The notes under the pieces: generated by a model
What the model saw: only the letters and a program-made list of their open reading frames with translations
What the model was told of the DNA's origin: nothing
The model's database searches: none
In this document: piece by piece, positions 1-64,000 of the stretch
Layout of the letters: every line of letters starts with the position of its first letter
Numbering within the stretch: position 1 is the stretch's first letter
From: an uncultured Kiritimatiellota bacterium
Lineage (GTDB): Bacteria > Verrucomicrobiota > Kiritimatiellia > RFP12 > UBA1067
Assembly: GCA_934643865.1 (NCBI GenBank)
Contig: CAKUCX010000014.1
Coordinates: 2,538 to 66,537 of the forward strand
DNA length: 64,000 bases
Direction of reading: 5' to 3'
Made by a program: the position numbers and the translations under genes

Positions 1-2530
1 GCTCGGCGTCGCCGCCCTTGTGCCAGCCGTCCTCCTCCATATAGCGCCCGCCGAGGCCGCCCGCGAAGAGGACGTAGGATCCGTGCGTCACGATGTCGTG
101 CCACGGCGTGCGCTCCGCGTCCGCGAAGTTCGCCCGGCCCACGAGCTTCGCCGCGCCGAAGTGGTCGCTCTGCCCGGCGTCCGCCACGCCCACCAGGTGG
201 TCCTGCCCGGCCTCGCTCACGCAGACCGCATCCGGGCGGCCGAAGCCGGCGCGGTACATCTCAAAGCCCTTCGCCCAGTTCGCGGACGTCTCCATCTTCG
301 TGTGGAAGCGCCCCGCGCGGTCGAGGTAGTCGAACGGGCCGTGCGCCGTGAAGACGTCGATGAAGACGGCGTCCGGGTCGTACCCCGCCTTCAGGAGCTT
401 CGCGTTGCGGAGGCACCACGGGTGGAACGCATGCGGCGCCCAGCGGTAGGAGAGCGCGTGGCGGCCGGGATTGAACCACGCCCGCTGCGGCGTGCCGTCG
501 AGGTTGAAGACGACGAGGTCGTAGGAATAGTCGTCGCAATCCGGGTAGATGTCCGTATAGTTGTCGTGCGGACAGAAGAGGATGCCCGCCGCCCGGCACG
601 CTTCCCGCAGCGCGCCGAACGCCGCCGCGTCGCCGCGCGGCGGATAGATCTCCGGCAGCCGGTAGTCGTAGCCCCAGCGCTGCCAGTCGTGCTTCACGAA
701 GATCGCGTCGTTCAGCCCGTACTTCGCGGCCTCGGCGATCCCCTCCGCCGCCTTCGCGTAGTCGCCGCTCCACTGGTCGAGGCACATCCGCGCGCCGAGG
801 CGGCCGAGGCCCGGGCTTCTGCGGTAGCCCGCCACGGCGCGGAAGCGGCGCGCCGCGTCAAAGGCCCCCTTCGACGAAGGGACGAACGTGAAGAGCGCGT
901 CGTGGTGCGCCTCCAGCGCGAAGAGGTGCGCGTCGCCGTCGCACACAAGCCGGTCCGGCGGCACGTCCACGGCCTGGACGACGGAGAGCCCGTTCGCGTA
1001 GTCCGCGCCCACGTGGCGCGTGGAGAGGCCGAACCCGCTCGCGCCGAGCGTGAACTTCTTCGGCCCCTCGATCACGTTGCCGAAACCCGCGTAGACGCGG
1101 AACGGCCTCACGGAGGCGGGGCCCACCGCGATCTTCGTCAGGCGCGGGAAGCCGCAGGCGTCGCGCGTCACGCCGGGAATCGACCACTGGAGGCGCAACG
1201 TCCCCTTCTCCTCCCGGATCTCGGCCGTCGGCAGCTCAAAAACAAAGGGGCAATCTCCCTCTTCGACGTCGGCGGTGAAACCCCGGTAGGCGACCACCTG
1301 CTCGCCGTCGGTGAATGCGAGGACGCCGTCGAGCAGCCCCCGCCCGCCGAACACGACGCCCGCGCCGTAGCGGCGGTCCCCCGCGTCCAGACGCCAGCGG
1401 CAACGGGCGGCGTCCGTTCCGGATTCCAGCGCGGCCTTCGCCGCCGCCACCGCCCGCGCCTCGCGCGCGGCCCAGTCCGCCGCCGTCGGCGGCTGATGGC
1501 GCGCGCCGGCCGTCACCGTCACGTCGCCCCAACCGCCGCCGTCGCAGCACGTGTTCATCTTGGGGCCGGGCCCCGTCCAGAGCCGCAGCGTGATCTTCTT
1601 CCCCGCCCACGGCGAGAGGTCGGCTGTCAGGTCCTGCCACGTCAGGACCTTCGTGACGAGATGGGCGGCGACCTCCTGCGGGGCCTTCCCCTCCTCCAGC
1701 ACGAACACCTTGTACTCCACGCCGTCGGACGGCGGCTGGTCGCCGTTCGAGACGAGGAAGTTCGAGCAGCGGAAGACGATCGGCGTCTCCTTGCCCAACG
1801 TGAGCGGATAGTCGCTCCAGACGAAGCCCGCGCCCTTGCGGTAGGGCGGATGGCTGCGATAGCCGTCCTTCACGACGCCGCCCGCGCTCACACGTCCCTT
1901 CGTCATGCCGCCGCCCCATTCAGCCGCATTTCCGTCTTCGGGCAGTTGGACAACCTTGCCGCCGACCTCAACGCGCGTCGTCCGACGGAAGCCCTGGTCC
2001 AGGCGGAAGACCCCCGGTCCACAGATGTCCTTGGCGGGCATGATCCGCTTCGGACAGGGATTCGCGCGCGGCGCGTCGGGGTTCCGATACATGAAGACGG
2101 CAATCGGATGCGGCGCGTCCTCGGGCTTCACGCCCGTCGGCGTGAAGCGGGCGTGGACGGGGCAGAGCGCGTTGAGCGCGCGCGGGAGGGCGGTTCCCGT
2201 GAACGTGCGCGTACACGTCTCGCGCGGGCCGAGCGTGAGCGCGCCCTGCGCGCCCGCGACCTGCCAGTCGTCGTTCATCCAGACTTCGAGCGTGCCCGCG
2301 ACGGACTTTTCCGTCTTGTTCTCCAGCGTCACGGGAAACGCACGCGGCGCGCCGGCCTTCACCTCCGTGACGCCGAGCGGCCACGCATACGGGTTCGTTC
2401 CCGGCCGCTCCGTCTTCTGCGGAAACGATCCGATCTCGACCCGGACGCCCGCCCGTTCCTCGACGGGCGGCAGATACGCGGAGGCGGCAGTCCATGCCGC
2501 CGCAATGCCGATCATGCACAGCTTTCTCAT
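1..2530 (-). CDS. Secreted glycoside-hydrolase-like protein (family unassigned). Its C-terminus runs off the left window edge. Paralog of the N-terminal half of 31867..36147.
   Basis: Absent from the supplied ORF track because it has no stop in the window. Hand translation of the minus strand from the ATG at 2530..2528 gives MRKLCMIGIAAAWTAASAYLPP (signal-like). The frame stays open for 843 codons down to position 2. Segment MCLDQWSGDYAKAAEGIAEAAKYGLNDAIFVKHDWQRWGYDYRLPEIYPP aligns with FCVDSWNGTFREFGELIRRAADDYGLKDDLLFYAHCWQRHGFDRHLPEVYPP of 31867..36147. Plus-strand ORF 20..2890 is its antisense shadow. Confidence 0.8.
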   Translation of the reverse strand, partial: MRKLCMIGIAAAWTAASAYLPPVEERAGVRVEIGSFPQKTERPGTNPYAWPLGVTEVKAGAPRAFPVTLENKTEKSVAGTLEVWMNDDWQVAGAQGALTLGPRETCTRTFTGTALPRALNALCPVHARFTPTGVKPEDAPHPIAVFMYRNPDAPRANPCPKRIMPAKDICGPGVFRLDQGFRRTTRVEVGGKVVQLPEDGNAAEWGGGMTKGRVSAGGVVKDGYRSHPPYRKGAGFVWSDYPLTLGKETPIVFRCSNFLVSNGDQPPSDGVEYKVFVLEEGKAPQEVAAHLVTKVLTWQDLTADLSPWAGKKITLRLWTGPGPKMNTCCDGGGWGDVTVTAGARHQPPTAADWAAREARAVAAAKAALESGTDAARCRWRLDAGDRRYGAGVVFGGRGLLDGVLAFTDGEQVVAYRGFTADVEEGDCPFVFELPTAEIREEKGTLRLQWSIPGVTRDACGFPRLTKIAVGPASVRPFRVYAGFGNVIEGPKKFTLGASGFGLSTRHVGADYANGLSVVQAVDVPPDRLVCDGDAHLFALEAHHDALFTFVPSSKGAFDAARRFRAVAGYRRSPGLGRLGARMCLDQWSGDYAKAAEGIAEAAKYGLNDAIFVKHDWQRWGYDYRLPEIYPPRGDAAAFGALREACRAAGILFCPHDNYTDIYPDCDDYSYDLVVFNLDGTPQRAWFNPGRHALSYRWAPHAFHPWCLRNAKLLKAGYDPDAVFIDVFTAHGPFDYLDRAGRFHTKMETSANWAKGFEMYRAGFGRPDAVCVSEAGQDHLVGVADAGQSDHFGAAKLVGRANFADAERTPWHDIVTHGSYVLFAGGLGGRYMEEDGWHKGGDAE

Positions 2531-2536
2531 GTCGGC

Positions 2537-2545
2537 AGTATACCA
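2537..2545 (-). promoter_or_regulatory. Extended -10 box TGGTATACT, 6 nt upstream of the ATG at 2530 (leaderless-type promoter)
   Basis: The minus strand reads TTGTGGTATACTGCCgacATG. The 15-mer TTGTGGTATACTGCC (2534..2548) is identical to the one upstream of dapA (9263..9277). Confidence 0.55.
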
Positions 2546-2589
2546 CAAGTCGGCGTGCGCCGCCTGCCGCAGGGCACGCGCACGGGAAG

Positions 2590-2837
2590 GCCGCCGGGAC
2601 GCGGGCCGCCGGGGACGTCGGCCCCTACCATGCCCCACGGGGACGCCCACGGGAACGCCACGGGGACGCGGGCCGCCGAGGACGTCGGCCCCTACCATGC
2701 CCCACCACCGCGTCACCTGGTAGGGCGCGACGTCCCCGGCGCGCCGCGCCAACGGGAACGCCACGGGAACGTCACGGGGACGCCCACGGGAACGCCACGG
2801 GGACGCGGGCCGCCGAGGACGTCGGCCCCTACCATGC
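2590..2837. repeat. REP-like GC-rich palindromic repeat cluster
   Basis: There are three copies of the arm GGGCCGCCG(A/G)GGACGTCGGCCCCTACC and one copy of the roughly complementary arm GGTAGGGCGCGACGTCCCCGGCGCGCC (22/27 matches to the reverse complement by hand alignment). 11-12 nt CACGGGGACGC / CAACGGGAACGC microrepeats are also present. It belongs to the same family as the array at 4656..5530. Confidence 0.85.
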
Positions 2838-2858
2838 GATATCCTGCCACTCGTGGGC

Positions 2859-4493
2859 TTACTTGCTTCCACCCGCAACGGCTTCGCTGAGCCTCTTCAG
2901 ATAGACGTCCAGCGGTCCCCTGTAGCCGATGATCGTCTCGATCTCCGTCTCGCCGTCCGGCTCCAGGATTTTGACGGCCGGCACGCCGCCGCCAAAGCCG
3001 AGGATTTCACGAACCTCGTCGTTCTGGCTCTTCTGGTCGGGCGGCAGAGACGTCTTCCGCGGATCGTCGAGATAGACGAGCACGAGGTTCTGGCGGGCGT
3101 AGCGCTGGAATTTGCTCGACTCCAGCACCTCCCGGCGCAGCCGGATGCAGAACCCGCACCAGTCGCTTCCCGTGTTCAGGACGAACAGCTTCTTCTTCGT
3201 CTTCTGTGCCTCGGCGACGGCCTTCTCCCAGTTCACGAACCAAAAGCGGTTCGGCCCCTTCTTCCAGCGGCGGTCGTTGACGGGCGGCTTCGGCTTGTCC
3301 GCCTTCGCGTCGGCCTCCTTCCCCTCAGCCTCCACGTCCTTCGCCTCCTTCCCGTCTTCGTCGTCCCCCACGCCGACGCCCTTCTCGCCCTTCGCGAAGA
3401 ACCGCACATTGACGTTCGCCTCGCCACCGTCCCACCCGTATCCGTCGGGATCGTCGTCAAGTTCGGGCTCGGTCTGTATCGAAATCTGAACGGCCTTCAA
3501 GTCGCACGTCTTTCCCCGTTCCAACAGGGAGATGAAGGGCTGGAGGACGCCCTTCCCGCGCAGGAGCGAACACGCGCTATGACAAAATGACATGCTTTTG
3601 TCGTATCGTTCGCTGTCATCCCATCCCCACTTGGGGCGAACCCAGATCCGCGCCTCATAGCCTTTCGGGATCTCGTATTCCATCCGAAAGAACACCCGCT
3701 TTCCAAAGGGAACCGTCTGCGGCGTGTCAAGGGGACGGAATTGCCGCGTCTTCAGCTTCTCCGAAGACATCGCCTCCGCAACCGCGATGCCCGTCACGGA
3801 TGCCTTGAAGTCCTCCCGCGTGACGGGCGGAAGTTTGGCCCGTTCCGCCGCAATGGCCGCTGCTGCGGCGGCGTAGCCGGATGCAAAGAGCAGGCGCGTC
3901 TTCTCCTGCCCAGAGGTCTCGCCCCGCTTCGCGCAGATTTCCCTCAGCCGCGCCACGTATTCCGAAACCGTCTGCCCGCCGCCGCCGATCTGCCCCAGCC
4001 GCCGCCCCTGCGCGGTGAAGACCGCCGTGCTGGGGACGCCCCCCGAAAGCTGCAACACCTTCTTGAGCAGCTTGTTGTGTACCTTCTGCGCCGCGCCGAG
4101 CGGATCCCGGTTCGGGCTGTCCAGATAGACGAGGACGAGGTTCGTGCGGGCGAAGTCCAGGAACTGCGGCTTTTCAAGCACGTTCTCGCGCAACTTAATG
4201 CACCAGTGGCACCAGTCGCTCCCCGTACTCAACACGAACAACTTCTTCTTGGTCCGCTTCGCCTCGGCAAGCGCCTTGTCCCAGTTGACGAACCAGTCCT
4301 CGGACGGCCCCGGTCGCCAGTCTACGTCGTCAAGGGGGTCTGTGGCGGAAGCGGGTTCGGCCTGCGTGATAGGCTTCGCATTCCCGCTTGCCCGCGCCGA
4401 CCTACTCGATGTACTCGCCGCCCGGGCCATGTGTCCTGTTCCAGCGGCAATTCCTGCCAAAACAAACATGAGAATCAGCTTCTTGTTCACCAT
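2859..4493 (-). CDS. Secreted protein with two thioredoxin-fold (Thioredoxin_7/DUF255-like) domains
   Basis: The start is ATG at 4493 (MVNKKLILMFVLAGIAAGTG, signal peptide) with a GAAAGG SD 7 nt upstream. There are two CxxC modules with near-identical context: KKKLFVLSTGSDWCHWCIKLRENVLE and KKKLFVLNTGSDWCGFCIRLRREVLE. The track ORF 2859..5528 extends its N-terminus through the repeat array, and that extension is not coding. Confidence 0.85.
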   Translation of the reverse strand: MVNKKLILMFVLAGIAAGTGHMARAASTSSRSARASGNAKPITQAEPASATDPLDDVDWRPGPSEDWFVNWDKALAEAKRTKKKLFVLSTGSDWCHWCIKLRENVLEKPQFLDFARTNLVLVYLDSPNRDPLGAAQKVHNKLLKKVLQLSGGVPSTAVFTAQGRRLGQIGGGGQTVSEYVARLREICAKRGETSGQEKTRLLFASGYAAAAAAIAAERAKLPPVTREDFKASVTGIAVAEAMSSEKLKTRQFRPLDTPQTVPFGKRVFFRMEYEIPKGYEARIWVRPKWGWDDSERYDKSMSFCHSACSLLRGKGVLQPFISLLERGKTCDLKAVQISIQTEPELDDDPDGYGWDGGEANVNVRFFAKGEKGVGVGDDEDGKEAKDVEAEGKEADAKADKPKPPVNDRRWKKGPNRFWFVNWEKAVAEAQKTKKKLFVLNTGSDWCGFCIRLRREVLESSKFQRYARQNLVLVYLDDPRKTSLPPDQKSQNDEVREILGFGGGVPAVKILEPDGETEIETIIGYRGPLDVYLKRLSEAVAGGSK

Positions 4494-4655
4494 TACGTAG
4501 CCTTTCTGGAAAACACCTCGTTTTTTCCTTATTTCCTTATCAGGTAATAAGGCGTCGTCAAGCTCCCGTTCTGACACGTCGTGCATAAAAATCCACACAC
4601 GTCTTATTGTTCTGGAAAGGATTAAACGGAAGGGACGTTTCCGGGATTGTACCGC
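4494..4655 (-). promoter_or_regulatory. AT-richer leader/promoter region of the thioredoxin-like gene
   Basis: Local AT enrichment stands out from the GC-rich surroundings. A -10-like GGTACAAT lies on the minus strand (4646..4653). An inverted repeat CCTTAT-caggta-ATAAGG lies at 4535..4552. The 12-mer ATAAAAATCCAC (4585..4596) is also present at 43308..43319. Confidence 0.35.
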
Positions 4656-5530
4656 CTGGTAGGGCGCGACGTCCCCGGCGCGCCGCGCCAACGGGAACGC
4701 CACGGGGACGCCAACGGAGACGCCACGGGGACGCGGGCCGCCGAGGACGTCGGCCCCTACCATGCCCCACCACCGCGTCATCTGGTAGGGCGCGACGTCC
4801 CCGGCGCGCCGCGTCCACGGGGACGTCACAGGGACGCGGGCCGCCGGGGACGTCGGCCGCGTTGCCCCCGTGCGCGTCATCTGGTAGGGCGCGACATCCC
4901 CGGCGCGCCGCGACAACGGGAACGCCACGGGGACGCCAACGGAGACGCCACGGGGACGCGGGCCGCCGAGGACGTCGGCCCCTACCATGCCCCACCACCG
5001 CGTCATCTGGTAGGGCGCGACGTCCCCGGCGCGCCGCGTCCACGGGGACGTCACAGGGACGCGGGCCGCCGGGGACGTCGGCCGCGTTGCCCCCGTGCGC
5101 GTCATCTGGTAGGGCGCGACATCCCCGGCGCGCCGCGACAACGGGAACGCCACGGGGACGCCAACGGAGACGCCACGGGGACGCGGGCCGCCGAGGACGT
5201 CGGCCCCTACCATGCCCCACCACCGCGTCATCTGGTAGGGCGCGACGTCCCCGGCGCGCCGCGCCCACGGGAACGTCACGGGGACGCCAACGGGAACGCC
5301 ACGGGGACGCGGGCCGCCGAGGACGTCGGCCCCTACCATGCCCCACCACCGCGTCACCTGGTCGGGCGCGACGTCCCCGGCGCGCCGCGCCCACGGGAAC
5401 GCCACGGGAACGCCAACGGGCACGCGGGCCGCCGAGGACGCCAACGGGGACGCCCACGGGAACGCCAACGGGAACGCCACGGGAATGCCACGGGGACGCG
5501 GGCCGCCGGGGACGTCGGCCCCTCCCACGG
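4656..5530. repeat. Tandem array of REP-like composite units (126-bp unit A and 99-bp unit B)
   Basis: CTGGTAGGGCGCGAC unit starts lie at 4656, 4782, 4881, 5007, 5106, 5232 and 5358, giving the order A-B-A-B-A-A-degenerate. Segment 4782..5006 is repeated exactly at 5007..5231 by eye. Each unit carries two imperfectly complementary 27-nt arms centred on GACGTC. Confidence 0.9.
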
Positions 5531-5568
5531 ATGCCCCGTGAACACCATGCGTCCGTGCCGTCCATGGC

Positions 5569-7596
5569 TCACTCCGTTTCGCGCGTCAGCACGTTGCCGC
5601 GCACGACGACGCCCCGCGCCGCCTCGGCGGCCTCGACCTTGGGCAGCACGTTCACGCCCGGCGCACACCGATAGCGGTTGCCTTCGATGAACACGTCCTC
5701 GACGTGCCCGAGGCGGAAGCCGCCCGTGGCCGGGCGAACCGGACGCCGCCCGGTCAACACGATGTCGTTGTCGCGGAAAATGACGTTGCGCCCGAGGTTT
5801 AGCTGCAGCAGGAGACCGGCGGAATCGACGAACGTGCAGTTCTCGATGAGGATGTCGGAGAAGAAGCCCCGGTCGAATCCCGCCGGCAGTTCCGTCGTGA
5901 AGAGACGCTTCGACCCCAGCGGGGCCGGGAAGGAGATGCGTACCAGGAATTCGGGCCAATCGCCCCCCTTCGCCCAGTCTGCGAGCGTCTGGGTGTGTTC
6001 GAAGCGGCAGTTGCGCACGACGACATCGTGCGCGCCGCGCCCCTCGCACCAGAGTTCCCGCGCGTGCGCCGACAGGAAATTCATGCCGCCGCCCGTCCGC
6101 AGAAAGGTACAGTCCTCAATCGTGACGTGGCGCGGCTGGACGATCTCTCGGAAATGCGTGTCGGAGACCGTGCAGCCTTTCATGACGACGTAGTCGCTGC
6201 GGTAGGTGTTGTCGAAGACGAGAAAGTGTTCCCCGTGCAGCGCGGGCAGCGGCGTGTCGAAGACAAGGTCGTCGCCCTCGACGGCGCGCAGGACGGCCGT
6301 CCAGCCCGTCGGCCTGAAGTGCGCGTCGGCCAATTCGATCTCGCTGCCGGGAACGGCGCCGAAATAGGCGTAGCCGCGTTTCTGCGTAATCCGCAGACGG
6401 CGCGCACCGTGCGGCACGCCGAGCGTGAAGCAGTCGTGCCAGTTGAAGCCGTCGTCGTTCTGGAAGGCGATGCGGCAGTCGATGAACTTCGTGTGCCCCT
6501 TTGAGCGGGCGATGTGGTGGCCGTCCGAGGTACAGGACGTGGGTCGTCCCTTCTTCGGCTCGACGTTGACGCGGACAAGCTGCGTGTATTCCGACGCCCC
6601 GTCCACGACGACGCCCATGCCGAAGCAACTGAAGATGTCGATGTCCTCCAGCGTGACATGGCGGTTGGAGAAGAGGTTCACGCCGTTCTTCCCGTAGTAG
6701 GAGTGGAAGAGGCGGTAGCGCAGCCCCAGGGGGATCCCGTCCACCGTCTTGCGGTTGACGTCCGCACCGAAGTAGACGTCGTAGTTGGGCGAGTAGTACT
6801 GGCCCGGTTCCTTGATGCCGGGCCAGATGCGGATGCGCGTGGGCGAGAGCCACGCCATCTTCGTCCCGAAGTGCCCCTCGCAGAGGCCGAAGAGCAAACG
6901 GTTCGGGCGCTCACCCGTCAGGCGCGTCCGGTCGGCGTTGACGGGCGTCATCGTTTGGATCGGCATGGGACGGCCATGCCACGGATGCCCCTGCGGCCAA
7001 CCCTCCAGCTCGACGTCGAACGACGCCGCGCCGGAAGCCGAAGGATCGGGATTCTTGCCCACGACAACGCCGACGTCGCAGAGCGGATCCGTTTCCCAGT
7101 CCCAGTCCATCTTCACGTTCGCGACGAGCGTCCGCACGCAGTTGGAAACGAGAAGGTTGGCGTCGTCGGGCACGCGGTCCGAGTTGGAGAGGTGGTGGCG
7201 GGCGGGCCGCCGGAAGACGAGTTCGGCGCCGCGCCCGTCCAACGTGAAATCGGCGAGATCCGCCACCACAATGCCACGCGCGGCGTCAAAGCACGCATAC
7301 GTGCCGGGGGCCAGTTCAAGACGGCTCGCCTTCACGGCGCGGCAATGCGCGAGGGCGCGGTTGAGCGCCGCGCCGTTGTGGCGGTTCGTCGTCGAGAAAC
7401 CGAAGGCGGCGGCCTTCACGCACGGTCCGCCATGGGGACGGGGACGTTCGATCTCGAACGTCCCGGCGCCCTGGGGGATGCGGACAGGGCGCGCGTCGCC
7501 GCCCTGGCTGTCCGTAACGGGACGATCGGCCGCCCCACCCGCCGAAAGCGCACAGAGCGAGAGCGCCCAGACCATCCCGCACGCAACGCGCATCAT
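5569..7596 (-). CDS. Secreted right-handed beta-helix (pectate-lyase-superfamily-like) glycosidase/lyase candidate
   Basis: The start is ATGATG at 7596 (MMRVACGMVWALSLCALSAG, signal). The N-terminal segment AAFGFSTTNRHNGAALNRALAHCRAVKASRLELAPGTYACF resembles the Pectate_lyase_3 entry motif. It is a clear paralog of the C-terminal ~620 aa of 31867..36147 (e.g. VKMDWDWETDP vs FTMDWDWEADP, and SDGHHIARSKG vs SDGHHVARSKG). The upstream part of track ORF 5569..8208 overlaps dapB and is not coding. Confidence 0.8.
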   Translation of the reverse strand: MMRVACGMVWALSLCALSAGGAADRPVTDSQGGDARPVRIPQGAGTFEIERPRPHGGPCVKAAAFGFSTTNRHNGAALNRALAHCRAVKASRLELAPGTYACFDAARGIVVADLADFTLDGRGAELVFRRPARHHLSNSDRVPDDANLLVSNCVRTLVANVKMDWDWETDPLCDVGVVVGKNPDPSASGAASFDVELEGWPQGHPWHGRPMPIQTMTPVNADRTRLTGERPNRLLFGLCEGHFGTKMAWLSPTRIRIWPGIKEPGQYYSPNYDVYFGADVNRKTVDGIPLGLRYRLFHSYYGKNGVNLFSNRHVTLEDIDIFSCFGMGVVVDGASEYTQLVRVNVEPKKGRPTSCTSDGHHIARSKGHTKFIDCRIAFQNDDGFNWHDCFTLGVPHGARRLRITQKRGYAYFGAVPGSEIELADAHFRPTGWTAVLRAVEGDDLVFDTPLPALHGEHFLVFDNTYRSDYVVMKGCTVSDTHFREIVQPRHVTIEDCTFLRTGGGMNFLSAHARELWCEGRGAHDVVVRNCRFEHTQTLADWAKGGDWPEFLVRISFPAPLGSKRLFTTELPAGFDRGFFSDILIENCTFVDSAGLLLQLNLGRNVIFRDNDIVLTGRRPVRPATGGFRLGHVEDVFIEGNRYRCAPGVNVLPKVEAAEAARGVVVRGNVLTRETE

Positions 7597-8330
7597 CGGG
7601 CGAAGCCCAGCACGTCGCGCATGTCGTACTTGCCGGGCTTCCGTCCGACCGCCCAGAGGGCGGCGCGCAACGCACCCGCCGCAAACGCCTCGCGGCTCTG
7701 CGCGCGGTGCGTGATCTCGACGCGCTCCACGTCGCCCGCGAACATGACGGTGTGGTCGCCCACGACGGAGCCGCCGCGCAGCGCGTGGAGGGCGATCTCG
7801 CCCGCCGGGCGTTCGCCGACGAGGCCCTTCCGCCCGTAGCACGCCACGTCGTCCAGCTTCACGCCGCGCCCCTCGGCAGCGGCGTGCGCGAGCATGAGGG
7901 CCGTCCCCGAGGGGGCGTCCTTCTTGTGGCGGTGGTGCATCTCGACGACTTCGACGTCGTACTGCGGACCCAGCACCGCGGCGGCCTGGCGCACGAGCGC
8001 GAGGAGCAGGTTGACGCCGAGCGAGTAGTTGGCGGCCTGGACGACCGGAATCTTCGCCGTGCAGGCATCCACGCGGGCCTGCTCGTCGGGCGTGAGCCCC
8101 GTCGTGCCGATGACGTAGGCGAGGCCCTGGGCGGCAGCCTTCTCGACATTCGGCGCCACGGCGGCGTGGAACGAGAAGTCCACCACGGCCTCGGTTTCCT
8201 CCGGCCACGTCGTGTCGTAGCCATCCGCGACGTCGATCTGCGCGACGACCGAGAGGGCCGGGTCGGCTCCGGCCAGTTTCACGAGCATCTGCCCCATGCG
8301 CCCTGCGGCGCCCAGAATCGCGACCTTCAT
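7593..8330 (-). CDS. dapB: 4-hydroxy-tetrahydrodipicolinate reductase
   Basis: MKVAILGAAGRMG Rossmann start and the VEMHHRHKKDAPSGTAL signature are present. It lies adjacent to dapA, with a GAAGGGA SD upstream. Confidence 0.95.
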   Translation of the reverse strand: MKVAILGAAGRMGQMLVKLAGADPALSVVAQIDVADGYDTTWPEETEAVVDFSFHAAVAPNVEKAAAQGLAYVIGTTGLTPDEQARVDACTAKIPVVQAANYSLGVNLLLALVRQAAAVLGPQYDVEVVEMHHRHKKDAPSGTALMLAHAAAEGRGVKLDDVACYGRKGLVGERPAGEIALHALRGGSVVGDHTVMFAGDVERVEITHRAQSREAFAAGALRAALWAVGRKPGKYDMRDVLGFAR

Positions 8331-8360
8331 GCGTGTTGTCCCTTCGTCCCGGCGGTTACG

Positions 8361-9239
8361 TTACACAAGCCCCAGCGCGGCAAGCGTCGCGCGCATCTGC
8401 CCGCGCTTCTCGGGCGTCGTCTCGCAGAGCGGAAGACGGAAGCCGGGGCCGATCTTCTTCATCATCACAAGCGCCTCCTTGACCATGATCGGGTTCGTGT
8501 CGATGAAGAGGTCGTGGAAAAGAGGATAGTACTTCAGGTGCAGCGCACGCGCCGCCGCCATGTCCCCGGCGAGGGCCGTGCGCACGAAGTCGCCCATCTC
8601 CTTCGGGATGACGTTCGAGGCGACGGAGATGACGCCGGAGGCGCCGACGCTGACCATCGGCAGCACAAGGGAGTCGTCGCCAGAGAGGACCGTGAAGTCC
8701 GGGCAGCGCGCCTTGATCGCGCTCACGCGCTCGACGCTGCCGGCGGCCTCCTTGATCGCGACGACGTTCGGGTGGCGCGCAAGGCGCTCCACGACGTCGA
8801 GCGGGATCTCGCGCCCGCTGCGGCCCGGCACGTTGTAGAGGACAATCGGGAGACCCAGGTCGGCGACCGTCGCGAAGTGGCGGTAGATGCCCTCGGCGTT
8901 CGGCTTGTTGTAGTAGGGCGTGACCTGCAGCGAGGCGTCCGCCCCTCCGGCGGCGATGGCCGCGCGCGTGAGGGAGACGGCCTCCGCCGTGGAGTTGGCG
9001 CCCGTCCCGGCGACGATCTTCACGCGGCCCGCCGCGAATGCGATCGTCTTCTCGATGACCTTGTGGTGCTCCTCGTGCGAGAGGGTGGGCGACTCGCCGC
9101 TTGTTCCGACGGCGCAGATGCCCTCCACGCCGTTTTCGCACTGCCAGTCCACAAACGCCCTCAACGCGCCGTCGTCGACGTTGTCGTTCGCGTCAAACGG
9201 CGTCACCATCGCCGTGATCGTACCTTCAAGCTTCAGCAT
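8361..9239 (-). CDS. dapA: 4-hydroxy-tetrahydrodipicolinate synthase
   Basis: Motifs GTSGESPTLS, LYNVPGRSG and VAIKEAAG are typical of DapA. The ATG at 9239 (MLKLEGTITAMVTPF) has an AAGGAGA SD 6 nt upstream and is preferred over the track start at 9275. Confidence 0.93.
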   Translation of the reverse strand: MLKLEGTITAMVTPFDANDNVDDGALRAFVDWQCENGVEGICAVGTSGESPTLSHEEHHKVIEKTIAFAAGRVKIVAGTGANSTAEAVSLTRAAIAAGGADASLQVTPYYNKPNAEGIYRHFATVADLGLPIVLYNVPGRSGREIPLDVVERLARHPNVVAIKEAAGSVERVSAIKARCPDFTVLSGDDSLVLPMVSVGASGVISVASNVIPKEMGDFVRTALAGDMAAARALHLKYYPLFHDLFIDTNPIMVKEALVMMKKIGPGFRLPLCETTPEKRGQMRATLAALGLV

Positions 9240-9265
9240 GTCCTGTCTCCTTTGGGTCTGCGGGC

Positions 9266-9274
9266 AGTATACCA
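9266..9274 (-). promoter_or_regulatory. Extended -10 box TGGTATACT for the dapA-dapB-beta-helix operon
   Basis: The minus strand reads TTTGTGGTATACTGCC followed by a 26-nt leader containing the SD. The 15-mer is identical to 2534..2548. Confidence 0.55.
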
Positions 9275-9317
9275 CAAAGTAGGGCGTTTCCTCGCCCGGC
9301 GCACAAATTCGCGCGCC

Positions 9318-12300
9318 TCAGAACAGCACTTCGAGGTCGCAGACGCCGGAGAGGTCTTCACCCACGGCGTCCACGTAGGCGGAGTCGCCGATGCGCGAGA
9401 CCGTGAACGCCCGCGCTTCGCCGTTCACGCGGAGGGCGCGCGCCGTCTTCCCCTGCGGCAGGAGGAGGTGCGCCGCCACGCGCCGCGCGGGCGAGCGGAG
9501 GAGGTAGCGCAGGCCGTTCGCGCGCAGGACGTACTGGCAGTCCACGACCGCGCCCGACACCTCGTAGCCCGTGAAGTAGCGCACCTGCGTGTAGTCCGTG
9601 ACGGGCCAGCGCGGCGAGAAGCGGATCGCGTCGTACGTGACGCCCGCGTCCACGATGCCCGCAAGGCCCTCGTCCACGGCCGAGAGGAGGCTCGCCGCGC
9701 CCCACGCGCTCGGGCCGCGCCCCTGCGGCTTCCGGTCCTGCGCGCCGTAGAGGAAATAGACGCCGCCGTCGCGCGCGGCCATCTCCTTCACGCGCACGAG
9801 AATGTCCCAGCCGTAGGCTTCGTAGCCGTTCTCGAACGCCGCCTTGGCGAGCTCGCCCGCCGTGAACGGGCACACGGCGCCGTTCACGTACTCGCCCTTC
9901 GGGTGGCGGCCGAAGGCGGGCGTGTAGGGCGGATCGACCGTGAACCACTCGGCGAAGCAGTCCGTCGTCCGGCGGCGCGCGCGGTATTCCTCGATGGTCT
10001 TGCGGCAGTCGGCGACCGGCATGAGGCCGCGGTTCATGTCGTAGGCGGCGGAGAGCGAAAGGCGTTCGCGCTCGTGCGCGTCGACGGGCGGCACGTTGAG
10101 CGGCAGCTGGTGGAAGAAGAAGCGGCCGTTCCAGAGGTGCTTGTACATCGCCGCCTTGAGGGCGTCCGCCCGCGCGCGCCAGGCGGCCGCCTTCGCCGTG
10201 CGCCCGAGGCGGCCGTTCAACCACGCGAGCTGCGCCATCGCCTGGTAGACGCCGGAGTTGTCGCCGTGCATGATCGCCTGGGGCGTCGCGGCCGTGAGGA
10301 CGCGGTTCGTGGAAGAGGCGGGGTCGAAGGTGAAGTCCCACGTGTCGATCGTGTAGCCGCGCTTCACGAGGCCGTGCGCGGCGTCCCAGCGCTTCGGGTC
10401 GGAGGTCATGTAGTCGATCGCCTTTTCGAGGCGCGGGAGGGCGCGCGCGAGCCAGGCGTCGTCGCCCGTCGCCTTGTAGCGGTAGGTGGCGCCCTCCACG
10501 ACGAGGTACTCCACGTCCGCCTCGATCTCCAGGCGGACGAGGGCCATGTAGTCGGGCGGGTAGAACCGCACGCAGTCGGACGGCACGAAGCTCCAGTGGC
10601 GGTCGTCGAGCTGCTTGACGAGCTCGTAGAACTGCCCGTCCGCGCGCTGCGTGTCGAGGATGAAGTCGAGGAAGCTCGTGAGGTCGTACCCCCAGTGCCG
10701 CTGGGCCTTCATGATGTGGACGTGGTCGCGGATCCAGTTGAGGTTGCACGCGAGCTTGCGCCCGTCCACGAAGACGAGCTGCCGCCCCGCGTCGATCGTG
10801 CCGCGCAGCGTCTTCATGAAGTCCCCGAGCGCCGTGTCGCGCGTCGTCACGACGCCGGGGATCGCGAGCTCCACGTTGTTGTAGGACCCGCACCGGGGAC
10901 GCGCCCCCAGCGTGGAGCGCTGGCGCGGCAGCTGTTCGGGGAATGTCACCAGCCGCCCTTCGTTGAGCCCGTTCCCCGGCCAGAGCGGCGGCGGCGGCGG
11001 CGCGCGCGCGAGCGGCGCGAGCGCGGGCGCACCGCGCGGCGCGGCGAACGCGCGCAGGTCGTAGGGCGCGAGCGTGGCAAGGCCGCCTTGCACGGCCGCG
11101 CCGGAGACGAGGTCGTGCGTGCCGGGCGGCACGCGCAGGTCGAGCGTGGCCGCCTCGCCGCCCGTGTTCGCCACGTAGAAGTAGGAGCGTCCGTCGAAGT
11201 CCGCCTGCCGCGCCACGACGTTCCCCTCGCGCGCCGTCTCCGCCATCCGCACGGCGGGCAGCGCGCGGAACGCGGCGGCGAACCGCCGCAGGTCGTCCTC
11301 CATCCCGTAGGTGCCGACGAGGTAGCCGCCCTTCGAGACGCCCAGCACGTCGTCGAAGCGCAGCGGCAGCACGGACTCGCGCAGGGCGTGGCGTCCGGAC
11401 GGGTTGAGCGTCGTCACGCGCCAGCCCATCTCCGCGAAGCCGTCGCCGTTGAGCGGATTCCCCTTGGCGCGCCCGACGGGGTTCTCCCAGTAGAGGTCGA
11501 ACTGGTTGAGCCACGGGAAGCGCGCCCCCCGGGTGAGCGCGAAGAAGCCGGGGCGCGTCTGGAGGACGCGGTTGAATTGGTAGGCCGCGTCGCTCGGGAA
11601 GAGGGACCGCTCGCGCTTGCGGCAGAAGGCGGGGAACTGCGACTGGCAGAGGACGAGGTTCGGGATCGCGGCGAGGGCGGCGCGGTCGAGCCCGCCTTCG
11701 CGCGCCTGGCGCGTCATGAAGCCGTCCTCCATGAAGTCGGGCTGCTTCATGTCGGGCTGCACGTAGCAGTTCAGCCAGAGCTTGAGGTCGCCGCGGCGCG
11801 CGCGCAGCTTCGCCGCGAGGCGCGCGTAGAACGCCGTCACCCGGTCGCAGCGCCACTGCACCCACGGTTCATAGGCGTGGGCGCGGATCCACTTCGCCAC
11901 GGCGCGCCCGCGCAGGGGGTCCGTCTTGTCGAGCGGCACCTTCACGCCCGTCTCGCGCGCGAACGCCTCCACCGTGTAGTCGTTGTAGCCGCTGCGGATG
12001 TCGCCGAACCAGCAGAGCGAGAGCATGGTGAGGTGCAGGCACACGCCCTTGAAGCTCGGGTGGGGCGCGCCCTGCTCCACGAGCGCGTCGACGAGCCCCT
12101 CCAGGTAGGCCCGCGTCTCGGGATGGTGGAAGTTGAAGTTGGGCGGCGAATTGTGGAAGCCGTAGGTGTTGGGGAGGCCCGTGTCGAGGATCGCGACGGG
12201 CGTCGCGTGGAGCGCGCCGTTCGTGACGGCCTCGGCGGTGACGACGCCGGGGGGCAGGGGCATCGTGTTCGGGTTCACGTTCGGCACGAGGGAGAGGCCG

Positions 12301-13925
12301 GCCTTGTCGAACTTCACGTACCAGGCGGAGAGGAAGTCCGGCGCGTGCGCGCGGGGGTTGTAGCCCGTAGCGCCGATGAGGCCGTGGTACCACGCGCCGG
12401 GGTAGGAGAGGAGGTCCTGCCCGCAGTACTTCATGTAGGCGACCGTACGGTCGATCAGGTCCGAGATCTGGTGCGCGCCGTGCCCGCCTGTCGCGAAGTC
12501 GCAGCCGATCGAGGGATCCTCCCACCAGCTGCCGAAGGAGCGGCGCCAGCCGTCCGCCGGCTTCGGGGCGTTCACCTCCAGCGCGGGGAGGCGCGCGTTC
12601 TTCACCTCGTAGACGCGCAGCGCGCTCAGGGCGGCGGGCACGTCCGCGCGCGCCGTCAGCGCGACCGCCGCGAGCGCGCCCCGGCCGGGCGTCGTCCAAT
12701 AGAGGCAGCGGTGCGTCAGGGTCCTGCCCGTGTTCGGGTATTCGTCCCCGGTGAAGTAACCCACCTGGAGGGCGTAGTCGTCCGAATGCGGCTCGCGGAA
12801 CTGCACGATCAGGTCGCACGTGCGCGTCGCGTCGTCCGGGTAGTCGAACTCCAGGCAATAGAGCTTGACGGCGGGATCGACGTCGAAGAAGAACGCGAAG
12901 CGGTCGTCGCGCCGCGCGCCGGCCTCGACGTAGGGGACGCCGCCCAGCGCGCCGAAGCGGAGCGCCCCCACCGAGCGGAAGCGCTTCTCGGCCTGCCACT
13001 TCGCCACCGACGCGGCGTCGAAGCGGTATTCGGCCCGGAGCGCGAGGTCGAGCCGGTCGCCGCCCACGTAGGGGTTCGGGCCGTCCCCGGCGAAAAGCTT
13101 CGCGTAGTCCGGCTTGTCCGGCGACGGCGCCGCCCGGTCGGCGTGGGCCGCGAAGAGGGCCCGGACCCCGGCGTCGTCAAGCGCGCCGTCGTAGACGCGG
13201 ACGTCGTCAATGAGCCCGTCCACCTGCTGCCGGTCGCCAAGGCAGCCCACGAAGAAGCGCGTGAAGTCCTTCCGGTCGAAGAGGAACGGGATGCGGCCGC
13301 GCGCGGGATCCTTCCGCCGCTCCGCCGCGAGGCGCAGCGCCGCCGCCACCTCGCTGTGGCCGTCGGCGCGGGCGGGGCCGCAGGGGACGCCGTTGCGGTA
13401 GAGGCGCGCGTGCTTCGCCGCCTCGTCCCACGTAAACGCGAGATGCTCCCACCGGCCGTCCGGCGAGGGAACGCCGTCGCGGACGAGGTGCGTGTGGCCG
13501 AAGTCCGTCAGGTCCGCCCGCAGCCGATCCCCCCACCACCAGAGCGACAGCGCGCCCGAACCGAACCGCCCGCACGGCTCGGGGAAGGAGAAGAGCCTGC
13601 GCCACGCCTCCTTCGCCCCCGGCGCGGCGGGCGGTCCATCGCGCCGCGCCCAGAGCGAAACGGTGCCCTTCTCAGGCCGCACGTTGCCCTTGAGCGCGTA
13701 CTGGAGGACGCTCTTCGCCGCCGCCGTGAGCCGCACGGCCTGGCCGTCCACGCCCGGTTCGAACGAAAGCCCCCGCGCGACCTGCGGCGCGGCCGCCCCC
13801 TTCGCCACGGCGGCGACCGCCGTGCCGTCGAACGGCGCGTGGAAGATGAGCGCCGGCGCGCCGTGTGCCGCAACCATCATGAGCGCCGCCGCGCCCGCCA
13901 GGCTAAAACAGAATCTCGATGTCAT
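9318..13925 (-). CDS. Giant secreted multidomain glycosidase-like protein: N-terminal LamG-like domain, central unassigned domain, C-terminal six-hairpin-like domain
   Basis: MTSRFCFSLAGAAALMMVAAHG is a signal peptide (ATG at 13925; an alternative ATG lies at 13958). The LamG-type segment ends in GLIDDVRVYDGALD. The C-terminal ~570 aa are paralogous to the whole of 13903..15636. The gene overlaps the stop of the upstream gene by 23 nt. Confidence 0.8.
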   Translation of the reverse strand: MTSRFCFSLAGAAALMMVAAHGAPALIFHAPFDGTAVAAVAKGAAAPQVARGLSFEPGVDGQAVRLTAAAKSVLQYALKGNVRPEKGTVSLWARRDGPPAAPGAKEAWRRLFSFPEPCGRFGSGALSLWWWGDRLRADLTDFGHTHLVRDGVPSPDGRWEHLAFTWDEAAKHARLYRNGVPCGPARADGHSEVAAALRLAAERRKDPARGRIPFLFDRKDFTRFFVGCLGDRQQVDGLIDDVRVYDGALDDAGVRALFAAHADRAAPSPDKPDYAKLFAGDGPNPYVGGDRLDLALRAEYRFDAASVAKWQAEKRFRSVGALRFGALGGVPYVEAGARRDDRFAFFFDVDPAVKLYCLEFDYPDDATRTCDLIVQFREPHSDDYALQVGYFTGDEYPNTGRTLTHRCLYWTTPGRGALAAVALTARADVPAALSALRVYEVKNARLPALEVNAPKPADGWRRSFGSWWEDPSIGCDFATGGHGAHQISDLIDRTVAYMKYCGQDLLSYPGAWYHGLIGATGYNPRAHAPDFLSAWYVKFDKAGLSLVPNVNPNTMPLPPGVVTAEAVTNGALHATPVAILDTGLPNTYGFHNSPPNFNFHHPETRAYLEGLVDALVEQGAPHPSFKGVCLHLTMLSLCWFGDIRSGYNDYTVEAFARETGVKVPLDKTDPLRGRAVAKWIRAHAYEPWVQWRCDRVTAFYARLAAKLRARRGDLKLWLNCYVQPDMKQPDFMEDGFMTRQAREGGLDRAALAAIPNLVLCQSQFPAFCRKRERSLFPSDAAYQFNRVLQTRPGFFALTRGARFPWLNQFDLYWENPVGRAKGNPLNGDGFAEMGWRVTTLNPSGRHALRESVLPLRFDDVLGVSKGGYLVGTYGMEDDLRRFAAAFRALPAVRMAETAREGNVVARQADFDGRSYFYVANTGGEAATLDLRVPPGTHDLVSGAAVQGGLATLAPYDLRAFAAPRGAPALAPLARAPPPPPLWPGNGLNEGRLVTFPEQLPRQRSTLGARPRCGSYNNVELAIPGVVTTRDTALGDFMKTLRGTIDAGRQLVFVDGRKLACNLNWIRDHVHIMKAQRHWGYDLTSFLDFILDTQRADGQFYELVKQLDDRHWSFVPSDCVRFYPPDYMALVRLEIEADVEYLVVEGATYRYKATGDDAWLARALPRLEKAIDYMTSDPKRWDAAHGLVKRGYTIDTWDFTFDPASSTNRVLTAATPQAIMHGDNSGVYQAMAQLAWLNGRLGRTAKAAAWRARADALKAAMYKHLWNGRFFFHQLPLNVPPVDAHERERLSLSAAYDMNRGLMPVADCRKTIEEYRARRRTTDCFAEWFTVDPPYTPAFGRHPKGEYVNGAVCPFTAGELAKAAFENGYEAYGWDILVRVKEMAARDGGVYFLYGAQDRKPQGRGPSAWGAASLLSAVDEGLAGIVDAGVTYDAIRFSPRWPVTDYTQVRYFTGYEVSGAVVDCQYVLRANGLRYLLRSPARRVAAHLLLPQGKTARALRVNGEARAFTVSRIGDSAYVDAVGEDLSGVCDLEVLF

Positions 13926-15636
13926 ACGTCCCCGTCCCTTCCGTTTCGAAGTCCACATACCGCGAATCGCCCACCGCCGTTGTCTCGAACGCGCGCGGCG
14001 CGCCGTTCAGCCACACCTCCCGCGCCGCCGCGCCGGACGGCAGGAGGATGTGCGCCGCCAACGCCTTCGCGGGCGCGCGCACGAGGTAGCGCAGACCGTT
14101 CGCGCGCCGCACGTAGCGCACGTCGACGACGGCGTCCGCCGCCTCGTAGCCCGTGAAGTACCGCACCTCGTCGAGACCCGTCACGGGCCAGCGCGGCGAG
14201 AAGCGGATCGCGTCGTACCGCACGCCCACGTCGCGCACACCCGCCAGCGCCTCGTCGAAGGCGCTGAGGACGCTCGCCGCGCCCCAGGCGCTCGGGCCCA
14301 ATGCGGCGTTGATCGACGTCGCCGTCGTGCGGTCGTAGAGGAAGTAGAGCGTGCCGTCGCGCGCGGCCATCTCCTTCACGCGCACGAGAATGTCCCAGCC
14401 GTACGCTTCGTAGCCGTTTTCAAGGGCGGCCTTCGCGAGCTCGCCCGCCGTGAAGAGGCACACGCCGCCGTTCACGTAGTCGCCGCGCGGGTGGCGGGCG
14501 AAGGTGAAGTCGTAGGGCGGATCGACCGTGAACCACTCGGCGAAGCAGTCCGTCGTCTGACGGCGGCGCCTGAACTCCTCGATGGTCTTGCGGCAGTCGG
14601 CGACCGGCATGAGGCCGCGGTTCATGTCGTAGGCGGCGGAAAGCGAGAGGCGTTCGCGCTCGTGCGCGTCGACGGGCGGCACGTTGAGCGGCAGCTGGTG
14701 GAAGAAGAAGCGGCCGTTCCAGAGGTGCTTGTACATCGCAGCCCTGAGGGCGTCCGCCCGCGCGCGCCAGGCGGCCGCCTTCGCCGTGCGCCCGAGGCGG
14801 CCGTTCAGCCACGCGAGCTGCGCCATCGCCTGGTAGACGCCGGAGTTGTCGCCGTGCATGATCGCCTGGGGCGTCGCGGCCGTCAACGTGCGGTTCGTCA
14901 CGGAGGCGGGCTCATAGGTGAAGTCCCACGTGTCGATCGTGTAGCCGCGCTTCACGAGGCCGTGCCGGGCGTCCCAGCGCTTCGGGTCTGAGGTCACGTA
15001 GTCGATCGCCTTTTCGAGGCGCGGGAGGGCGCGCGCAAGCCAGGCGTCGTCGCCCGAGATCCGGTAGCAGTACGTCGCGCCCTCGACGAGCAGATACTCC
15101 ACGTCGGCCTCGATGTCGAGGCGGCACATGGCGAGGTTGTCGTCCGGGAAGAACTTCCGGCTCTCGGGCGCGGCGTAGCGCCAGTGGCGGTCGTCCGCCT
15201 GCTTGACGAGTTCGAGGATGCAGCCGTCCGCGCGCTGGTGCCGGAGCGTGAAGTCCACGTACCCCGCATAGTCGTATTCCCAGTGGCGCATGGCCTTCAG
15301 CACGTGGACATGGTCGCGGATCCAGTTCTTGTTCACCATCATCTTGCGCCCGTCCACGAAGACGAGGGACCGTTCGCCGTTGATCGTGTTGCGCAGCAGG
15401 TGGAGGAAGTCGCCCCAGGTCGGGTCGCCCGTCGTGAGGACGCCCGGCATCGCGAGGTCTTTGTTGTTGAAGCGTCCACAGGTCTTCCCCGTCCGCGCCT
15501 CCCGCATGCGCGGCAGGGCCTGGGTGAACGCCACGCGCCGCCCCTCGTTGAGCGAATACCCCTCCAGAAACGGCGCCGCCGCCGCGCCCGCGGCAAGCAC
15601 AGCGCACGCCGCCATCGTCCAGCCTCGTCCCGTCAT
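13903..15636 (-). CDS. Secreted six-hairpin ((alpha/alpha)6)-like glycosidase candidate
   Basis: The 577-aa protein has a signal-like N-terminus and a GGAAAGGGAGAAG SD upstream of the ATG at 15636. It is paralogous to the C-terminus of 9318..13925, and both end in D(L/I)E(V/I)LF. The fold and family assignment is a guess from composition and length only. Confidence 0.75.
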   Translation of the reverse strand: MTGRGWTMAACAVLAAGAAAAPFLEGYSLNEGRRVAFTQALPRMREARTGKTCGRFNNKDLAMPGVLTTGDPTWGDFLHLLRNTINGERSLVFVDGRKMMVNKNWIRDHVHVLKAMRHWEYDYAGYVDFTLRHQRADGCILELVKQADDRHWRYAAPESRKFFPDDNLAMCRLDIEADVEYLLVEGATYCYRISGDDAWLARALPRLEKAIDYVTSDPKRWDARHGLVKRGYTIDTWDFTYEPASVTNRTLTAATPQAIMHGDNSGVYQAMAQLAWLNGRLGRTAKAAAWRARADALRAAMYKHLWNGRFFFHQLPLNVPPVDAHERERLSLSAAYDMNRGLMPVADCRKTIEEFRRRRQTTDCFAEWFTVDPPYDFTFARHPRGDYVNGGVCLFTAGELAKAALENGYEAYGWDILVRVKEMAARDGTLYFLYDRTTATSINAALGPSAWGAASVLSAFDEALAGVRDVGVRYDAIRFSPRWPVTGLDEVRYFTGYEAADAVVDVRYVRRANGLRYLVRAPAKALAAHILLPSGAAAREVWLNGAPRAFETTAVGDSRYVDFETEGTGTYDIEILF

Positions 15637-15654
15637 GCGTCTTCTCCCTTTCCG

Positions 15655-18600
15655 TTAGCGTACAAGCAGCAGCGTGCCGCGCGGGCGCGCGAAGAGGGCG
15701 CCCGGCCCCGTGATGAACGGGCACGTCGCCGCGTCGAGGACGCCCGCATGGAAGCGCCCCGCGTAGCGCACCGTCCGCACCTCGTTCGTCACCGGGGCGT
15801 CGAGCGCCAGCGAGGCCCCTTCGTCCACGTCGATGTCGAGGTCCTTCGGCAGCGTCGGCGCGGCCGCCCGCGCGACCTTCTCCACCACGATGCCGTCCAA
15901 CAGACCGCCACAGGAGAAATACCGGGTACTGCCCGCGATCTTCTGCACGGACTCCTTCAGTCCGCTGAACCCAATCACCCCTTTCCCCGCCTCCGGCACC
16001 TCGAAGAGGAACGCATGGCGCACCCACCGCTCGCGCGTGTCGGGCGCGAACCGCCCGATCTCGTTCGTCACGCCCCCGCGCGCATACCACGCCCGGAACT
16101 CCTGTCCGCCGAACAGGTTCAGCTCCTCCGGTCTGCCGTTGTAGCGGTAGAACCGGTCGATCGCCGCCACGCTCAGGCGGTAGGTCCCCGCCTCGGGGAA
16201 CGTGACCGTGCGTGCGAGCGTGGCGCGGTTGCGCACGCCCACGCAGTGGCGGTCGTCGTAGTCGACGTCGCACCAGGCGCCGGGGATCCGATCCTCCCGC
16301 TGGCCCTCCACCAGGCCGGCGCCGTCGTGGATTTCGCTCGGCTCGCCGACGCACGTCCAGTCCGCCAACGCGCCCTCCCGCGTAAACGTCTCGTCCAGCA
16401 CCGCAGCCGTGTCCAGCGCCTCCAGCCGCACGTCGTCAAGCGCGACGAGCGAACCGCCGCCCGCGAACGCCAGCTCCACGGCCGCGTTGTCCGCCGCGAC
16501 CTGTACCGTGAAGGCATACCGCCTCGTCCAATCCGTCGTCCGCACCGTGCCGCAGGAGGCCCCGTTCCAGAAGACCCCGATCTCCGCCCGGGTGTTCGTC
16601 GTGCGGGCATCCGCCGCCGTCGAGGCCGCCGCGAAGGAGAGCCGGTACGCGCCCGCGCGCGCCACCCGGACCGTCTGGGCGATCCGCGCCGTGCCGTGCA
16701 GGACCAGATGGCGGCAACCCTCCGCCGGGCGCAGCGCCGTCTCCCGTCCGTTTCCGATCCGCTCCACCACCACGGCGTCCGCCGCGCCCGCCGTCTCGCA
16801 CGCCCAGCCGCCGAGCGATGCCGGGTTCTCAAGGTACGTCCGCCCAAAGGCATACGACGCCGACTCGAAGCTCGGGTTCGCGAGCGTCACGTCCGCCGTC
16901 CCGGCCTCCAGCCAGTCCACGCGGAAGTCGTCCACCAGCGCGACCGTGTTGCCGGGGATCACCGTGCTGTCGCCGCCGGTCGCGTCACGGTAGGCCTTGC
17001 TGTTGTTCGCGTCGCTCCGCAGGGTGAGCGTGTGGACACCCGCCGCGAGCCACGGGAGGCGGAACGCGCAGGGTTGCCACGCCTTCTCCCGGGTCTGGAC
17101 CTGTGCGACCTCCTCGCCGTCGATCAGGATGTGCGTCTCGTGCCCGACGTAGCCGGGACGCTGCGCGATCCAGAAGGAGAGGCGGTAGACGCCGTCCGCC
17201 GGGAGCGTGAGTGCCGTCTCCAGCCCGCCCCGGATGTGGAGCACGCCGCAGTAGACGCCGTCCGGGTAGCGCTGCCCCGGCACGTTGTAGTAGTAGTGCG
17301 CCGCAGGGTCGTCCGTCCAGCGCGTGACCTTTCCGTCCTCCGTCGATCCCTCCAGCCGCACGCTGCGCCAGCCATGCGTCGGCGCGTCGGGCTTCAGGCT
17401 TCGGTCCGTGTCCGGCTTGATGCCCGCATCCGCGAACGCCTCGAACGAAGGATCCTCGATGGCCCCCACGAGGTTCGTGGGGAAGGCCGATGCGCCGAAC
17501 GCACGCGGGGCGAAGCGGAGCGTCCCCTCCCGGACGGCAAGATGCGCGACGTCCGGCGCGAGCGCGTCAACCGCAAGCGTCCCCGTCCCCGTCTTCACGA
17601 CCGTTCCCGCCGGGGCCTCGGCGGCGGCGACCACCCCCGTGGCGGACGCCGCCAGCGTCGTCCCCGCCAGCGCCTCGAACGCCACGGGCTGGGCGCCGTC
17701 GAAGGAGCCGCCCGCCAGCGCGACGCGCGGCGTCTCGCGGCTTTCCGAGCCGTCCAGCGTGGCGAGCGTCCAGTCCCCGTCGCCCGTCTTCAGCACCCGC
17801 CCCGCGCCGGCCGTCGCGAGGGAGAGGGCCGCGCCGCGCGTCCCCCACTTGCGCTGCAGGTAGGCCGTCACGGCCACGCGGTTCGATTCGTCGAGCGGCG
17901 AGGCGAAGAGGATCACCTCGCACAGGCGCCCGCCGCCCTGGCGGTAGCCGTCGTTGTCGTTGGCGATCGCGTTGTACGAGAAAAGGCCCTCCACGTGCCA
18001 GCCGTCGCGCCCGGGCGTGATGTCCAGCAGCTGGTAGCCGCCGTTGGGCCCTGAGACGGACGGATCAACGGGCCGCCCGTCCACGCGGAACAGGCCCGAC
18101 GCCAACGTGCGCCACCCGCCCGCCGGCTGGAGGAAGGCCGTCGGCAGCGTCCCCTCCGCCAGCGTCTTGTAGCTCTTCGGCACAAACACCGCATGGTGCG
18201 AACCGGGATTGAAGACAAAGCCGTAGCCCCCGTCCTGCGTCCCCAGAACGGCGAACGCCTGCCGCACGCCGCCCACGGCGAACCCCGACCCGTCGGCGGC
18301 GGCGAAGCGGACGTTGCGCCCGCTCGAATACCTCCCGAAGTCAACGTAAGCGCACGCGCCGCCCGACGCGGGGACGTAGCGGGGGAACCACCCTTCTGGG
18401 TCGGGCGCGTAGGCGGCGGAGTGGGCGAGGTTCGTGAACGCGACGGCGCGCGGACGCACATACGGGTTCGCCGCCGAGCCGTCCCCCGTCTCGCGCGCGT
18501 CGAGCCACGTCCCCACGGTCCCCGCCACCCCGTCGGCGGGAAGGATCGTCGCGGGGCGGGCGGCGTCGAGCCAGAGGGCCGCCGCGTCGAGAGCGGCGGG

Positions 18601-18852
18601 CGCGGGCAGGGGCGGCGGCGCGCCGTCCGCCGCCGCGACGGCCAGCGTACCGTCCGCCACGACCAGCCGCGCCGCGCCCACGGCGCAGAGGTCGTCACGC
18701 GCCACCGACGTCGTGCCGGGGCCCTGCTTGCGCAGCTCGCCCGTGAACGTCCTCGGCCCAGACGCCGCGCCCGCGTCCGGCAGCCGCGCCACGCCCGCAC
18801 CGGCCGCAAGCGCGCACGCCGCGAGCGCGCAGCCGATCATCTCCTTCGCCAT
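15655..18852 (-). CDS. Giant secreted surface/adhesin-like protein with LamG-like domain, PATR (autotransporter-associated beta-strand) repeats and CBM-like modules
   Basis: The signal peptide is MAKEMIGCALAACALAAGAG. The LamG tail hallmark is ASPLDESNRVAVTAYLQRKWG. PATR-like strands are RVLKTGDGDWTLA and TVVKTGTGTLAV. N/DPSFE-type module starts recur (IEDPSFEAF, LANPSFESA). The C-terminus is ...ARPRGTLLLVR. Confidence 0.8.
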   Translation of the reverse strand: MAKEMIGCALAACALAAGAGVARLPDAGAASGPRTFTGELRKQGPGTTSVARDDLCAVGAARLVVADGTLAVAAADGAPPPLPAPAALDAAALWLDAARPATILPADGVAGTVGTWLDARETGDGSAANPYVRPRAVAFTNLAHSAAYAPDPEGWFPRYVPASGGACAYVDFGRYSSGRNVRFAAADGSGFAVGGVRQAFAVLGTQDGGYGFVFNPGSHHAVFVPKSYKTLAEGTLPTAFLQPAGGWRTLASGLFRVDGRPVDPSVSGPNGGYQLLDITPGRDGWHVEGLFSYNAIANDNDGYRQGGGRLCEVILFASPLDESNRVAVTAYLQRKWGTRGAALSLATAGAGRVLKTGDGDWTLATLDGSESRETPRVALAGGSFDGAQPVAFEALAGTTLAASATGVVAAAEAPAGTVVKTGTGTLAVDALAPDVAHLAVREGTLRFAPRAFGASAFPTNLVGAIEDPSFEAFADAGIKPDTDRSLKPDAPTHGWRSVRLEGSTEDGKVTRWTDDPAAHYYYNVPGQRYPDGVYCGVLHIRGGLETALTLPADGVYRLSFWIAQRPGYVGHETHILIDGEEVAQVQTREKAWQPCAFRLPWLAAGVHTLTLRSDANNSKAYRDATGGDSTVIPGNTVALVDDFRVDWLEAGTADVTLANPSFESASYAFGRTYLENPASLGGWACETAGAADAVVVERIGNGRETALRPAEGCRHLVLHGTARIAQTVRVARAGAYRLSFAAASTAADARTTNTRAEIGVFWNGASCGTVRTTDWTRRYAFTVQVAADNAAVELAFAGGGSLVALDDVRLEALDTAAVLDETFTREGALADWTCVGEPSEIHDGAGLVEGQREDRIPGAWCDVDYDDRHCVGVRNRATLARTVTFPEAGTYRLSVAAIDRFYRYNGRPEELNLFGGQEFRAWYARGGVTNEIGRFAPDTRERWVRHAFLFEVPEAGKGVIGFSGLKESVQKIAGSTRYFSCGGLLDGIVVEKVARAAAPTLPKDLDIDVDEGASLALDAPVTNEVRTVRYAGRFHAGVLDAATCPFITGPGALFARPRGTLLLVR

Positions 18853-18895
18853 GCCGCCTCCTCTCTTTTTCGCCTTGCAGTTTCAGATAGAGGAA

Positions 18896-18904
18896 AGCAT
18901 AGCA
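18896..18904 (-). promoter_or_regulatory. Extended -10 box TGCTATGCT for 15655..18852
   Basis: The minus strand reads CATGTGCTATGCT, 43 nt upstream of the ATG at 18852. The leader carries a GAGAGGAGG SD. Confidence 0.45.
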
Positions 18905-18969
18905 CATGGCACACGGGCTGGCACTATCCTAAAAAGGAATATGACTATCTTTTTTAGGCCCTCCTATCG

Positions 18970-18998
18970 TTGCCGACGCACGGCAGATCTGGTAGACT
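18970..18998 (+). promoter_or_regulatory. Sigma70-type promoter TTGCCG-N17-(TGG)TAGACT for the XylR-like gene; only 10 nt to the ATG
   Basis: -35 TTGCCG lies at 18970..18975 and extended -10 TGGTAGACT at 18990..18998. The ATG is at 19009. Confidence 0.5.
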
Positions 18999-19008
18999 GG
19001 CGGGACCG

Positions 19009-20211
19009 ATGGGTTTCCGCGTCGCCATCCTCATGGAATCGTCCTTGGAAATCTCGCGCGATCTGCTGCGCGGGATCATCCGCCACGTGCGCGCATCCGA
19101 GCCCTGGACACTCGACATCACGCCGGGCGGCATCGGCGACCAGCGCCTCCCCGAATCCTGGCGGGGGGACGGCATCATCGCCCGCATCCCCTCCGTGGCG
19201 GAGGCCGCCCGCCTCGCGGCCTGCCCCGTCCCCAAGGTCATCCTCGACCCGCAGGGCCCCTTCGCGGCCCCCGGCCACCCGCTCGCCGCCTGCGCCCGCG
19301 TGGAAAGCGACCACGGGGCGATCGGGCGCGTCGCCGCCGGCCATCTGCTCGGGCGCGGCTTCCGGCACTTCGCCTACGTCGGCCCCACCCTCTCCTCCTC
19401 GCCGCAGATGGCCTACGACGCGACGGGGCTTGCCGAACCGAACTGGTCGCTCGCCCGGCGGGACGCCTTTCTCGCCGCGCTGGCCGCCGAGGGGCACGGC
19501 GCCGCCGTCTACCCGCGCCCCCGCACGCGCCGCGCCGCCGTGAACTGGAACCTGGAGATGCCCGCGCTCGTCCAGTGGCTGCTGCGTCTGCCGCGCCCGC
19601 TGGCCGTCTTCACGCCGCACGACGCGCGCGGGCGGCAGATCCTCGACGCCTGCCACGCCGCCCGCCTCCCCGTCCCCTACCAGGTCGCCGTCCTCGGCGT
19701 CAACGACGACTCCACGCTCTGCGAGACCGCCCTGCCGCCCCTGTCGTCCATCCGTCTGGACGCCGTGGCGGCGGGCCGGCGCGCCGCCGAGATGCTCGAC
19801 GCGCTCATGGCGGGCCGCCGCCCGGCGCCCTGGCACCACCGCTACGGCTGCCTCGGCGTGACGGCGCGGGACTCCACCGCCGCCATGCAGACCGACGACG
19901 CCGTGGCCATCGCCGTCCTGGAGGACATCCGCACGGCGTGCGGCTTCAACCTGCGCGTGGGCGAAGTGGCCGCCCGTCACGGCTTCACCGTGCGCGCGCT
20001 TGAAAAGCGCTTCCGCCGCGCCATCGGGCAGAGCGTGGGCGCCGTCATCCGCACGACCTGCCTCGACCACGTGCGCCGCCTCGTCACGGAGAGCGACCGC
20101 CCCTTCGGCGACATCGCCCGCGCCTGCGGCCAACTCAGCGCCGCGCACCTCGCCGCCGCGTTCAAGGCCCGCTTCGGCGAGACGATGACCGCCGCGCGCG
20201 CGCGCCGATGA
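19009..20211 (+). CDS. XylR-type transcriptional regulator (periplasmic-binding-protein-like sensor domain + AraC-family HTH)
   Basis: MGFRVAILMESSLEISRDLLRGI opens a LacI/PBP-like domain. The C-terminal AraC-type HTH includes ...EVAARHGFTVRALEKRFRRAIGQS...IARACGQLSAAHLAAAFKARFGETM. The ATG at 19009 is preferred over the track start at 18970. Confidence 0.85.
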   Translation: MGFRVAILMESSLEISRDLLRGIIRHVRASEPWTLDITPGGIGDQRLPESWRGDGIIARIPSVAEAARLAACPVPKVILDPQGPFAAPGHPLAACARVESDHGAIGRVAAGHLLGRGFRHFAYVGPTLSSSPQMAYDATGLAEPNWSLARRDAFLAALAAEGHGAAVYPRPRTRRAAVNWNLEMPALVQWLLRLPRPLAVFTPHDARGRQILDACHAARLPVPYQVAVLGVNDDSTLCETALPPLSSIRLDAVAAGRRAAEMLDALMAGRRPAPWHHRYGCLGVTARDSTAAMQTDDAVAIAVLEDIRTACGFNLRVGEVAARHGFTVRALEKRFRRAIGQSVGAVIRTTCLDHVRRLVTESDRPFGDIARACGQLSAAHLAAAFKARFGETMTAARARR

Positions 20212-20233
20212 CGCCCCCCCCCCGGCGCGGCGC

Positions 20234-20262
20234 TTTACGCCACGTCGGGGGTTTGGTACAAT
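20234..20262 (+). promoter_or_regulatory. Sigma70-type promoter TTTACG-N17-(TGG)TACAAT for the hybrid kinase gene
   Basis: -35 lies at 20234..20239 and extended -10 TGGTACAAT at 20254..20262. The 64-nt leader has a GGAGGG SD 4 nt before the ATG at 20327. Confidence 0.5.
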
Positions 20263-20326
20263 CCTCGAAGGCAGGGGGGATGCGAGGGGCGTCGCCCGGA
20301 CAACGCGAAACGGGGCCGGAGGGCAC

Positions 20327-23300
20327 ATGCGACAGATTGGCAGGCTGGCGGCGGCGAGGGGTCTTTGCGCTTTCTGCATGGCGTTCGCCTCCTGCGCGCC
20401 GGCCGCCGCCTCCGGCATCCCCGCCCCCCGCGCCGTCACCGTCGCCGAGACGCTCGGCGACATGTCCGGCGACGACGGAGCGGCGCCGGGCGCGGCCTAC
20501 TGCAGGCAGGTCATGGAGCATCTCTTCGAGAAGGCGCACCTCACAGCCGTGCGCGTCCGGCATGCCGACCGCCGTCCGGCCGCCGACGTCGTCTTCGCGG
20601 CCTTCCGCACGCCTGAGCTTCTCAGGTCGTTCAACATCCCCTTCCAGCCACTCTGCCGCATCCGCTTCGCCCTCTACGCGACGCCCGCGCGCGCCCGGGC
20701 GCTCCGCGCGGCGGCGCCGCCGGACTGGCCGTCGCTGCGCGTCGCCTTCGCGCCGGCACCCTGCGGCGCCGACGACGGCCTCAAACGGTTCTTCGAGACG
20801 AGCGGTATCCCGCACACGCCCGTCGCATGCCCGACGCGCGCCGCCGCCGCGCAGGCCGTCGAACGCGGCGAGGCGGACCTGCTCTTCCTCGCCGCCGCCG
20901 CAGGGCGCCGGCCGCCCGGGCTCGAACAGGTCGTCAAGATCGGGGAGCGCAACGTCTACTTCGCCGTCAGCCGCGAACGCGGCGACCTCTTCCGCCTTCT
21001 GACGGAAACGTACCGCGCCTGCTACGTCGGCGAGCCCGGCCTGTTCGACACCTGGCGGAAGGCGCACTTCGGCGTCGAGCCGCCGACGAACCGCGTGCGC
21101 GTCGCGGCCTTCGCCTATCCGGGCGTCTTCCAGCGTCTGGGCAAGGCCCGTCCGCAGGGACGCCTGGCGGACTGGATGGAGATCCTCGCGCGCGAAAAGG
21201 GCTGGACGGTCGACTGGGTCTGCGGCACCTACGCGCAGGGCGCGGACGACGTGGCGGCGGGCCGGCTCGACCTCGCCTACGGCATCGCCGACACGCCCGC
21301 CAACCGCGCGCGCTTCGCCTTTCCGCCCGTGCCGGTCGGCTATCGCCAGCTCATTCTCTGGACGCCGCGCGACGCGCCCTATGTCCCGAACGACGCGACG
21401 ACGTGGTCGGGCATGCGCATCGCCCACCTGCAGGGGTCGCCCACCGCGCAGCAGCTGCGGGACATGCTGCGCGCGCGCGGGGTCGCCGCCGCGTTCGTCC
21501 CCTACGAGAACGAGGCCGACCTCCTCGCGGCCTACCACCGCCGCGCGGTCGACGCCGTCATCGCGGCGGCGTGCGACGGCCTTCTCTACGAAAAGCGACT
21601 CCTGGTGCAGATCCCCGAGCCCGCCTACCTCTGCACGGCCAAGGGCAACGCGCGCCTGGCCGCCGCGCTCGCCGACGCGCTCGGCAGCCTCACGCGCCGG
21701 GAGACGCACTTCGTCCGGGGCCTCGCCGTGCAGCACCGGATCGTCAAGGACTTCGATCTCTCCGCCTACACGAAGGCCGAACGCGACTGGCTCACGGCGC
21801 GGCGCCTGGCGGGCGGCTACGTGACCGTCGCCTTTTCGCCGCGCGACGCCGACGGGCGGGACTTCGGCGGCGGCCTCGAAGGCCACGGGAAGGTGATCTT
21901 CGAGGAGATCTCCCGTCGCACGGGCCTCCAGTTCCGCATGGCGCCGCCGACGGACGTCAAGACGGCCCGGACGCGGTTTCTGCGCGGGGAGACGCCCCTC
22001 TGGGCGGCGTATCCGCTGACCTTCGACGAAGACTTCTACGGCTTCGGGGAAAAGGTCTTCTCCTTCACGATTCCACAGCTCTACTCGCGGCGGGCGGGCC
22101 TCCCGAAAAACATCATCGCCACGGGGAAGATCGCCGTGAACAGGCAAAACGCCGCATCTGTCTCGGCCTGCTGCCAGCCCGACCTCATCGACCGCCTCGT
22201 CTTCTGCGACGGCGTCCGCGACTGCTACCGCGCACTCCTGGACCGCCGCGCCGACTGCACGGTCGTGCCCATCTCCCTCGGCGGGCGCGTCATCGAGGCG
22301 CTGGGCTGCGGGCGTCAGGTCGAGAACGAAGTCTTCGACGGCATGCGCGACCGCGACGCCTACGAGCTCGTCGCCGGCCCGAAGGCGCCGCCGGAGCTCG
22401 TGTCGATCATCCGCAAGGCCGCGCAGAGCGTCGACCGCGCGCGCATCAAGGAGTTCTTCGTCATGGGCGAGCTCGCGCGCCAGCGGGACGCCAACTTCCG
22501 CGAACGCTACATGGGCATGACCTCCGCCCAGGTGGGGAAGGTCTTCTCGGCGCTCGCGCTCGTCGTCCTCGTCTCCGTTCTGGTCGCGCTCATCCTCCTC
22601 GTCCGCGCGGTCGAACGGGAGCGCGGAGACCGGCGGCGGATCGCGGCCGAACGCGACCGCGCCCTCGCGGCGGAAAAGGCGAAGAGCCTCTTCTTCTCGT
22701 CCGTCTCGCACGACATCCGCACGCCGCTCAACGCCCTCATCGGCTTTTCCGAGCTTCTTGAGCAGGGCGTGGACGACAAGGCGGAGCTCGGCCGCTACGT
22801 CGCGACGATCCGGTCGAGCGGCAGGATGCTCGCGCGCCTCGTCAACGACATCCTCGACCTCTCCAAGCTCGAAAGCGGCAAGCTGGAGATCCTCAAGGAG
22901 CCGACCGACGCGGCGGCCCTTGCGCGCGAAGTGGCGGCCGCGTTCGACGTGACGCGCGCCAACAAGGCGCTCGCGTTCACCGAGGACATCGCGCCGATGC
23001 CGCGCGTGCAGGTCGACCCCCAGCGCCTCCGCCAGATTCTCCACAACCTCCTCTCGAATGCGTTCAAGTACACGTCTGAGGGCGGCGTGGCCCTCCGCAC
23101 GGCCTGGCGGGACGGCACGTTCACGCTCGCCGTCGAAGACACGGGCAAGGGCATCTCGCAGGAGGACATCGCCCGCATCCTCCAGCCGTTCGAGCAGGTC
23201 GTCGACCGCAACCACCGCGACGGGACGGGGCTCGGGCTCTCCATCTGCCAGCGCCTCGCCGCGCTCATGGGCGGCGAACTGACGATCACCTCGGAAGTCG

Positions 23301-23851
23301 GCAGGGGATCGACGTTCACGGTCACGCTGCGGCACGTCGAGGTTGCGGAGGAAGACGCGGCGGCGTGCGCGCCCGCCTCGGACGCGCGGCCTCCGTCCGC
23401 GCCCGCCGCCTCGCCGCACGTCCTCGTCGTCGACGACTCGTCGGTGAACCGGCTTGTCCTCAAGTCGATGCTCGCGCGATGCGGCGTCTCCCGACCCCTT
23501 CTCGCCAAGAACGGGAAGGCGGCGCTTGAGCTCCTCCGGAAGGACCCGTCCGTCGACCTCGTCCTGACCGACTTCTGGATGCCGGAGATGGACGGCGAGG
23601 CGCTTGTCGCGGCCATCCGCGCCGACGCGGCGCGCCGGCACCTGCCGGTCTACCTCATCACGGCGGACGTCGAAACCGTCGCGCAGCACAGGGAACGCGG
23701 CTTTACCGGCGTCCTGCTGAAGCCCGTCACGCTCGCCGCCGTCAAAGAGCTGCTGGACCATCCCCATCCCCCCCCCCCCCCCCATTTGCGGCCGGCGCGC
23801 GGGTCGGGTGCGGGGAAGGGGCTTCTGGCGCGGCTGACGGGGCGTCGCTAG
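20327..23851 (+). CDS. Hybrid sensor histidine kinase/response regulator with large periplasmic region of solute-binding-protein-like repeats
   Basis: Signal/TM at the N-terminus, ~700-aa periplasmic part, and a TM segment VFSALALVVLVSVLVALILLV. H-box is SHDIRTPLNAL and HATPase G-box is GTGLGLSICQRL. The receiver segment is VLVVDDSSVNRL...LVLTDFWMPEMDG...LLKP. Confidence 0.9.
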   Translation: MRQIGRLAAARGLCAFCMAFASCAPAAASGIPAPRAVTVAETLGDMSGDDGAAPGAAYCRQVMEHLFEKAHLTAVRVRHADRRPAADVVFAAFRTPELLRSFNIPFQPLCRIRFALYATPARARALRAAAPPDWPSLRVAFAPAPCGADDGLKRFFETSGIPHTPVACPTRAAAAQAVERGEADLLFLAAAAGRRPPGLEQVVKIGERNVYFAVSRERGDLFRLLTETYRACYVGEPGLFDTWRKAHFGVEPPTNRVRVAAFAYPGVFQRLGKARPQGRLADWMEILAREKGWTVDWVCGTYAQGADDVAAGRLDLAYGIADTPANRARFAFPPVPVGYRQLILWTPRDAPYVPNDATTWSGMRIAHLQGSPTAQQLRDMLRARGVAAAFVPYENEADLLAAYHRRAVDAVIAAACDGLLYEKRLLVQIPEPAYLCTAKGNARLAAALADALGSLTRRETHFVRGLAVQHRIVKDFDLSAYTKAERDWLTARRLAGGYVTVAFSPRDADGRDFGGGLEGHGKVIFEEISRRTGLQFRMAPPTDVKTARTRFLRGETPLWAAYPLTFDEDFYGFGEKVFSFTIPQLYSRRAGLPKNIIATGKIAVNRQNAASVSACCQPDLIDRLVFCDGVRDCYRALLDRRADCTVVPISLGGRVIEALGCGRQVENEVFDGMRDRDAYELVAGPKAPPELVSIIRKAAQSVDRARIKEFFVMGELARQRDANFRERYMGMTSAQVGKVFSALALVVLVSVLVALILLVRAVERERGDRRRIAAERDRALAAEKAKSLFFSSVSHDIRTPLNALIGFSELLEQGVDDKAELGRYVATIRSSGRMLARLVNDILDLSKLESGKLEILKEPTDAAALAREVAAAFDVTRANKALAFTEDIAPMPRVQVDPQRLRQILHNLLSNAFKYTSEGGVALRTAWRDGTFTLAVEDTGKGISQEDIARILQPFEQVVDRNHRDGTGLGLSICQRLAALMGGELTITSEVGRGSTFTVTLRHVEVAEEDAAACAPASDARPPSAPAASPHVLVVDDSSVNRLVLKSMLARCGVSRPLLAKNGKAALELLRKDPSVDLVLTDFWMPEMDGEALVAAIRADAARRHLPVYLITADVETVAQHRERGFTGVLLKPVTLAAVKELLDHPHPPPPPHLRPARGSGAGKGLLARLTGRR

Positions 23852-23864
23852 AAGAAACGCCCGC

Positions 23865-24596
23865 CTAGGAGACGAGCGTCCCGACGGCCTCGCCGCGGAC
23901 CACCCGCTCCAGGGCGTCGCCGTCGAAGAAGTCGAAGACGATGATCGGGATGTCGTTGTCCATGCAGAGCGCGAACGCCGCCGAGTCCATCACCTTCAGG
24001 CGCTTCTCCAGCGCGGTCTCGTACTTGAGCGAGCCGTACTTCTTCGCCTGGGGGTCCTTCATCGGGTCGGCCGTGTAGATGCCGTCGACCTTCGTGGCCT
24101 TGAGGAGCGCGTCGGCGCCGATCTCGCTCGCGCGCAGCGCGGCCGCCGAGTCGGTCGAGAAGTAGGGATTGCCCGTGCCGCCGGCGAAGATGACGACGCG
24201 CCCCTTCTCGAAGTGGCGGATGGCCTTGCGCTGGATGAACGGCTCGGCGAGCTTCGGCATCTCGATGGACGTCATCACGCGCGTCGGCACACCGATCGTC
24301 TCCAGCGCGTTCATCATCGCAAGCCCGTTGATGATCGTCGCGAGCATCCCCATCGAGTCGCCCACGACGCGGTTCACGCCGTTCTTCGCGCCGGAAAGGC
24401 CCCGGAAGATGTTGCCGCCGCCCAGCACGATCCCCACCTCGCACCCGAGCGCGTGGATCTTCCGCACGCGCTCGGCCATGAAGGCGAGGCGCTCGGCGTC
24501 GATGCAGTCGCCCTTCTCGCGATTCTTCAGCACCTCGCCCGAGAGTTTGAGGAGGATGCGTCTGTACTTGAGCTTCGGCGACGGTTCCTGTTCCAT
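23865..24596 (-). CDS. pyrH: UMP kinase
   Basis: RILLKLSGEVL, GIVLGGGNIFRG and VVIFAGGTGNPYFSTDSAAALRA are canonical PyrH motifs. Confidence 0.95.
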   Translation of the reverse strand: MEQEPSPKLKYRRILLKLSGEVLKNREKGDCIDAERLAFMAERVRKIHALGCEVGIVLGGGNIFRGLSGAKNGVNRVVGDSMGMLATIINGLAMMNALETIGVPTRVMTSIEMPKLAEPFIQRKAIRHFEKGRVVIFAGGTGNPYFSTDSAAALRASEIGADALLKATKVDGIYTADPMKDPQAKKYGSLKYETALEKRLKVMDSAAFALCMDNDIPIIVFDFFDGDALERVVRGEAVGTLVS

Positions 24597-24683
24597 GGCG
24601 GCCCTTCGGTTATCAATTAAAGGTTGGCGGATGAACTGGCATGCGGTCTGGGGGACCGTTCCCCCTTCCGACGCCGGGGAGAT

Positions 24684-24692
24684 AGTCTATCA
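24684..24692 (-). promoter_or_regulatory. Extended -10 box TGATAGACT for pyrH, overlapping the nth stop codon
   Basis: The minus strand reads GAATTGTGATAGACT, and the TGA is the nth stop. The 87-nt leader has a GAAGGG SD. Confidence 0.4.
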
Positions 24693-25352
24693 CAATTCCG
24701 GGCGACCCTGCGGACAATGGCGCGCGAGGGGGCAGCCGCCGCAGCGCGGGCCGCGCGGCGCGCAGCGGGTCTGGCCGAACGAGACGAGATGCGAGTTCCA
24801 CGTCTTCCAGTACTTCACCGGCAGGATCCGCCGCAGGGCCATCTCCGTCTCGAACGGCGTCTTCGTCCGGACGAGCCCGAGGCGGTTCGAGATGCGGTGG
24901 ACGTGGACGTCGACGCAGATCGCGGGCAGGCCGAAGCCCACCGCCACCGTGAGGTTCGCGGTCTTGCGCCCCACGCCCGGCAGCTCGCACAGCTCCTCGA
25001 CCGTCTGCGGCAGCACGCCGCCGAACTTCTCCCGCAGCACGCCCGGAAGCGCCTTGAGATGGCGGGCCTTGGCGCGGAAGAAGCCGACGGGGAAGATGAG
25101 TTTCTCGATCTCCGCCTGCGTGAGGCGGTCGAGGTCCGCCGGGGTGAACACGTCCCCCGCACCCGCCGCGAAGAGCCGCCGCACGGCCCCCGCCGTGCAT
25201 TGGTCCTTCGTGCGCGCCGAGAGGATCGTCCCCACGAGGACGCAGAACGGGTCGTGCGTCTGCGCCTCGACGAGTTCGATGATGGGCGAGCGGTGGGCCT
25301 GGAACGCCCGCTTCAGAAGGCGGTCAACCGCCGGAATGTCCCGGGCCGTCAT
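24690..25352 (-). CDS. nth: Endonuclease III
   Basis: HhH-GPD region is LPGVGRKTANLTVAVGF. The C-terminal FeS cysteine ladder is CAPRGPRCGGCPLARHC. The ATG at 25352 is taken as the start. A GTG at 25364 would overlap the upstream stop as GTGA. Confidence 0.9.
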   Translation of the reverse strand: MTARDIPAVDRLLKRAFQAHRSPIIELVEAQTHDPFCVLVGTILSARTKDQCTAGAVRRLFAAGAGDVFTPADLDRLTQAEIEKLIFPVGFFRAKARHLKALPGVLREKFGGVLPQTVEELCELPGVGRKTANLTVAVGFGLPAICVDVHVHRISNRLGLVRTKTPFETEMALRRILPVKYWKTWNSHLVSFGQTRCAPRGPRCGGCPLARHCPQGRPEL

Positions 25353-25360
25353 CGCCGTTC

Positions 25361-27868
25361 TCACCGAAGCGACACGGGGCCGTAGAGCCCGCAGGGGTCA
25401 AGCGCGTCGTTCGCGGAATAGCCCGCCGTGATCTGCGGGAAGCCCCACGCGCCGCGCGCGTCGTTGTGCGGCCCCGCCTTGTACGCGAGGCAGCTCTTCG
25501 TGACGCGCCGCTCGGGCGGCACGAGGCAGTCGCCGATGAGACGGTTGCGCCACGTGTTCGTGACGCGCACCTCCAGCTCGTTCGCGCCGGTCCTGAGCGC
25601 CGCCGCCGGCACCTTCGCGTACCACGGCGCGCACCAGACGACGCCGCACGCGACGCCGTTCACGAAGACCTCCGCGACGCCCCCCTCCACGTGGCCGAGC
25701 ATGAGGAGGCGGTCGCCCGTCACGGCGTCGAGCGAAAACGCCGTGCGGTAATGCGCCGTGCCCGAGAAGTGGCGGATCTCGGCGTCGTCGCTCTTCGTCC
25801 AGTCGCCGAGGCGCGGGAACGGACGCCCGCCGACGTCGATCGACCAGGGGCCGTCGAGCGCGCGTCCGCCCGTGAGCGGCACATGCCGCATGACGGGCGG
25901 CGTCTCCGGCCGCCCCCGGGCCGGAAGGTCCGACGTCGGGCGGAAGACGACGAAGATCGACCCGTCGCGCGCGAAGGCGAGCGGCACCTTCGTGCGCCCG
26001 TCGGCCGTCGCCGCCGCCTCCGTTGCCCGGCGGCGGTTGCCCGTGACGGGGTCCCAGAGCTCGCACACCTTGCCCGCGACGCGGAACGTCACGCTGCCGC
26101 GCCCCGTGCCGGAGGTCGTCACGAAGTAGATGTCCGTCCCGTCCGCCGTGCGGCGGTGGACGACGTCGTTGAAGTCGCCCTCGAAGTCGGGCGGCGGCAG
26201 CGGAGGCCACGCCGCGCCCGGCGCGGTCGCGTCGACGAAGGCCGCGTAGCGGCCCTTCAGGCCGAGCGTCTCGTCGTTCAGGATGTCGTAGTTGTAGCCG
26301 CGCGGGATCACCACGCGCGCCCCGTCCCACGGCACGTCGCGGTAGCGCCCCCAGTGGCGGTAGGGGGTGCTACCCGCGTACACGGCGAGGTCGACGACGG
26401 GCTTGCCCGCCTGCAGAAGCGTCTGGCACCGCGCGAGGTAGGCGATGAAGGCGTGCGCCGCGTGGTGCCACGTCACGTTGCGGTTGATGTGCGTCCCGGC
26501 GAAGTATTCGATGCCGGGCCGCCCGAACGCGGCGGGCGAGCAGGTGAACGTGTGCCACACGAAGTGGTTGATGCCGTCGACGAAGGCGTCGTCCGCACTC
26601 CGCTTGAGGCGGCTCGGCAGCATGTTCCAGTGGTAATCCATCGTCGTGAACGCCTCGGCCGACGCGCGCGGGAGGCCGTAGATGCGCGCGGCGTTCGCGG
26701 CGGCGACGTTGTGGGCGTGCCCCGCGTGGTGGGCGGGGGCGACGGGCCAGAACTCGCCTTGCGGCATGTCGTTGACGCCCAGGAACGCGAGCTGGTCCGC
26801 CTCGCGGAAGACGCTCGGGCTGCGGTTCCACGGGCCGCCGCTTTCCGAGTAGAGTTTGAGCCCGCGCGCGTGGGCAAGCCGCCGCACCGTCCCGTAGAAG
26901 TTCTCCCGGAAGAGGTCGTTGCGCACGCGGCGGAAGTCGCGCAGCAGCGCGTCCGCGCGCGCCGTCTCGGAGGGGGGGACGAAGCCCGCGAGAAGCGGCA
27001 GCTGCGGACGCAGCGCGTAGCCCGCGCGTGCGGCGAACGCGGCCTCCAGGGCGGGCGTCCACGTGGGGACCGCCCCTTCCCAGCTCACCGAGTAGACGTG
27101 CGTGAACGTCGTCCCCACGAGGGGACCGAGCGCCGCGCAGAGCGGGTCGAGGATGCGCGTCACGTGGCGCGCGACGGCGTCGGCGTCGATGACGTCCACG
27201 TCGAAGGGGCGCTTCGGGATCGCGCAATAGCCGAAGCGCAGGCGCACGGCGCGCCCGCCCGGCGTCCCCGCCGGGCACGTCGCGACGCGCGCCTCGCCGC
27301 GATCGCGCGCCCAGCGGTCCGTCACGCCGCCCGCGTCCCGCCAGCCCGCCTTCAGGGCCGTCCCCGCCGGCACGGTCACGGTGAGCGTGCAGATGTCGTG
27401 GTAGTTCTCGTAGTCGGCGGGGACGGCATCGACGTCGACACCGCACACGAGCCGCTTCGGCCCGTCCGGGCCCGTCTTCCACGGCCCCTTCAGCGACCCG
27501 CCGCAGTCGGAGAGGTTCATCGTAAAGGAAAGGCCGAGCCGCGCGCATTCGCGCACCGCGAAGGCGACCATCTCGTACCATGCGGGGCTCGCGAACGCAA
27601 GTTTCACCTCGGGCTTCCAGACGCGTGTGTCGTAGCCGCGCGGGTCGAGCAGCAGAAGGCCGCCGAAGCCCATCCTCTTCATGGCCTCCAGGTCGGCCGT
27701 CGCCGTCGCGCGGTCGACGTTGCCGTTCACCCAGTACCAGTAGCACCAGGGCCTTGCCGCGTCGGGCGGCGCCACGAAGTCTTCGTAGAGCCCGGCCTGC
27801 GCCGCCGAGGCCCACAGGCCCAGCGCCGCGACGCATCCGGCCCGCAGCGTCCGTCCCAGAACGCTCAC
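25361..27868 (-). CDS. Secreted glycoside hydrolase, GH106-like (alpha-L-rhamnosidase-type) candidate
   Basis: The GTG start at 27868 gives (M)SVLGRTLRAGCVAALGLWASAAQA as signal. The N-terminal motif ARPWCYWYWVNGNVDRATATADLEAMKRMGFGG matches my memory of the Glyco_hydro_106 entry motif. The C-terminal part has TNTWRNRLIGD. The family call is not verified by search. Confidence 0.7.
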   Translation of the reverse strand: MSVLGRTLRAGCVAALGLWASAAQAGLYEDFVAPPDAARPWCYWYWVNGNVDRATATADLEAMKRMGFGGLLLLDPRGYDTRVWKPEVKLAFASPAWYEMVAFAVRECARLGLSFTMNLSDCGGSLKGPWKTGPDGPKRLVCGVDVDAVPADYENYHDICTLTVTVPAGTALKAGWRDAGGVTDRWARDRGEARVATCPAGTPGGRAVRLRFGYCAIPKRPFDVDVIDADAVARHVTRILDPLCAALGPLVGTTFTHVYSVSWEGAVPTWTPALEAAFAARAGYALRPQLPLLAGFVPPSETARADALLRDFRRVRNDLFRENFYGTVRRLAHARGLKLYSESGGPWNRSPSVFREADQLAFLGVNDMPQGEFWPVAPAHHAGHAHNVAAANAARIYGLPRASAEAFTTMDYHWNMLPSRLKRSADDAFVDGINHFVWHTFTCSPAAFGRPGIEYFAGTHINRNVTWHHAAHAFIAYLARCQTLLQAGKPVVDLAVYAGSTPYRHWGRYRDVPWDGARVVIPRGYNYDILNDETLGLKGRYAAFVDATAPGAAWPPLPPPDFEGDFNDVVHRRTADGTDIYFVTTSGTGRGSVTFRVAGKVCELWDPVTGNRRRATEAAATADGRTKVPLAFARDGSIFVVFRPTSDLPARGRPETPPVMRHVPLTGGRALDGPWSIDVGGRPFPRLGDWTKSDDAEIRHFSGTAHYRTAFSLDAVTGDRLLMLGHVEGGVAEVFVNGVACGVVWCAPWYAKVPAAALRTGANELEVRVTNTWRNRLIGDCLVPPERRVTKSCLAYKAGPHNDARGAWGFPQITAGYSANDALDPCGLYGPVSLR

Positions 27869-28194
27869 CGCCGCGCCCCTTCCCCTTGCGGCACCGCGCC
27901 GTTCGCCGCGCGCGCCTTGCGCGCGTAGTGGAGGTAGAGCGCAAGGTCGGTCGAGACGAGCGCCATGTCGACGAGGTAGACGAAGCAAAGCCAGTCGTTG
28001 CCGGGATTTGCGTCGAGGAGCCGCGCGAGGATGCCCCCCACATAGCCGAGAAGGACGATGGTCATGAACATCGGGCTCTTGCCCGCCACGCCCTTCCCGC
28101 TGTGGCCGGACTTGTAGGTGCGCGCAATCGCGAACGGCCACGAGAAGCCGAAGGCGAAGAGCATGAAGAATTCGCAGAATTGGGAGATGTCCAT
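27865..28194 (-). CDS. Small 3-TM membrane protein, possibly PQ-loop/SemiSWEET-like
   Basis: The 109-aa protein MDISQFCEFFMLFAFGFSWPFAIARTYKSGHSGKGVAGKSPMFMTIVLLGYVGGILARLL... has three hydrophobic segments. Its TGA stop overlaps the GTG start of the downstream hydrolase (GTGA). Confidence 0.6.
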   Translation of the reverse strand: MDISQFCEFFMLFAFGFSWPFAIARTYKSGHSGKGVAGKSPMFMTIVLLGYVGGILARLLDANPGNDWLCFVYLVDMALVSTDLALYLHYARKARAANGAVPQGEGARR

Positions 28195-28203
28195 GTCGAA
28201 GAA

Positions 28204-28274
28204 GGTTTTAGGTTCTAGGTTTTAGGTTTTAGGTTTTAGGGGAGAGGGGGAGAGGGGAAAATGGGGGGGGGGGG
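28204..28274. repeat. Heptamer microsatellite (GGTTTTA)x5, G-quadruplex-type G-run block and a G12 homopolymer
   Basis: GGTTTTA/GGTTCTA units occupy 28204..28238. GGGGAGAGGGGGAGAGGGGAAAATGGGGGGGGGGGG occupies 28239..28274. The block lies between the sdhB stop (28280) and the start of 27865..28194. Confidence 0.9.
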
Positions 28275-28279
28275 AAGAG

Positions 28280-29032
28280 TTAGGGGGTTTCGGAAAGGAC
28301 GGTCGCCTTGAGGTAGGCGCGGTTCAGGCGCGCGATGTTGTCGAGGCCGACATTCTTGGGGCAGACAGCGGCGCATTCGCCGACGTTCGTGCAGGCGCCG
28401 AAGCCCTCCTTGTCCATCTGCGCCACGAGCGCGCGGACACGGCGGGACGCCTCCACCTTCCCCTGCGGGAGGGAACCGAGGTGCGCGATCTTCGCGGAGG
28501 TGAAGAGCATCGCCGAGGCGTTCGGGCACGCCGCCACGCACGCGCCGCAGCCGATGCACGCGGCCGCCGCGAACGCACGGTCCGCATCCTCTTTCGCGAC
28601 GGGTACGGACGCCGCCTCGGGGGCGGATCCCGTGTTGACGCTCACGTAGCCGCCCGCCTGAATGATGCGGTCGAGGGCGGAGCGGTCGATCACGCAGTCC
28701 TTCACGATCGGAAACGCCGCCGAGCGGAACGGCTCCACGGTGATCGTCTCGCCATCGGTGAACATCCGCATGTGCAGCTGGCACGTCGTGCAGCCGTAGT
28801 CGGTGCCGTGGGGCTGCCCGTTCACGACGAGCGAGCAGGTGCCGCAGATGCCCTCGCGGCAGTCGTTGTCGAACGCGAACGGCTCCTCGCCCCGCAGGAC
28901 GCGCCGCTCGTTGACGACGTCGAGCAGGTCGAGGAAGGACATGTCGGGCGAGATGCCCTCCACGTCCACGCTCTCGAAATGTCCCTTGGACTGCGCGTCC
29001 TTCTGACGCCACATCTTCACGGTGAACTTCAT
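28280..29032 (-). CDS. sdhB: Succinate dehydrogenase/fumarate reductase iron-sulfur subunit
   Basis: The start is [12 protein letters not shown] (ATG at 29032). Cluster motifs are [21 protein letters not shown] and [12 protein letters not shown]. Confidence 0.93.
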
Positions 29033-29040
29033 GGCGTTCC

Positions 29041-30954
29041 TCACTTGTAGCTGCGCGTTGCGAGCGCGATGTTCTCGAACGAGAGCGGTTCCTTCGAGAG
29101 TTCCGGCGCCGCACCGTCGCCCCGGTATTCCCACGCGCCGACGTAGCAGAAATGCGCGTCGTCGCGCTGCGCCTCCCCCTCGGCCGTCTGGCTCTCCTCG
29201 CGGAAGTGCCCGCCGCAGGACTCCGCGCGGTGGAGCGCGTCGCGCGCGAGCAGCTCCGCGAACTCCAGGTAGTCGGCAACGCGCCCCGCCTGTTCGAGGC
29301 ACTGGTTGAAGTCGCCCGCCGCGCCCGCCACGGTCACGTCGCGCCAGAACGCCTCGCGGATCTCGGGGATCTTCGCGAGCGCCTTTTCGAGTCCGGCCTT
29401 GTTGCGGGCCATGCCGACGTGTTCCCAGAGGAGGTTGCCCAGCTCGCGGTGGAAGTCGCCCGCCGTGCGGTGGCCCTTCACGGACATGAGGCGGCGGATC
29501 TTCTCCGCGCAGAGCCGTTCGCTCTCGGCGAAGGCCGCCTCCCCGCCCGTCACCTTCCCGAGCGGCGTCGCGGCGAAGTAGCCGCCGAGCGTGTAGGGGA
29601 TCACGAAATAACCGTCCGAAAGCCCCTGCATGAGCGCGGAGGCGCCGAGGCGGTTCGCGCCGTGATCGGAGAAGTTCGCCTCGCCGAGGACGAAGCAGCC
29701 GGGGATCGTCGACATGAGCGCGTAGTCCACCCAGAGCCCGCCCATCGTGTAGTGGATCGCGGGGAAGATGCGCATGGGCGTCCGGTAGGGATCCTCGCCC
29801 GTGATCTTCTCGTACATCTGGAAGAGGTTGCCGTACTTCGCGCTCACGCCCGCCACGCCGAGGCGGCGCACGGCGTCCTCGAAGTCGAGGTACACCGCAA
29901 GGCCCGTGTCGCCCACGCCGAGCCCCTGGTCGCAGACCTGCTTCGCGTTGCGGCTCGCCACGTCGCGCGGCACGAGGTTGCCGAAACTCGGATAGCGCTC
30001 CTCCAGGTAGTAGTAGCGCTCGGCGGCGGGAATCTCGGCCGGCGCGCGGCGGTCGCCCTTCTTCCGGGGCACCCAGATGCGCCCGTCGTTCCGCAGCGAC
30101 TCGCTCATGAGCGTGAGCTTCGACTGCAGGTCCCCGTGGCGCGGGATGCACGTGGGGTGGATCTGCGTGAAGCAGGGGTTCGCGAAGAGCGCGCCGCGCT
30201 TGTAGGCGCGGAAGGCGGCCGAGACGTTCGACCCGCGCGCGTTCGTGGAAAGGTAGTAGACGTTGCCGTAGCCGCCCGTCGCGAGGCAGACGGCATCGCC
30301 CGCGTGGCGCTCCAGCGCACCCGTCACGAGGTTGCGCGCCACGATGCCGCGCGCGCGGCCCCCCACGACCACGAGGTCCATCATCTCGCGGCGCGCGAAC
30401 ACCGTCACGCGCCCGGCGGCCACCTGGCGGGACATCGCCTGGTACGCCCCGAGGAGAAGCTGCTGCCCCGTCTGCCCGCGCGCGTAGAACGTGCGCGACA
30501 CCTGCGCACCGCCGAAGGAGCGGTTGTCCAGCTGACCGCCGTACTCGCGCCCGAACGGAACCCCCTGCGCCACGCAGTGGTCGATGATCGCGTTCGACAC
30601 CTCCGCGAGGCGGTAGACGTTCGCCTCGCGCGCGCGGAAGTCGCCGCCCTTCACCGTGTCCTTGAAGAGCCGCCACACCGAGTCGCCGTCGTTCCGGTAG
30701 TTCTTCGCCGCGTTGATGCCGCCCTGCGCGGCGATGGAGTGCGCGCGGCGCGGACTGTCCTGGATGCAGAACACCTTCACGTTGTAGCCGAGCTCGGCGA
30801 GCGTCGCCGCCGCCGAGGCCCCCGCGAGGCCCGTGCCGACCACGAGGACGGTGAACGTCCGGCGGTTCGCCGGGTTGACGAGCCCCACGTCGCGCCGGTA
30901 GCGCGTCCACTTCCCCTCGATGGGACCGCCCGGGATCTTCGCATCCAGCGTCAT
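29041..30954 (-). CDS. sdhA: Succinate dehydrogenase/fumarate reductase flavoprotein subunit (type B, Bacillus/Bacteroides-like)
   Basis: FAD fingerprint is [14 protein letters not shown], with [12 protein letters not shown] also present. The 637-aa length fits type B. Its ATG overlaps the sdhC stop as ATGA. Confidence 0.95.
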
Positions 30955-31787
30955 TTCCGCCCTCCTTCCGCCTGCGCCGCCACCTGGGCCTCAAGCGCGG
31001 GCTGCGCCGCGCGCGCCTTCTCGATCTGCGCCTGGGTCACGGGACGGTGCGCCAGCGCGCACGTGCCCGCCGCCGTCACGATGAATCCGCCGAGAATCGC
31101 CCCCGCCACGCACACGCCCGCCGCGTTGAGGAGCGGCGTCCAGCGCGGATGGACGAGCCCGAACGTGCGGAAGAGGGAGGGGAGCGCGTGGACGAGATGC
31201 GCCCCCGCCACGAGGAGCGCCGCCACGTAGAGGGCCGTCCACACCGGGTTCGCGAACGTCTCGACCGTCGTGAGCCACATGTCCCGCACGATCTCGTCCG
31301 CCGCGTTCCGGTAGAGGTACCAGCGACCGAACTTGAAGAGGGCCAGATGCTGCACGAGGAAAACGAGGATGACCGCCCCCGAGGCGAACATCGTGTACGC
31401 CGCCCCCGTCGCCTGCCCGGCATGGGAGACGACCGCGTAGCGCGCCGCCCCCCGCGCCCGCCGGTTGCCGAGCTTCAGGACGAGCGCAAGCGCCACATGG
31501 ACGAACAGGATCGCGGCGAGCCCCGCCTCGACGAACCAGATGAGCGGCTTGAGGCCGGTGAGGAACTGGCAGTAGGCGTTGTAGGCCGCCTGCGCCGCCG
31601 CCGGATCGGGGTTCAGAAGCGAAAGGTTGCCGGCCATGTGCCCCGCGAGGAACGCCACGAGCAACGCCCCCGCCACGCCGAGAACCTGTTTCCGCCCAAT
31701 GGACGACGCGAGATAGGTTCCCACCCACCGCACCGTCCGCGACCAACCGCCCGCCTCTCCGCGCCCCGCCTCTCCGCTCACCGTCAC
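30951..31787 (-). CDS. sdhC: Succinate dehydrogenase/fumarate reductase cytochrome b subunit (b558 family)
   Basis: The protein is multi-TM with an [28 protein letters not shown] heme-ligand region. The GTG start at 31787 is preceded by a GAGAGGAAG SD. The exact start is uncertain. Confidence 0.8.
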
Positions 31788-31827
31788 GTTCTTCCTCTCA
31801 AATTCGCGTCAATTCAAAATCCCGCGT

Positions 31828-31856
31828 AGTATACCGCTTTTCCCCGCGTCCGTCCA
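31828..31856 (-). promoter_or_regulatory. Promoter TGGACG-N17-(CGG)TATACT for sdhCAB
   Basis: The minus strand reads TGGACGgacgcggggaaaagcggTATACT, with a 40-nt leader to the GTG at 31787. Confidence 0.45.
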
Positions 31857-31866
31857 GCGCGCGCGT

Positions 31867-34800
31867 TCACTGCACAAGGACGTTCTCGGCGGCGGAGACG
31901 TTGAGCTTGCCGGCGCGGTCGGGGTTGTCCTTCGCGCGCGGGCCGAGTTCGACCACGTTGTTGCGCCAGACGACGTTGCGTCCGCAGGGGAGGTCCAGCA
32001 CGTACCCGCCCGGATTCACGAACCGGCACCCTTCGACGAGGAGCCCGCCGGCGACGAAGCCCTTGTCCACCTCGCCCACGTCCCAGTCCGTCGGCGTCAC
32101 GCACACGGCCGAGATGCAGGGATCCTTCGGGTTGGAGACGCACGTGTCCTCGAAGAGGCAGTTGCGCACGACGAGGTTCGTCGCGCCCATGCCCTCGCAC
32201 CAGAGGTCGCTGCGGTAGTCGGCGATGAAGCGCACGGGCACGCTGGCGGTCCGGCGGAAGATGCAGCCGTCGAGCGTGAGGTCGGAGGGCGAGAAGATGT
32301 TGCGCCAGCCGCCGTCCTCGAACACGCAGTCCTTCATCGTCACGCGGTCCGTCCCGTAGGCGCGGTCCCACACGAGGAAGCACGGCCCCTTCTGCGGGGG
32401 GATGTCGCGGTCGAGGTGGAGGCGGTTCCCGGCGACCCGGAGGAGCTTCGCGCGGAAGCCCGCCTCGCCGACCGGCGCGAAGTTCGGGAAGCGCAGCTCC
32501 AGGGTCGTCCCCGGCGCGGCGCGGAAGTAGTCGGCCCCGCGCCGGTTCACGATGTCGAGCACGCGGTCTGCCGCCCGCACGGCGATCGTGAAGCGGTCGT
32601 GGAAGTTCGACGTGTCGTCGTTGTTGAGCGACCAGCGGCAGTTGACGTACAGGCAGTCGCCCTTCGAGCGCGCGACGTGGTGGCCGTCCGAGACGGACGA
32701 GACGGGCCGGCTGAAGAAGCGCGCGCCGGGGTACGCCGCCCGGAACGCCGCCTCCGTCGGCGGCTCGACGCGGAAGTTCTCCACGCGCCAGTGGTGCTGC
32801 GCCCCGTCCACCACCATCCCCATGCCGAAGCAGCTCCACACGGCGACGTCCCGCACCGTGAGGTGCGCGTTGGCGTCGAGGTTGAGGCCGTTCTTCCCGT
32901 AGTAGCAGTGCTGGAGGCGGTAGAGGCCGTTCGTCTCGAACAGGCGCACGCGCGCGAGGTTCCCCTTCGCCGAGAAGCGGAAGCCCGTCGCGGGGTTCTG
33001 GTTGCGCCCCTCCATCGGGATGCCGGGCCAGAGGCGCAGGACGTTCGGCTTCACCCATGCGTTCTTCGCGCCGAAGTGCCCCTCGGTCTGGCCGAACGAG
33101 AGCCCCATCCCCCTGCGGAAGCGCGTGCGGCTTTCGTCCATCGCCGTGATCTTCTGGACGGGGACCGGCTCGGGGTACTTGGGGTGGCGTTCGTAGTCCA
33201 CGAACGCGAGGTCGACGAAGGCGCGTTCGGGCCGCGCGGCGTCCTCGTGGCGGCCGACGACGCGCACGAAGGCGGCGAGCGGATCCGCCTCCCAGTCCCA
33301 GTCCATCGTGAAGTTCCCCACCTCGGTCCTCGTGCAGCGCTGCACGAGGACGTTCCCCTTGTCGAGGATGAGTTCGCTCTGCGGCTGGCAGCGGTACTCG
33401 GCCGGGCGGCGGAAGACGAGGACGGCGCCCTTCCCGTCGAACGTGAAGTCCGTGAAATCGCGGATCACGATTCCCGGCTCGTCGAAGCAGCGGTAGGTGC
33501 CCGGCGCGAGTTCCAGACGGCTCGCCTTCACGCGGCGGCACGCCGCCAGCGCGCGGGCGATCGCCGCCGCGTTCGTGGTCGAGGCCGTGGACAGGCCGAA
33601 GTCCACCGCCTTCAGCGTCCGCCCGCCCGTGGCGCGCGGCCGCTCCACCACGACCTCCGGGCATCCCGTCGCGACGGGGACGGCGGCGGGGAGGCCGGAC
33701 GGCAGCAGCGTCTTCCGGTCTGGCCGGCCCGGCTCGGACACGAGCCGGAACGCCTCGGCCGTCTTCACCCAGCCGAAGTCGACGGGGGCGGACGGCGGGA
33801 AGAGGCGTTCCCAGAGGTTCGTGTCGGGGCACGCATACGGCGCGTAGGACCCGTCTGCGGCAAAGGTCCCCTGGCGGTAGCGGTTGTAGAACGCCGACGT
33901 GCCGAGGAGCCGGAGGCGCGCGTCGGCGTCCGCCGCGTCCGCCCCGGCGGGCGAGACGGCGACGTGCAGGACGCGCGGCCCCTTCACGCCCGGCGGACAG
34001 GCGAACGCCGTCTCCAGCGGCGCCGCGAGCGTCGTCTCGACGCGCTTCACGAGGATGGCCGCCTCCTTCGGACTGTACTCGCGGAAGAGCGGGTCCAGGA
34101 GCCAGTAGGTGACCGCGAAGCGGTTCGTCGGCAGCGTCTGCCCGGCGAGAAGCCTCCACGTCGTCGTCACGCGCCCGTCCCCGTGGTACGCCGTCTCGGG
34201 CGCGACGGGCAGGCGGTTGCGGGCCGTGTCGTCGCCGCGCGGGTTGACGTAGCGCACGACCTTCTTCCCCTCGGGATAGGCGGACTCCTCGACGACGCGC
34301 CCGCCCCGGCGGCGGATGGCCGCGTAACGCCCCGTCCGCGCGTTGAACGCCACGAAGCCGTACTGCGCGAGCGGCACCGCGCCCAGGGCCTCGTCCCCCG
34401 TCTCGCACGCCCAGTCGGCGACGCCCCGGTTCACGAAGACCTCCATGCCCGTCGACCACGAGACGTGCAGACGGCGCGGATCGCCGCCCGCGAACGAAAC
34501 GCGCGAGACGGTGGCCGTGCCGAGTTCGCGCGCGATATGCTGCGCCAGCCAGTACTTCCGCACGACCTGGCGGAGGCAGCGGTCCACGTCGAGCGGTTCG
34601 AGGAGGCCGGCCTCGGCCTTGTAGGCGTCGCGGTTGTAGCAGTCCGCCATGAGGGCGTGTCCGTTCAGGATCTCGCAGGAGAGGTAGTCGTCCGAATCGA
34701 TGCCGTGGCAGTCCGCCCCGCGCGCGCCCTCGAAGCGGGCGCTGTACCCGACGCCGTGGAGGGCCATGCGGTCGTGGTAGACGAGCGGGAACCAGGGCGT

Positions 34801-36147
34801 CTTCTCCTGGACCGTGCCCGGCACCTTCATCCAGCGGTAGGCGCCGGGTTCGTCGGCGAGGTGCATCCACTGGCAGTCGCCGCCGTCGAGGTGCCCGAGC
34901 ATGTAGTCGCAGGGCGCCTCGCTCGAAACGAAGCCGTCCCGCCCGCAGAGGGCGCGTGCCGCGTCGAACATCCGCGCGTTCGCGCGCATGTTTCCGAGGA
35001 GGGAATGGACGCGCCCCGCCCGGTCGCGGCACGTTCCCGCGAAATTCGCGCCCGAGCCCGTCACGTCGATGAACACCGTTCCGGGACGGAAGCCGTCCGC
35101 ATGCATCTGCTCCTGCTGGTAGATGATCGACGCCACCCCCTCCTGCGGCAGCAGCCGGTAGCTCTGCTCCTTGTGGGGCGGGTTGAGCCAGGCCTTGACG
35201 GGCTCCAGGGCGCCGGTTTGGGGATTGGGCTGATGGCAGATCTTGTCCCAGGAGAACCAGGGCGAATCGGGATAGCAGTCGATCACGTTCAGGTGGACGC
35301 CGAACGCCCAGCCGCGCACGCGCGCCACGGCCTCGGCGGCCTTCAGCTCCGCCGCCGTGCCGAACGTCGGCGCGGGCGGGTAGACCTCGGGCAGATGGCG
35401 GTCGAAGCCGTGGCGCTGCCAGCAGTGCGCGTAGAAGAGGAGATCGTCCTTCAGGCCGTAGTCGTCGGCCGCGCGGCGGATCAGCTCGCCGAACTCCCGG
35501 AACGTCCCGTTCCAGCTGTCCACGCAGAAGCGCCCCGCCTTCCGCGCGAAGCCCGCCGGGGCGGGAACCGTGACGTGCCGACGGTAGCGGAGCGCACAGT
35601 CGAACGCCCCCGCCGTGCCCACGACGAACGTCAGCGTCGTCGGCTGCGCGACGCGGAAGCCGAAGGCCCCCTTCTCGGGCGCGTGGTAGAGGCTTTCGGG
35701 CGGCGCCTCGGTGGCGACGACGAGGGCGAGGCCGTTCGGGAACTCGAAGCCCGCGAAGCGGCAGGCGTTCTGGTGGCCGTTGAACGGCAGCGCGAACGCG
35801 CCGGGATCCTTCACGTAGTAGCCGTAGCCGAAGTAGAGCGCGGACGGCTTCTCGGAGCAGCGCCCGAACGCGATCCGCCCGAAATCGCGTTCGTCCCCGG
35901 CGATCTCCGCGACAAACGCATCCCCTTCGGCCCGGAACGAGACGGCCGGCACGGCGCCGGACGCGGAGGCCGTCCGCTCGAACGGCGCGAAGGAGAGCGT
36001 CTTCCCGCCCGCCGAGAACGCGAAGCCCCCCTTTCCGTCCAGCGCGACCGTTCCGTTGCCGCCCGCCAGGGAGAAGGCCGGCGCAGCATCCGCCTGCACG
36101 CCCAGCGACAGAGCCGCCACGGCGAGTGTACCAAGAAACTTCCGCAT
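31867..36147 (-). CDS. Giant secreted two-module enzyme: N-terminal TIM-like glycosidase-type module fused to a C-terminal right-handed beta-helix module
   Basis: The signal peptide is MRKFLGTLAVAALSLGVQADA. The N-terminal ~800 aa are homologous to 1..2530. The C-terminal ~620 aa are homologous to 5569..7596. Confidence 0.85.
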   Translation of the reverse strand: MRKFLGTLAVAALSLGVQADAAPAFSLAGGNGTVALDGKGGFAFSAGGKTLSFAPFERTASASGAVPAVSFRAEGDAFVAEIAGDERDFGRIAFGRCSEKPSALYFGYGYYVKDPGAFALPFNGHQNACRFAGFEFPNGLALVVATEAPPESLYHAPEKGAFGFRVAQPTTLTFVVGTAGAFDCALRYRRHVTVPAPAGFARKAGRFCVDSWNGTFREFGELIRRAADDYGLKDDLLFYAHCWQRHGFDRHLPEVYPPAPTFGTAAELKAAEAVARVRGWAFGVHLNVIDCYPDSPWFSWDKICHQPNPQTGALEPVKAWLNPPHKEQSYRLLPQEGVASIIYQQEQMHADGFRPGTVFIDVTGSGANFAGTCRDRAGRVHSLLGNMRANARMFDAARALCGRDGFVSSEAPCDYMLGHLDGGDCQWMHLADEPGAYRWMKVPGTVQEKTPWFPLVYHDRMALHGVGYSARFEGARGADCHGIDSDDYLSCEILNGHALMADCYNRDAYKAEAGLLEPLDVDRCLRQVVRKYWLAQHIARELGTATVSRVSFAGGDPRRLHVSWSTGMEVFVNRGVADWACETGDEALGAVPLAQYGFVAFNARTGRYAAIRRRGGRVVEESAYPEGKKVVRYVNPRGDDTARNRLPVAPETAYHGDGRVTTTWRLLAGQTLPTNRFAVTYWLLDPLFREYSPKEAAILVKRVETTLAAPLETAFACPPGVKGPRVLHVAVSPAGADAADADARLRLLGTSAFYNRYRQGTFAADGSYAPYACPDTNLWERLFPPSAPVDFGWVKTAEAFRLVSEPGRPDRKTLLPSGLPAAVPVATGCPEVVVERPRATGGRTLKAVDFGLSTASTTNAAAIARALAACRRVKASRLELAPGTYRCFDEPGIVIRDFTDFTFDGKGAVLVFRRPAEYRCQPQSELILDKGNVLVQRCTRTEVGNFTMDWDWEADPLAAFVRVVGRHEDAARPERAFVDLAFVDYERHPKYPEPVPVQKITAMDESRTRFRRGMGLSFGQTEGHFGAKNAWVKPNVLRLWPGIPMEGRNQNPATGFRFSAKGNLARVRLFETNGLYRLQHCYYGKNGLNLDANAHLTVRDVAVWSCFGMGMVVDGAQHHWRVENFRVEPPTEAAFRAAYPGARFFSRPVSSVSDGHHVARSKGDCLYVNCRWSLNNDDTSNFHDRFTIAVRAADRVLDIVNRRGADYFRAAPGTTLELRFPNFAPVGEAGFRAKLLRVAGNRLHLDRDIPPQKGPCFLVWDRAYGTDRVTMKDCVFEDGGWRNIFSPSDLTLDGCIFRRTASVPVRFIADYRSDLWCEGMGATNLVVRNCLFEDTCVSNPKDPCISAVCVTPTDWDVGEVDKGFVAGGLLVEGCRFVNPGGYVLDLPCGRNVVWRNNVVELGPRAKDNPDRAGKLNVSAAENVLVQ

Positions 36148-36224
36148 CGTCGTCGTCCTTTCAAGCGGCCCGATGGAGCGCGCATCACCGCCACCCGCGT
36201 TTCAACCATGCGCCCGCAGGCGCG

Positions 36225-36233
36225 AGTATACCA
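36225..36233 (-). promoter_or_regulatory. Extended -10 box TGGTATACT (internal promoter for 31867..36147)
   Basis: The minus strand reads TATGGTATACT between the kinase stop (36259) and the ATG at 36147. The 77-nt leader has an AAAGGA SD. Confidence 0.45.
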
Positions 36234-36258
36234 TATTTGGCGCCGGCGCAGATCCGCG

Positions 36259-37743
36259 CTACGGCCGCTCCATCGCCCACGCGCCCAGATGGCCGGCGAG
36301 CGAACGGAACCGGGCGTAGAGGGCCTCGTACACGGCGTGCGCGGCAGGGTCGGGCCGCGCTTCGTCCGAGATCGACGCGACGCGCTCAACGACGTCGAAG
36401 TCGGGCCAGAGGCCGCAGCCGACGCCCGCCACCGCCGCCGCCCCCAAGGCGGCGGCCTGCTGGCCGATCGACGCGCGCACGACGCGCAGGCCGTAGACGT
36501 CCGCGTAGATCTGCCGCCAGAGCGGCGCCTTCGCGCCGCCCCCCACGAGCATGAGCGGCTCGGCCACCGGCACGAGGCCGCGCAGCGCGTCAAGCGCCTG
36601 CCGGAGGCCGAAGGCGACGCCCTCCATCGCCGCGCGCGCCATGTCGCCCCGCGTATGGCGGAGGTCGAGGTTCGCGAAGGCGCCCCGCATCGCGGGCGTC
36701 ACGTCGAGGGAGCTGCCGCCCGCCAGCGTCGGATTGAAGAAGAGGCCGTGCGCGCCGACGCCCGCCGACGCGGCCGCGGCGTCCATCTCGGCGTAGCCGA
36801 GCCCCAGGATGTCCCGCAGCCACGTATGGCTCGTGCCGGCGGAGAAGATCGCGAGCGCGCTCGCATACTGGTTCGGCACGACATGGTCGAACACATAGGG
36901 CCGTACCGCGTCGTCGACGACGGGCGTCGCGCTCGAAACGGCGATCCAACTCGACGATCCGAGCGAACTGTAGGCGCGGCCCTCCCGGTAGGCGCCCGCG
37001 CCGAGCGCCATGCAGCTGTTGTCCACGCCGCCGGCGACGACCTGCACGGAGGTCGGGAGGCCGAGTTCCGCCGCCGCCGCGTCCGTCAAGGTGCCCAGCA
37101 CCTGCGTCGACGGGACGATGCGCGGGAAGAGCGACGGCGCAAGTCCGCTCGCCGCCACCAGGTCGGGGGCGTAGGCCCGCCGCCGCAAGTCGTAGACGCC
37201 CGACCCCGAGGCGTAGGAGCGGTCCGTCGCCTTCACGCCCGTGAGGCGGTAGTTCACGTAGTCCTTCGTGCCCAGGGCGACGTCGACGCGCGCGAACCAT
37301 TCGGGCTCGTGCGCCCGGAACCACATCAGCTTGAAGACGCCGTAGTGCCCCGGCGGGAAGCCGCATCCCGTGCGGCGGTACCAGGCCGCCTCCTCGACGC
37401 GGGCGAAGAACGCGCGCGCCTCTGCGTCCGCGCGGGCATCGCTCCAGATCGGCACGCGCGCGCGGAGGAGGCGCCCCGCCGCGTCCAGCGGCACGACGCC
37501 AAGCGAATGGCCCGAAATGCCGATCGCGCGGATGGACGCGCGCTGCGCGGGCGAAACGCCCGCCAGCAAGGCGCGCGTCGACGCGACCGTCGCCCGCCAC
37601 CAGTCCTCCGGCGCCTGCTCGCGGAAGCCCGACGCCGGGCAGAAGGTTTCGTAGGCGTCGAAGCCCGACGCGACCGCGCGCCCGTCCGCGCCGAACAGCG
37701 ACGCCTTGATGCCGCCCGTGCCAAAGTCGTAGGCGAGGATCAT
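36259..37743 (-). CDS. FGGY-family carbohydrate kinase (xylulokinase/rhamnulokinase-like)
   Basis: MILAYDFGTGGIKASLF is the N-terminal actin-fold phosphate-1 motif, and LMLVGGGAKAPLWRQI lies in the C-terminal domain. The protein is 494 aa. Its ATG overlaps the deoC stop (ATGA). Confidence 0.88.
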   Translation of the reverse strand: MILAYDFGTGGIKASLFGADGRAVASGFDAYETFCPASGFREQAPEDWWRATVASTRALLAGVSPAQRASIRAIGISGHSLGVVPLDAAGRLLRARVPIWSDARADAEARAFFARVEEAAWYRRTGCGFPPGHYGVFKLMWFRAHEPEWFARVDVALGTKDYVNYRLTGVKATDRSYASGSGVYDLRRRAYAPDLVAASGLAPSLFPRIVPSTQVLGTLTDAAAAELGLPTSVQVVAGGVDNSCMALGAGAYREGRAYSSLGSSSWIAVSSATPVVDDAVRPYVFDHVVPNQYASALAIFSAGTSHTWLRDILGLGYAEMDAAAASAGVGAHGLFFNPTLAGGSSLDVTPAMRGAFANLDLRHTRGDMARAAMEGVAFGLRQALDALRGLVPVAEPLMLVGGGAKAPLWRQIYADVYGLRVVRASIGQQAAALGAAAVAGVGCGLWPDFDVVERVASISDEARPDPAAHAVYEALYARFRSLAGHLGAWAMERP

Positions 37744-38402
37744 GCGCGCTCCAGAATCGCCCGCGCCGTCCCGACGCCGATGCCGAACCGGCGCGCGCCG
37801 GCCGCGTACAGGGCGAGAAGCACCTCAAGCGTGCGCACGCCGCCCGCCGCCTTGACGCCGCAGCGCGCCCCCACGGCGCGCTTCATGAGCGCGCAGCGCG
37901 CCACGCTTGCCCCCGTCGGCGCCCAGCCCGTCCCCGTCTTCACCCAGCTCGCCCCCGCCTCGGCGCTCCAGCGCGCGCCGCGCGCGATCTCCTCGTCCGT
38001 CAGCCAGTGGCATTCGAGAATCACCTTGACGGGCCGCCCGCCCGCCGCCGCGACGACGGCGGCGACGTCGTCCTTGTAGGCCGTCTCGTCGCCGGCCTTG
38101 AGCCAGGCGATGTTGTTGACCATGTCCACCTCGTCGCATCCGAGGTCGACGAGTTCCTTCGCCGTCGCGGCCTTGATGCGGGTCGTCTCCGCGCCGCCGG
38201 GGAAGCCGCTCACCGAAGCGAGCTTCACGCCCGTGCCGGTGCCCAGGCGCGCGCGCATGTAGGGGACGTGCGCGGGGAGGCAGAAGACGGCCGCCGCGCC
38301 GAATTCCCGCGCAAGCGCGCAGGCGGCGTCGATGTCGCCGCGCGTCGACTGCGCCTGCACGGCGCTGACGTCCATCATCTTTGCGATGTCCGCAGCCGTC
38401 AT
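37740..38402 (-). CDS. deoC: Deoxyribose-phosphate aldolase family (class I) aldolase
   Basis: The start is MTAADIAKMMDVSAV. Motifs are GFPGGAETT, DEVDMVNNI, KVILECHWLTDEEI, the WVKTGTGW Schiff-base Lys region and GVKAAGGVRT. The ATG at 38402 overlaps the upstream stop (ATGA). The track ORF extension to 38798 is not coding. Confidence 0.85.
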   Translation of the reverse strand: MTAADIAKMMDVSAVQAQSTRGDIDAACALAREFGAAAVFCLPAHVPYMRARLGTGTGVKLASVSGFPGGAETTRIKAATAKELVDLGCDEVDMVNNIAWLKAGDETAYKDDVAAVVAAAGGRPVKVILECHWLTDEEIARGARWSAEAGASWVKTGTGWAPTGASVARCALMKRAVGARCGVKAAGGVRTLEVLLALYAAGARRFGIGVGTARAILERA

Positions 38403-39550
38403 CGGAGCGCCCCCCTCAGGATCTCGGCGAGCATCTCCTCCGTGACCGGAGGGTGCGAGGCGAGCACGCCCGCCGCGTTGAAGCTCACCGCCTTCACGCC
38501 CGCGACGATGCCGGGGATGTCCGCCTCCGTCACGCCCTTCTCGGCGAGCGTCGTCGGCACGCCGCTTCGGGCGATGAACGCCTTGAAGTCGGCAATCGGC
38601 ATGACCTCCCGCTCGAAGCGTTCGTAGGGCGCGGGCCGGAGGCGTTTGAAGTAGGCCATCCAGGCCGGCATCACGATGCCGAGCGACGAGCCGTGGTTGA
38701 TGCCGTGGCGGGACGTGAGCACGTGGCCGACCTGGTGCATCGGCGTCCAGGCGTCGCCCGGCGAGGCCCAGCCGTTGAGGCCGCACGTCGCCGCCCACAT
38801 CAGCTCCGCGCGCGCGTCGGCGTCCGTCGGATTTGCGAGGGCGAGCGGCAGATTCTTCATGATCGTCTTGACGACGCCCAACTGGAATTCATGCAGGAGG
38901 TCGCTCTTCGCCTGGCCGTTCACGAAGATTTCGAGGACGTGGCTGATCGCGTCGATCGCCCCGCAGGCCGTCTGGAAGGGCGGCAGCGTGTAGGTCAGCT
39001 CGGGGTCGAGGATCGCCGTCTTCGCGAAGAGGCAGTCCGCCCAGATGTAGCTCTTCTGCCTCCGGGCCGCCGAGCTCACGACGGCGCACATGTTCATCTC
39101 GCTGCCCGTCGCCGGCAGGGTCGGGACGAGGAGAAGCGGAAGCGCCGCCTCGGGCGGCCGCGCCGTCACGTGGGCGTGGCTGGCGTACACCATGTTCCAG
39201 AGGTCGCCGTGCGTGTAGAGGACGCCCGCCGCGACAGCCTTCGCGGCATCCATCGCGCTGCCCCCGCCCACGCCGACGATCAGGTCGGCCCCGAACGTCT
39301 TCGCCGCCTCCACGCCGCGCGCGACCATCTCGATGGGCGGATTCGGCGTCACCTCAAGGAACTCCCGCGCGGTCACGCCGGCCGCCGCCAGGAGCGTCCG
39401 GATCCTCGCCAGCGTCCCGGCGACGCTCCCGTCGCCATAGCTGACGACAAGCGCCCGCTTCCCAAGTTTCCGCGCTTCCGCGCCCGCCTCGGCAAGCGTT
39501 CCCGCGCCGAAGATCACCCGCACCGGGTTGTGGTAGGTAAAGCCGTTCAT
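38399..39550 (-). CDS. Iron-containing alcohol dehydrogenase / aldehyde reductase (YqhD/FucO family)
   Basis: MNGFTYHNPVRVIFGAGTL is a YqhD-like start, with GVGGGSAMDAAKA and the His-rich metal region AISHVLE...HQVGHVL. The protein is 383 aa. Confidence 0.88.
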   Translation of the reverse strand: MNGFTYHNPVRVIFGAGTLAEAGAEARKLGKRALVVSYGDGSVAGTLARIRTLLAAAGVTAREFLEVTPNPPIEMVARGVEAAKTFGADLIVGVGGGSAMDAAKAVAAGVLYTHGDLWNMVYASHAHVTARPPEAALPLLLVPTLPATGSEMNMCAVVSSAARRQKSYIWADCLFAKTAILDPELTYTLPPFQTACGAIDAISHVLEIFVNGQAKSDLLHEFQLGVVKTIMKNLPLALANPTDADARAELMWAATCGLNGWASPGDAWTPMHQVGHVLTSRHGINHGSSLGIVMPAWMAYFKRLRPAPYERFEREVMPIADFKAFIARSGVPTTLAEKGVTEADIPGIVAGVKAVSFNAAGVLASHPPVTEEMLAEILRGALR

Positions 39551-39589
39551 CCTCGTCCCCTCTTTCCGTTCTGTTTCCCGTCCGGCCGT

Positions 39590-42500
39590 TCACGGACGGC
39601 CGCCGCCGGCGCGGATCGCCTCGTAGGACCGGCGCTCCTCGGCGCGGCGGCCCTCGTAGCGCGCCTCGCGCTCCAGGTCCTTCGCGCAGGGCGTGAAGTC
39701 CTCCTCCACGTCGCCGCGCGGCGTCGCGCGGAGGCGTTCGCCGCCGAGGCGGATGAGCGCGCGCGCCGCCTCGCGCGCGGCCGCGTCCTTCGCCCCCGCG
39801 AGGATGCGCGAGCAGTCCGGGCGGTCGAAGTCCAGCTGCTCGCGCTGGCGTTGGGCGTGCGTGCAGGCGACGGACGCGCCGCAGAGCTTCTCCAGGCGCG
39901 CGAGCTCCGCGAAGGTGAGCGGCATGCGCCCGCCGGGGTTGTCGGGGTAGGCGCTCTCGTAGCGCGGATAGTACGGCGCGTTGAGGTCCATCCAGGTGAT
40001 GAGGCGGTCGCGCTCGTCGTCCGTCAGCGCCACGCCCGCGTGGCCGTAGAGCTTCTTCGTGAGCTTCGAGGCATGCGCGCCCCACGAGTAGGCGGGCTGG
40101 ATCTCGGCGGGGCCGCCGCCGACGCACTTCACAACGCCCAGCGCCCAGAGGTCGACGTAGCTCGTCGCGAAGTACGCGCCCCGGTCGCCGCTGAGGTTCA
40201 GCTTCTCCCCCGCCTTCTTCCCGTAGTCGTGGCAGGCGACGCATTTCGCCGTGAAGACGGGCTGGACCTCCCGCTGGAACGAGTAGAGGTGCGGCGGCGT
40301 CCCCTTCTCCAGTCCGCGCAGGTTGTAGGAGCCGTCCAGCTTCGACGGCGCGCGCGCCAGGGCGGCGGGCTTCGCCGAGACGGGCGCCGCCTCGCCCACG
40401 CGGTTCTCGTGGCATCCCACGCAGCCGTAGGTCTCGCCCGGCTGCACATAGGCGCCGCTGCGCATGGACTGCACCATCTTCCCCTCGGCATCGAGAGCCT
40501 GGAAGTAGACGTAGGTGTTGCCGGGCACCTCGAAGGAGGCGCTGCCGTCCGCCTCCACGGGCACAGTCCCGAGGATGCGCTTGTTCTCGAAGCTGTGCCA
40601 GTTCATGGCGGGGGCCATCTCGCCGTGGCCGAACCAGCCGCGCGGCCGCGTCCAGTTCCGCTTCTCGGGCGACTCGACGATGCGCAGGGCCTTCACCGTG
40701 CCGGGCGCGACGCCCTTCATGTGCGTGCCCACGTAGACGTTCTGGACGTAGAAGCGGCCCGGCGCGTGCGGGGCGTCGAACGTGCGCGCCGTGCTGCGCA
40801 CGACGGGGCGCTTCGACGCGCGCAGGACGGTCGGCGCGTGGCAGCCGGGGCCGTCCCGGTGGAAGACGACCTCGTTGCCGTGCAGGTCGAGGTAGACGAG
40901 CGCCATCTCCGCGCCGCGCCCGATCGTGCGCGAGCAGAGGAAGTGCGCGTCGTCGAGCGGGAAGGCGTCGGCGTACTTGACCGCGAGGGGGCGCGTCGAG
41001 TCGAAGTCCTGCCCGTCCGTGTGGATGCGCGCGCGGAAGTCGGCGGGCCAGGTCCGCAGCACGGCCTCCCGCCCCTCCACACCGCGCGTGCGGTCGAGGA
41101 GGCCGAGCGCGCCCCAGGGCAGGTCGTGGCAGCTCCCGAGCGTCGCGATCACGCGCGAGGGGTCGCGGAGGGGGCGGGCGCTGAAGACGCCGCCGGGGCT
41201 CGTCGTGTTGTTACCCCAGTAGAGCGCATGGCCCGTCCCGTCCGGGTTGCACGTCCAGAGGCCCTGCGCGTCGCCGAAGTTCCGGTCGACATACTCCCAG
41301 CGGTCGTAGAGGAGGCGGCCGTCGGGCAGGACCGTCGTGTGCCCCTCGAAGAGCGTGGACTTCCCGATCTGGTGGATGTTCGTCCCCTCTCCCGTCATGC
41401 GGAAGAGGTTCGCCATGATGTGGCGGTTGCACATGCAGTACTTGGGCTCGCGCGTGGAACTGAAGACGATGTCGCCGTCGGGCAGCCACACGGGGTCGAT
41501 GTCGCTCACGCCCGCGCCGCGCGTGAGCTGCCGGAGGTCCGAACCGTCGGCGTTGACCGTGTAGACGTGGTAGTCGTCCGCCCGCCCCGCGCGCATCGAG
41601 AAGACGATCCGCTTCCCGTCGTAGTCCACTTCGGGGTCGCGCACCGTGCGCCCCTTCTCCTCCGGCACGATCACGCGCACCTTCCCCGTCTTCGCGTCGA
41701 GAGCCTTGAGCGCGCCCTGCGTCGCGTAGCTGCCCTCGTTGATCTCGCCGCGCTGGAAGAGCGTCGCCGTGTTGTGGTGGTCCACCCGCCACATCGCGCG
41801 CGTCGTGTAGACGATCTCGTGCGCGGCGACGAGCGGGTTGTCGCGCACGAGCGCCTGGCGGAGGAAGGCGTCGAAGGCGGCGGGGCGCGCCGCCGCCGCG
41901 CGCAGGCGCGCCAGCGCCTCCAGGTGCGCGGCGGCGGGATAGGCGGGGAACTGCGCGCCGAGTTCGCGGATTGCCTTCTCCGCACGGGCGAACGCCTCCT
42001 CCGGCACGGGGTCGAGGCCCAGCATCTGCGCGGCGACGCCCACAAGGCGGTCCGCTGCGGCCTTCGGCGGACGCCCCTGGAGGAAATGGAGCGGCACGCC
42101 CGTCGACAGCAGGCCCCACGTGTTGCACGGCTTCGTGACCGCCCACGCCACCTTCGTCTCAGGCCCGTTCGCCGTCGCCGCCGCCACGAACGCCGCAAGC
42201 TCCGGGCCGCCCTGCAGCAGCACGAGGTCGAACGCCTCCGCCGCAAGGCGCCTTTTCGCGCGCGGGGCATCCGTCTGCGCGAGCGCGACGCGCCCCTTCA
42301 GGGCCACCGCCAGCGGCGTTCCAAGGTCCGGCTCTCCCGAGGCGCGGACAATCAGGACCCGTGGCGCGTCCGGCGCGGAGGCCGGAAAATCCGTGGGCAG
42401 GGCCTTCTCGCGGTCGGCCTTCCGCGCCGCGAAGTCGGCCGCGCCGACCGTTCCCTCGAAGGCGATGTCGTCCACCGTCACATGCCCCCAGCCTCCGACG

Positions 42501-42961
42501 GCCTCGTCCGTCACGCGGAAAAAGACATCGCGGCCAACGGCATCCGGCACGTTCCACGTGACAATGCGCATCGTCTCGGAATCGGCGCCCGTGGCGGTGG
42601 CGTAGACCCGTCCCGTCGCGCGGTCCACGAGCGAAAGGGAGGCCGCCCGCCCGCCGCCGATCCGAAAGGAAATTGTCGGTGCGGACAACCGGACAAGCGG
42701 ACTCTCGATCCACCCCGTCTGGGCGTCGCTGGGCGTGTCCCGCGCCGTCTCCAAGGTGGAGAGGAAGAAACGTCCCCCCTTCGTGTAGGGCCTGTCCGCG
42801 TTGTGTTCCTTCGCGCGGTCCGTCACCGGCTTCCCGAACGTCCCTTCGACGACCTGCCATCCCTGCAGGTCGCCCGTCTCGAAATCGAACACGCCGGCCA
42901 TCGACGCCACGGCAACGCCACACGCCACGCCGGCCATTTTCAACGCATAAGCTCTCTTCAT
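39590..42961 (-). CDS. Secreted multidomain protein: N-terminal LamG/jelly-roll-like domain, TolB-like beta-propeller region, C-terminal HzsA/PSCyt-like region with two CxxCH motifs
   Basis: ATG at 42961 (MKRAYALKMAGVACGVAVASMAG). FDFETGDLQGWQVVEGTF...VTVDDIAFEG is a jelly-roll-type module. PD40-like strands are YDGKRIVFSM and VNADGSDLRQLT. Heme-c motifs are YGCVGCHEN and FTAKCVACHDYG. The track ORF extension to 43264 runs through repeats and is not coding. Confidence 0.8.
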   Translation of the reverse strand: MKRAYALKMAGVACGVAVASMAGVFDFETGDLQGWQVVEGTFGKPVTDRAKEHNADRPYTKGGRFFLSTLETARDTPSDAQTGWIESPLVRLSAPTISFRIGGGRAASLSLVDRATGRVYATATGADSETMRIVTWNVPDAVGRDVFFRVTDEAVGGWGHVTVDDIAFEGTVGAADFAARKADREKALPTDFPASAPDAPRVLIVRASGEPDLGTPLAVALKGRVALAQTDAPRAKRRLAAEAFDLVLLQGGPELAAFVAAATANGPETKVAWAVTKPCNTWGLLSTGVPLHFLQGRPPKAAADRLVGVAAQMLGLDPVPEEAFARAEKAIRELGAQFPAYPAAAHLEALARLRAAAARPAAFDAFLRQALVRDNPLVAAHEIVYTTRAMWRVDHHNTATLFQRGEINEGSYATQGALKALDAKTGKVRVIVPEEKGRTVRDPEVDYDGKRIVFSMRAGRADDYHVYTVNADGSDLRQLTRGAGVSDIDPVWLPDGDIVFSSTREPKYCMCNRHIMANLFRMTGEGTNIHQIGKSTLFEGHTTVLPDGRLLYDRWEYVDRNFGDAQGLWTCNPDGTGHALYWGNNTTSPGGVFSARPLRDPSRVIATLGSCHDLPWGALGLLDRTRGVEGREAVLRTWPADFRARIHTDGQDFDSTRPLAVKYADAFPLDDAHFLCSRTIGRGAEMALVYLDLHGNEVVFHRDGPGCHAPTVLRASKRPVVRSTARTFDAPHAPGRFYVQNVYVGTHMKGVAPGTVKALRIVESPEKRNWTRPRGWFGHGEMAPAMNWHSFENKRILGTVPVEADGSASFEVPGNTYVYFQALDAEGKMVQSMRSGAYVQPGETYGCVGCHENRVGEAAPVSAKPAALARAPSKLDGSYNLRGLEKGTPPHLYSFQREVQPVFTAKCVACHDYGKKAGEKLNLSGDRGAYFATSYVDLWALGVVKCVGGGPAEIQPAYSWGAHASKLTKKLYGHAGVALTDDERDRLITWMDLNAPYYPRYESAYPDNPGGRMPLTFAELARLEKLCGASVACTHAQRQREQLDFDRPDCSRILAGAKDAAAREAARALIRLGGERLRATPRGDVEEDFTPCAKDLEREARYEGRRAEERRSYEAIRAGGGRP

Positions 42962-43040
42962 GCCATCATCTCCAAAACGCAGGGACTCTTCAGAAGCGTC
43001 CCCCTGCCCGGACACCGCCAGGGCGCGGGCATCCACACAA

Positions 43041-43212
43041 ACGCCTTGCACGCAGCCGCATGCAGGCCCCTTGCGCAAACGCCTTGCACGCAGCCGCATG
43101 CAGGCCCCTTGTACAAACGCCTTGCACGCAGCCACATGCAGGCCCCTTGCACAAACGCCTTGCACGCAGCCACATGCAGGCCCCTTGCACAAACGCCTTG
43201 CACGCAGCCACG
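43041..43212. repeat. 38-bp tandem repeat, about 4.5 copies
   Basis: The unit is ACGCCTTGCACGCAGCC(G/A)CATGCAGGCCCCTTG(C/T)(G/A)CAA, starting at 43041, 43079, 43117, 43155 and 43193. Each unit contains GCATGC and an 8-mer TTGCGCAA / TTGTACAA (palindromic) or TTGCACAA. Confidence 0.9.
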
Positions 43213-43263
43213 CCCGGACACTTTGTGCAGAAACCCTCACGCACCGAAGGCTCAACGCGTCCA

Positions 43264-43335
43264 AGATTCTACCATGTCTCCACCTGCGCGGACAACGTGA
43301 AAGAATTATAAAAATCCACCTAGACTTTCAAAATC
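43264..43335 (-). promoter_or_regulatory. Promoter plus conserved upstream block for the HzsA-like operon: TTGTCC-N18-(TGG)TAGAAT, with upstream TTGAAAGT-N11-TTTATAA
   Basis: The minus strand reads TTGAAAGTctaggtggattTTTATAAttctttcacgTTGTCCgcgcaggtggagacaTGGTAGAATCT. Hand alignment gives 51/72 ungapped identities to 47883..47954. Confidence 0.5.
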
Positions 43336-43500
43336 CCCTCACCACCCCACACACCCTCACACACACCCTCGCCCCACACACCCTCCCCCCCCCCCTCGCA
43401 CACCCTTGCCCCACACACCCTCGCACACACCCTCGAACAACATACGCGCTTACATACAGCACACTTATACACGCGCACATTTACACACACCGTCGCACGC
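43336..43500. repeat. CA/C-rich low-complexity tract (CCCCACACACCCTC-type imperfect repeats, C11 run at 43385..43395)
   Basis: CCCCACACACCCTC occurs at 43345, 43372 and 43409. The complement is a dense series of GGG/GGGG runs, i.e. G-quadruplex-prone on the minus strand. Confidence 0.85.
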
Positions 43501-43540
43501 GCACGATTACGCCCATTTGATTTTCCGCACCATAATCTCA

Positions 43541-43569
43541 TTGCCTCCAAGCCCGCCTTCTGCTATGCT
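43541..43569 (+). promoter_or_regulatory. Sigma70-type promoter TTGCCT-N17-(TGC)TATGCT, 6 nt from the ATG at 43576 (leaderless-type)
   Basis: -35 lies at 43541..43546 and extended -10 TGCTATGCT at 43561..43569, followed by gtcacc and the ATG. Confidence 0.55.
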
Positions 43570-43575
43570 GTCACC

Positions 43576-44832
43576 ATGTCCAAGAACAACCATTCCGCCT
43601 CTCTTCCCGCCGCGCGTTCCCCCGTCGTGTACGCACCCGCCGACAAGCTGTGCGCACCCGCCGACGAGCTGGCGGCGTGGCTTGCGAAGTACGCGCCCGT
43701 CGAGCGCGTAATCATTGAGGCGCGCGAAAGGCGGCTTCGCAGCCGCGCCAGGCTCCGCGCGGAGAAGGCGCGACGCTTCGGCGACCTCTGCGAGGCGTCG
43801 GAGGGCCTCGCCACGGTCTGGCGGCGGCGGGGCTTCCCCGCCGACGAGATGCTGAACTGGACGGGCGGCGACCGCTTCACGCTCTGGGCGATGGCGCCAT
43901 TCCTCCGTCGCCGCGCGACAGAGGAGGTGAACGCCCTCCGGCGACGCCTCGTGCGCCCGCTCTACTACGAGCAGGAGAACGCACGCCGCCGGGCACTCGC
44001 CGCAGAGCGGCGGCGCGTCCGAAAGCGGAAGACCGAGAACCCTTGCCCCACGCGGGAGGCGATCCTCGACGCCTGGACGCACGCGCGCGAGGGGCGCGAG
44101 GCGATGCTCCGATTCGGGAGCCTCCTGGAAGACTTGGCGTGCTACGTGGACCACGAGCTGCGCCTCGCGGGCGGGCGGATCGTCGGGCGCGCGCCGGGGA
44201 TCAAGGGGTGGCTGAGGGAGAACATCCCCGCGCTCGCGCTCCGCTACACGACCGTGATGCGCTACAAGGCCGCCGCGAAGAAGCTGCGGCAGGTCGTGGA
44301 GTTGCCCGACCCCATCCCCGTCGCGGCCGTCCTCGACGGCGCGGGGGCGCCGGAGGGCGCAGGCGCGGGGGACGGAACGGGGGCGAGGGAGGGGACGGAA
44401 CCGAAAGAGGGAATGCGAGATTACAGTGCGGAAAAATCGCAGGACAATGTGCGGGGAAGGTCCAAGACACAGGAAGGATTGGAGGCAAGGGTTGCTGTGA
44501 ATGGGGTGGAGAGGCAGAAACGAGATTATGATGCGGAAAAACTTCAGTGTGGTGCGAGTGTGGATGAGGCACGGGAGGCGGAGGATGCACGGGGAAGGCG
44601 GGACGTGGAGCGGGAAACGGCGATCTTAAGGGCGCGGGGCGTCTACCTGGAGGCGATGGCGGGCGTACCGGACGTCGTGACGCGCGTCGTGGGGAGAATT
44701 GACGCGCTCTTGGACCCGCAGCGCGTGGAGGAGGCGACGATGCTCGCCTCCTGGCGCGCGCGCTACGCCCGCGACGTCACGCCCGGCACGGCGGGAACGT
44801 GGCGCGCCCGGCTCTTCCGGCGCATCGGGTAG
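43576..44832 (+). CDS. Hypothetical Arg-rich protein, no recognisable domain (orphan)
   Basis: The 418-aa ORF has mostly G/C-ending codons, consistent with coding, and a well-formed promoter directly upstream. I recognise no motif. An internal purine-rich segment (about 44395..44630) has atypical A/T-ending codons. Confidence 0.6.
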   Translation: MSKNNHSASLPAARSPVVYAPADKLCAPADELAAWLAKYAPVERVIIEARERRLRSRARLRAEKARRFGDLCEASEGLATVWRRRGFPADEMLNWTGGDRFTLWAMAPFLRRRATEEVNALRRRLVRPLYYEQENARRRALAAERRRVRKRKTENPCPTREAILDAWTHAREGREAMLRFGSLLEDLACYVDHELRLAGGRIVGRAPGIKGWLRENIPALALRYTTVMRYKAAAKKLRQVVELPDPIPVAAVLDGAGAPEGAGAGDGTGAREGTEPKEGMRDYSAEKSQDNVRGRSKTQEGLEARVAVNGVERQKRDYDAEKLQCGASVDEAREAEDARGRRDVERETAILRARGVYLEAMAGVPDVVTRVVGRIDALLDPQRVEEATMLASWRARYARDVTPGTAGTWRARLFRRIG

Positions 44833-44957
44833 CGGACGCCACGGCCTATGCGGACGCCACGACCCATGCGGACGCCACGGCCCATGCGGACGCCACGGCC
44901 CATGCGGACGCCACGACCCATGCGGACGCCACGGCCCATGCGGACGCCACGGCCCAA
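44832..44957. repeat. 18-bp tandem repeat x7 (GCGGACGCCACG(G/A)CC(C/T)AT)
   Basis: Units start at 44832, 44850, 44868, 44886, 44904, 44922 and 44940. The first base of the array is the last base of the TAG stop of 43576..44832. Confidence 0.9.
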
Positions 44958-45033
44958 GGCGGCGCGGGCACGTTGTACGCCGGGACACCGGGTGGCTCCA
45001 ATATGCTGGGAGCCATGATAAGGCAGACGGGCC

Positions 45034-47817
45034 TCAGCGGATGACAAGGAGCGTGCCCTTGGCCTGCCAGGCGAAAAGGCGGCCGTTTTCGTAGACGACC
45101 CTCACCGTGCGCGAAAGCACGGGCGACGGAACGAACCGCAGCGCGCCCCCCGACACCGAAACCCCGGAAAGGTCTGCCAGCAGGGTCTTGCGCACGGGGA
45201 CGGTTCCCGTCAGCGAGACCTCCACCGTCCCCGCCGCCATCGTGCCGACGCCGCCCGCCCCCAGAAGCGGATCGTCCAGGTCGAACGTCCAGCCCTCGGC
45301 AAGCAGCTTCGCCCCGTCCCGCACGCGCCACGGGCATGGGACGGCGCCCGCGCGATGAAGCACGAGGTGGGCGTCCGGCACATAGGCGGACGGATCGACG
45401 ACCCACCGTCCGCCGCGAATTTCAAGACGCCCCGTCTCGGGAATCGCCGCGCCCGGGAAGAGGATGCCTTTGCATGTGTTCGTGCCGTCGCCCGTGACCA
45501 CAAGCGACGCCCCCGTCCCCCCTGCTTCCCAGTTCACCAGATAGGCCGTCGAAACGGAAGCCCCGTCAAGCAAGCACGCCGCGTTCGCCCCTGCAAGGCG
45601 GAGGCCGCACGCGCCGACGGCCCCCGCGCGCCCGACGATCCGGTGTCCGTCAAAGTCGAGCGTGACCTCCCCACCCGCGATGTCCACCTCGCGGGCGATG
45701 TCCGACAGCAGCTTCACCGTGCCGCCGGAAGCACCCGCGACGCGGAGCGCCGCATTGACGTTCGTATGGACGAGGCCCGCGTAGGCGGCCTCGCGCGTCC
45801 ACGTCGCCGTCTCGGCATCGGGATGCACCGCATAGGGCATGGCAAGGCCGCGAAAGGCATGCCCCTCTTCGTAGAATGCCGTCGTACCCTCGGCAAGGGC
45901 CGGCGGATGGACCAGCGCCGTCTCCAGCGGGTTCTTCTCAAAGTGTCCGCTGAAGAGGTGGATGCGCGTTCCCTGGTTCGGGTCCGTTTGGTTCTGGTCT
46001 CGCCAGGAGGTGGTGAACGCATGGTGGCCGCCCCGCACATTCAGCGTGGCGGAACCGTTCCCGCTCGCAAAGAGGGCCGTCTGGACGGACGTTTCCGCCT
46101 GGAGATTGACGACCGCCGACGCGCTGCCGTACAGCGTGCAGTGCCCCTTCAGCGTGCAGTTCGTCACGTTCACGACCTTCGATGCGTTGCCGCTCATGTG
46201 GAAGACCGAACCCGATCCCTGGAGGAGCCCGCCTCCGCCGTCCACCTCCAGCGTCACGCCCGCGGGAATCATGAGGAAGTCCCCCTTCGTATTGACGAGC
46301 GTGAGGCCGTTCAGGTCAAGCGTCATGCTGCGCGGTATCTCCAGCCGGGCGGCGTCCACGGTGCTGGACTTCAGCATCTTCACGCGCCCGCCGTCCGGAC
46401 AGGCGGCGATGGCCGCGGCAACCGTATCGAAACTGTTCGTCGTGGAGCCGTCGGCGGAGAGGACGAGGGCCGCATGCGGTTGCCGGACGTTCGCCTCCTC
46501 TTCAGGGTAGACCGCGTAGCGGCAGGCAAGGCCCTCGACCACGGCGCCTTCGCAGATCTGCGCATAGCCGTCCGGCAGACCGTCCGACACGTCGAAGTTG
46601 AACCGTCCGCCCGTCGCGGCAATCCGCGCAGCGACCGCACGCCCGGCATACCGCGCCTCCTCCACCACATAGGCGCCATCCGAGACCGCAACCGTCCCCT
46701 CACTTCCCGCCGCGAAGAAAAAGGAGGTCTCCGCACGGCTGTCCACCAGCGCGACATCGAGGTATCGTCCCCGGAACAGGGCCGGTGCCTTCAACGTGCA
46801 GTCCGCGAACGTCGTCGTGCCGGCAACCGTTCCGGCTTCCGCCGCAAGCAGCACGTCGGCGGCTTCGCACCGCCCATTCCTCACCGTCATCCCCACCGCG
46901 CCCGTTGGCGGCGCAAAGAGAGCCCCGCCCTGCGAACGGGAGAGGGCGTGGCCGTTCAGATCTAGGGTCATCGCCTTGTCCAGGGCAATCGGGAACGCCG
47001 CCGTGCAGTCCTCCAGCAAGGTGACGGTGCCGCCCGGCACGCACGACGCCAACGCCATGTCCAGCGCCGCGCAGCCACGCACGACGCCGTCCACACACGT
47101 CACGGTCGCGACGCCCCGCTCGTCGTCGTTCGCCGCACGGACACGATAGGAACAGGTCACGCCCTGAACCTCATGTGTCCCCTCCTCCACCACATACCCT
47201 GGTGCCAACACGGCGGTGGGATCCTGGTCAAAACTTCCGCCGTAGACAGTGAGCAGATTGCCCAGGGACATCTGATCGTCATAGATCTTGCCGACGACCA
47301 CGCCCCCACGAAAGATGCAGCGGCTCCTGACACGGCTCGACGCAAACGTCACAAAACGAATCCGCATCTGCGCACGGCAATCGTCCTGAAATTCCAACGT
47401 ACTACCGTCCCGGTATGCATAGAGAACGGTGTTCCCGTTAAAGACGACATTTGAGACGCTGACCGTGTAGGCCCCGTCCCCGAACGCAAAGCAGCAGTCC
47501 CCCGACGTAATCGTGCCGTTGCGGAAGGACAACGTGCCGGCCTCCTTCGTCGGACAAATGAACCATCCCTTGTTGTTCTTCAGCACATGGCCCGCGAGAT
47601 CGACGGCAACGGATTTCGAGATCTCCAGCTTTCCCGGGACCGTGACATCGTCGAGCAGCGTCAGCGTCTCGCCGCCCGAACAGGCGCCGAGCGCGGCCTC
47701 AATCGTCGCGTACCGCGCCGCCTCCGCCCCGGGCACCGTCACCTCCACCACGTCCGCCGCGCGCAGAGCCGGCGAACACGCCAAGATGAGACAGGCCAAA
47801 GAAAGCATCTTCCTCAT
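45034..47817 (-). CDS. Secreted surface protein built from four ~210-230-aa internal repeats (beta-helix-like), with the GTLLVIR C-terminus
   Basis: The signal peptide is MRKMLSLACLILACSPALRA (ATG at 47817, GGGGG-rich SD-like stretch upstream). The four module starts are YATIEAALGACSGGETLTLLDD...VAVDLAGHVL, ALDMALASCVPGGTVTLLED...MTLDLNGHAL, FDTVAAAIAACPDGGRVKML...MTLDLNGLTL and NVNAALRVAGASGGTVKLLSD...VTLDFDGHRI. Confidence 0.8.
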   Translation of the reverse strand: MRKMLSLACLILACSPALRAADVVEVTVPGAEAARYATIEAALGACSGGETLTLLDDVTVPGKLEISKSVAVDLAGHVLKNNKGWFICPTKEAGTLSFRNGTITSGDCCFAFGDGAYTVSVSNVVFNGNTVLYAYRDGSTLEFQDDCRAQMRIRFVTFASSRVRSRCIFRGGVVVGKIYDDQMSLGNLLTVYGGSFDQDPTAVLAPGYVVEEGTHEVQGVTCSYRVRAANDDERGVATVTCVDGVVRGCAALDMALASCVPGGTVTLLEDCTAAFPIALDKAMTLDLNGHALSRSQGGALFAPPTGAVGMTVRNGRCEAADVLLAAEAGTVAGTTTFADCTLKAPALFRGRYLDVALVDSRAETSFFFAAGSEGTVAVSDGAYVVEEARYAGRAVAARIAATGGRFNFDVSDGLPDGYAQICEGAVVEGLACRYAVYPEEEANVRQPHAALVLSADGSTTNSFDTVAAAIAACPDGGRVKMLKSSTVDAARLEIPRSMTLDLNGLTLVNTKGDFLMIPAGVTLEVDGGGGLLQGSGSVFHMSGNASKVVNVTNCTLKGHCTLYGSASAVVNLQAETSVQTALFASGNGSATLNVRGGHHAFTTSWRDQNQTDPNQGTRIHLFSGHFEKNPLETALVHPPALAEGTTAFYEEGHAFRGLAMPYAVHPDAETATWTREAAYAGLVHTNVNAALRVAGASGGTVKLLSDIAREVDIAGGEVTLDFDGHRIVGRAGAVGACGLRLAGANAACLLDGASVSTAYLVNWEAGGTGASLVVTGDGTNTCKGILFPGAAIPETGRLEIRGGRWVVDPSAYVPDAHLVLHRAGAVPCPWRVRDGAKLLAEGWTFDLDDPLLGAGGVGTMAAGTVEVSLTGTVPVRKTLLADLSGVSVSGGALRFVPSPVLSRTVRVVYENGRLFAWQAKGTLLVIR

Positions 47818-47882
47818 GACAACCCCCATTCCGATAGTGAATGCTACTCGCGGACGTCACGGCGACGTTCCCCGCAGCACGC

Positions 47883-47954
47883 AGATTCTAGCACGCGCCC
47901 ATCCGCGCAGACAACAGCGAAAAGTTATAAATATTCAAATGAACTTTCAAGATC
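47883..47954 (-). promoter_or_regulatory. Promoter plus conserved upstream block for 45034..47817: TTGTCT-N18-(TGC)TAGAAT, with upstream TTGAAAGT-N11-TTTATAA
   Basis: The minus strand reads TTGAAAGTtcatttgaataTTTATAActtttcgctgTTGTCTgcgcggatgggcgcgTGCTAGAATCT. The leader is 67 nt. This is a paralogous copy of 43264..43335. Confidence 0.5.
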
Positions 47955-47973
47955 GCGTCATCCGTGGTAAACT
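47945..47973 (+). promoter_or_regulatory. Promoter TTTCAA-N17-(TGG)TAAACT, 7 nt from the ATG at 47981 (leaderless-type)
   Basis: Extended -10 TGGTAAACT lies at 47965..47973, followed by cccctgc and the ATG. Confidence 0.45.
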
Positions 47974-47980
47974 CCCCTGC

Positions 47981-49141
47981 ATGAACGCACGAACTGTCCT
48001 CGTCCTTGTCCGCCCCGCCTCGCATGTCCGCATGTCGGCCATCGCCCGCTTCGCCCGAAGGCAGGGCTGGCACTTGACGTTCGCAGACCGGCTCTCCCGC
48101 CTCCCGGTCGGCTGGACCGGCGACGGCGCGCTCGTGACCGTGCGCGGCGAAGGCATGGCCTCCTTCGTGGCGGGCCTGCGCCGACGACACGTCCCCGTGG
48201 TGGACCTCACCATCGACCATCCCGAGGTGAAGGTGCCGCGCGTCTGCGCGGACCACCGTGCGTGCGGACGCCTCGCCGCCGAGCATCTGCTCGCCCGCCA
48301 TTTCACGCACGCCGCCTGGGTCTCCACCACCTGGAGCCATTCGCACGCGCTCCGCGCCGAGGGGTTCGCGGTCGCCTGGCGCGCGGCGACCGGCAACATG
48401 CCGCCCTGCTGGATCCTGTCCGAATCGATGGGCGCGCGCGAATTCGATGACTGGCGCCTCTTCACACGCCATCTCGGCGGGCTGCTCGCGCGCGCCCCCA
48501 GACCGCTCGCCGTCCTCGCCTACGACGACGCGGACGCGCAGCGTGTACTCGCCGCAGCGGAATCCGTCCGCCTCAAGGTCCCCGAGGAGGTGGCCATCGT
48601 CGGCATCGGCAACGACGAACTGGTCTGCGAGAACCAGACCGTCCCCCTCACCTCCGTCGACCACGACATCGGGCGAACCGGGGCCGTCGGCGCCGCGCTC
48701 CTGGCGCGCATCATGTCGGCGTCCGACCGACCGTCAAAGGCAATCCCCGACCTTGTCCTCATCCGCCCGCGCGGCGTCGTTTCGCGCGCCTCGACGGACA
48801 TGGTGGCCGCGCGCGATCCGCTTGTGCGCCAGGCCCTCGCCTACATGCGCGCCCACCTCGCGGCGTCCTTCGGCTCCAACGAGATCGCCCGCGCGCTCGC
48901 CGTCTCCCGCACGCGCCTCGACCGCGCCTTCGCGGCCGACCTCCGCTCCTCCGTCCAGAAGGAGCTGGCGCGCATGCGCCTCGACGAGGCCCGCCGCCTT
49001 CTCGAAAGCCCGGACGGCCCCATCGCCGAAATCGCCCGCCGCGCGGGCTTCTCGTCCCCCGCCTACCTCTCGTCCGTCTTCCGCGCGGCGACCGGCCTCT
49101 CCCCGCGCGACTACCGGAAGAGCCGGACAGCGGGAAGATGA
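47981..49141 (+). CDS. XylR-type transcriptional regulator (PBP-like sensor domain + AraC-family HTH), second copy
   Basis: The start is MNARTVLVLVRPASHV. The PBP-like core has LAVLAYDDADAQRVL...VAIVGIGNDELVCE. The C-terminal HTH includes NEIARALAVSRTRLDRAF...IARRAGFSSPAYLSSVFRAATGLSPRDYR. The track ORF start at 47513 is an antisense extension. Confidence 0.85.
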   Translation: MNARTVLVLVRPASHVRMSAIARFARRQGWHLTFADRLSRLPVGWTGDGALVTVRGEGMASFVAGLRRRHVPVVDLTIDHPEVKVPRVCADHRACGRLAAEHLLARHFTHAAWVSTTWSHSHALRAEGFAVAWRAATGNMPPCWILSESMGAREFDDWRLFTRHLGGLLARAPRPLAVLAYDDADAQRVLAAAESVRLKVPEEVAIVGIGNDELVCENQTVPLTSVDHDIGRTGAVGAALLARIMSASDRPSKAIPDLVLIRPRGVVSRASTDMVAARDPLVRQALAYMRAHLAASFGSNEIARALAVSRTRLDRAFAADLRSSVQKELARMRLDEARRLLESPDGPIAEIARRAGFSSPAYLSSVFRAATGLSPRDYRKSRTAGR

Positions 49142-49157
49142 GGCGGCGGCCCGGGGC

Positions 49158-50123
49158 TCAATCGGCCAGGCCCAGCAGGGCCTTGGCGGCGGCAACGGGC
49201 GCGGAGAGGTCGATCTTCTTCGCACCGAAGGCCGCGCAGGATTCGGCGAAGCGGCGAAACTTGTGCGGCCCGGGCTTGAGGTTGTCGAGCACACGCACCT
49301 CGGCCGAGCCGAACGTGCAGGCCTCCGAGAGCATCCCCGTCGACTCGGCCGTCACGTAGAGCGTCCGCGCGAGCGAGACGAACGCGGGGATCGGGTTGAA
49401 GTGGTCTTCCGAGTAGAGGAGGCGGTAGTCGAAGGGGAACTCCTTCACGACGGCCTCGACCTCCGGCGGCGTGCGGCGCGACGTCGTGACCCAGAACTCG
49501 GGGACGGGTGCGTCGAGGGCGGCGGGGCGGAAGGCGGGATGGCCCTGCTCGGCGAAGACGCGCGCGAGTTCCCGGCGCATCCAGCCGGCCGTCATCGTGG
49601 AGCAGGCGTTCGGCCCGCCGACGATGACGGCGACGGCGGGGCGCGCGCCTACGGCCGGTCGGGGGTGGCGCGCGCGGAACGCCGCCGTCCCCGCCGCGTA
49701 GAAGGCCGCGTCGTTCGCGACGAGGTTGGCGGGGACGACGACGACGTTCGGCGCGGCGGGCGGGCGGTCGAAGGCGGGCGCGAGCACGCAGTCGAACGTC
49801 GCGATGCGGTAGCCGCGCGGATAGAGGACGACGCCGCATTTCGCCCCGAGGCGGCGTGCGAGCGTCTTCGCGGCGTAGAACGTGCCCGAGCCCGTGCCGA
49901 GGACGGCCGCATAGGGGCCCGCCACGGGCGTCCCCGTCGTGAAGAGGCGCGCCGTGAGGAGGCCGAGGCGGTCGAAGAGGTACGAGAGCGCCTTGCACCC
50001 CGCGCTTCTGAAGCGGACGTCGACGAGGTCGAACGCGCACCCCAGCGCGCGCGCAAACGCCTTCGACTGGTTTTCGTGCCCGGCCTTTCCGTCGGTGAGG
50101 ATGAGGACCTTGCGGGACGCCAT
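49158..50123 (-). CDS. ELM1/DUF1022-family putative glycosyltransferase
   Basis: KVLILTDGKAGHENQSKAFARALG matches the family N-terminal signature as I recall it. The ATG at 50123 is taken as the start. A GTG at 50132 would overlap the upstream stop. Confidence 0.65.
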   Translation of the reverse strand: MASRKVLILTDGKAGHENQSKAFARALGCAFDLVDVRFRSAGCKALSYLFDRLGLLTARLFTTGTPVAGPYAAVLGTGSGTFYAAKTLARRLGAKCGVVLYPRGYRIATFDCVLAPAFDRPPAAPNVVVVPANLVANDAAFYAAGTAAFRARHPRPAVGARPAVAVIVGGPNACSTMTAGWMRRELARVFAEQGHPAFRPAALDAPVPEFWVTTSRRTPPEVEAVVKEFPFDYRLLYSEDHFNPIPAFVSLARTLYVTAESTGMLSEACTFGSAEVRVLDNLKPGPHKFRRFAESCAAFGAKKIDLSAPVAAAKALLGLAD

Positions 50124-50128
50124 GCGGG

Positions 50129-51124
50129 TCACCCTTTGAGCAGTTCCTTGACCGCCTTGCGCATCTGGCGCTTCGCGACGGCCATGCCGCCCTTGATCGT
50201 GCAGCCGGCGGCGCGGCGGTGCCCGCCGCCGCCGAAGCGCGTCGCGAGCGCCGTCGCGTCCCAGGCGCCGCGCGTACGGACGGAGACACGCGTTTCGTGC
50301 GTACGGTCGGGAATCTGGTAGAAGAAGAGGGCGATCTCGTTGCGGGCGACCTGGCGGGGGATCTCGATGACGTCCTCGGCGTCCGCCTTGGAGCCGCGCA
50401 CCTCGCGAAAGTCGTCGCGCGTGAGCGTGACCTCCGCGACCTTGCGGTTCTTCCAGATGTGGAGGGAGCGCCAGGCGCGGCGCTTAAGTTCCATCGCGCG
50501 CGTGTTGAAGGAGCAGTAGAGCGTGTCGTTGACGAAGGCCGTCCGCACGCCGTGCTTCAGGAGGTCGCAGGCCGTGCGGAGCGTAGCGGGCGAGGTGGAG
50601 TCGTAGGCGAAACGCCCGGTGTCCGTGACGAGCGCGACCCAGAGCGCCTCGGCGACGGCAGCATCGATGGGCCACTCCATCCACTTCGCGAAGCGCCAGA
50701 CGAGCTCGCCCGCGGCGGCGGCCGACGGATCGATGATGGAGACGGCGCCCGTCGCCTCCTCGCTCGTCGCATGGTGGTCGAAGACGAGCGTCGGCAGCTT
50801 CTCGGCGAAGGGGCGCACCTCCGGGGGCAGGCGCGCGGGCGCGGCCGCGTCGACGTAGACGAAGAGGTCGAACTTGCGGCGGCGCAGCTTGCGCAGCGGC
50901 ACGAGGTCGGCGACGCCTTCGAGGAAGCCGGGCTTGCCGAGCGCGCGCACGTCGGCCGCCCCGACGGCGTCGTGCCCTGCGGCGCGCAGGAGGCGGGCGA
51001 GGGCGATCATCGAGCCGAGCGAATCGCCGTCCGGGCTGAGATGCCCGGAAATGAGGATGCGCTTCGACTGGGCGAGCAGCTGCCTGGCCGCCTCGAAGCG
51101 CGCGCGAGTTTCCAACGTGTTCAT
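50129..51124 (-). CDS. DHH-family phosphoesterase (NrnA-like oligoribonuclease/pAp phosphatase)
   Basis: Motifs are ISGHLSPDGDSLGS, the FDHH motif and a C-terminal DHHA1 GGGGHRRAAG. A TAATAT box lies 7 nt upstream of the ATG at 51124. Confidence 0.85.
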   Translation of the reverse strand: MNTLETRARFEAARQLLAQSKRILISGHLSPDGDSLGSMIALARLLRAAGHDAVGAADVRALGKPGFLEGVADLVPLRKLRRRKFDLFVYVDAAAPARLPPEVRPFAEKLPTLVFDHHATSEEATGAVSIIDPSAAAAGELVWRFAKWMEWPIDAAVAEALWVALVTDTGRFAYDSTSPATLRTACDLLKHGVRTAFVNDTLYCSFNTRAMELKRRAWRSLHIWKNRKVAEVTLTRDDFREVRGSKADAEDVIEIPRQVARNEIALFFYQIPDRTHETRVSVRTRGAWDATALATRFGGGGHRRAAGCTIKGGMAVAKRQMRKAVKELLKG

Positions 51125-51155
51125 GTGCGCTATATTAAACCAAAAAGATTCCCCC

Positions 51156-51185
51156 TTGACGAGGGCAAAAAAGACGTGTTAGACT
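51156..51185 (+). promoter_or_regulatory. Sigma70-type promoter TTGACG-N18-(TGT)TAGACT for the RRM protein gene
   Basis: -35 lies at 51156..51161 and -10 at 51180..51185, preceded by TGT. Confidence 0.5.
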
Positions 51186-51255
51186 ATCCAGCACAACTCG
51201 TCCAAGGCGTGTGCCGAGGCACGATTCGTTGAAGTGATCAAGAAGGATGCAAAAG

Positions 51256-51570
51256 ATGGATATCTACGTTGGTAACCTCGCTTATGCGACGACTGACGAC
51301 GGACTCAAGGCCGCTTTCGCGGCGTATGGCGAAGTTACCTCCGCGCGCGTGGTGACCGATCGCATGACCGGCCGCTCCAAGGGCTTCGGCTTTGTCGAAA
51401 TGCCCGACCGCGCCCAGGCCCAGGCGGCGATCGACGCCCTCAACGGCCAGCCGCTCGACGGGCGCCCGATTCGCGTGAACGAGTCGCAGCCTAAGCCGCG
51501 CACCGAGCGGCGCGGCGGTTTCGGCGGTCCGCGCCGCGACCGCGGCGACCGTGGCGACACCCGCTGGTAA
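51256..51570 (+). CDS. RRM-type RNA-binding protein
   Basis: RNP-2 is IYVGNL and RNP-1 is KGFGFVEM, with an RGG-like tail. The ATG at 51256 (MDIYVGNL) has an AAGAAGGA SD 8 nt upstream and is preferred over the ATG at 51247. Confidence 0.9.
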   Translation: MDIYVGNLAYATTDDGLKAAFAAYGEVTSARVVTDRMTGRSKGFGFVEMPDRAQAQAAIDALNGQPLDGRPIRVNESQPKPRTERRGGFGGPRRDRGDRGDTRW

Positions 51571-51595
51571 TCGAAGCGCGCATACGCGCCTATGC

Positions 51596-51634
51596 GAGAA
51601 GACCCGGCCGCAGCGGCCGGGCCTTCTCTTTTTT
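51596..51634 (+). terminator. Rho-independent terminator between convergent genes
   Basis: GAGAAGACCCGGCCGcagCGGCCGGGCCTTCTC forms a hairpin: an 8-bp GC core stem CCCGGCCG/CGGCCGGG extended by GAGAAG/CTTCTC. It is followed by TTTTTT (51629..51634). Confidence 0.8.
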
Positions 51635-51650
51635 GCCTCGCCCCCACCGG

Positions 51651-52763
51651 CTACAGCCGGGCGAGCGTTTCGCGGATGGAGCGCTCACGGGCCTCGATCG
51701 CCTCGCAGAGGCGGAACTGCACGCGGGCGCGGTTGAGGTTCTGACCCGGCTGGCGCACCTTGAAATACCTGTCTCCGGCGAGGTAGTCCTGGAAGAAGCG
51801 GAGGCCCAGCTCGAACGGCAGCAGACGGATCGCGTCGTAGAGGTAGGCGCGCTCGGCGTCGGTCATGAACGAGCCGGCCTCCTTCAGGTAGCCCTTCATG
51901 AACGCGAGGAAGAGATCTTCGTCGAACGTGACCTTGCCGAGGTTCAGTTCCTCCTCGCCGGCGGGGTTGCAGATCGAGCGCACGGCGTCGCCCACGTCCA
52001 CGTGCATGAGGCCGGGCGAGACGGTGTCGAGATCGATCATCGCCGTACCCTTGCCGGTGAAGTCGTCGATCATGATGTTGTTCACCTTCGGGTCGCCGTG
52101 GAACATGCGCTTCTTCAGCTCGCCGCGCGCCTCGGCGCGTTCGAGGGAGACGGCGAAGGCGCGACGCTCCTCGATGAACTTCGCGAGGCGTCGCGCCTCC
52201 ATCGAGGCGTTGAGGAGGGCGCGGGCGGCGTCCGAGGCGAGGGTGGCGTCGTACTGGGCGAGGTAGCCGCTCGTGACATGGAAGCCCGGGAGGGGGTCCT
52301 GGATGGCTGCGGGGTCCATGTCGGAGACGAGGTAGTGGAAGTGTCCGAGCGCCGCGCCGCATTCAAGCGCATGCTCGGGGCTCTGGGCCATGTCGAAGGC
52401 GTGGGCGGAGAGGACGCGCGTGATGACGCGCCACACGCCGCCCGCCTCGTCCATCGCGAAGTCCGCGCCCTCCTTCGTCTTGACGATGCGCGGCATCTGC
52501 CAGACGCGGTCGTCGCGGTCCGTCTTCGCGTCCGCCTCCAGCTTCTCGTGGCAATGGAGCGTGATGTTGTGCATGTTCCGCATGATCGCCTCGGGCTGCG
52601 TGAACACGGAGCGGTTCATGCGCTGGAGGATCACCTGCGTCTCGGTGAAGGTGTTGCGGAAGACGGCGAGGAACGTGTCGTTGATGTTGCCGTTTCCGAA
52701 GGGGACGATCGTGACGAGGCGTCCCTTGACGTTGAACTGGTTGACGAGGAGGGCGAGTTCCAT
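51651..52763 (-). CDS. Aminoglycoside-phosphotransferase-fold kinase (N-acetylhexosamine-1-kinase-like candidate)
   Basis: The start is MELALLVNQF. FGNGNINDTF is a nucleotide-loop-like motif and FHGDPKVNNIMI...IDLDTV is the catalytic HxDxxxxN plus DxD pattern. The ATG at 52763 is preferred, because the track start at 52823 overlaps the upstream gene. Confidence 0.7.
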   Translation of the reverse strand: MELALLVNQFNVKGRLVTIVPFGNGNINDTFLAVFRNTFTETQVILQRMNRSVFTQPEAIMRNMHNITLHCHEKLEADAKTDRDDRVWQMPRIVKTKEGADFAMDEAGGVWRVITRVLSAHAFDMAQSPEHALECGAALGHFHYLVSDMDPAAIQDPLPGFHVTSGYLAQYDATLASDAARALLNASMEARRLAKFIEERRAFAVSLERAEARGELKKRMFHGDPKVNNIMIDDFTGKGTAMIDLDTVSPGLMHVDVGDAVRSICNPAGEEELNLGKVTFDEDLFLAFMKGYLKEAGSFMTDAERAYLYDAIRLLPFELGLRFFQDYLAGDRYFKVRQPGQNLNRARVQFRLCEAIEARERSIRETLARL

Positions 52764-52771
52764 GTTCTTTC

Positions 52772-54199
52772 CTAGCGAAGCGGTTTCATGTAGAGGAGGC
52801 AGTGGGAGATCGTCCACGCCCACTCGGCGGGCATGCGCTTGAGCTCGTGGCCGGCGCCCCAGGTATCCGTGTAGAGGATCTCCTTCTTCCTGTCGTTGTA
52901 GCCGATGATGAGGCGGATGTGCCCGCCCCGGGCCTGGGGGATGTCCGGCTCGGGGTAGGTGCCGAGCGTGACGCCCCAGAAGAGCGGGATGCCCTTGTTC
53001 ACCTGGTCGCGGACGTCCTTCATGAAGCGCGTGAACTTCGACCGCTGCGCGCCGTTCACCTTCATGTCGCGCAGCACCTCGGGGTCCATCGCCGCGTCGA
53101 CGTCGCGGTAGCTGTAGTAGACCATGTTCCCCTCGCGGCGGATGTAGACGTCCTCGGCGATCTCCTTCTTCCTGAGCTTCTTCGCGGCCTTGTTGTAGTT
53201 CGCCACCTCCTTCACGAGCCCCGCGATGCGCTCGCCGGCGGGCTTCTCGAAGTCGCCGTAGGTAACGACGGTGGCGAGCTTGTACTTCCGTCCGATCGCC
53301 TGCACGGAATCCTTCATGCCGCGCGTGGACGTGCCCTCCTCGGCGGATGTGCCGGCGGCCTGCGCGATCTCGTGCTCGTCCACGTCCACGCCGTAGTAGC
53401 GCAGCACGCGCTCGGACGCCGCGACGGCGCAGTACCCCTTCTGCCCCTGATCCACCATTGGCACGTTGTCGATGAAGACGTCGCCGCGCGGGTCACGGAC
53501 GACGTTGTCGGCAATCTTCTTCGCGCCCTTCGCCGCGCCGGCCTCGGTCCGCCGCCCGCCGGACGCGAGCCGCTCCGGGCCGTCCACCGCCAGGCGCACG
53601 AACCCCGGCTCGAACGTATCCTTTCTCTTCCCCTCCTGCACGTAGCTCCACGTGAGGCGCGCGACCGTTGGGATCGCGGTCTTCGGCCACGTCTGGAACT
53701 TCTGCCGCGCGTTCTCCTTCGCGACGCGCTCCGTTTCCGCCACAGGCGGCTTCGCGCCGGCGGGCGTCAGCCGCGCGCGCACGTCCCTGACGAGCTGGAA
53801 GAACGCATCGCGCGTGATCGTCTTGTCCGTACGCACCCGGCGGCGCAGACGGTGCCCGTCCGGCGTCTCCACGACCACCTCGCGCTCGGTGCCGGCCGTC
53901 GCGAAGAGCATGAGCTCCACGCGCGCGATGCCCCCCGCCTCCCCAAAGGCGACCTTCGTCTCGTAGACGGGGATGCCGTGGTAGACGACGGCCCCGTCGA
54001 GCCGCGTGTCCGCGCCATCGCGGCTGCCGGACGTGAACTGGAAGCCCTGTCCCTCGTGCCGTTTCACGAACAGGACCGGATCCGACTTCCAGAACGCCTC
54101 CTCCGCAAGGTCCGCCCCGATGTCGTAGGCGGCGTCAGGAGCGGCGAGTGCCGCGCCTGCGACCGCCAGCGCGGCCAGAAGAATGCCCTTTCTCGTCAT
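52772..54199 (-). CDS. Secreted papain-fold (C39-like) cysteine peptidase candidate
   Basis: MTRKGILLAALAVAGAALA is a signal peptide preceded by an AGGAGGGA SD. The putative catalytic Cys lies in QGQKGYCAVAASERVLRYYG and the His in GGHIRLIIGYN, followed by YTDTWG. Confidence 0.7.
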   Translation of the reverse strand: MTRKGILLAALAVAGAALAAPDAAYDIGADLAEEAFWKSDPVLFVKRHEGQGFQFTSGSRDGADTRLDGAVVYHGIPVYETKVAFGEAGGIARVELMLFATAGTEREVVVETPDGHRLRRRVRTDKTITRDAFFQLVRDVRARLTPAGAKPPVAETERVAKENARQKFQTWPKTAIPTVARLTWSYVQEGKRKDTFEPGFVRLAVDGPERLASGGRRTEAGAAKGAKKIADNVVRDPRGDVFIDNVPMVDQGQKGYCAVAASERVLRYYGVDVDEHEIAQAAGTSAEEGTSTRGMKDSVQAIGRKYKLATVVTYGDFEKPAGERIAGLVKEVANYNKAAKKLRKKEIAEDVYIRREGNMVYYSYRDVDAAMDPEVLRDMKVNGAQRSKFTRFMKDVRDQVNKGIPLFWGVTLGTYPEPDIPQARGGHIRLIIGYNDRKKEILYTDTWGAGHELKRMPAEWAWTISHCLLYMKPLR

Positions 54200-56273
54200 C
54201 GCGGTTCCCTCCTGTCTTCCCTTCGTGTTGTCGCTTCCCCTCGCCCGCGCCCCGCGCCGACGGGGCGCGGCGAACGGGGACGGGCACGAAGTCAACCAGC
54301 CGCCGGTCGAAGTCCACCTTCTCGACGCGCACCTTCAGGCGCGCGCCGACGCCCCAGGTCTTTCCGCCGCCCACGAGTTCCTCGCGCACGTCGTCCCACC
54401 GCAGGTAGGCGTTGGAGAGACGCGAGACGTGGACCATGCCGCCCACCGCAAGCGCGGGCAGGTCCACGAAGACGCCGTAGCGCGTACACTTGGAGACGAC
54501 GGCGTCGAAGGCGTTCTCCGCGCCGCCCCGTTCCAGCACCATCTGCAGGTAGCGGTACTTCTTGATCTCGTCGAGCGCACGCTCGGCATCGTCCGCATTC
54601 TGCTCGCGCTCCGAACAGTGGAGCGCCGCCGCGTTGAGCCAGCCGAGGTCGAGGCGCCCGCCCTTGCCCGCGATCCAGGACGCCAGCTGGCGGTGCAGCA
54701 CAAGGTCCGGGTAGCGCCGGATCGGGCTCGTGAAATGGGCATAGTACTTCTTCGCGAGGCCGAAGTGCCCGATCGCCTTCGCCGAGTAGAGCGCCCGCTT
54801 CATCGCGCGCAGCACCATCACCGAGAGGACGCCTTCAAGCGGCGAGCCCTTGATCTTCTTCAGGAACTTCGCGAGGTTCTTCTGGTTGGAGAGGTCGCCG
54901 CAGGCGATGCCGAGCTTCGCGAGGTTCGCGCGCAGGTCCTCCAGCTTCTCGGGGTCCGGCGCCTCGTGGAGGCGCGCGAGGATCTTCACGCCGCGCGTCC
55001 AGAGTTCCTTCGCGACGGCCTCGTTCGCCGCCACCATGCACTCCTCGACCAGCTGGTGCGATTCGTCGTAGGGCCGCACCGCGATGCCGGTCATCATCCC
55101 GTGCGCGTCGACCTGGATCTCGGCCTCGGGCACCTCCATGTCGAGCGCGCCCGCCGCGAAGCGGTTCTTCCGCAGCTGCTGCGCAAGTTCGTGGATGGCG
55201 TGGACGACCTTCCGCTCCGCCGGTTTCAGCTTCGGCCCCGAAACCTTCTCGCCCTTCAGCTCCGCCATCACCTGCTCGTAGGTGAAGCGCGCCTTGGAGC
55301 GGATGACGGACTTCGCGAACGCGCGCGCGATGTAGGCGCCCTTCGCGTCGAAGGTGAGGAAGGCGGAGAAGGCGAGGCGGTCCTCGCCGGGGACGAGCGA
55401 GCAGACGCCGTTCGAGAGCTGTTCGGGCAGCATCGGCACGACCTTGTCGACGAGGTAGACCGAGGTCGAGCGCCGGTACGCCTCGCGGTCGAGCGCGCTG
55501 CCGGGCGTGACGAAGTGCGAGACGTCCGCGATGTGGACACCGAGGACGCGGTTGCCCGCCTTGTCCGTCTCAAGGGAGAGCGCGTCGTCGTAGTCGCGCG
55601 CCGACTCGGGGTCGCACGTGAAGATGAACGTCTTCCGCAGGTCGAGCCGCCCGGCCGGGACGCGGCCGCGCGCCTTCGGCAGCACGCCCACGCGCTCCGC
55701 CTCGGCGACGACCTTCGGCGGGAAGGATTCGGGCAGGTCGAACTGCTTCATGACGGCGAGCGTGTCGAGGGAGGGGTCGTCCGCCGGGCCGATCACGTCC
55801 GTGATCTCGCCCTCGGGGGCGAGGCGCGGGTTCTCCCAGCGCACGAAGCGCATCACGACGCGGTCGTTCAGCCGCGCGCCGTGCGCGTCCGGCACGATGA
55901 ACTCCTGGCGGAAGGCCGGCGAGAGCGGCTGCACGCGCGTGAAGCGCCCCAGCGAGGCGACCGTGCCCACGATCGAGCGCGGCGCGCGCGCGTCGATCCG
56001 CAGGATGCGCCCCTCCGGCCCCTTCTTGCCCGCGTCGCCCGCCGGGCCCTTCCGCCTGCGGCCCGCCCCCTGCGGCTTGAGCGCAATCGTCACCGTGTCG
56101 CCCACGAGGGCCGTGCCGAGGTCTTCGCGCTCGATCCACGTCGCCTCGTTCGTCTCCGGGTCGACGAGGAAGCCCGCGCCGCTGCGCGCCATGTGCAGCT
56201 CGCCCGTCATCGTCCCCGCCGCGCGGGGCGCCTGCCCGCGCCTCGAATGTTCTCTTTTCCTGTTCATCTCCAC
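54135..56273 (-). CDS. rnr: Ribonuclease R
   Basis: An RNB-domain core, a C-terminal S1-like segment (GMVHVSRLSNAYLRWD...GARLKVRVEKVD) and a basic tail are present. The GTG at 56273 has an AAGGGA SD. An ATG at 56267 is the alternative start. Confidence 0.9.
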   Translation of the reverse strand: MEMNRKREHSRRGQAPRAAGTMTGELHMARSGAGFLVDPETNEATWIEREDLGTALVGDTVTIALKPQGAGRRRKGPAGDAGKKGPEGRILRIDARAPRSIVGTVASLGRFTRVQPLSPAFRQEFIVPDAHGARLNDRVVMRFVRWENPRLAPEGEITDVIGPADDPSLDTLAVMKQFDLPESFPPKVVAEAERVGVLPKARGRVPAGRLDLRKTFIFTCDPESARDYDDALSLETDKAGNRVLGVHIADVSHFVTPGSALDREAYRRSTSVYLVDKVVPMLPEQLSNGVCSLVPGEDRLAFSAFLTFDAKGAYIARAFAKSVIRSKARFTYEQVMAELKGEKVSGPKLKPAERKVVHAIHELAQQLRKNRFAAGALDMEVPEAEIQVDAHGMMTGIAVRPYDESHQLVEECMVAANEAVAKELWTRGVKILARLHEAPDPEKLEDLRANLAKLGIACGDLSNQKNLAKFLKKIKGSPLEGVLSVMVLRAMKRALYSAKAIGHFGLAKKYYAHFTSPIRRYPDLVLHRQLASWIAGKGGRLDLGWLNAAALHCSEREQNADDAERALDEIKKYRYLQMVLERGGAENAFDAVVSKCTRYGVFVDLPALAVGGMVHVSRLSNAYLRWDDVREELVGGGKTWGVGARLKVRVEKVDFDRRLVDFVPVPVRRAPSARGAGEGKRQHEGKTGGNRDDEKGHSSGRAGGRRRGTRRS

Positions 56274-56315
56274 AAGAGTCCCTTCTGCCAGACGTGTCCG
56301 TTGGGCCTCGTCCGT

Positions 56316-56324
56316 AGTTTAGCA
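56316..56324 (-). promoter_or_regulatory. Extended -10 box TGCTAAACT for rnr
   Basis: The minus strand reads TTGTGCTAAACT, 42 nt upstream of the GTG at 56273. Confidence 0.4.
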
Positions 56325-56442
56325 CAATTCGCGCCCATGAGGGGGGCATGCCCGGCGCGGCGAAGGCGCGAAACGAAACGAAGCCCGGCCAACGATGGCG
56401 CGGGCTTCGTCCTCCTCATGCCGGAACACCTTCTCCGTCGCT

Positions 56443-56889
56443 TCACTTCGCGGCGGGCGCCGCCGGCTTTTCGGCGGGCGCGGGCGCCGGTTTCTCGGCG
56501 GGTGCGGGCGGCTTCTCGGCGGGTGCGGGCGCCACCGGCTTCTCGGGAGCGGGGAGCGTCTGCTTGAGCGCTTCAGGGTCAAGGCGCAGCGGCTGCTGCG
56601 CCTCCTTCTGGGCCGGAGCCTGCTCGCCCGCCATCACGGAACCCGCGTGAGGATCGCTCTTGGAGGTGAAGCGCGCGAGCGCGAGCGTGTTGACGAGGAA
56701 GATTGCGCCCAGCCAGGCCGTCACCTTGATGAGGACGTTGCCGGCATTCGCGCCGAACACCGCCTCGCCCATGCCGCCGGCGAGGCCGCCCAGGCCGCCC
56801 TCCTTCGGCTTCTGCAGCATCACGACAAGCGCGAGCAGCAGGCACACGACGACTTCGACGACATACAGGAACCCGATCAAGATGCTCAT
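56443..56889 (-). CDS. secG: Preprotein translocase subunit SecG with Pro/Ala/Glu/Lys-rich C-terminal extension
   Basis: MSILIGFLYVVEVVVCLLLALVVMLQKPKEGGLGGLAGG is a typical SecG N-terminus. The tail is APAPAEKPPAPAEKPAPAPAEKPAAPAAK. Confidence 0.85.
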   Translation of the reverse strand: MSILIGFLYVVEVVVCLLLALVVMLQKPKEGGLGGLAGGMGEAVFGANAGNVLIKVTAWLGAIFLVNTLALARFTSKSDPHAGSVMAGEQAPAQKEAQQPLRLDPEALKQTLPAPEKPVAPAPAEKPPAPAEKPAPAPAEKPAAPAAK

Positions 56890-56953
56890 GTTCTTCTACC
56901 TTTTCTTTTCATCTCCGGCGGCGGCGACGGGCCGCGCGCCGAAATCACTTCGC

Positions 56954-57400
56954 TCAGGGGTCGACAAACGTCAGCTTCCGCGTCTCGAAGTCGATCTTCC
57001 GATAGTAGCAGTTGCGCGGCGCGCCCGCCTTGTTCTTCGTGTGGCAGATGCCGCCCCGGCACGGACGCACGACGTAGAGGAGCGAATTCTGCTCGCAGTT
57101 GACATACGCCTCCAGGAGGTCGAACGTCTCGCCGCTCGTCTCGCCCTTGAACCAGAGCGTGTTGCGGCTCGTGGACCAGAGGATGAGCTTGCGCTTCGCG
57201 AAGGACTCCTTCATCGCATACTCGTTCGTGTACGCAACGAGAATGACCTCCTTCGTGTCGGCGTTCTGCACCGCGACCGGGATGACGCCCGGATCGCACG
57301 CCGCCGTGCCGGCCGCGCGCGTGTCGGCGACCTGCCGGCCGACCTTCTCCAGCTTCGTGAAGTCGAGCGTGAGCTCGGAAGATTCTTCTATCTGTCCCAT
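56954..57400 (-). CDS. hisI: Phosphoribosyl-AMP cyclohydrolase
   Basis: VIPVAVQNADTKEVILVAYTN and WSTSRNTLWFKGETSGETF are present, together with a Cys/His metal site region NCEQNSLLYVVRPCRGGICHT. Confidence 0.8.
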   Translation of the reverse strand: MGQIEESSELTLDFTKLEKVGRQVADTRAAGTAACDPGVIPVAVQNADTKEVILVAYTNEYAMKESFAKRKLILWSTSRNTLWFKGETSGETFDLLEAYVNCEQNSLLYVVRPCRGGICHTKNKAGAPRNCYYRKIDFETRKLTFVDP

Positions 57401-57411
57401 ACGAGCGGGTT

Positions 57412-57439
57412 ATTATACCATATTGGCGGCGCGGCGCAA
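57412..57439 (-). promoter_or_regulatory. Promoter TTGCGC-N16-(TGG)TATAAT for hisI, 11 nt from the ATG, embedded in the gltX 3' end
   Basis: The minus strand reads TTGCGCcgcgccgccaataTGGTATAATaacccgctcgtATG. The gltX stop TAA (57413..57415) lies inside the -10 hexamer. Confidence 0.55.
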
Positions 57440-58723
57440 GCGGGCAACCGTCTTTTCCCGCCCGAGAAGCTCGCACGCCTCGAAAAGCCCGATGCCCTCG
57501 CCGCGCCCCGAGACGGCCACGCGGACGGGGTGGACCCACGGGCCCATGCCCTGCCCCTGCGCGAGATCCCTCACCATCGCCTCGCCGGCGGCGGCCGTGA
57601 ACGGCTCCAGCACCTCGAAGCGGTTGGCAAGATCGAGGAGAAGATCCTTCACGCCCTCCTTCTTCAGGCGCTTTTCGACGGCCTTCTCGTCGAACGGATA
57701 GTCGTCCGTGAAGAAGTAGGCGCAGTTGCCGGGGATGTCGCTCCAGAACTTCGTGCGGATCTGCAGCTGCTCGACGAGCAGGTCGAGGTTGAAGCCCTCG
57801 GGCACCGCAAGCCCCGCCGCCGCGACGCGCTTCAGCAGCTCGGCGCGGTACGTCTCCTTCGGCGCGCGGCGGATGTACTCGCCGTTCATCCACTGGAGTT
57901 TCTTGATGTCGAACTTCGCCGCCGTGACGTGGACCTTCTCGACGTCGAACAGCTGGATCATCTCCTCGCGCGTCAGCACCTCACGGTCGTCGCCCGGGTT
58001 CCACCCGAGGAGGAGGAGGTAGTTGAAGAGCGCCTCCGGGAGGTAGCCGTTCGCGCGGAACTCGCCCACGAACGCCGCGCCGTCGCGCTTCGAGTAGGGC
58101 TTGCCCTGGGCGTTCACGATCATCGAGAGGTGGCCGTACTTCGGCGGCTGCGCGCCGAGCGCCTTGAAGAGCTCGATGTGCTTGAAGGTGTTCTCCACGT
58201 GGTCGTCGCCGCGAATGACGTGCGTAATGCCCTGGTCGATGTCATCCACGACGTTCGCGAGGTGGAAGATCGGCGAGCCGTCGGAACGGACGATCGCGAA
58301 GTCCTGCACGTCCTCGGCCTTCTTCTCCATGTGCCCCTTCACGAGGTCGTCGTACGCGAGGACGCCCTCCTTCGGCATCCGGAACATGACGACCTTGCCC
58401 GTCTTGCCGTCGCGGCTCGTGCGCTCGCATTCGTAGGCACGGCCGGAGGCGAGGAGCTGCTGCACGCACGCGAGGTGGCGGGCGAGGTTCTTCGTCTGGT
58501 ACACGGCGGGCTCGTCGTAGTCGAGCCCCAGCCATTCCATGCACGCCAGCAGCGCCTGGATCGCCTCGGGCGTCGAGCGTTCGAGGTCGGTATCCTCAAT
58601 GCGCAGCAGGAATTTGCCGCCCGTGTGGCGGGCGTAGAGCCAGTTGTAGATGGCGGCACGGATGTTGCCGATATGGACCTTGCCCGTCGGCGACGGGGCG
58701 AAGCGAACGCGGATGTCTGACAT
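57413..58723 (-). CDS. gltX: Glutamate--tRNA ligase
   Basis: MSDIRVRFAPSPTGKVHIGNIRAAIYNW is the HIGH-type motif region, and a KMSKS-equivalent ...GKPYSKRDG is present. The protein is 436 aa from the ATG at 58723. The track ORF extension to 59020 is not coding. Confidence 0.93.
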   Translation of the reverse strand: MSDIRVRFAPSPTGKVHIGNIRAAIYNWLYARHTGGKFLLRIEDTDLERSTPEAIQALLACMEWLGLDYDEPAVYQTKNLARHLACVQQLLASGRAYECERTSRDGKTGKVVMFRMPKEGVLAYDDLVKGHMEKKAEDVQDFAIVRSDGSPIFHLANVVDDIDQGITHVIRGDDHVENTFKHIELFKALGAQPPKYGHLSMIVNAQGKPYSKRDGAAFVGEFRANGYLPEALFNYLLLLGWNPGDDREVLTREEMIQLFDVEKVHVTAAKFDIKKLQWMNGEYIRRAPKETYRAELLKRVAAAGLAVPEGFNLDLLVEQLQIRTKFWSDIPGNCAYFFTDDYPFDEKAVEKRLKKEGVKDLLLDLANRFEVLEPFTAAAGEAMVRDLAQGQGMGPWVHPVRVAVSGRGEGIGLFEACELLGREKTVARLRRAANMV

Positions 58724-58733
58724 GGCGGCGGAT

Positions 58734-58742
58734 AGTATAGCA
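58734..58742 (-). promoter_or_regulatory. Extended -10 box TGCTATACT for gltX, 10 nt from the ATG
   Basis: The minus strand reads CTGTGCTATACTatccgccgccATG. Confidence 0.5.
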
Positions 58743-58746
58743 CAGT

Positions 58747-61425
58747 TCAGGCGCCGGGGCGCGCGAGGAGGAAGGCGCGGGGGCCGCGCACCTCGAAGAC
58801 GACGCGCTCGCCCTCCTTCCCGAAGTAGCCGCCGTAGCCGAAGCTGATGCGCACGATGTCCTCGGCGCGCAGGCGCGCGGGCTTCGCGCTCGCAGGGACG
58901 TGGTGCGGGGAGAAGTCCGCAAACGCGCACGTCACCTCGCATGCGCCCTTCTCGGAGAGGGAGGCGAGCCCCCGGGCATACCAGTTGGCGCCGTCCCGCG
59001 TCCTGAGGAAGACGCCGCACGTGGCCTGCCCCCCCGTCGACGCGGGGACGCGCACCGAGAAGGAGACGCCCTTGGCCGTCCGGGGGAGCGGCGGCGCGCC
59101 GTAGACGAAGTTGAGGAACGCGAACGTATCGACGCCGCCCTTCGTGAGCGTCGTCTCGACGCGCCGCCAGCCGTCCGCGGCCTCCGAAAACGAGCCGTCG
59201 ACGAACGTCCCCTTCCCCAGCTCAAGGCGCGGCGCGGGCGCGGCGAGCGGCGCGAGGACGGGCTCGAACGGCGCGGCGGCGGCCGGGTCCAGACGGCCGT
59301 CGACGGGCGTCTCCGTCGTGAGGACGACGCCCCCGTAGGGCGGCAGGTCGAGCGCGAGGTCGCCCGCGCCCGACGTCGCGCGCCCGACGCGCGGGTTCCA
59401 GATGCGCGCCGCGACGCCGCCCGCGAGGCGCACCGCGCCGCTCCAGGCGTCGGGCGAATCGTTCAGGACGAAGAAGACGTCGCCCGAGGCCGTGCGCCGA
59501 TGGGCCGTGCGGAGCACGTCCTCCGGCCCGGCGACGCGCCGCAGCGCGGGCTCGTGGCGGGCGTCGAGGACGTCCGCGAGGAGGACCGTGCGGGCGTCGT
59601 CGAGGAACGTCCAGTTCGCCGCGAGGCGCGCGACCTCCGCATCGGGGAAGGCCGTGCGGGAGTTGCGGGGGCGTGCGCCGAGCGCGAGGACGAGGCCGCC
59701 CGCCTTCCTGAACGCCTCCAACTTCCGCGCCGCGCCGACGGGGAGCGTGGAGACGCCCGGCAGGAGAACCGTGCGCCAGCGCAGGTCGCCCTTCGCGAGC
59801 AGGCCGTTCCGCACCTCCGCCCGCTCAAGCGTCTCCGCGTCCACGAAGAGGAAGGAGCGATTCGCCGCGAACAGCGCGCGCCCGGCGGCGTTGACCAGAT
59901 TCGCCGTGTACCGCGCCGCCGCGCCGCCCCCGCCGTGCCGCTGGGGCTCGAAGCCGACCATGAGCGAATCCGCCGGGTAGAGGAGCGCGATGTCCGCCGC
60001 CGCGTGCCCCTCGCGCAGGAACGTGAGCGTGCGGCCGACCTCCTCGTTGATCGCGACGCGCGCGGCGCGGGAGAACGGCCTCCAGCGGTAGTAGCTCGTG
60101 AACGTGTTCACGCCGCCCCAGATCTGGCGGTTGAGCGAACCGACGACCTCCCGCGCGCTCACCTGGTAGACGGGGCGCGTGTCGCCCGGCTTGCGATGGC
60201 GCTGGCCGTAGTCGCTCGCCTCGCTCATCACGTAGCGCGACCCGTTGAGCGCGCCCGCGCTTCCGACGAGGAGCGGCGTGAGCCACGTCACCTGGGCGGG
60301 CACGCTCTGGAGCATGTCGCAGCTCGGCGCAGAGAGGCCGCGCAGGACCTTGAAGAAGTCGCCGTAGAGGGGCACGTGGGCGACGAGGCCCTCCTCGGCG
60401 AGGAGGTGCCCGCCGCTTGCGATGCCGTTCGCGTCCGCCCACTTCGTGAGCTGCCCCGTATAGTTCTTCGCCACGCGGTCGCCGACCATCGACCAGAACC
60501 GGTGGCGCGTCGCCGCGACGGCGCCCTCGGACGCGCCGTGGACGAGCGCGGGCACGTCCTCCGCGAGCGGGCGGCCCGTCTCCCGCTTCCACGCCGCGAG
60601 AAGCTCGTCGCTCACGGGCAGACAGAGGTAGGGCATCGGGCGCATCCACATCGTCATGAGCGAGGGCTCGTCCGTGAAGGTGGAGGCGATGTGCGCAAGC
60701 GCGGGCCCCAGCTCCCGCCTGTAGGCGTCGTGCGTGAGCGCGATGAACCGCGCCGTCGGCTCGGCCATGAGGAGGTTCGGGTAGGCGTACTTGTAGGGGC
60801 TCACCGAGAGGGAGATGTGCGTGCCCTCGCGGATAAAGTCGTCGGTGACGACATAGACCGTCTCGCCCGTCCCGTCCGCCGACGGGCGGCGCAGCGTCGC
60901 GACAGGCCGGCCGGGCGGCGGCGGCGGCAGGGCCGAGGAGCCGGCGGGCGTGTTCGTCACGGCGACGAGGTAGGCGCGCGCCTGCCACTCGGGGTGTCCT
61001 TCGAGCGTCTTGCCCCCCGCCGTGCCGCTGGGATAGCCCTTCTCGTCGTAGAGCCAGACGGCGAGGCCGCGCGCATGGGCCGCCTCGACCTTGTGGCGGA
61101 AGGCCGCCCAGTCGGCGGGCACGTCGAGGTAGCCGTCGAAGTTCACGTTGCCCGCGAAGCCGCCGAAGCCGTCGGCCACGAGATCGGCGAGGACGGCGTC
61201 GACCTTCGCAGGCTCGTTCGGCTGCCCGTGCTGGATCGGGAGGATGCGGGAAGCGGCGGGCGGGTTCGCGAAGCGCACGTCGCGCGGCGCGTCCTCCGGC
61301 GCATAGACGGTCCCGCCGAAGGCCGCGCAGGACGCGGCGGCAAGGAGGAACGAAGCGAGCGGACGTCCCGCGCGCGGCGTGCGCAGATGCGCGTGTTCGG
61401 CTGTCATCGAGGCTGTTCCTTTCAT
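58747..61425 (-). CDS. Secreted glycoside-hydrolase-like protein (family unassigned) with C-terminal beta-sandwich/CBM-like domain
   Basis: The 892-aa protein has a signal-like segment RPLASFLLAAASCAAFG. The N-terminal segment VRFANPPAASRILPIQH...GLAVWLYDEKGYPSG resembles the entry region of large secreted glycosidases. No family could be verified. Confidence 0.65.
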   Translation of the reverse strand: MKGTASMTAEHAHLRTPRAGRPLASFLLAAASCAAFGGTVYAPEDAPRDVRFANPPAASRILPIQHGQPNEPAKVDAVLADLVADGFGGFAGNVNFDGYLDVPADWAAFRHKVEAAHARGLAVWLYDEKGYPSGTAGGKTLEGHPEWQARAYLVAVTNTPAGSSALPPPPPGRPVATLRRPSADGTGETVYVVTDDFIREGTHISLSVSPYKYAYPNLLMAEPTARFIALTHDAYRRELGPALAHIASTFTDEPSLMTMWMRPMPYLCLPVSDELLAAWKRETGRPLAEDVPALVHGASEGAVAATRHRFWSMVGDRVAKNYTGQLTKWADANGIASGGHLLAEEGLVAHVPLYGDFFKVLRGLSAPSCDMLQSVPAQVTWLTPLLVGSAGALNGSRYVMSEASDYGQRHRKPGDTRPVYQVSAREVVGSLNRQIWGGVNTFTSYYRWRPFSRAARVAINEEVGRTLTFLREGHAAADIALLYPADSLMVGFEPQRHGGGGAAARYTANLVNAAGRALFAANRSFLFVDAETLERAEVRNGLLAKGDLRWRTVLLPGVSTLPVGAARKLEAFRKAGGLVLALGARPRNSRTAFPDAEVARLAANWTFLDDARTVLLADVLDARHEPALRRVAGPEDVLRTAHRRTASGDVFFVLNDSPDAWSGAVRLAGGVAARIWNPRVGRATSGAGDLALDLPPYGGVVLTTETPVDGRLDPAAAAPFEPVLAPLAAPAPRLELGKGTFVDGSFSEAADGWRRVETTLTKGGVDTFAFLNFVYGAPPLPRTAKGVSFSVRVPASTGGQATCGVFLRTRDGANWYARGLASLSEKGACEVTCAFADFSPHHVPASAKPARLRAEDIVRISFGYGGYFGKEGERVVFEVRGPRAFLLARPGA

Positions 61426-61470
61426 GTTATGGCTCTCTTTCCCGTCGGGTCCCTGCGCGCCGCCGGACGG

Positions 61471-64000
61471 CTAGCGCAGCAGCAGGACCGTCCCCTTCGG
61501 GCGGACATAGAGGCAGCCCGTGCCGCACACGAGGCCCGAGGGATGCGACGCATCGACGTACCCCGCGACGGGGACGCCGCCGAGGCGCAGCCGCTCGACC
61601 TCGTTCGTCCCCGTGAAGTCGAGGCACAACCTCGCCGCGTTCCGGAGGTCGAGCATGAGCGCGTCGTCGATCTCAAGCGGCGCGTCCGGCGCGGGCCTCA
61701 CGCTCACCTGGTCGATGAAGAACTCCGTGTCGGACGGATTCGCGCCCACCTGCAACGTCGTGCCGTTGGGGAGCGGCAGGCCGTTCAGCCCCCGGATGCC
61801 GAACGTGTACGTGCCGGCGGCAGGGACGTTGAAGAGCGTGCTGCGGAAGACGAAGTTCGAGGCGTAGAGCGACGGCGTGCGGAAGATCTCGTTCGTCGCG
61901 CCCTGCGCGTCCACGAGGTAGAACAGCGCCTGGTTGCCGCCGTAGTTCCGGCTCGGCGGCGCGTTCTCGTAGATCCAGAGGCGCGACCGGGCCGAGAACG
62001 CGAGACGGTACGTCCCCGCCGCCGGGAACGCGAGCGCCTGCTCGGCCGAGCCGCACTGGCAGATGTCGAGCGCGAGCCGGCTCACGCCGTAGGTGTTGCC
62101 GTAGGCCTGCTGCGCGCCGCCCGACGGCCCGACCAACCGGCACGGATCGGAGATGTAGGCCCTGCTCTTCGCGGTGCTATTCGAGAAGACCGTGGTCGAG
62201 GTGTCGAGATTGCTGCGCAGCGTCCAGGCGGAGGTGTTCGCGAACGTCCCGTTCGTCACGAGTTCGCCGCCCGCGTCCTGGCGGACAAACTCCAGCTCGT
62301 CCAGGATCGCGCAGGACGTCGTCGTCCCCGTCGACGCCACCGTCCCCCGCAGGCGCAGGCGCACGGTGCGCGGCGCATCGAACGTGACCGCCTCCGGCAG
62401 CGTGGCGCGCGTCATCCTCGCCTTGTCAACGGACGCGAGCGCACCCAGCGGCCGCACCGCGCCGCCGTCCAGAAGCTCGCCCGCGAGGCCGTTGGCGCGG
62501 TTGGGCGAACGGCCGTTCCACTTGCAGGTGCTGCCTTCCGTGTTTTGGAACGACGCCGCGCGCAGGCGCAGCTTCCACGTGCCCGCCGGGAGCGTGAAGG
62601 CGGCGGAGGTGGCGGATCCGGCGTTGCCGTAGAACGCGAGCTGCACGCCGCCGCGCGCCGAGCCCGCGCGGTAGCCGACGTTCGTCATGCCGCGCGTGAC
62701 GAGGCAGACGTCGGGGTCTGCGCCCGTCTCGTCCGACTGCGCAAGCGTCCAGTCCGCCGCCGTGTGGCCCGCGTCGCGGGCATACCGCCCGTCCCACGCC
62801 ATGTCCACCTGCTCGAAGTCCGCGTTCGGCGGGCAGACGACGGTCTCGGAGGAGAGGTCGGTGACGAGCCGGAAACGGAAGTCGTCGAGGACCGTGTGCG
62901 CATCGCCCGTCCCCACGGCATGGTCGAGGCGGAACGTGTACGCGCCCGCCCGGACGCCGCGCACGAGGAAACGCTGCTTCCGCATCGACGTACCCACGTA
63001 GCCGAAGGCCGTCCCGATCGGGGCCTCCGCGCCCGCGCCGTCGACGAGCGCGAGCTTGACCCATCCGCCCGCAACCGAGCCGGCGGCGCTGTCCATGCGC
63101 CCGCCCGTGAGGAACGTCAGCTCGTAGTCGCCGTCCGCCGGGAACGTGACCGTGTTCTCCACGACGCACCCCTGCTTGAGCGCCATGACGTTGTTCCCCT
63201 GGAAGGGGTAGTCGACGGGCCTGAACGCGTCCTTCTTCCCCCCGTCAAGCATCCAATGACCCTTCCCGCCCTCGCCGTACAGGCTCGTCAAGTTGAGGAA
63301 ATACTGGTTGGGGTATACGGCGGAGACCAGCTTCCAGTGGTCGGTCGTCTGTCCAAGGCTCAATTTCTTCTCGCCCGTCCCCGTCCAGTCCTCCATGTCC
63401 GCGTTCGGCAGCGCCGCAAAGACCTCGCCCGCGACGGCGGCAAGCCCCTTCTCGGCGGGCGGGCGGGCGGCGAGGACGAGCTCGCCCGCGCCCGAAACCA
63501 CGAGCGACTTGACCTCCTCGGGCAGGCCGGCGACGCGCACGGAGACGTCCTTCTCGAGCGCGAGCGACGCGGCCCCGGCGGCGGCCGCGTCGGGCGCGTT
63601 CGCAACGACCAGGTTGTCGTAGCCGTCGCGCGTGACCGTGTAGGCGTCGCCCGCGCGCAGGGCCAGCTGCGGCTCGCCCGCGACGAGCGTGGCGGACGCC
63701 TCCACGCGCGTCGAGCCCGCGAACGGCTCCGTCATCGAATAGGCCTGCACGCGGCCCTCCTCCGCGAGGCGCAGCGTGCCCGCGCCCGTCACCTCGGCCG
63801 GGACGGCGGCGTCCACGGCGACGACCGCGCCCGCCGCCGTGCGCACCTCGACCGCCGGCCCCGGCGCCGCCGGGCGCCACTTCCGCAGGAGGTAGGCCGC
63901 GACCTGCTCGCGCTCCAGCGCCGAGAGGCGGTTCGTGAAGACGACCACCTCGCCGAGCGCGTCGCCACCGGCGCGGCGGTACTGGGCGCTCCAGATGTTG
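61471..64000 (-). CDS. Giant secreted LamG/CBM-like surface protein, N-terminus beyond the right window edge; GTVLLLR C-terminus
   Basis: The reading frame remains open upstream of the track start (GTG at 63948) to the window end: ...NIWSAQYRRAGGDALGEVVVFTNRLSALEREQVAAYLLRKW, a LamG tail hallmark. The architecture and C-terminal module are shared with 15655..18852. Confidence 0.8.
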   Translation of the reverse strand, partial: NIWSAQYRRAGGDALGEVVVFTNRLSALEREQVAAYLLRKWRPAAPGPAVEVRTAAGAVVAVDAAVPAEVTGAGTLRLAEEGRVQAYSMTEPFAGSTRVEASATLVAGEPQLALRAGDAYTVTRDGYDNLVVANAPDAAAAGAASLALEKDVSVRVAGLPEEVKSLVVSGAGELVLAARPPAEKGLAAVAGEVFAALPNADMEDWTGTGEKKLSLGQTTDHWKLVSAVYPNQYFLNLTSLYGEGGKGHWMLDGGKKDAFRPVDYPFQGNNVMALKQGCVVENTVTFPADGDYELTFLTGGRMDSAAGSVAGGWVKLALVDGAGAEAPIGTAFGYVGTSMRKQRFLVRGVRAGAYTFRLDHAVGTGDAHTVLDDFRFRLVTDLSSETVVCPPNADFEQVDMAWDGRYARDAGHTAADWTLAQSDETGADPDVCLVTRGMTNVGYRAGSARGGVQLAFYGNAGSATSAAFTLPAGTWKLRLRAASFQNTEGSTCKWNGRSPNRANGLAGELLDGGAVRPLGALASVDKARMTRATLPEAVTFDAPRTVRLRLRGTVASTGTTTSCAILDELEFVRQDAGGELVTNGTFANTSAWTLRSNLDTSTTVFSNSTAKSRAYISDPCRLVGPSGGAQQAYGNTYGVSRLALDICQCGSAEQALAFPAAGTYRLAFSARSRLWIYENAPPSRNYGGNQALFYLVDAQGATNEIFRTPSLYASNFVFRSTLFNVPAAGTYTFGIRGLNGLPLPNGTTLQVGANPSDTEFFIDQVSVRPAPDAPLEIDDALMLDLRNAARLCLDFTGTNEVERLRLGGVPVAGYVDASHPSGLVCGTGCLYVRPKGTVLLLR

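Follow-up and report, generated by a model that had tools for sequence, protein, structure and literature searches.

Giant exported proteins of Kiritimatiellae from guts and rumens end in a strictly terminal conserved peptide that may act as a docking or sorting tail

Guts, rumens and sediments harbour abundant Kiritimatiellae, polysaccharide degraders of which most are uncultured. In the 64,000-nucleotide stretch of DNA analysed here (the window), three minus-strand genes terminate in GTLLLVR, GTLLVIR and GTVLLLR directly before the stop codon, an ending found in no other ORF of the window. The original prediction took these ends for a sorting or anchoring tag shared by otherwise different secreted proteins, and the question raised by the locus is whether such a tag exists or whether the ends are part of an inherited protein fold.

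Three gene ends and their cargo

The first gene, P1 (15655..18852, minus strand), is translated into an exported protein of 1065 aa that belongs to a family of ~1100 aa and ends in ...GPGALFARPRGTLLLVR. It is composed of an N-terminal beta-rich region with a LamG-like unit, a PATR-like stretch, three jelly-roll/CBM-like domains and a C-terminal module, and its comparison with Pfam and NCBIfam gave DUF642 and choice-of-anchor-C matches, both below cut-off. The AF2 model of P1 (pLDDT 85, pTM 0.83) showed jelly-rolls and no beta-barrel, and matched CBM-rich proteins in Foldseek. The module occupies the last 65 aa (L1001-R1065; 15658..15852, minus strand) and closes with the peptide RPRGTLLLVR (15658..15687, minus strand), which scores 21.8 bits on the matrix described below and is followed by the stop codon TAA at 15655-15657; the span 15655-15789, to which attention had first been drawn, corresponds to this stop codon and the final 44 codons. 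The third gene, P3 (61471..64000, minus strand, running past the window end), encodes a paralog of P1 with 1145 aa, of which the window contains the C-terminal 842; its N-terminus lies beyond the window end, and the full gene was located at L006:6500-9937. It ends in ...GTGCLYVRPKGTVLLLR, with the module in the last 65 aa (61474..61668, minus strand; HMM 82.7 bits) and the terminal peptide RPKGTVLLLR (61474-61503, minus strand; matrix 25.5 bits; stop codon TAG). P1 and P3 are homologous along their length and are paralogs within one ~1100-aa family, so that simple paralogy accounts for their common ending.

The second gene, P2 (45034..47817, minus strand), encodes an exported protein of 927 aa, for which neither a Pfam domain nor homology to P1 and P3 was detected (hhalign probability of 6% against the P1/P3 profile). 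It ends in ...ENGRLFAWQAKGTLLVIR and carries a short-form C-terminal element, RTVRVVYENGRLFAWQAKGTLLVIR (45037..45111, minus strand), whose last 10 residues are QAKGTLLVIR (matrix 19.2 bits; stop codon TGA) and which aligns with other short-tail proteins. The suggestion by MAFFT that P2 carries the whole module was dropped, since an independent 66-position HMM that matches P1 at 75.9 bits up to its last residue scores P2 at 1.7, that is, does not detect it. The exact P2 gene call is present on public gut-metagenome contigs, and orthologs at 85% identity retain the ending as ...QATGTLLVFR; a metagenome scan recovered four close relatives (85-96%), the deeper P2 family lying outside this sample. 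Foldseek and PDB sequence searches of P2, as of the module, returned no match.

These translations agree with the three C-termini originally given, and the differing cargo then claimed holds for P2 and fails for P1 and P3. Four repeats had also been attributed to P2: a repeated motif is visible by eye, but BLAST self-comparison (E<=1e-3) found none. As context outside the tag, regulators combining Peripla_BP_3 and AraC-HTH domains are encoded divergently upstream of P1 (19009..20211, plus strand) and of P2 (47513..49141, plus strand). At the loci examined, tail genes often head glycoside-hydrolase operons or adjoin sugar-sensing AraC-type regulators. The secreted glycoside hydrolases of the window lack the tail.

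A conserved peptide at the exact end of the chain

To score these ends, a C-anchored matrix was derived from the last 10 residues of 134 independent family tails. All window genes besides P1, P2 and P3 score -11 bits or lower, and none of 5,000,000 random tails reached the 19.2 bits of P2. Likewise, a six-frame scan gave 466 stop-to-stop ORFs of 60 aa or more, of which one other, at 3591-4547 (plus strand), fitted the loose pattern, ending in ...PYFLIR without G-T. Across 142 tails from clusters below 50% identity, the consensus is G-a-L-x-V-x-P-[KR]-G-T-h-h-h-h-R: proline occupies position -9 in 110, the next two positions hold K/R in 94 and G in 127, positions -5 to -2 are all hydrophobic, consecutively and not in alternation, and the chain closes with R in 122 cases, with K in 10 and with F in one. 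The chain ends directly after R or K in 93% of them. Moreover, the terminus reaches at least 8 bits in 155 of 174 tail proteins, a score attained at 46 of 205,409 internal positions, almost all of which are one orthologous site; inside the chain the motif is all but absent, PATR-rich proteins included. The tail is real, strictly terminal and conserved far above chance, and in gut and rumen Kiritimatiellae many giant exported proteins close at an identical point with P-(Lys/Arg)-Gly-Thr followed by four hydrophobic residues, Arg and the stop codon.

The peptide is the end of a larger element. A library search with the tail profile matched the last ~60 aa of the P1/P3 family to at least 383 protein clusters at 50% identity, and among the 150 matches listed nearly all end on the last residue of the protein. 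Comparison by hhalign of the long module with the short-tail alignment gave 83% (E 8.8e-6), aligned through the last residue, a link driven largely by the common last ~10 columns. By this profile evidence, the long and short forms probably constitute one unannotated C-terminal domain of ~50-60 aa that always ends the protein. Nearly all module-bearing proteins are full-length P1/P3 homologs. Against an index of 5.8 billion proteins, the tail-only alignment retrieved 9 short fragments, the word index seeming to miss the ends of long proteins, and full-length P1 filled the list with 98-99% identical variants and no distant relatives; the related-locus search for module loci, run with a narrow-pattern alignment, yielded 13 loci.

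The domain also lacks counterparts in the collections searched. Tails of 79-88 aa had no match in Pfam at E<=10, and in NCBIfam no sorting-domain model matched the whole proteins (E<=0.1) or the tails (E<=10), so that the proposed check against described sorting domains left the prediction standing. The AF2 model of the module (pLDDT 83.7), compared with PDB chains by Foldseek, for which small domains are hard, gave a best E of 3.1 and none at E<=0.001, and a literature search turned up no such signal already reported from Kiritimatiellota or PVC bacteria and no publication on the tail or the tail proteins. In two AF2 models resting on alignments of 45-69 sequences, the module is confident up to the strand ALFA (blocks of 89-97), and the last 10 residues are coil by DSSP, with a final block at pLDDT 68 or 72; these residues are accordingly predicted to be unpaired, although coil at pLDDT near 70 counts as weak evidence and AF2 can miss a terminal strand.

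Distribution across proteins, genomes and lineage

Elsewhere in Kiritimatiellae MAGs, the tail closes proteins of 2184 aa with LamG_3 (L010), of 1034 aa (L014), of 1477 aa with PATR (L017, whose family spans 1460-1620 aa) and of 2237 aa with two FAD_oxidored domains, a double FAD-oxidoreductase fusion (L016), and it is present on all four of four tandem giant genes (1600 aa) at a further locus (L029). In the L017 family, it is kept at 38-54% identity, as it is by the more distant giants P0342-P0346, and its last-10 window shows moderate conservation, at 0.765 where the mean is 0.675 (rank 295 of 1454). P0342 itself, an ECF-sigma/FecR fusion with the tail that would speak against secretion, was not relied on, since a second signal-peptide-like segment suggests that two genes may have been joined in this ORF. 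Signal-peptide-like N-termini, judged by eye and by a crude heuristic, were seen in 87 of the 97 complete tail proteins, in keeping with the signal peptides originally ascribed to the three window proteins. The carriers of the tail form a class of giant (~900-2200 aa), beta-rich proteins that are exported by Sec and composed of LamG-like, PATR and CBM-like modules.

BLAST single linkage unites 96-97 of 100 tail proteins through these common modules, leaving P2, L010 and L014 unlinked, with L016 as a different fusion. Cargo diversity is therefore modest, and common descent with domain shuffling explains much of the tail distribution. The proposal that the ending extends beyond close paralogs and chance was nevertheless confirmed by its presence on P2 and on several other Kiritimatiellae architectures, together with its absence from the random tails. 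As for the broader idea of a tag on otherwise different cargo, the strict C-terminal position on exported proteins stood, and the difference in cargo was weakened, two of the three examples belonging to one family.

With three tail genes in the window, a fourth copy was found as an L017-family ortholog in a metagenome whose accession falls in the same ERZ2728xxxx run as those of two metagenomes containing this locus, and so possibly from the same species. Similarly, one goat-omasum MAG holds three module loci and another holds two. Named tail records are mostly Kiritimatiellae/Kiritimatiellia, the exceptions being labelled Lentisphaerae, Clostridiales, uncultured bacterium or 'bacterium', and the domain is found so far only in Kiritimatiellae, within the PVC group, in gut and rumen MAGs.

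Docking tail, structural end and other readings

The tail shares several features of a generic C-terminal sorting signal (Haft 2006), namely location at the extreme C-terminus, signal-peptide proteins, several copies per genome and lineage restriction. As in the outer-membrane beta-signal, both the exact end and the last residue are conserved, which suggests recognition of a free C-terminus. A role in export, anchoring or processing is a reasonable hypothesis, and our leading interpretation, held at about two chances in five, is that of a docking or sorting tail read in trans at the envelope and not of a membrane anchor. The last ~10 residues, displayed by the folded part of the domain, would form a free hydrophobic strand with the terminal Arg and its carboxylate as a cap; this strand might bind an envelope component in trans by beta-strand addition, and the binding could retain large glycan-binding proteins at the cell surface or hand them over there. 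A lipoprotein or transmembrane anchor was rejected, as the tail is too short: four or five hydrophobic residues are too few to span a membrane. We infer a targeting or anchoring function, with a partner, from the pattern. That the tail is a new Kiritimatiellota-specific sorting or retention signal, in which an envelope component recognizing the free C-terminus reads a carrier domain of ~50 aa and its free P-[KR]-G-T-h4-R-COOH strand, neither containing a transmembrane helix, so that giant glycan-binding proteins are kept at or exported to the surface, is a more specific proposition and a doubtful one. No partner, secretion component or processing enzyme for the tail was found in this analysis, which counts against a tag. 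Known sorting tags usually count enzymes among their cargo. The export of glycoside hydrolases from the same loci without the tail weighs in the same direction, as do the limited cargo diversity and the moderate conservation in the L017 family.

The strong rival is a purely structural end, a serious possibility in its own right, in which a small C-terminal beta domain would cap beta-solenoid or beta-sandwich giants and the tail, as its last strand, would have no targeting role. The tail would have been inherited through common descent and domain shuffling in one Kiritimatiellae superfamily, and its aggregation-prone strand would have gatekeepers in the neighbouring P, K/R and G and in the terminal R. 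The restriction of the module almost entirely to full-length P1/P3 homologs, the common modules that link nearly all tail proteins and the apparent homology of the long and short forms are consistent with this explanation, and so are the only moderately raised conservation in the L017 family and the tail-free enzymes exported from the same loci. Moreover, the first strand of the PATR repeat (PF12951), G-T-L-x-L, resembles the K/R-G-T-h-h-h-h of the tail by eye, and PATR strands of this type are present in the cargo. However, internal PATR strands score nothing on the tail matrix, the cargo has no autotransporter barrel and PF12951 gave no match on the 79-88-aa tails at E<=10. An ordinary terminal strand can end raggedly, whereas these chains stop right after R or K in the large majority of tails and the motif hardly ever lies inside a chain; P2, in addition, has the tail without detectable homology elsewhere, and the two AF2 models, with their alignments of 45-69 sequences, leave the strand unpaired.

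One of the known systems closest to the tail is PEP-CTERM/exosortase (EpsH; TIGR02595), in which, by definition, signal-peptide proteins close at the extreme C-terminus with a Pro-containing motif, a hydrophobic run and a basic end (PMC1569441, Haft et al. 2006). The tail likewise stands at the extreme C-terminus of diderm signal-peptide proteins, in several copies per genome and in a restricted lineage. Large PATR-type proteins of PVC bacteria often carry PEP-CTERM. An improbable reading would make the tail a miniaturised or relic signal of this type, whether as a vestige or as one that an exosortase-like enzyme or another transpeptidase or protease still reads, in which P-[KR]-G-T-h4-R fills the slot of P-E-P-S/T-(~14 hydrophobic)-(basic cluster) after the last beta strand of similar PVC proteins. 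The order of elements is the same, proline is frequent at -9 and the position is presumably that of PEP-CTERM on PVC PATR proteins in other phyla. On the other hand, the near-invariant Pro-Glu-Pro is replaced by P-[KR]-G, the transmembrane stretch of ~14 residues and basic cluster of ~5 by 4-5 hydrophobic residues and a single R/K, and the tail, unlike PEP-CTERM, is preceded by a folded domain of ~50 aa. TIGR02595 gave no match even at E<=10, a regex scan of ~460 kb of fetched loci found zero PEP-CTERM-like ends, no exosortase (EpsH) gene was seen in these loci (small samples), and a vestige would not stay so conserved across families below 25% identity.

The original prediction had set PEP-CTERM, LPXTG, the T9SS C-terminal domain (CTD) and the outer-membrane beta-signal aside, and the comparison agrees: the motifs that define PEP-CTERM, LPXTG and the beta-signal are absent from the tails, and no sorting-domain HMM matched, those of the T9SS CTD included. 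For LPXTG/sortase, the tails have no LPXTG motif, transmembrane helix or HMM match. The T9SS CTD of Bacteroidota (TIGR04183 / PF18962) is, like the tail domain, a small beta-rich C-terminal domain unrelated to cargo function, on differing large exported proteins of one lineage; it is a beta-sandwich of ~70-100 aa, whereas the tail domain has ~50-60 aa, a narrower cargo and an invariant terminal peptide as its defining feature, and neither model matched proteins or tails in the Pfam and NCBIfam searches. To our knowledge, no T9SS is known in the Kiritimatiellae lineage. Finally, although the tail resembles a beta strand, lies at the C-terminus and conserves its last residue, it is most improbable either that it is a beta-signal-like strand read by BAM/TAM, whose barrels have an aromatic end and alternating hydrophobics whereas the tail has an Arg/Lys end, a single F among 142, consecutive hydrophobics and soluble multi-domain jelly-roll cargo, predicted by AF2 with no barrel, or that the three ends are alike by chance, which the ORF scan and the random tails exclude.

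The first cultured member of the Kiritimatiellae was reported with only Sec, Tat and type II secretion pathways (PMC5148204). A short, invariant and strictly terminal peptide on hundreds of giant proteins provides a concrete handle for annotation by HMM, phylogenetic profiling, and deletion or transplantation. If it is just a structural cap, it still marks a large unannotated domain family of at least 383 clusters at 50% identity; if it is a true signal for docking or sorting, the known C-terminal signals would gain a type that has no transmembrane segment. Should the tail be a true surface tag, it would bear on how Kiritimatiellae display or release very large glycan-binding proteins.

The shared ending and the family of P1 and P3

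The analysis revealed a real C-terminal domain, unannotated and restricted to one lineage, in which both the content and the position of the last ten residues are fixed. Three giant exported proteins of the minus strand, P1 (15655-18852, 1065 aa), P2 (45034-47817, 927 aa) and P3 (61471 to the window end), were found to finish in GPGALFARPRGTLLLVR, ENGRLFAWQAKGTLLVIR and GTGCLYVRPKGTVLLLR, followed by the stop codons TAA, TGA and TAG, respectively. Their ORFs presented coding-type composition (GC3 of 0.81-0.95; window G+C of ~70%), and the P3 gene, truncated by the window edge, encodes on a public contig 1145 aa with the signal-peptide-like N-terminus MKTFFVLAACAAGLCGADIVV. A C-anchored matrix of the last ten residues, built from 134 independent tails, assigned 21.8 bits to P1, 25.5 to P3 and 19.2 to P2. 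Since all remaining window genes scored -11 bits or lower and 0 of 5,000,000 random tails with the window amino-acid composition reached 19.2 bits, the likeness of these ends is not due to chance, so that translation and matrix bore out the shared C-termini of the original prediction and ruled out the chance alternative that it had raised. Among stop-to-stop ORFs of at least 60 aa, the loose ending pattern occurred in just one further case (3591-4547, plus strand), which ends in PYFLIR, without G-T.

The three proteins had been described as differing upstream, which held for P2 and failed for the other two. P2 presented no Pfam domain, BLAST similarity to P1 and P3 no better than noise and an hhalign probability of 6% against their family profile, and it was missed by an independent 66-position HMM of the module, the C-terminal domain of that family (score 1.7). 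P1 and P3 constitute one family, with BLASTP identities of 33% over the last 190 residues (E 9e-21) and 28% over the N-terminal 300. A module profile of the last 58 residues matched, among 1.84 billion representative proteins, 383 clusters at E<=0.001, of which 61 also passed E<=1e-10, extending to the final protein residue in nearly all of the 150 matches listed. Complete matches had mostly 1040-1170 aa, and a few with many internal partial alignments were leucine-rich-repeat-like and looked spurious. Because P1, P3 and the listed matches of at least 450 aa, bar one 488-aa sequence, are homologous, the complete ones of ~1100 aa over most of their length, the common end of P1 and P3 reflects family membership rather than a tag attached to different cargo. 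In a 101-aa public protein (P0002), compared with the public locus L006:6500-9937, the signal peptide and start of P3 (39 residues) are joined directly to its 62 C-terminal residues (module); this is a natural deletion variant or else an assembly error.

Distribution and anatomy of the tail

Among the GTDB species genomes scanned, Kiritimatiellae MAGs of goat-omasum, rumen and human-gut origin contained the module, with three loci in one MAG and two in another. The flanks of these loci encoded a 2184-aa LamG_3 protein ending in GRVTVRTAIGTAVILR (L010), a 1477-aa PATR protein ending in GVWLRRATGGVIFIR (L017), a 1034-aa protein without Pfam content ending in AFRIAGGGMTILFR (L014), and a 2237-aa protein with two FAD_oxidored domains and a full module ending in KPRATMIILR (L016). 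Among 118 candidate ORFs, three extra matches to the short tail, as found in P2, were obtained at 9.9, 10.4 and 12.0 bits, which is far above expectation, since the matrix null gives p ~4e-5 for at least 10 bits. Used as a query, the L017 protein recovered 71 relatives, both named ones from Kiritimatiellae, that retained the tail at 38-54% identity, and P2 orthologs of 85% identity kept it as QATGTLLVFR. An L017-family ortholog ending in RAGTILTLR, the fourth tail protein, came from a metagenome whose ERZ2728xxxx accession run is shared with two metagenomes carrying this locus, and may therefore belong to the same species as the window.

The tail was also found on more distant giants, P0342 (MPKGTILTIR), P0343, P0344, P0345 and P0346, and on four tandem genes of one contig (L029:1-19939; 1579-1769 aa), each ending in GT[VL]I[LR]LR. 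In this tandem, a 1769-aa giant gene and an FGGY kinase gene precede giants of 1579, 1674 and 1620 aa, the last of which is followed by an alpha-L-fucosidase gene. P0342 (L026:10001-15655) is one 1884-aa ORF that leads from an ECF sigma factor and a FecR domain, through a second hydrophobic segment of signal-peptide-like type and three LamG-like units, to the tail; it could be a genuine fusion or a pair of genes with no stop between them. The short-tail proteins have ~45-60 C-terminal residues in common (W-x-V-x-G…G-x-W-L…G-T-h4-R), and their alignment matched the P1/P3 module by hhalign (83%, E 8.8e-6) to the last residue, the last ten columns carrying much of the score. As the original prediction required, the tail extends beyond close paralogs, to the unrelated P2 and to other architectures in Kiritimatiellae MAGs.

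In 142 tails from clusters of <50% identity, the consensus was G-a-L-x-V-x-P-[KR]-G-T-h-h-h-h-R, with P at -9 in 110, K or R at -8 in 94, G at -7 in 127, T at -6 in 92, hydrophobic residues from -5 to -2 in nearly all, and R (122) or K (10) at -1. The matrix reached at least 8 bits at the C-terminus of 155 of the 174 tail proteins and at 46 of their 205,409 internal positions, nearly all of these being one orthologous site in near-identical sequences; the motif is essentially restricted to the terminus.

By single-linkage BLAST (E<1e-6) of 100 tail proteins with the last 60 aa removed, 97 were joined via LamG-like, PATR and CBM-like modules and only P2, L010 and L014 stayed apart, suggesting cargo less diverse than the list of giants implies. 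The tail is missing from the exported glycoside hydrolases of the window and from its other large exported proteins (for example 9318-13958, 13903-15636, 25361-28141, 31867-36147 and 58747-61407); it marks a structural class and not exported proteins generally. The adjacent MGH1-like glycoside-hydrolase genes 9318-13958 and 13903-15636, both on the minus strand, have their own common ending (GVCDLEVLF and GTYDIEILF), in which hydrophobic residues alternate and Phe comes last.

Predicted structure and competing readings

The AlphaFold2 model of full-length P1 (69-sequence alignment, pLDDT 85, pTM 0.83) matched jelly-roll/CBM-rich proteins in Foldseek (CBM22 tandems, Cry protoxin C-terminal halves, Vip3, EngBF), with which the weak DUF642 and choice-of-anchor-C matches of P1 agree. 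The module was modelled with confidence (block pLDDT 89-97), its short strands reaching as far as A1052-A1055, and the last ten residues, RPRGTLLLVR, were coil by DSSP, with pLDDT dropping to 68 in the last block. A module-only model (last 77 aa, 45 sequences) had pLDDT 83.7, coil at residues 68-77 and 72 over the last seven. These models indicate only a hydrophobic end predicted to be unpaired within the monomer. The module had no Foldseek match (best E 3.1) or sequence relative in the PDB, where P2 had no match either.

That the tail acts as a docking or sorting tag is given a probability of about 0.4. This reading fits a chain that ends directly after the terminal Arg, the absence of the motif from internal positions, its presence on P2, the predicted unpaired state and the several copies per genome on signal-peptide proteins. 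A plain structural end, spread by descent and shuffling, is only slightly less probable, and is favored by a narrow class of cargo that includes no enzymes, by the only moderate conservation in one family and by the absence of an identified partner.

Derivation from PEP-CTERM is unlikely. In similar PATR proteins of other PVC phyla, the last strand is followed by PEP-CTERM, and for this reason the tail may occupy the same slot. By eye, the tail looks like the strand that opens a PATR repeat (G-T-L-x-L), but the PATR HMM does not match it and internal PATR strands do not score with the tail matrix. No PEP-CTERM-like ends occurred in ~460 kb of fetched loci, and whereas PEP-CTERM is defined by a PEP motif, a hydrophobic stretch of ~14 residues and a basic region of ~5 (PMC1569441), the tail has no PEP, 4-5 hydrophobic residues and a single basic one. 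The LPXTG motif is likewise absent, and no Pfam or NCBIfam model matched the ends of P1, P2 and P3, even as isolated tails at E<=10. The outer-membrane beta-signal has an aromatic last residue and alternating hydrophobics, unlike the R or K and consecutive hydrophobics of the tail, so that this origin is, like chance, negligible. The distinction from PEP-CTERM, LPXTG and the beta-signal was correctly anticipated.

Genomic context

A 225-nt unit is repeated ~3.5 times in tandem at 84-99% identity (regions 4656-5456 and 2550-2834), a diverged copy lying at 2591-2815, and an 81-nt sub-unit rich in CACGGG[AG]ACGCC occurs nine times. The array is in the 5′ part of a thioredoxin-like ORF (2859-5528, minus strand), and its translation yields odd GIPVAFPLAFPWA...RWWGMVGADVLGGPRPRG extensions. 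One large protein of this gut Kiritimatiellae genome (39590-43264, minus strand) combines a hydrazine-synthase-alpha middle domain (PF18582, E 1.7e-34) with a PD40 repeat. An exported Peptidase_C39-like protein (52772-54295, minus strand) lies between RNase R and APH-type kinase genes, an arrangement kept on public contigs; no link of this protein to the tail was found.

The literature search found no paper on the tail or its proteins; Kiritimatiella is diderm and has the Sec and Tat pathways as well as a type II system (PMC5148204). Two MGH1-like glycosidase genes lie 18 nt downstream of P1, a GH106-like gene follows P3, and P1 and P2 are each accompanied by a divergent Peripla_BP_3 plus AraC regulator (19009-20211 and 47513-49141, plus strand), which joins a sugar-binding, periplasmic-binding-protein-like domain to an AraC HTH. 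This context is consistent with a role of these giants as glycan-binding surface proteins of polysaccharide-utilisation loci.
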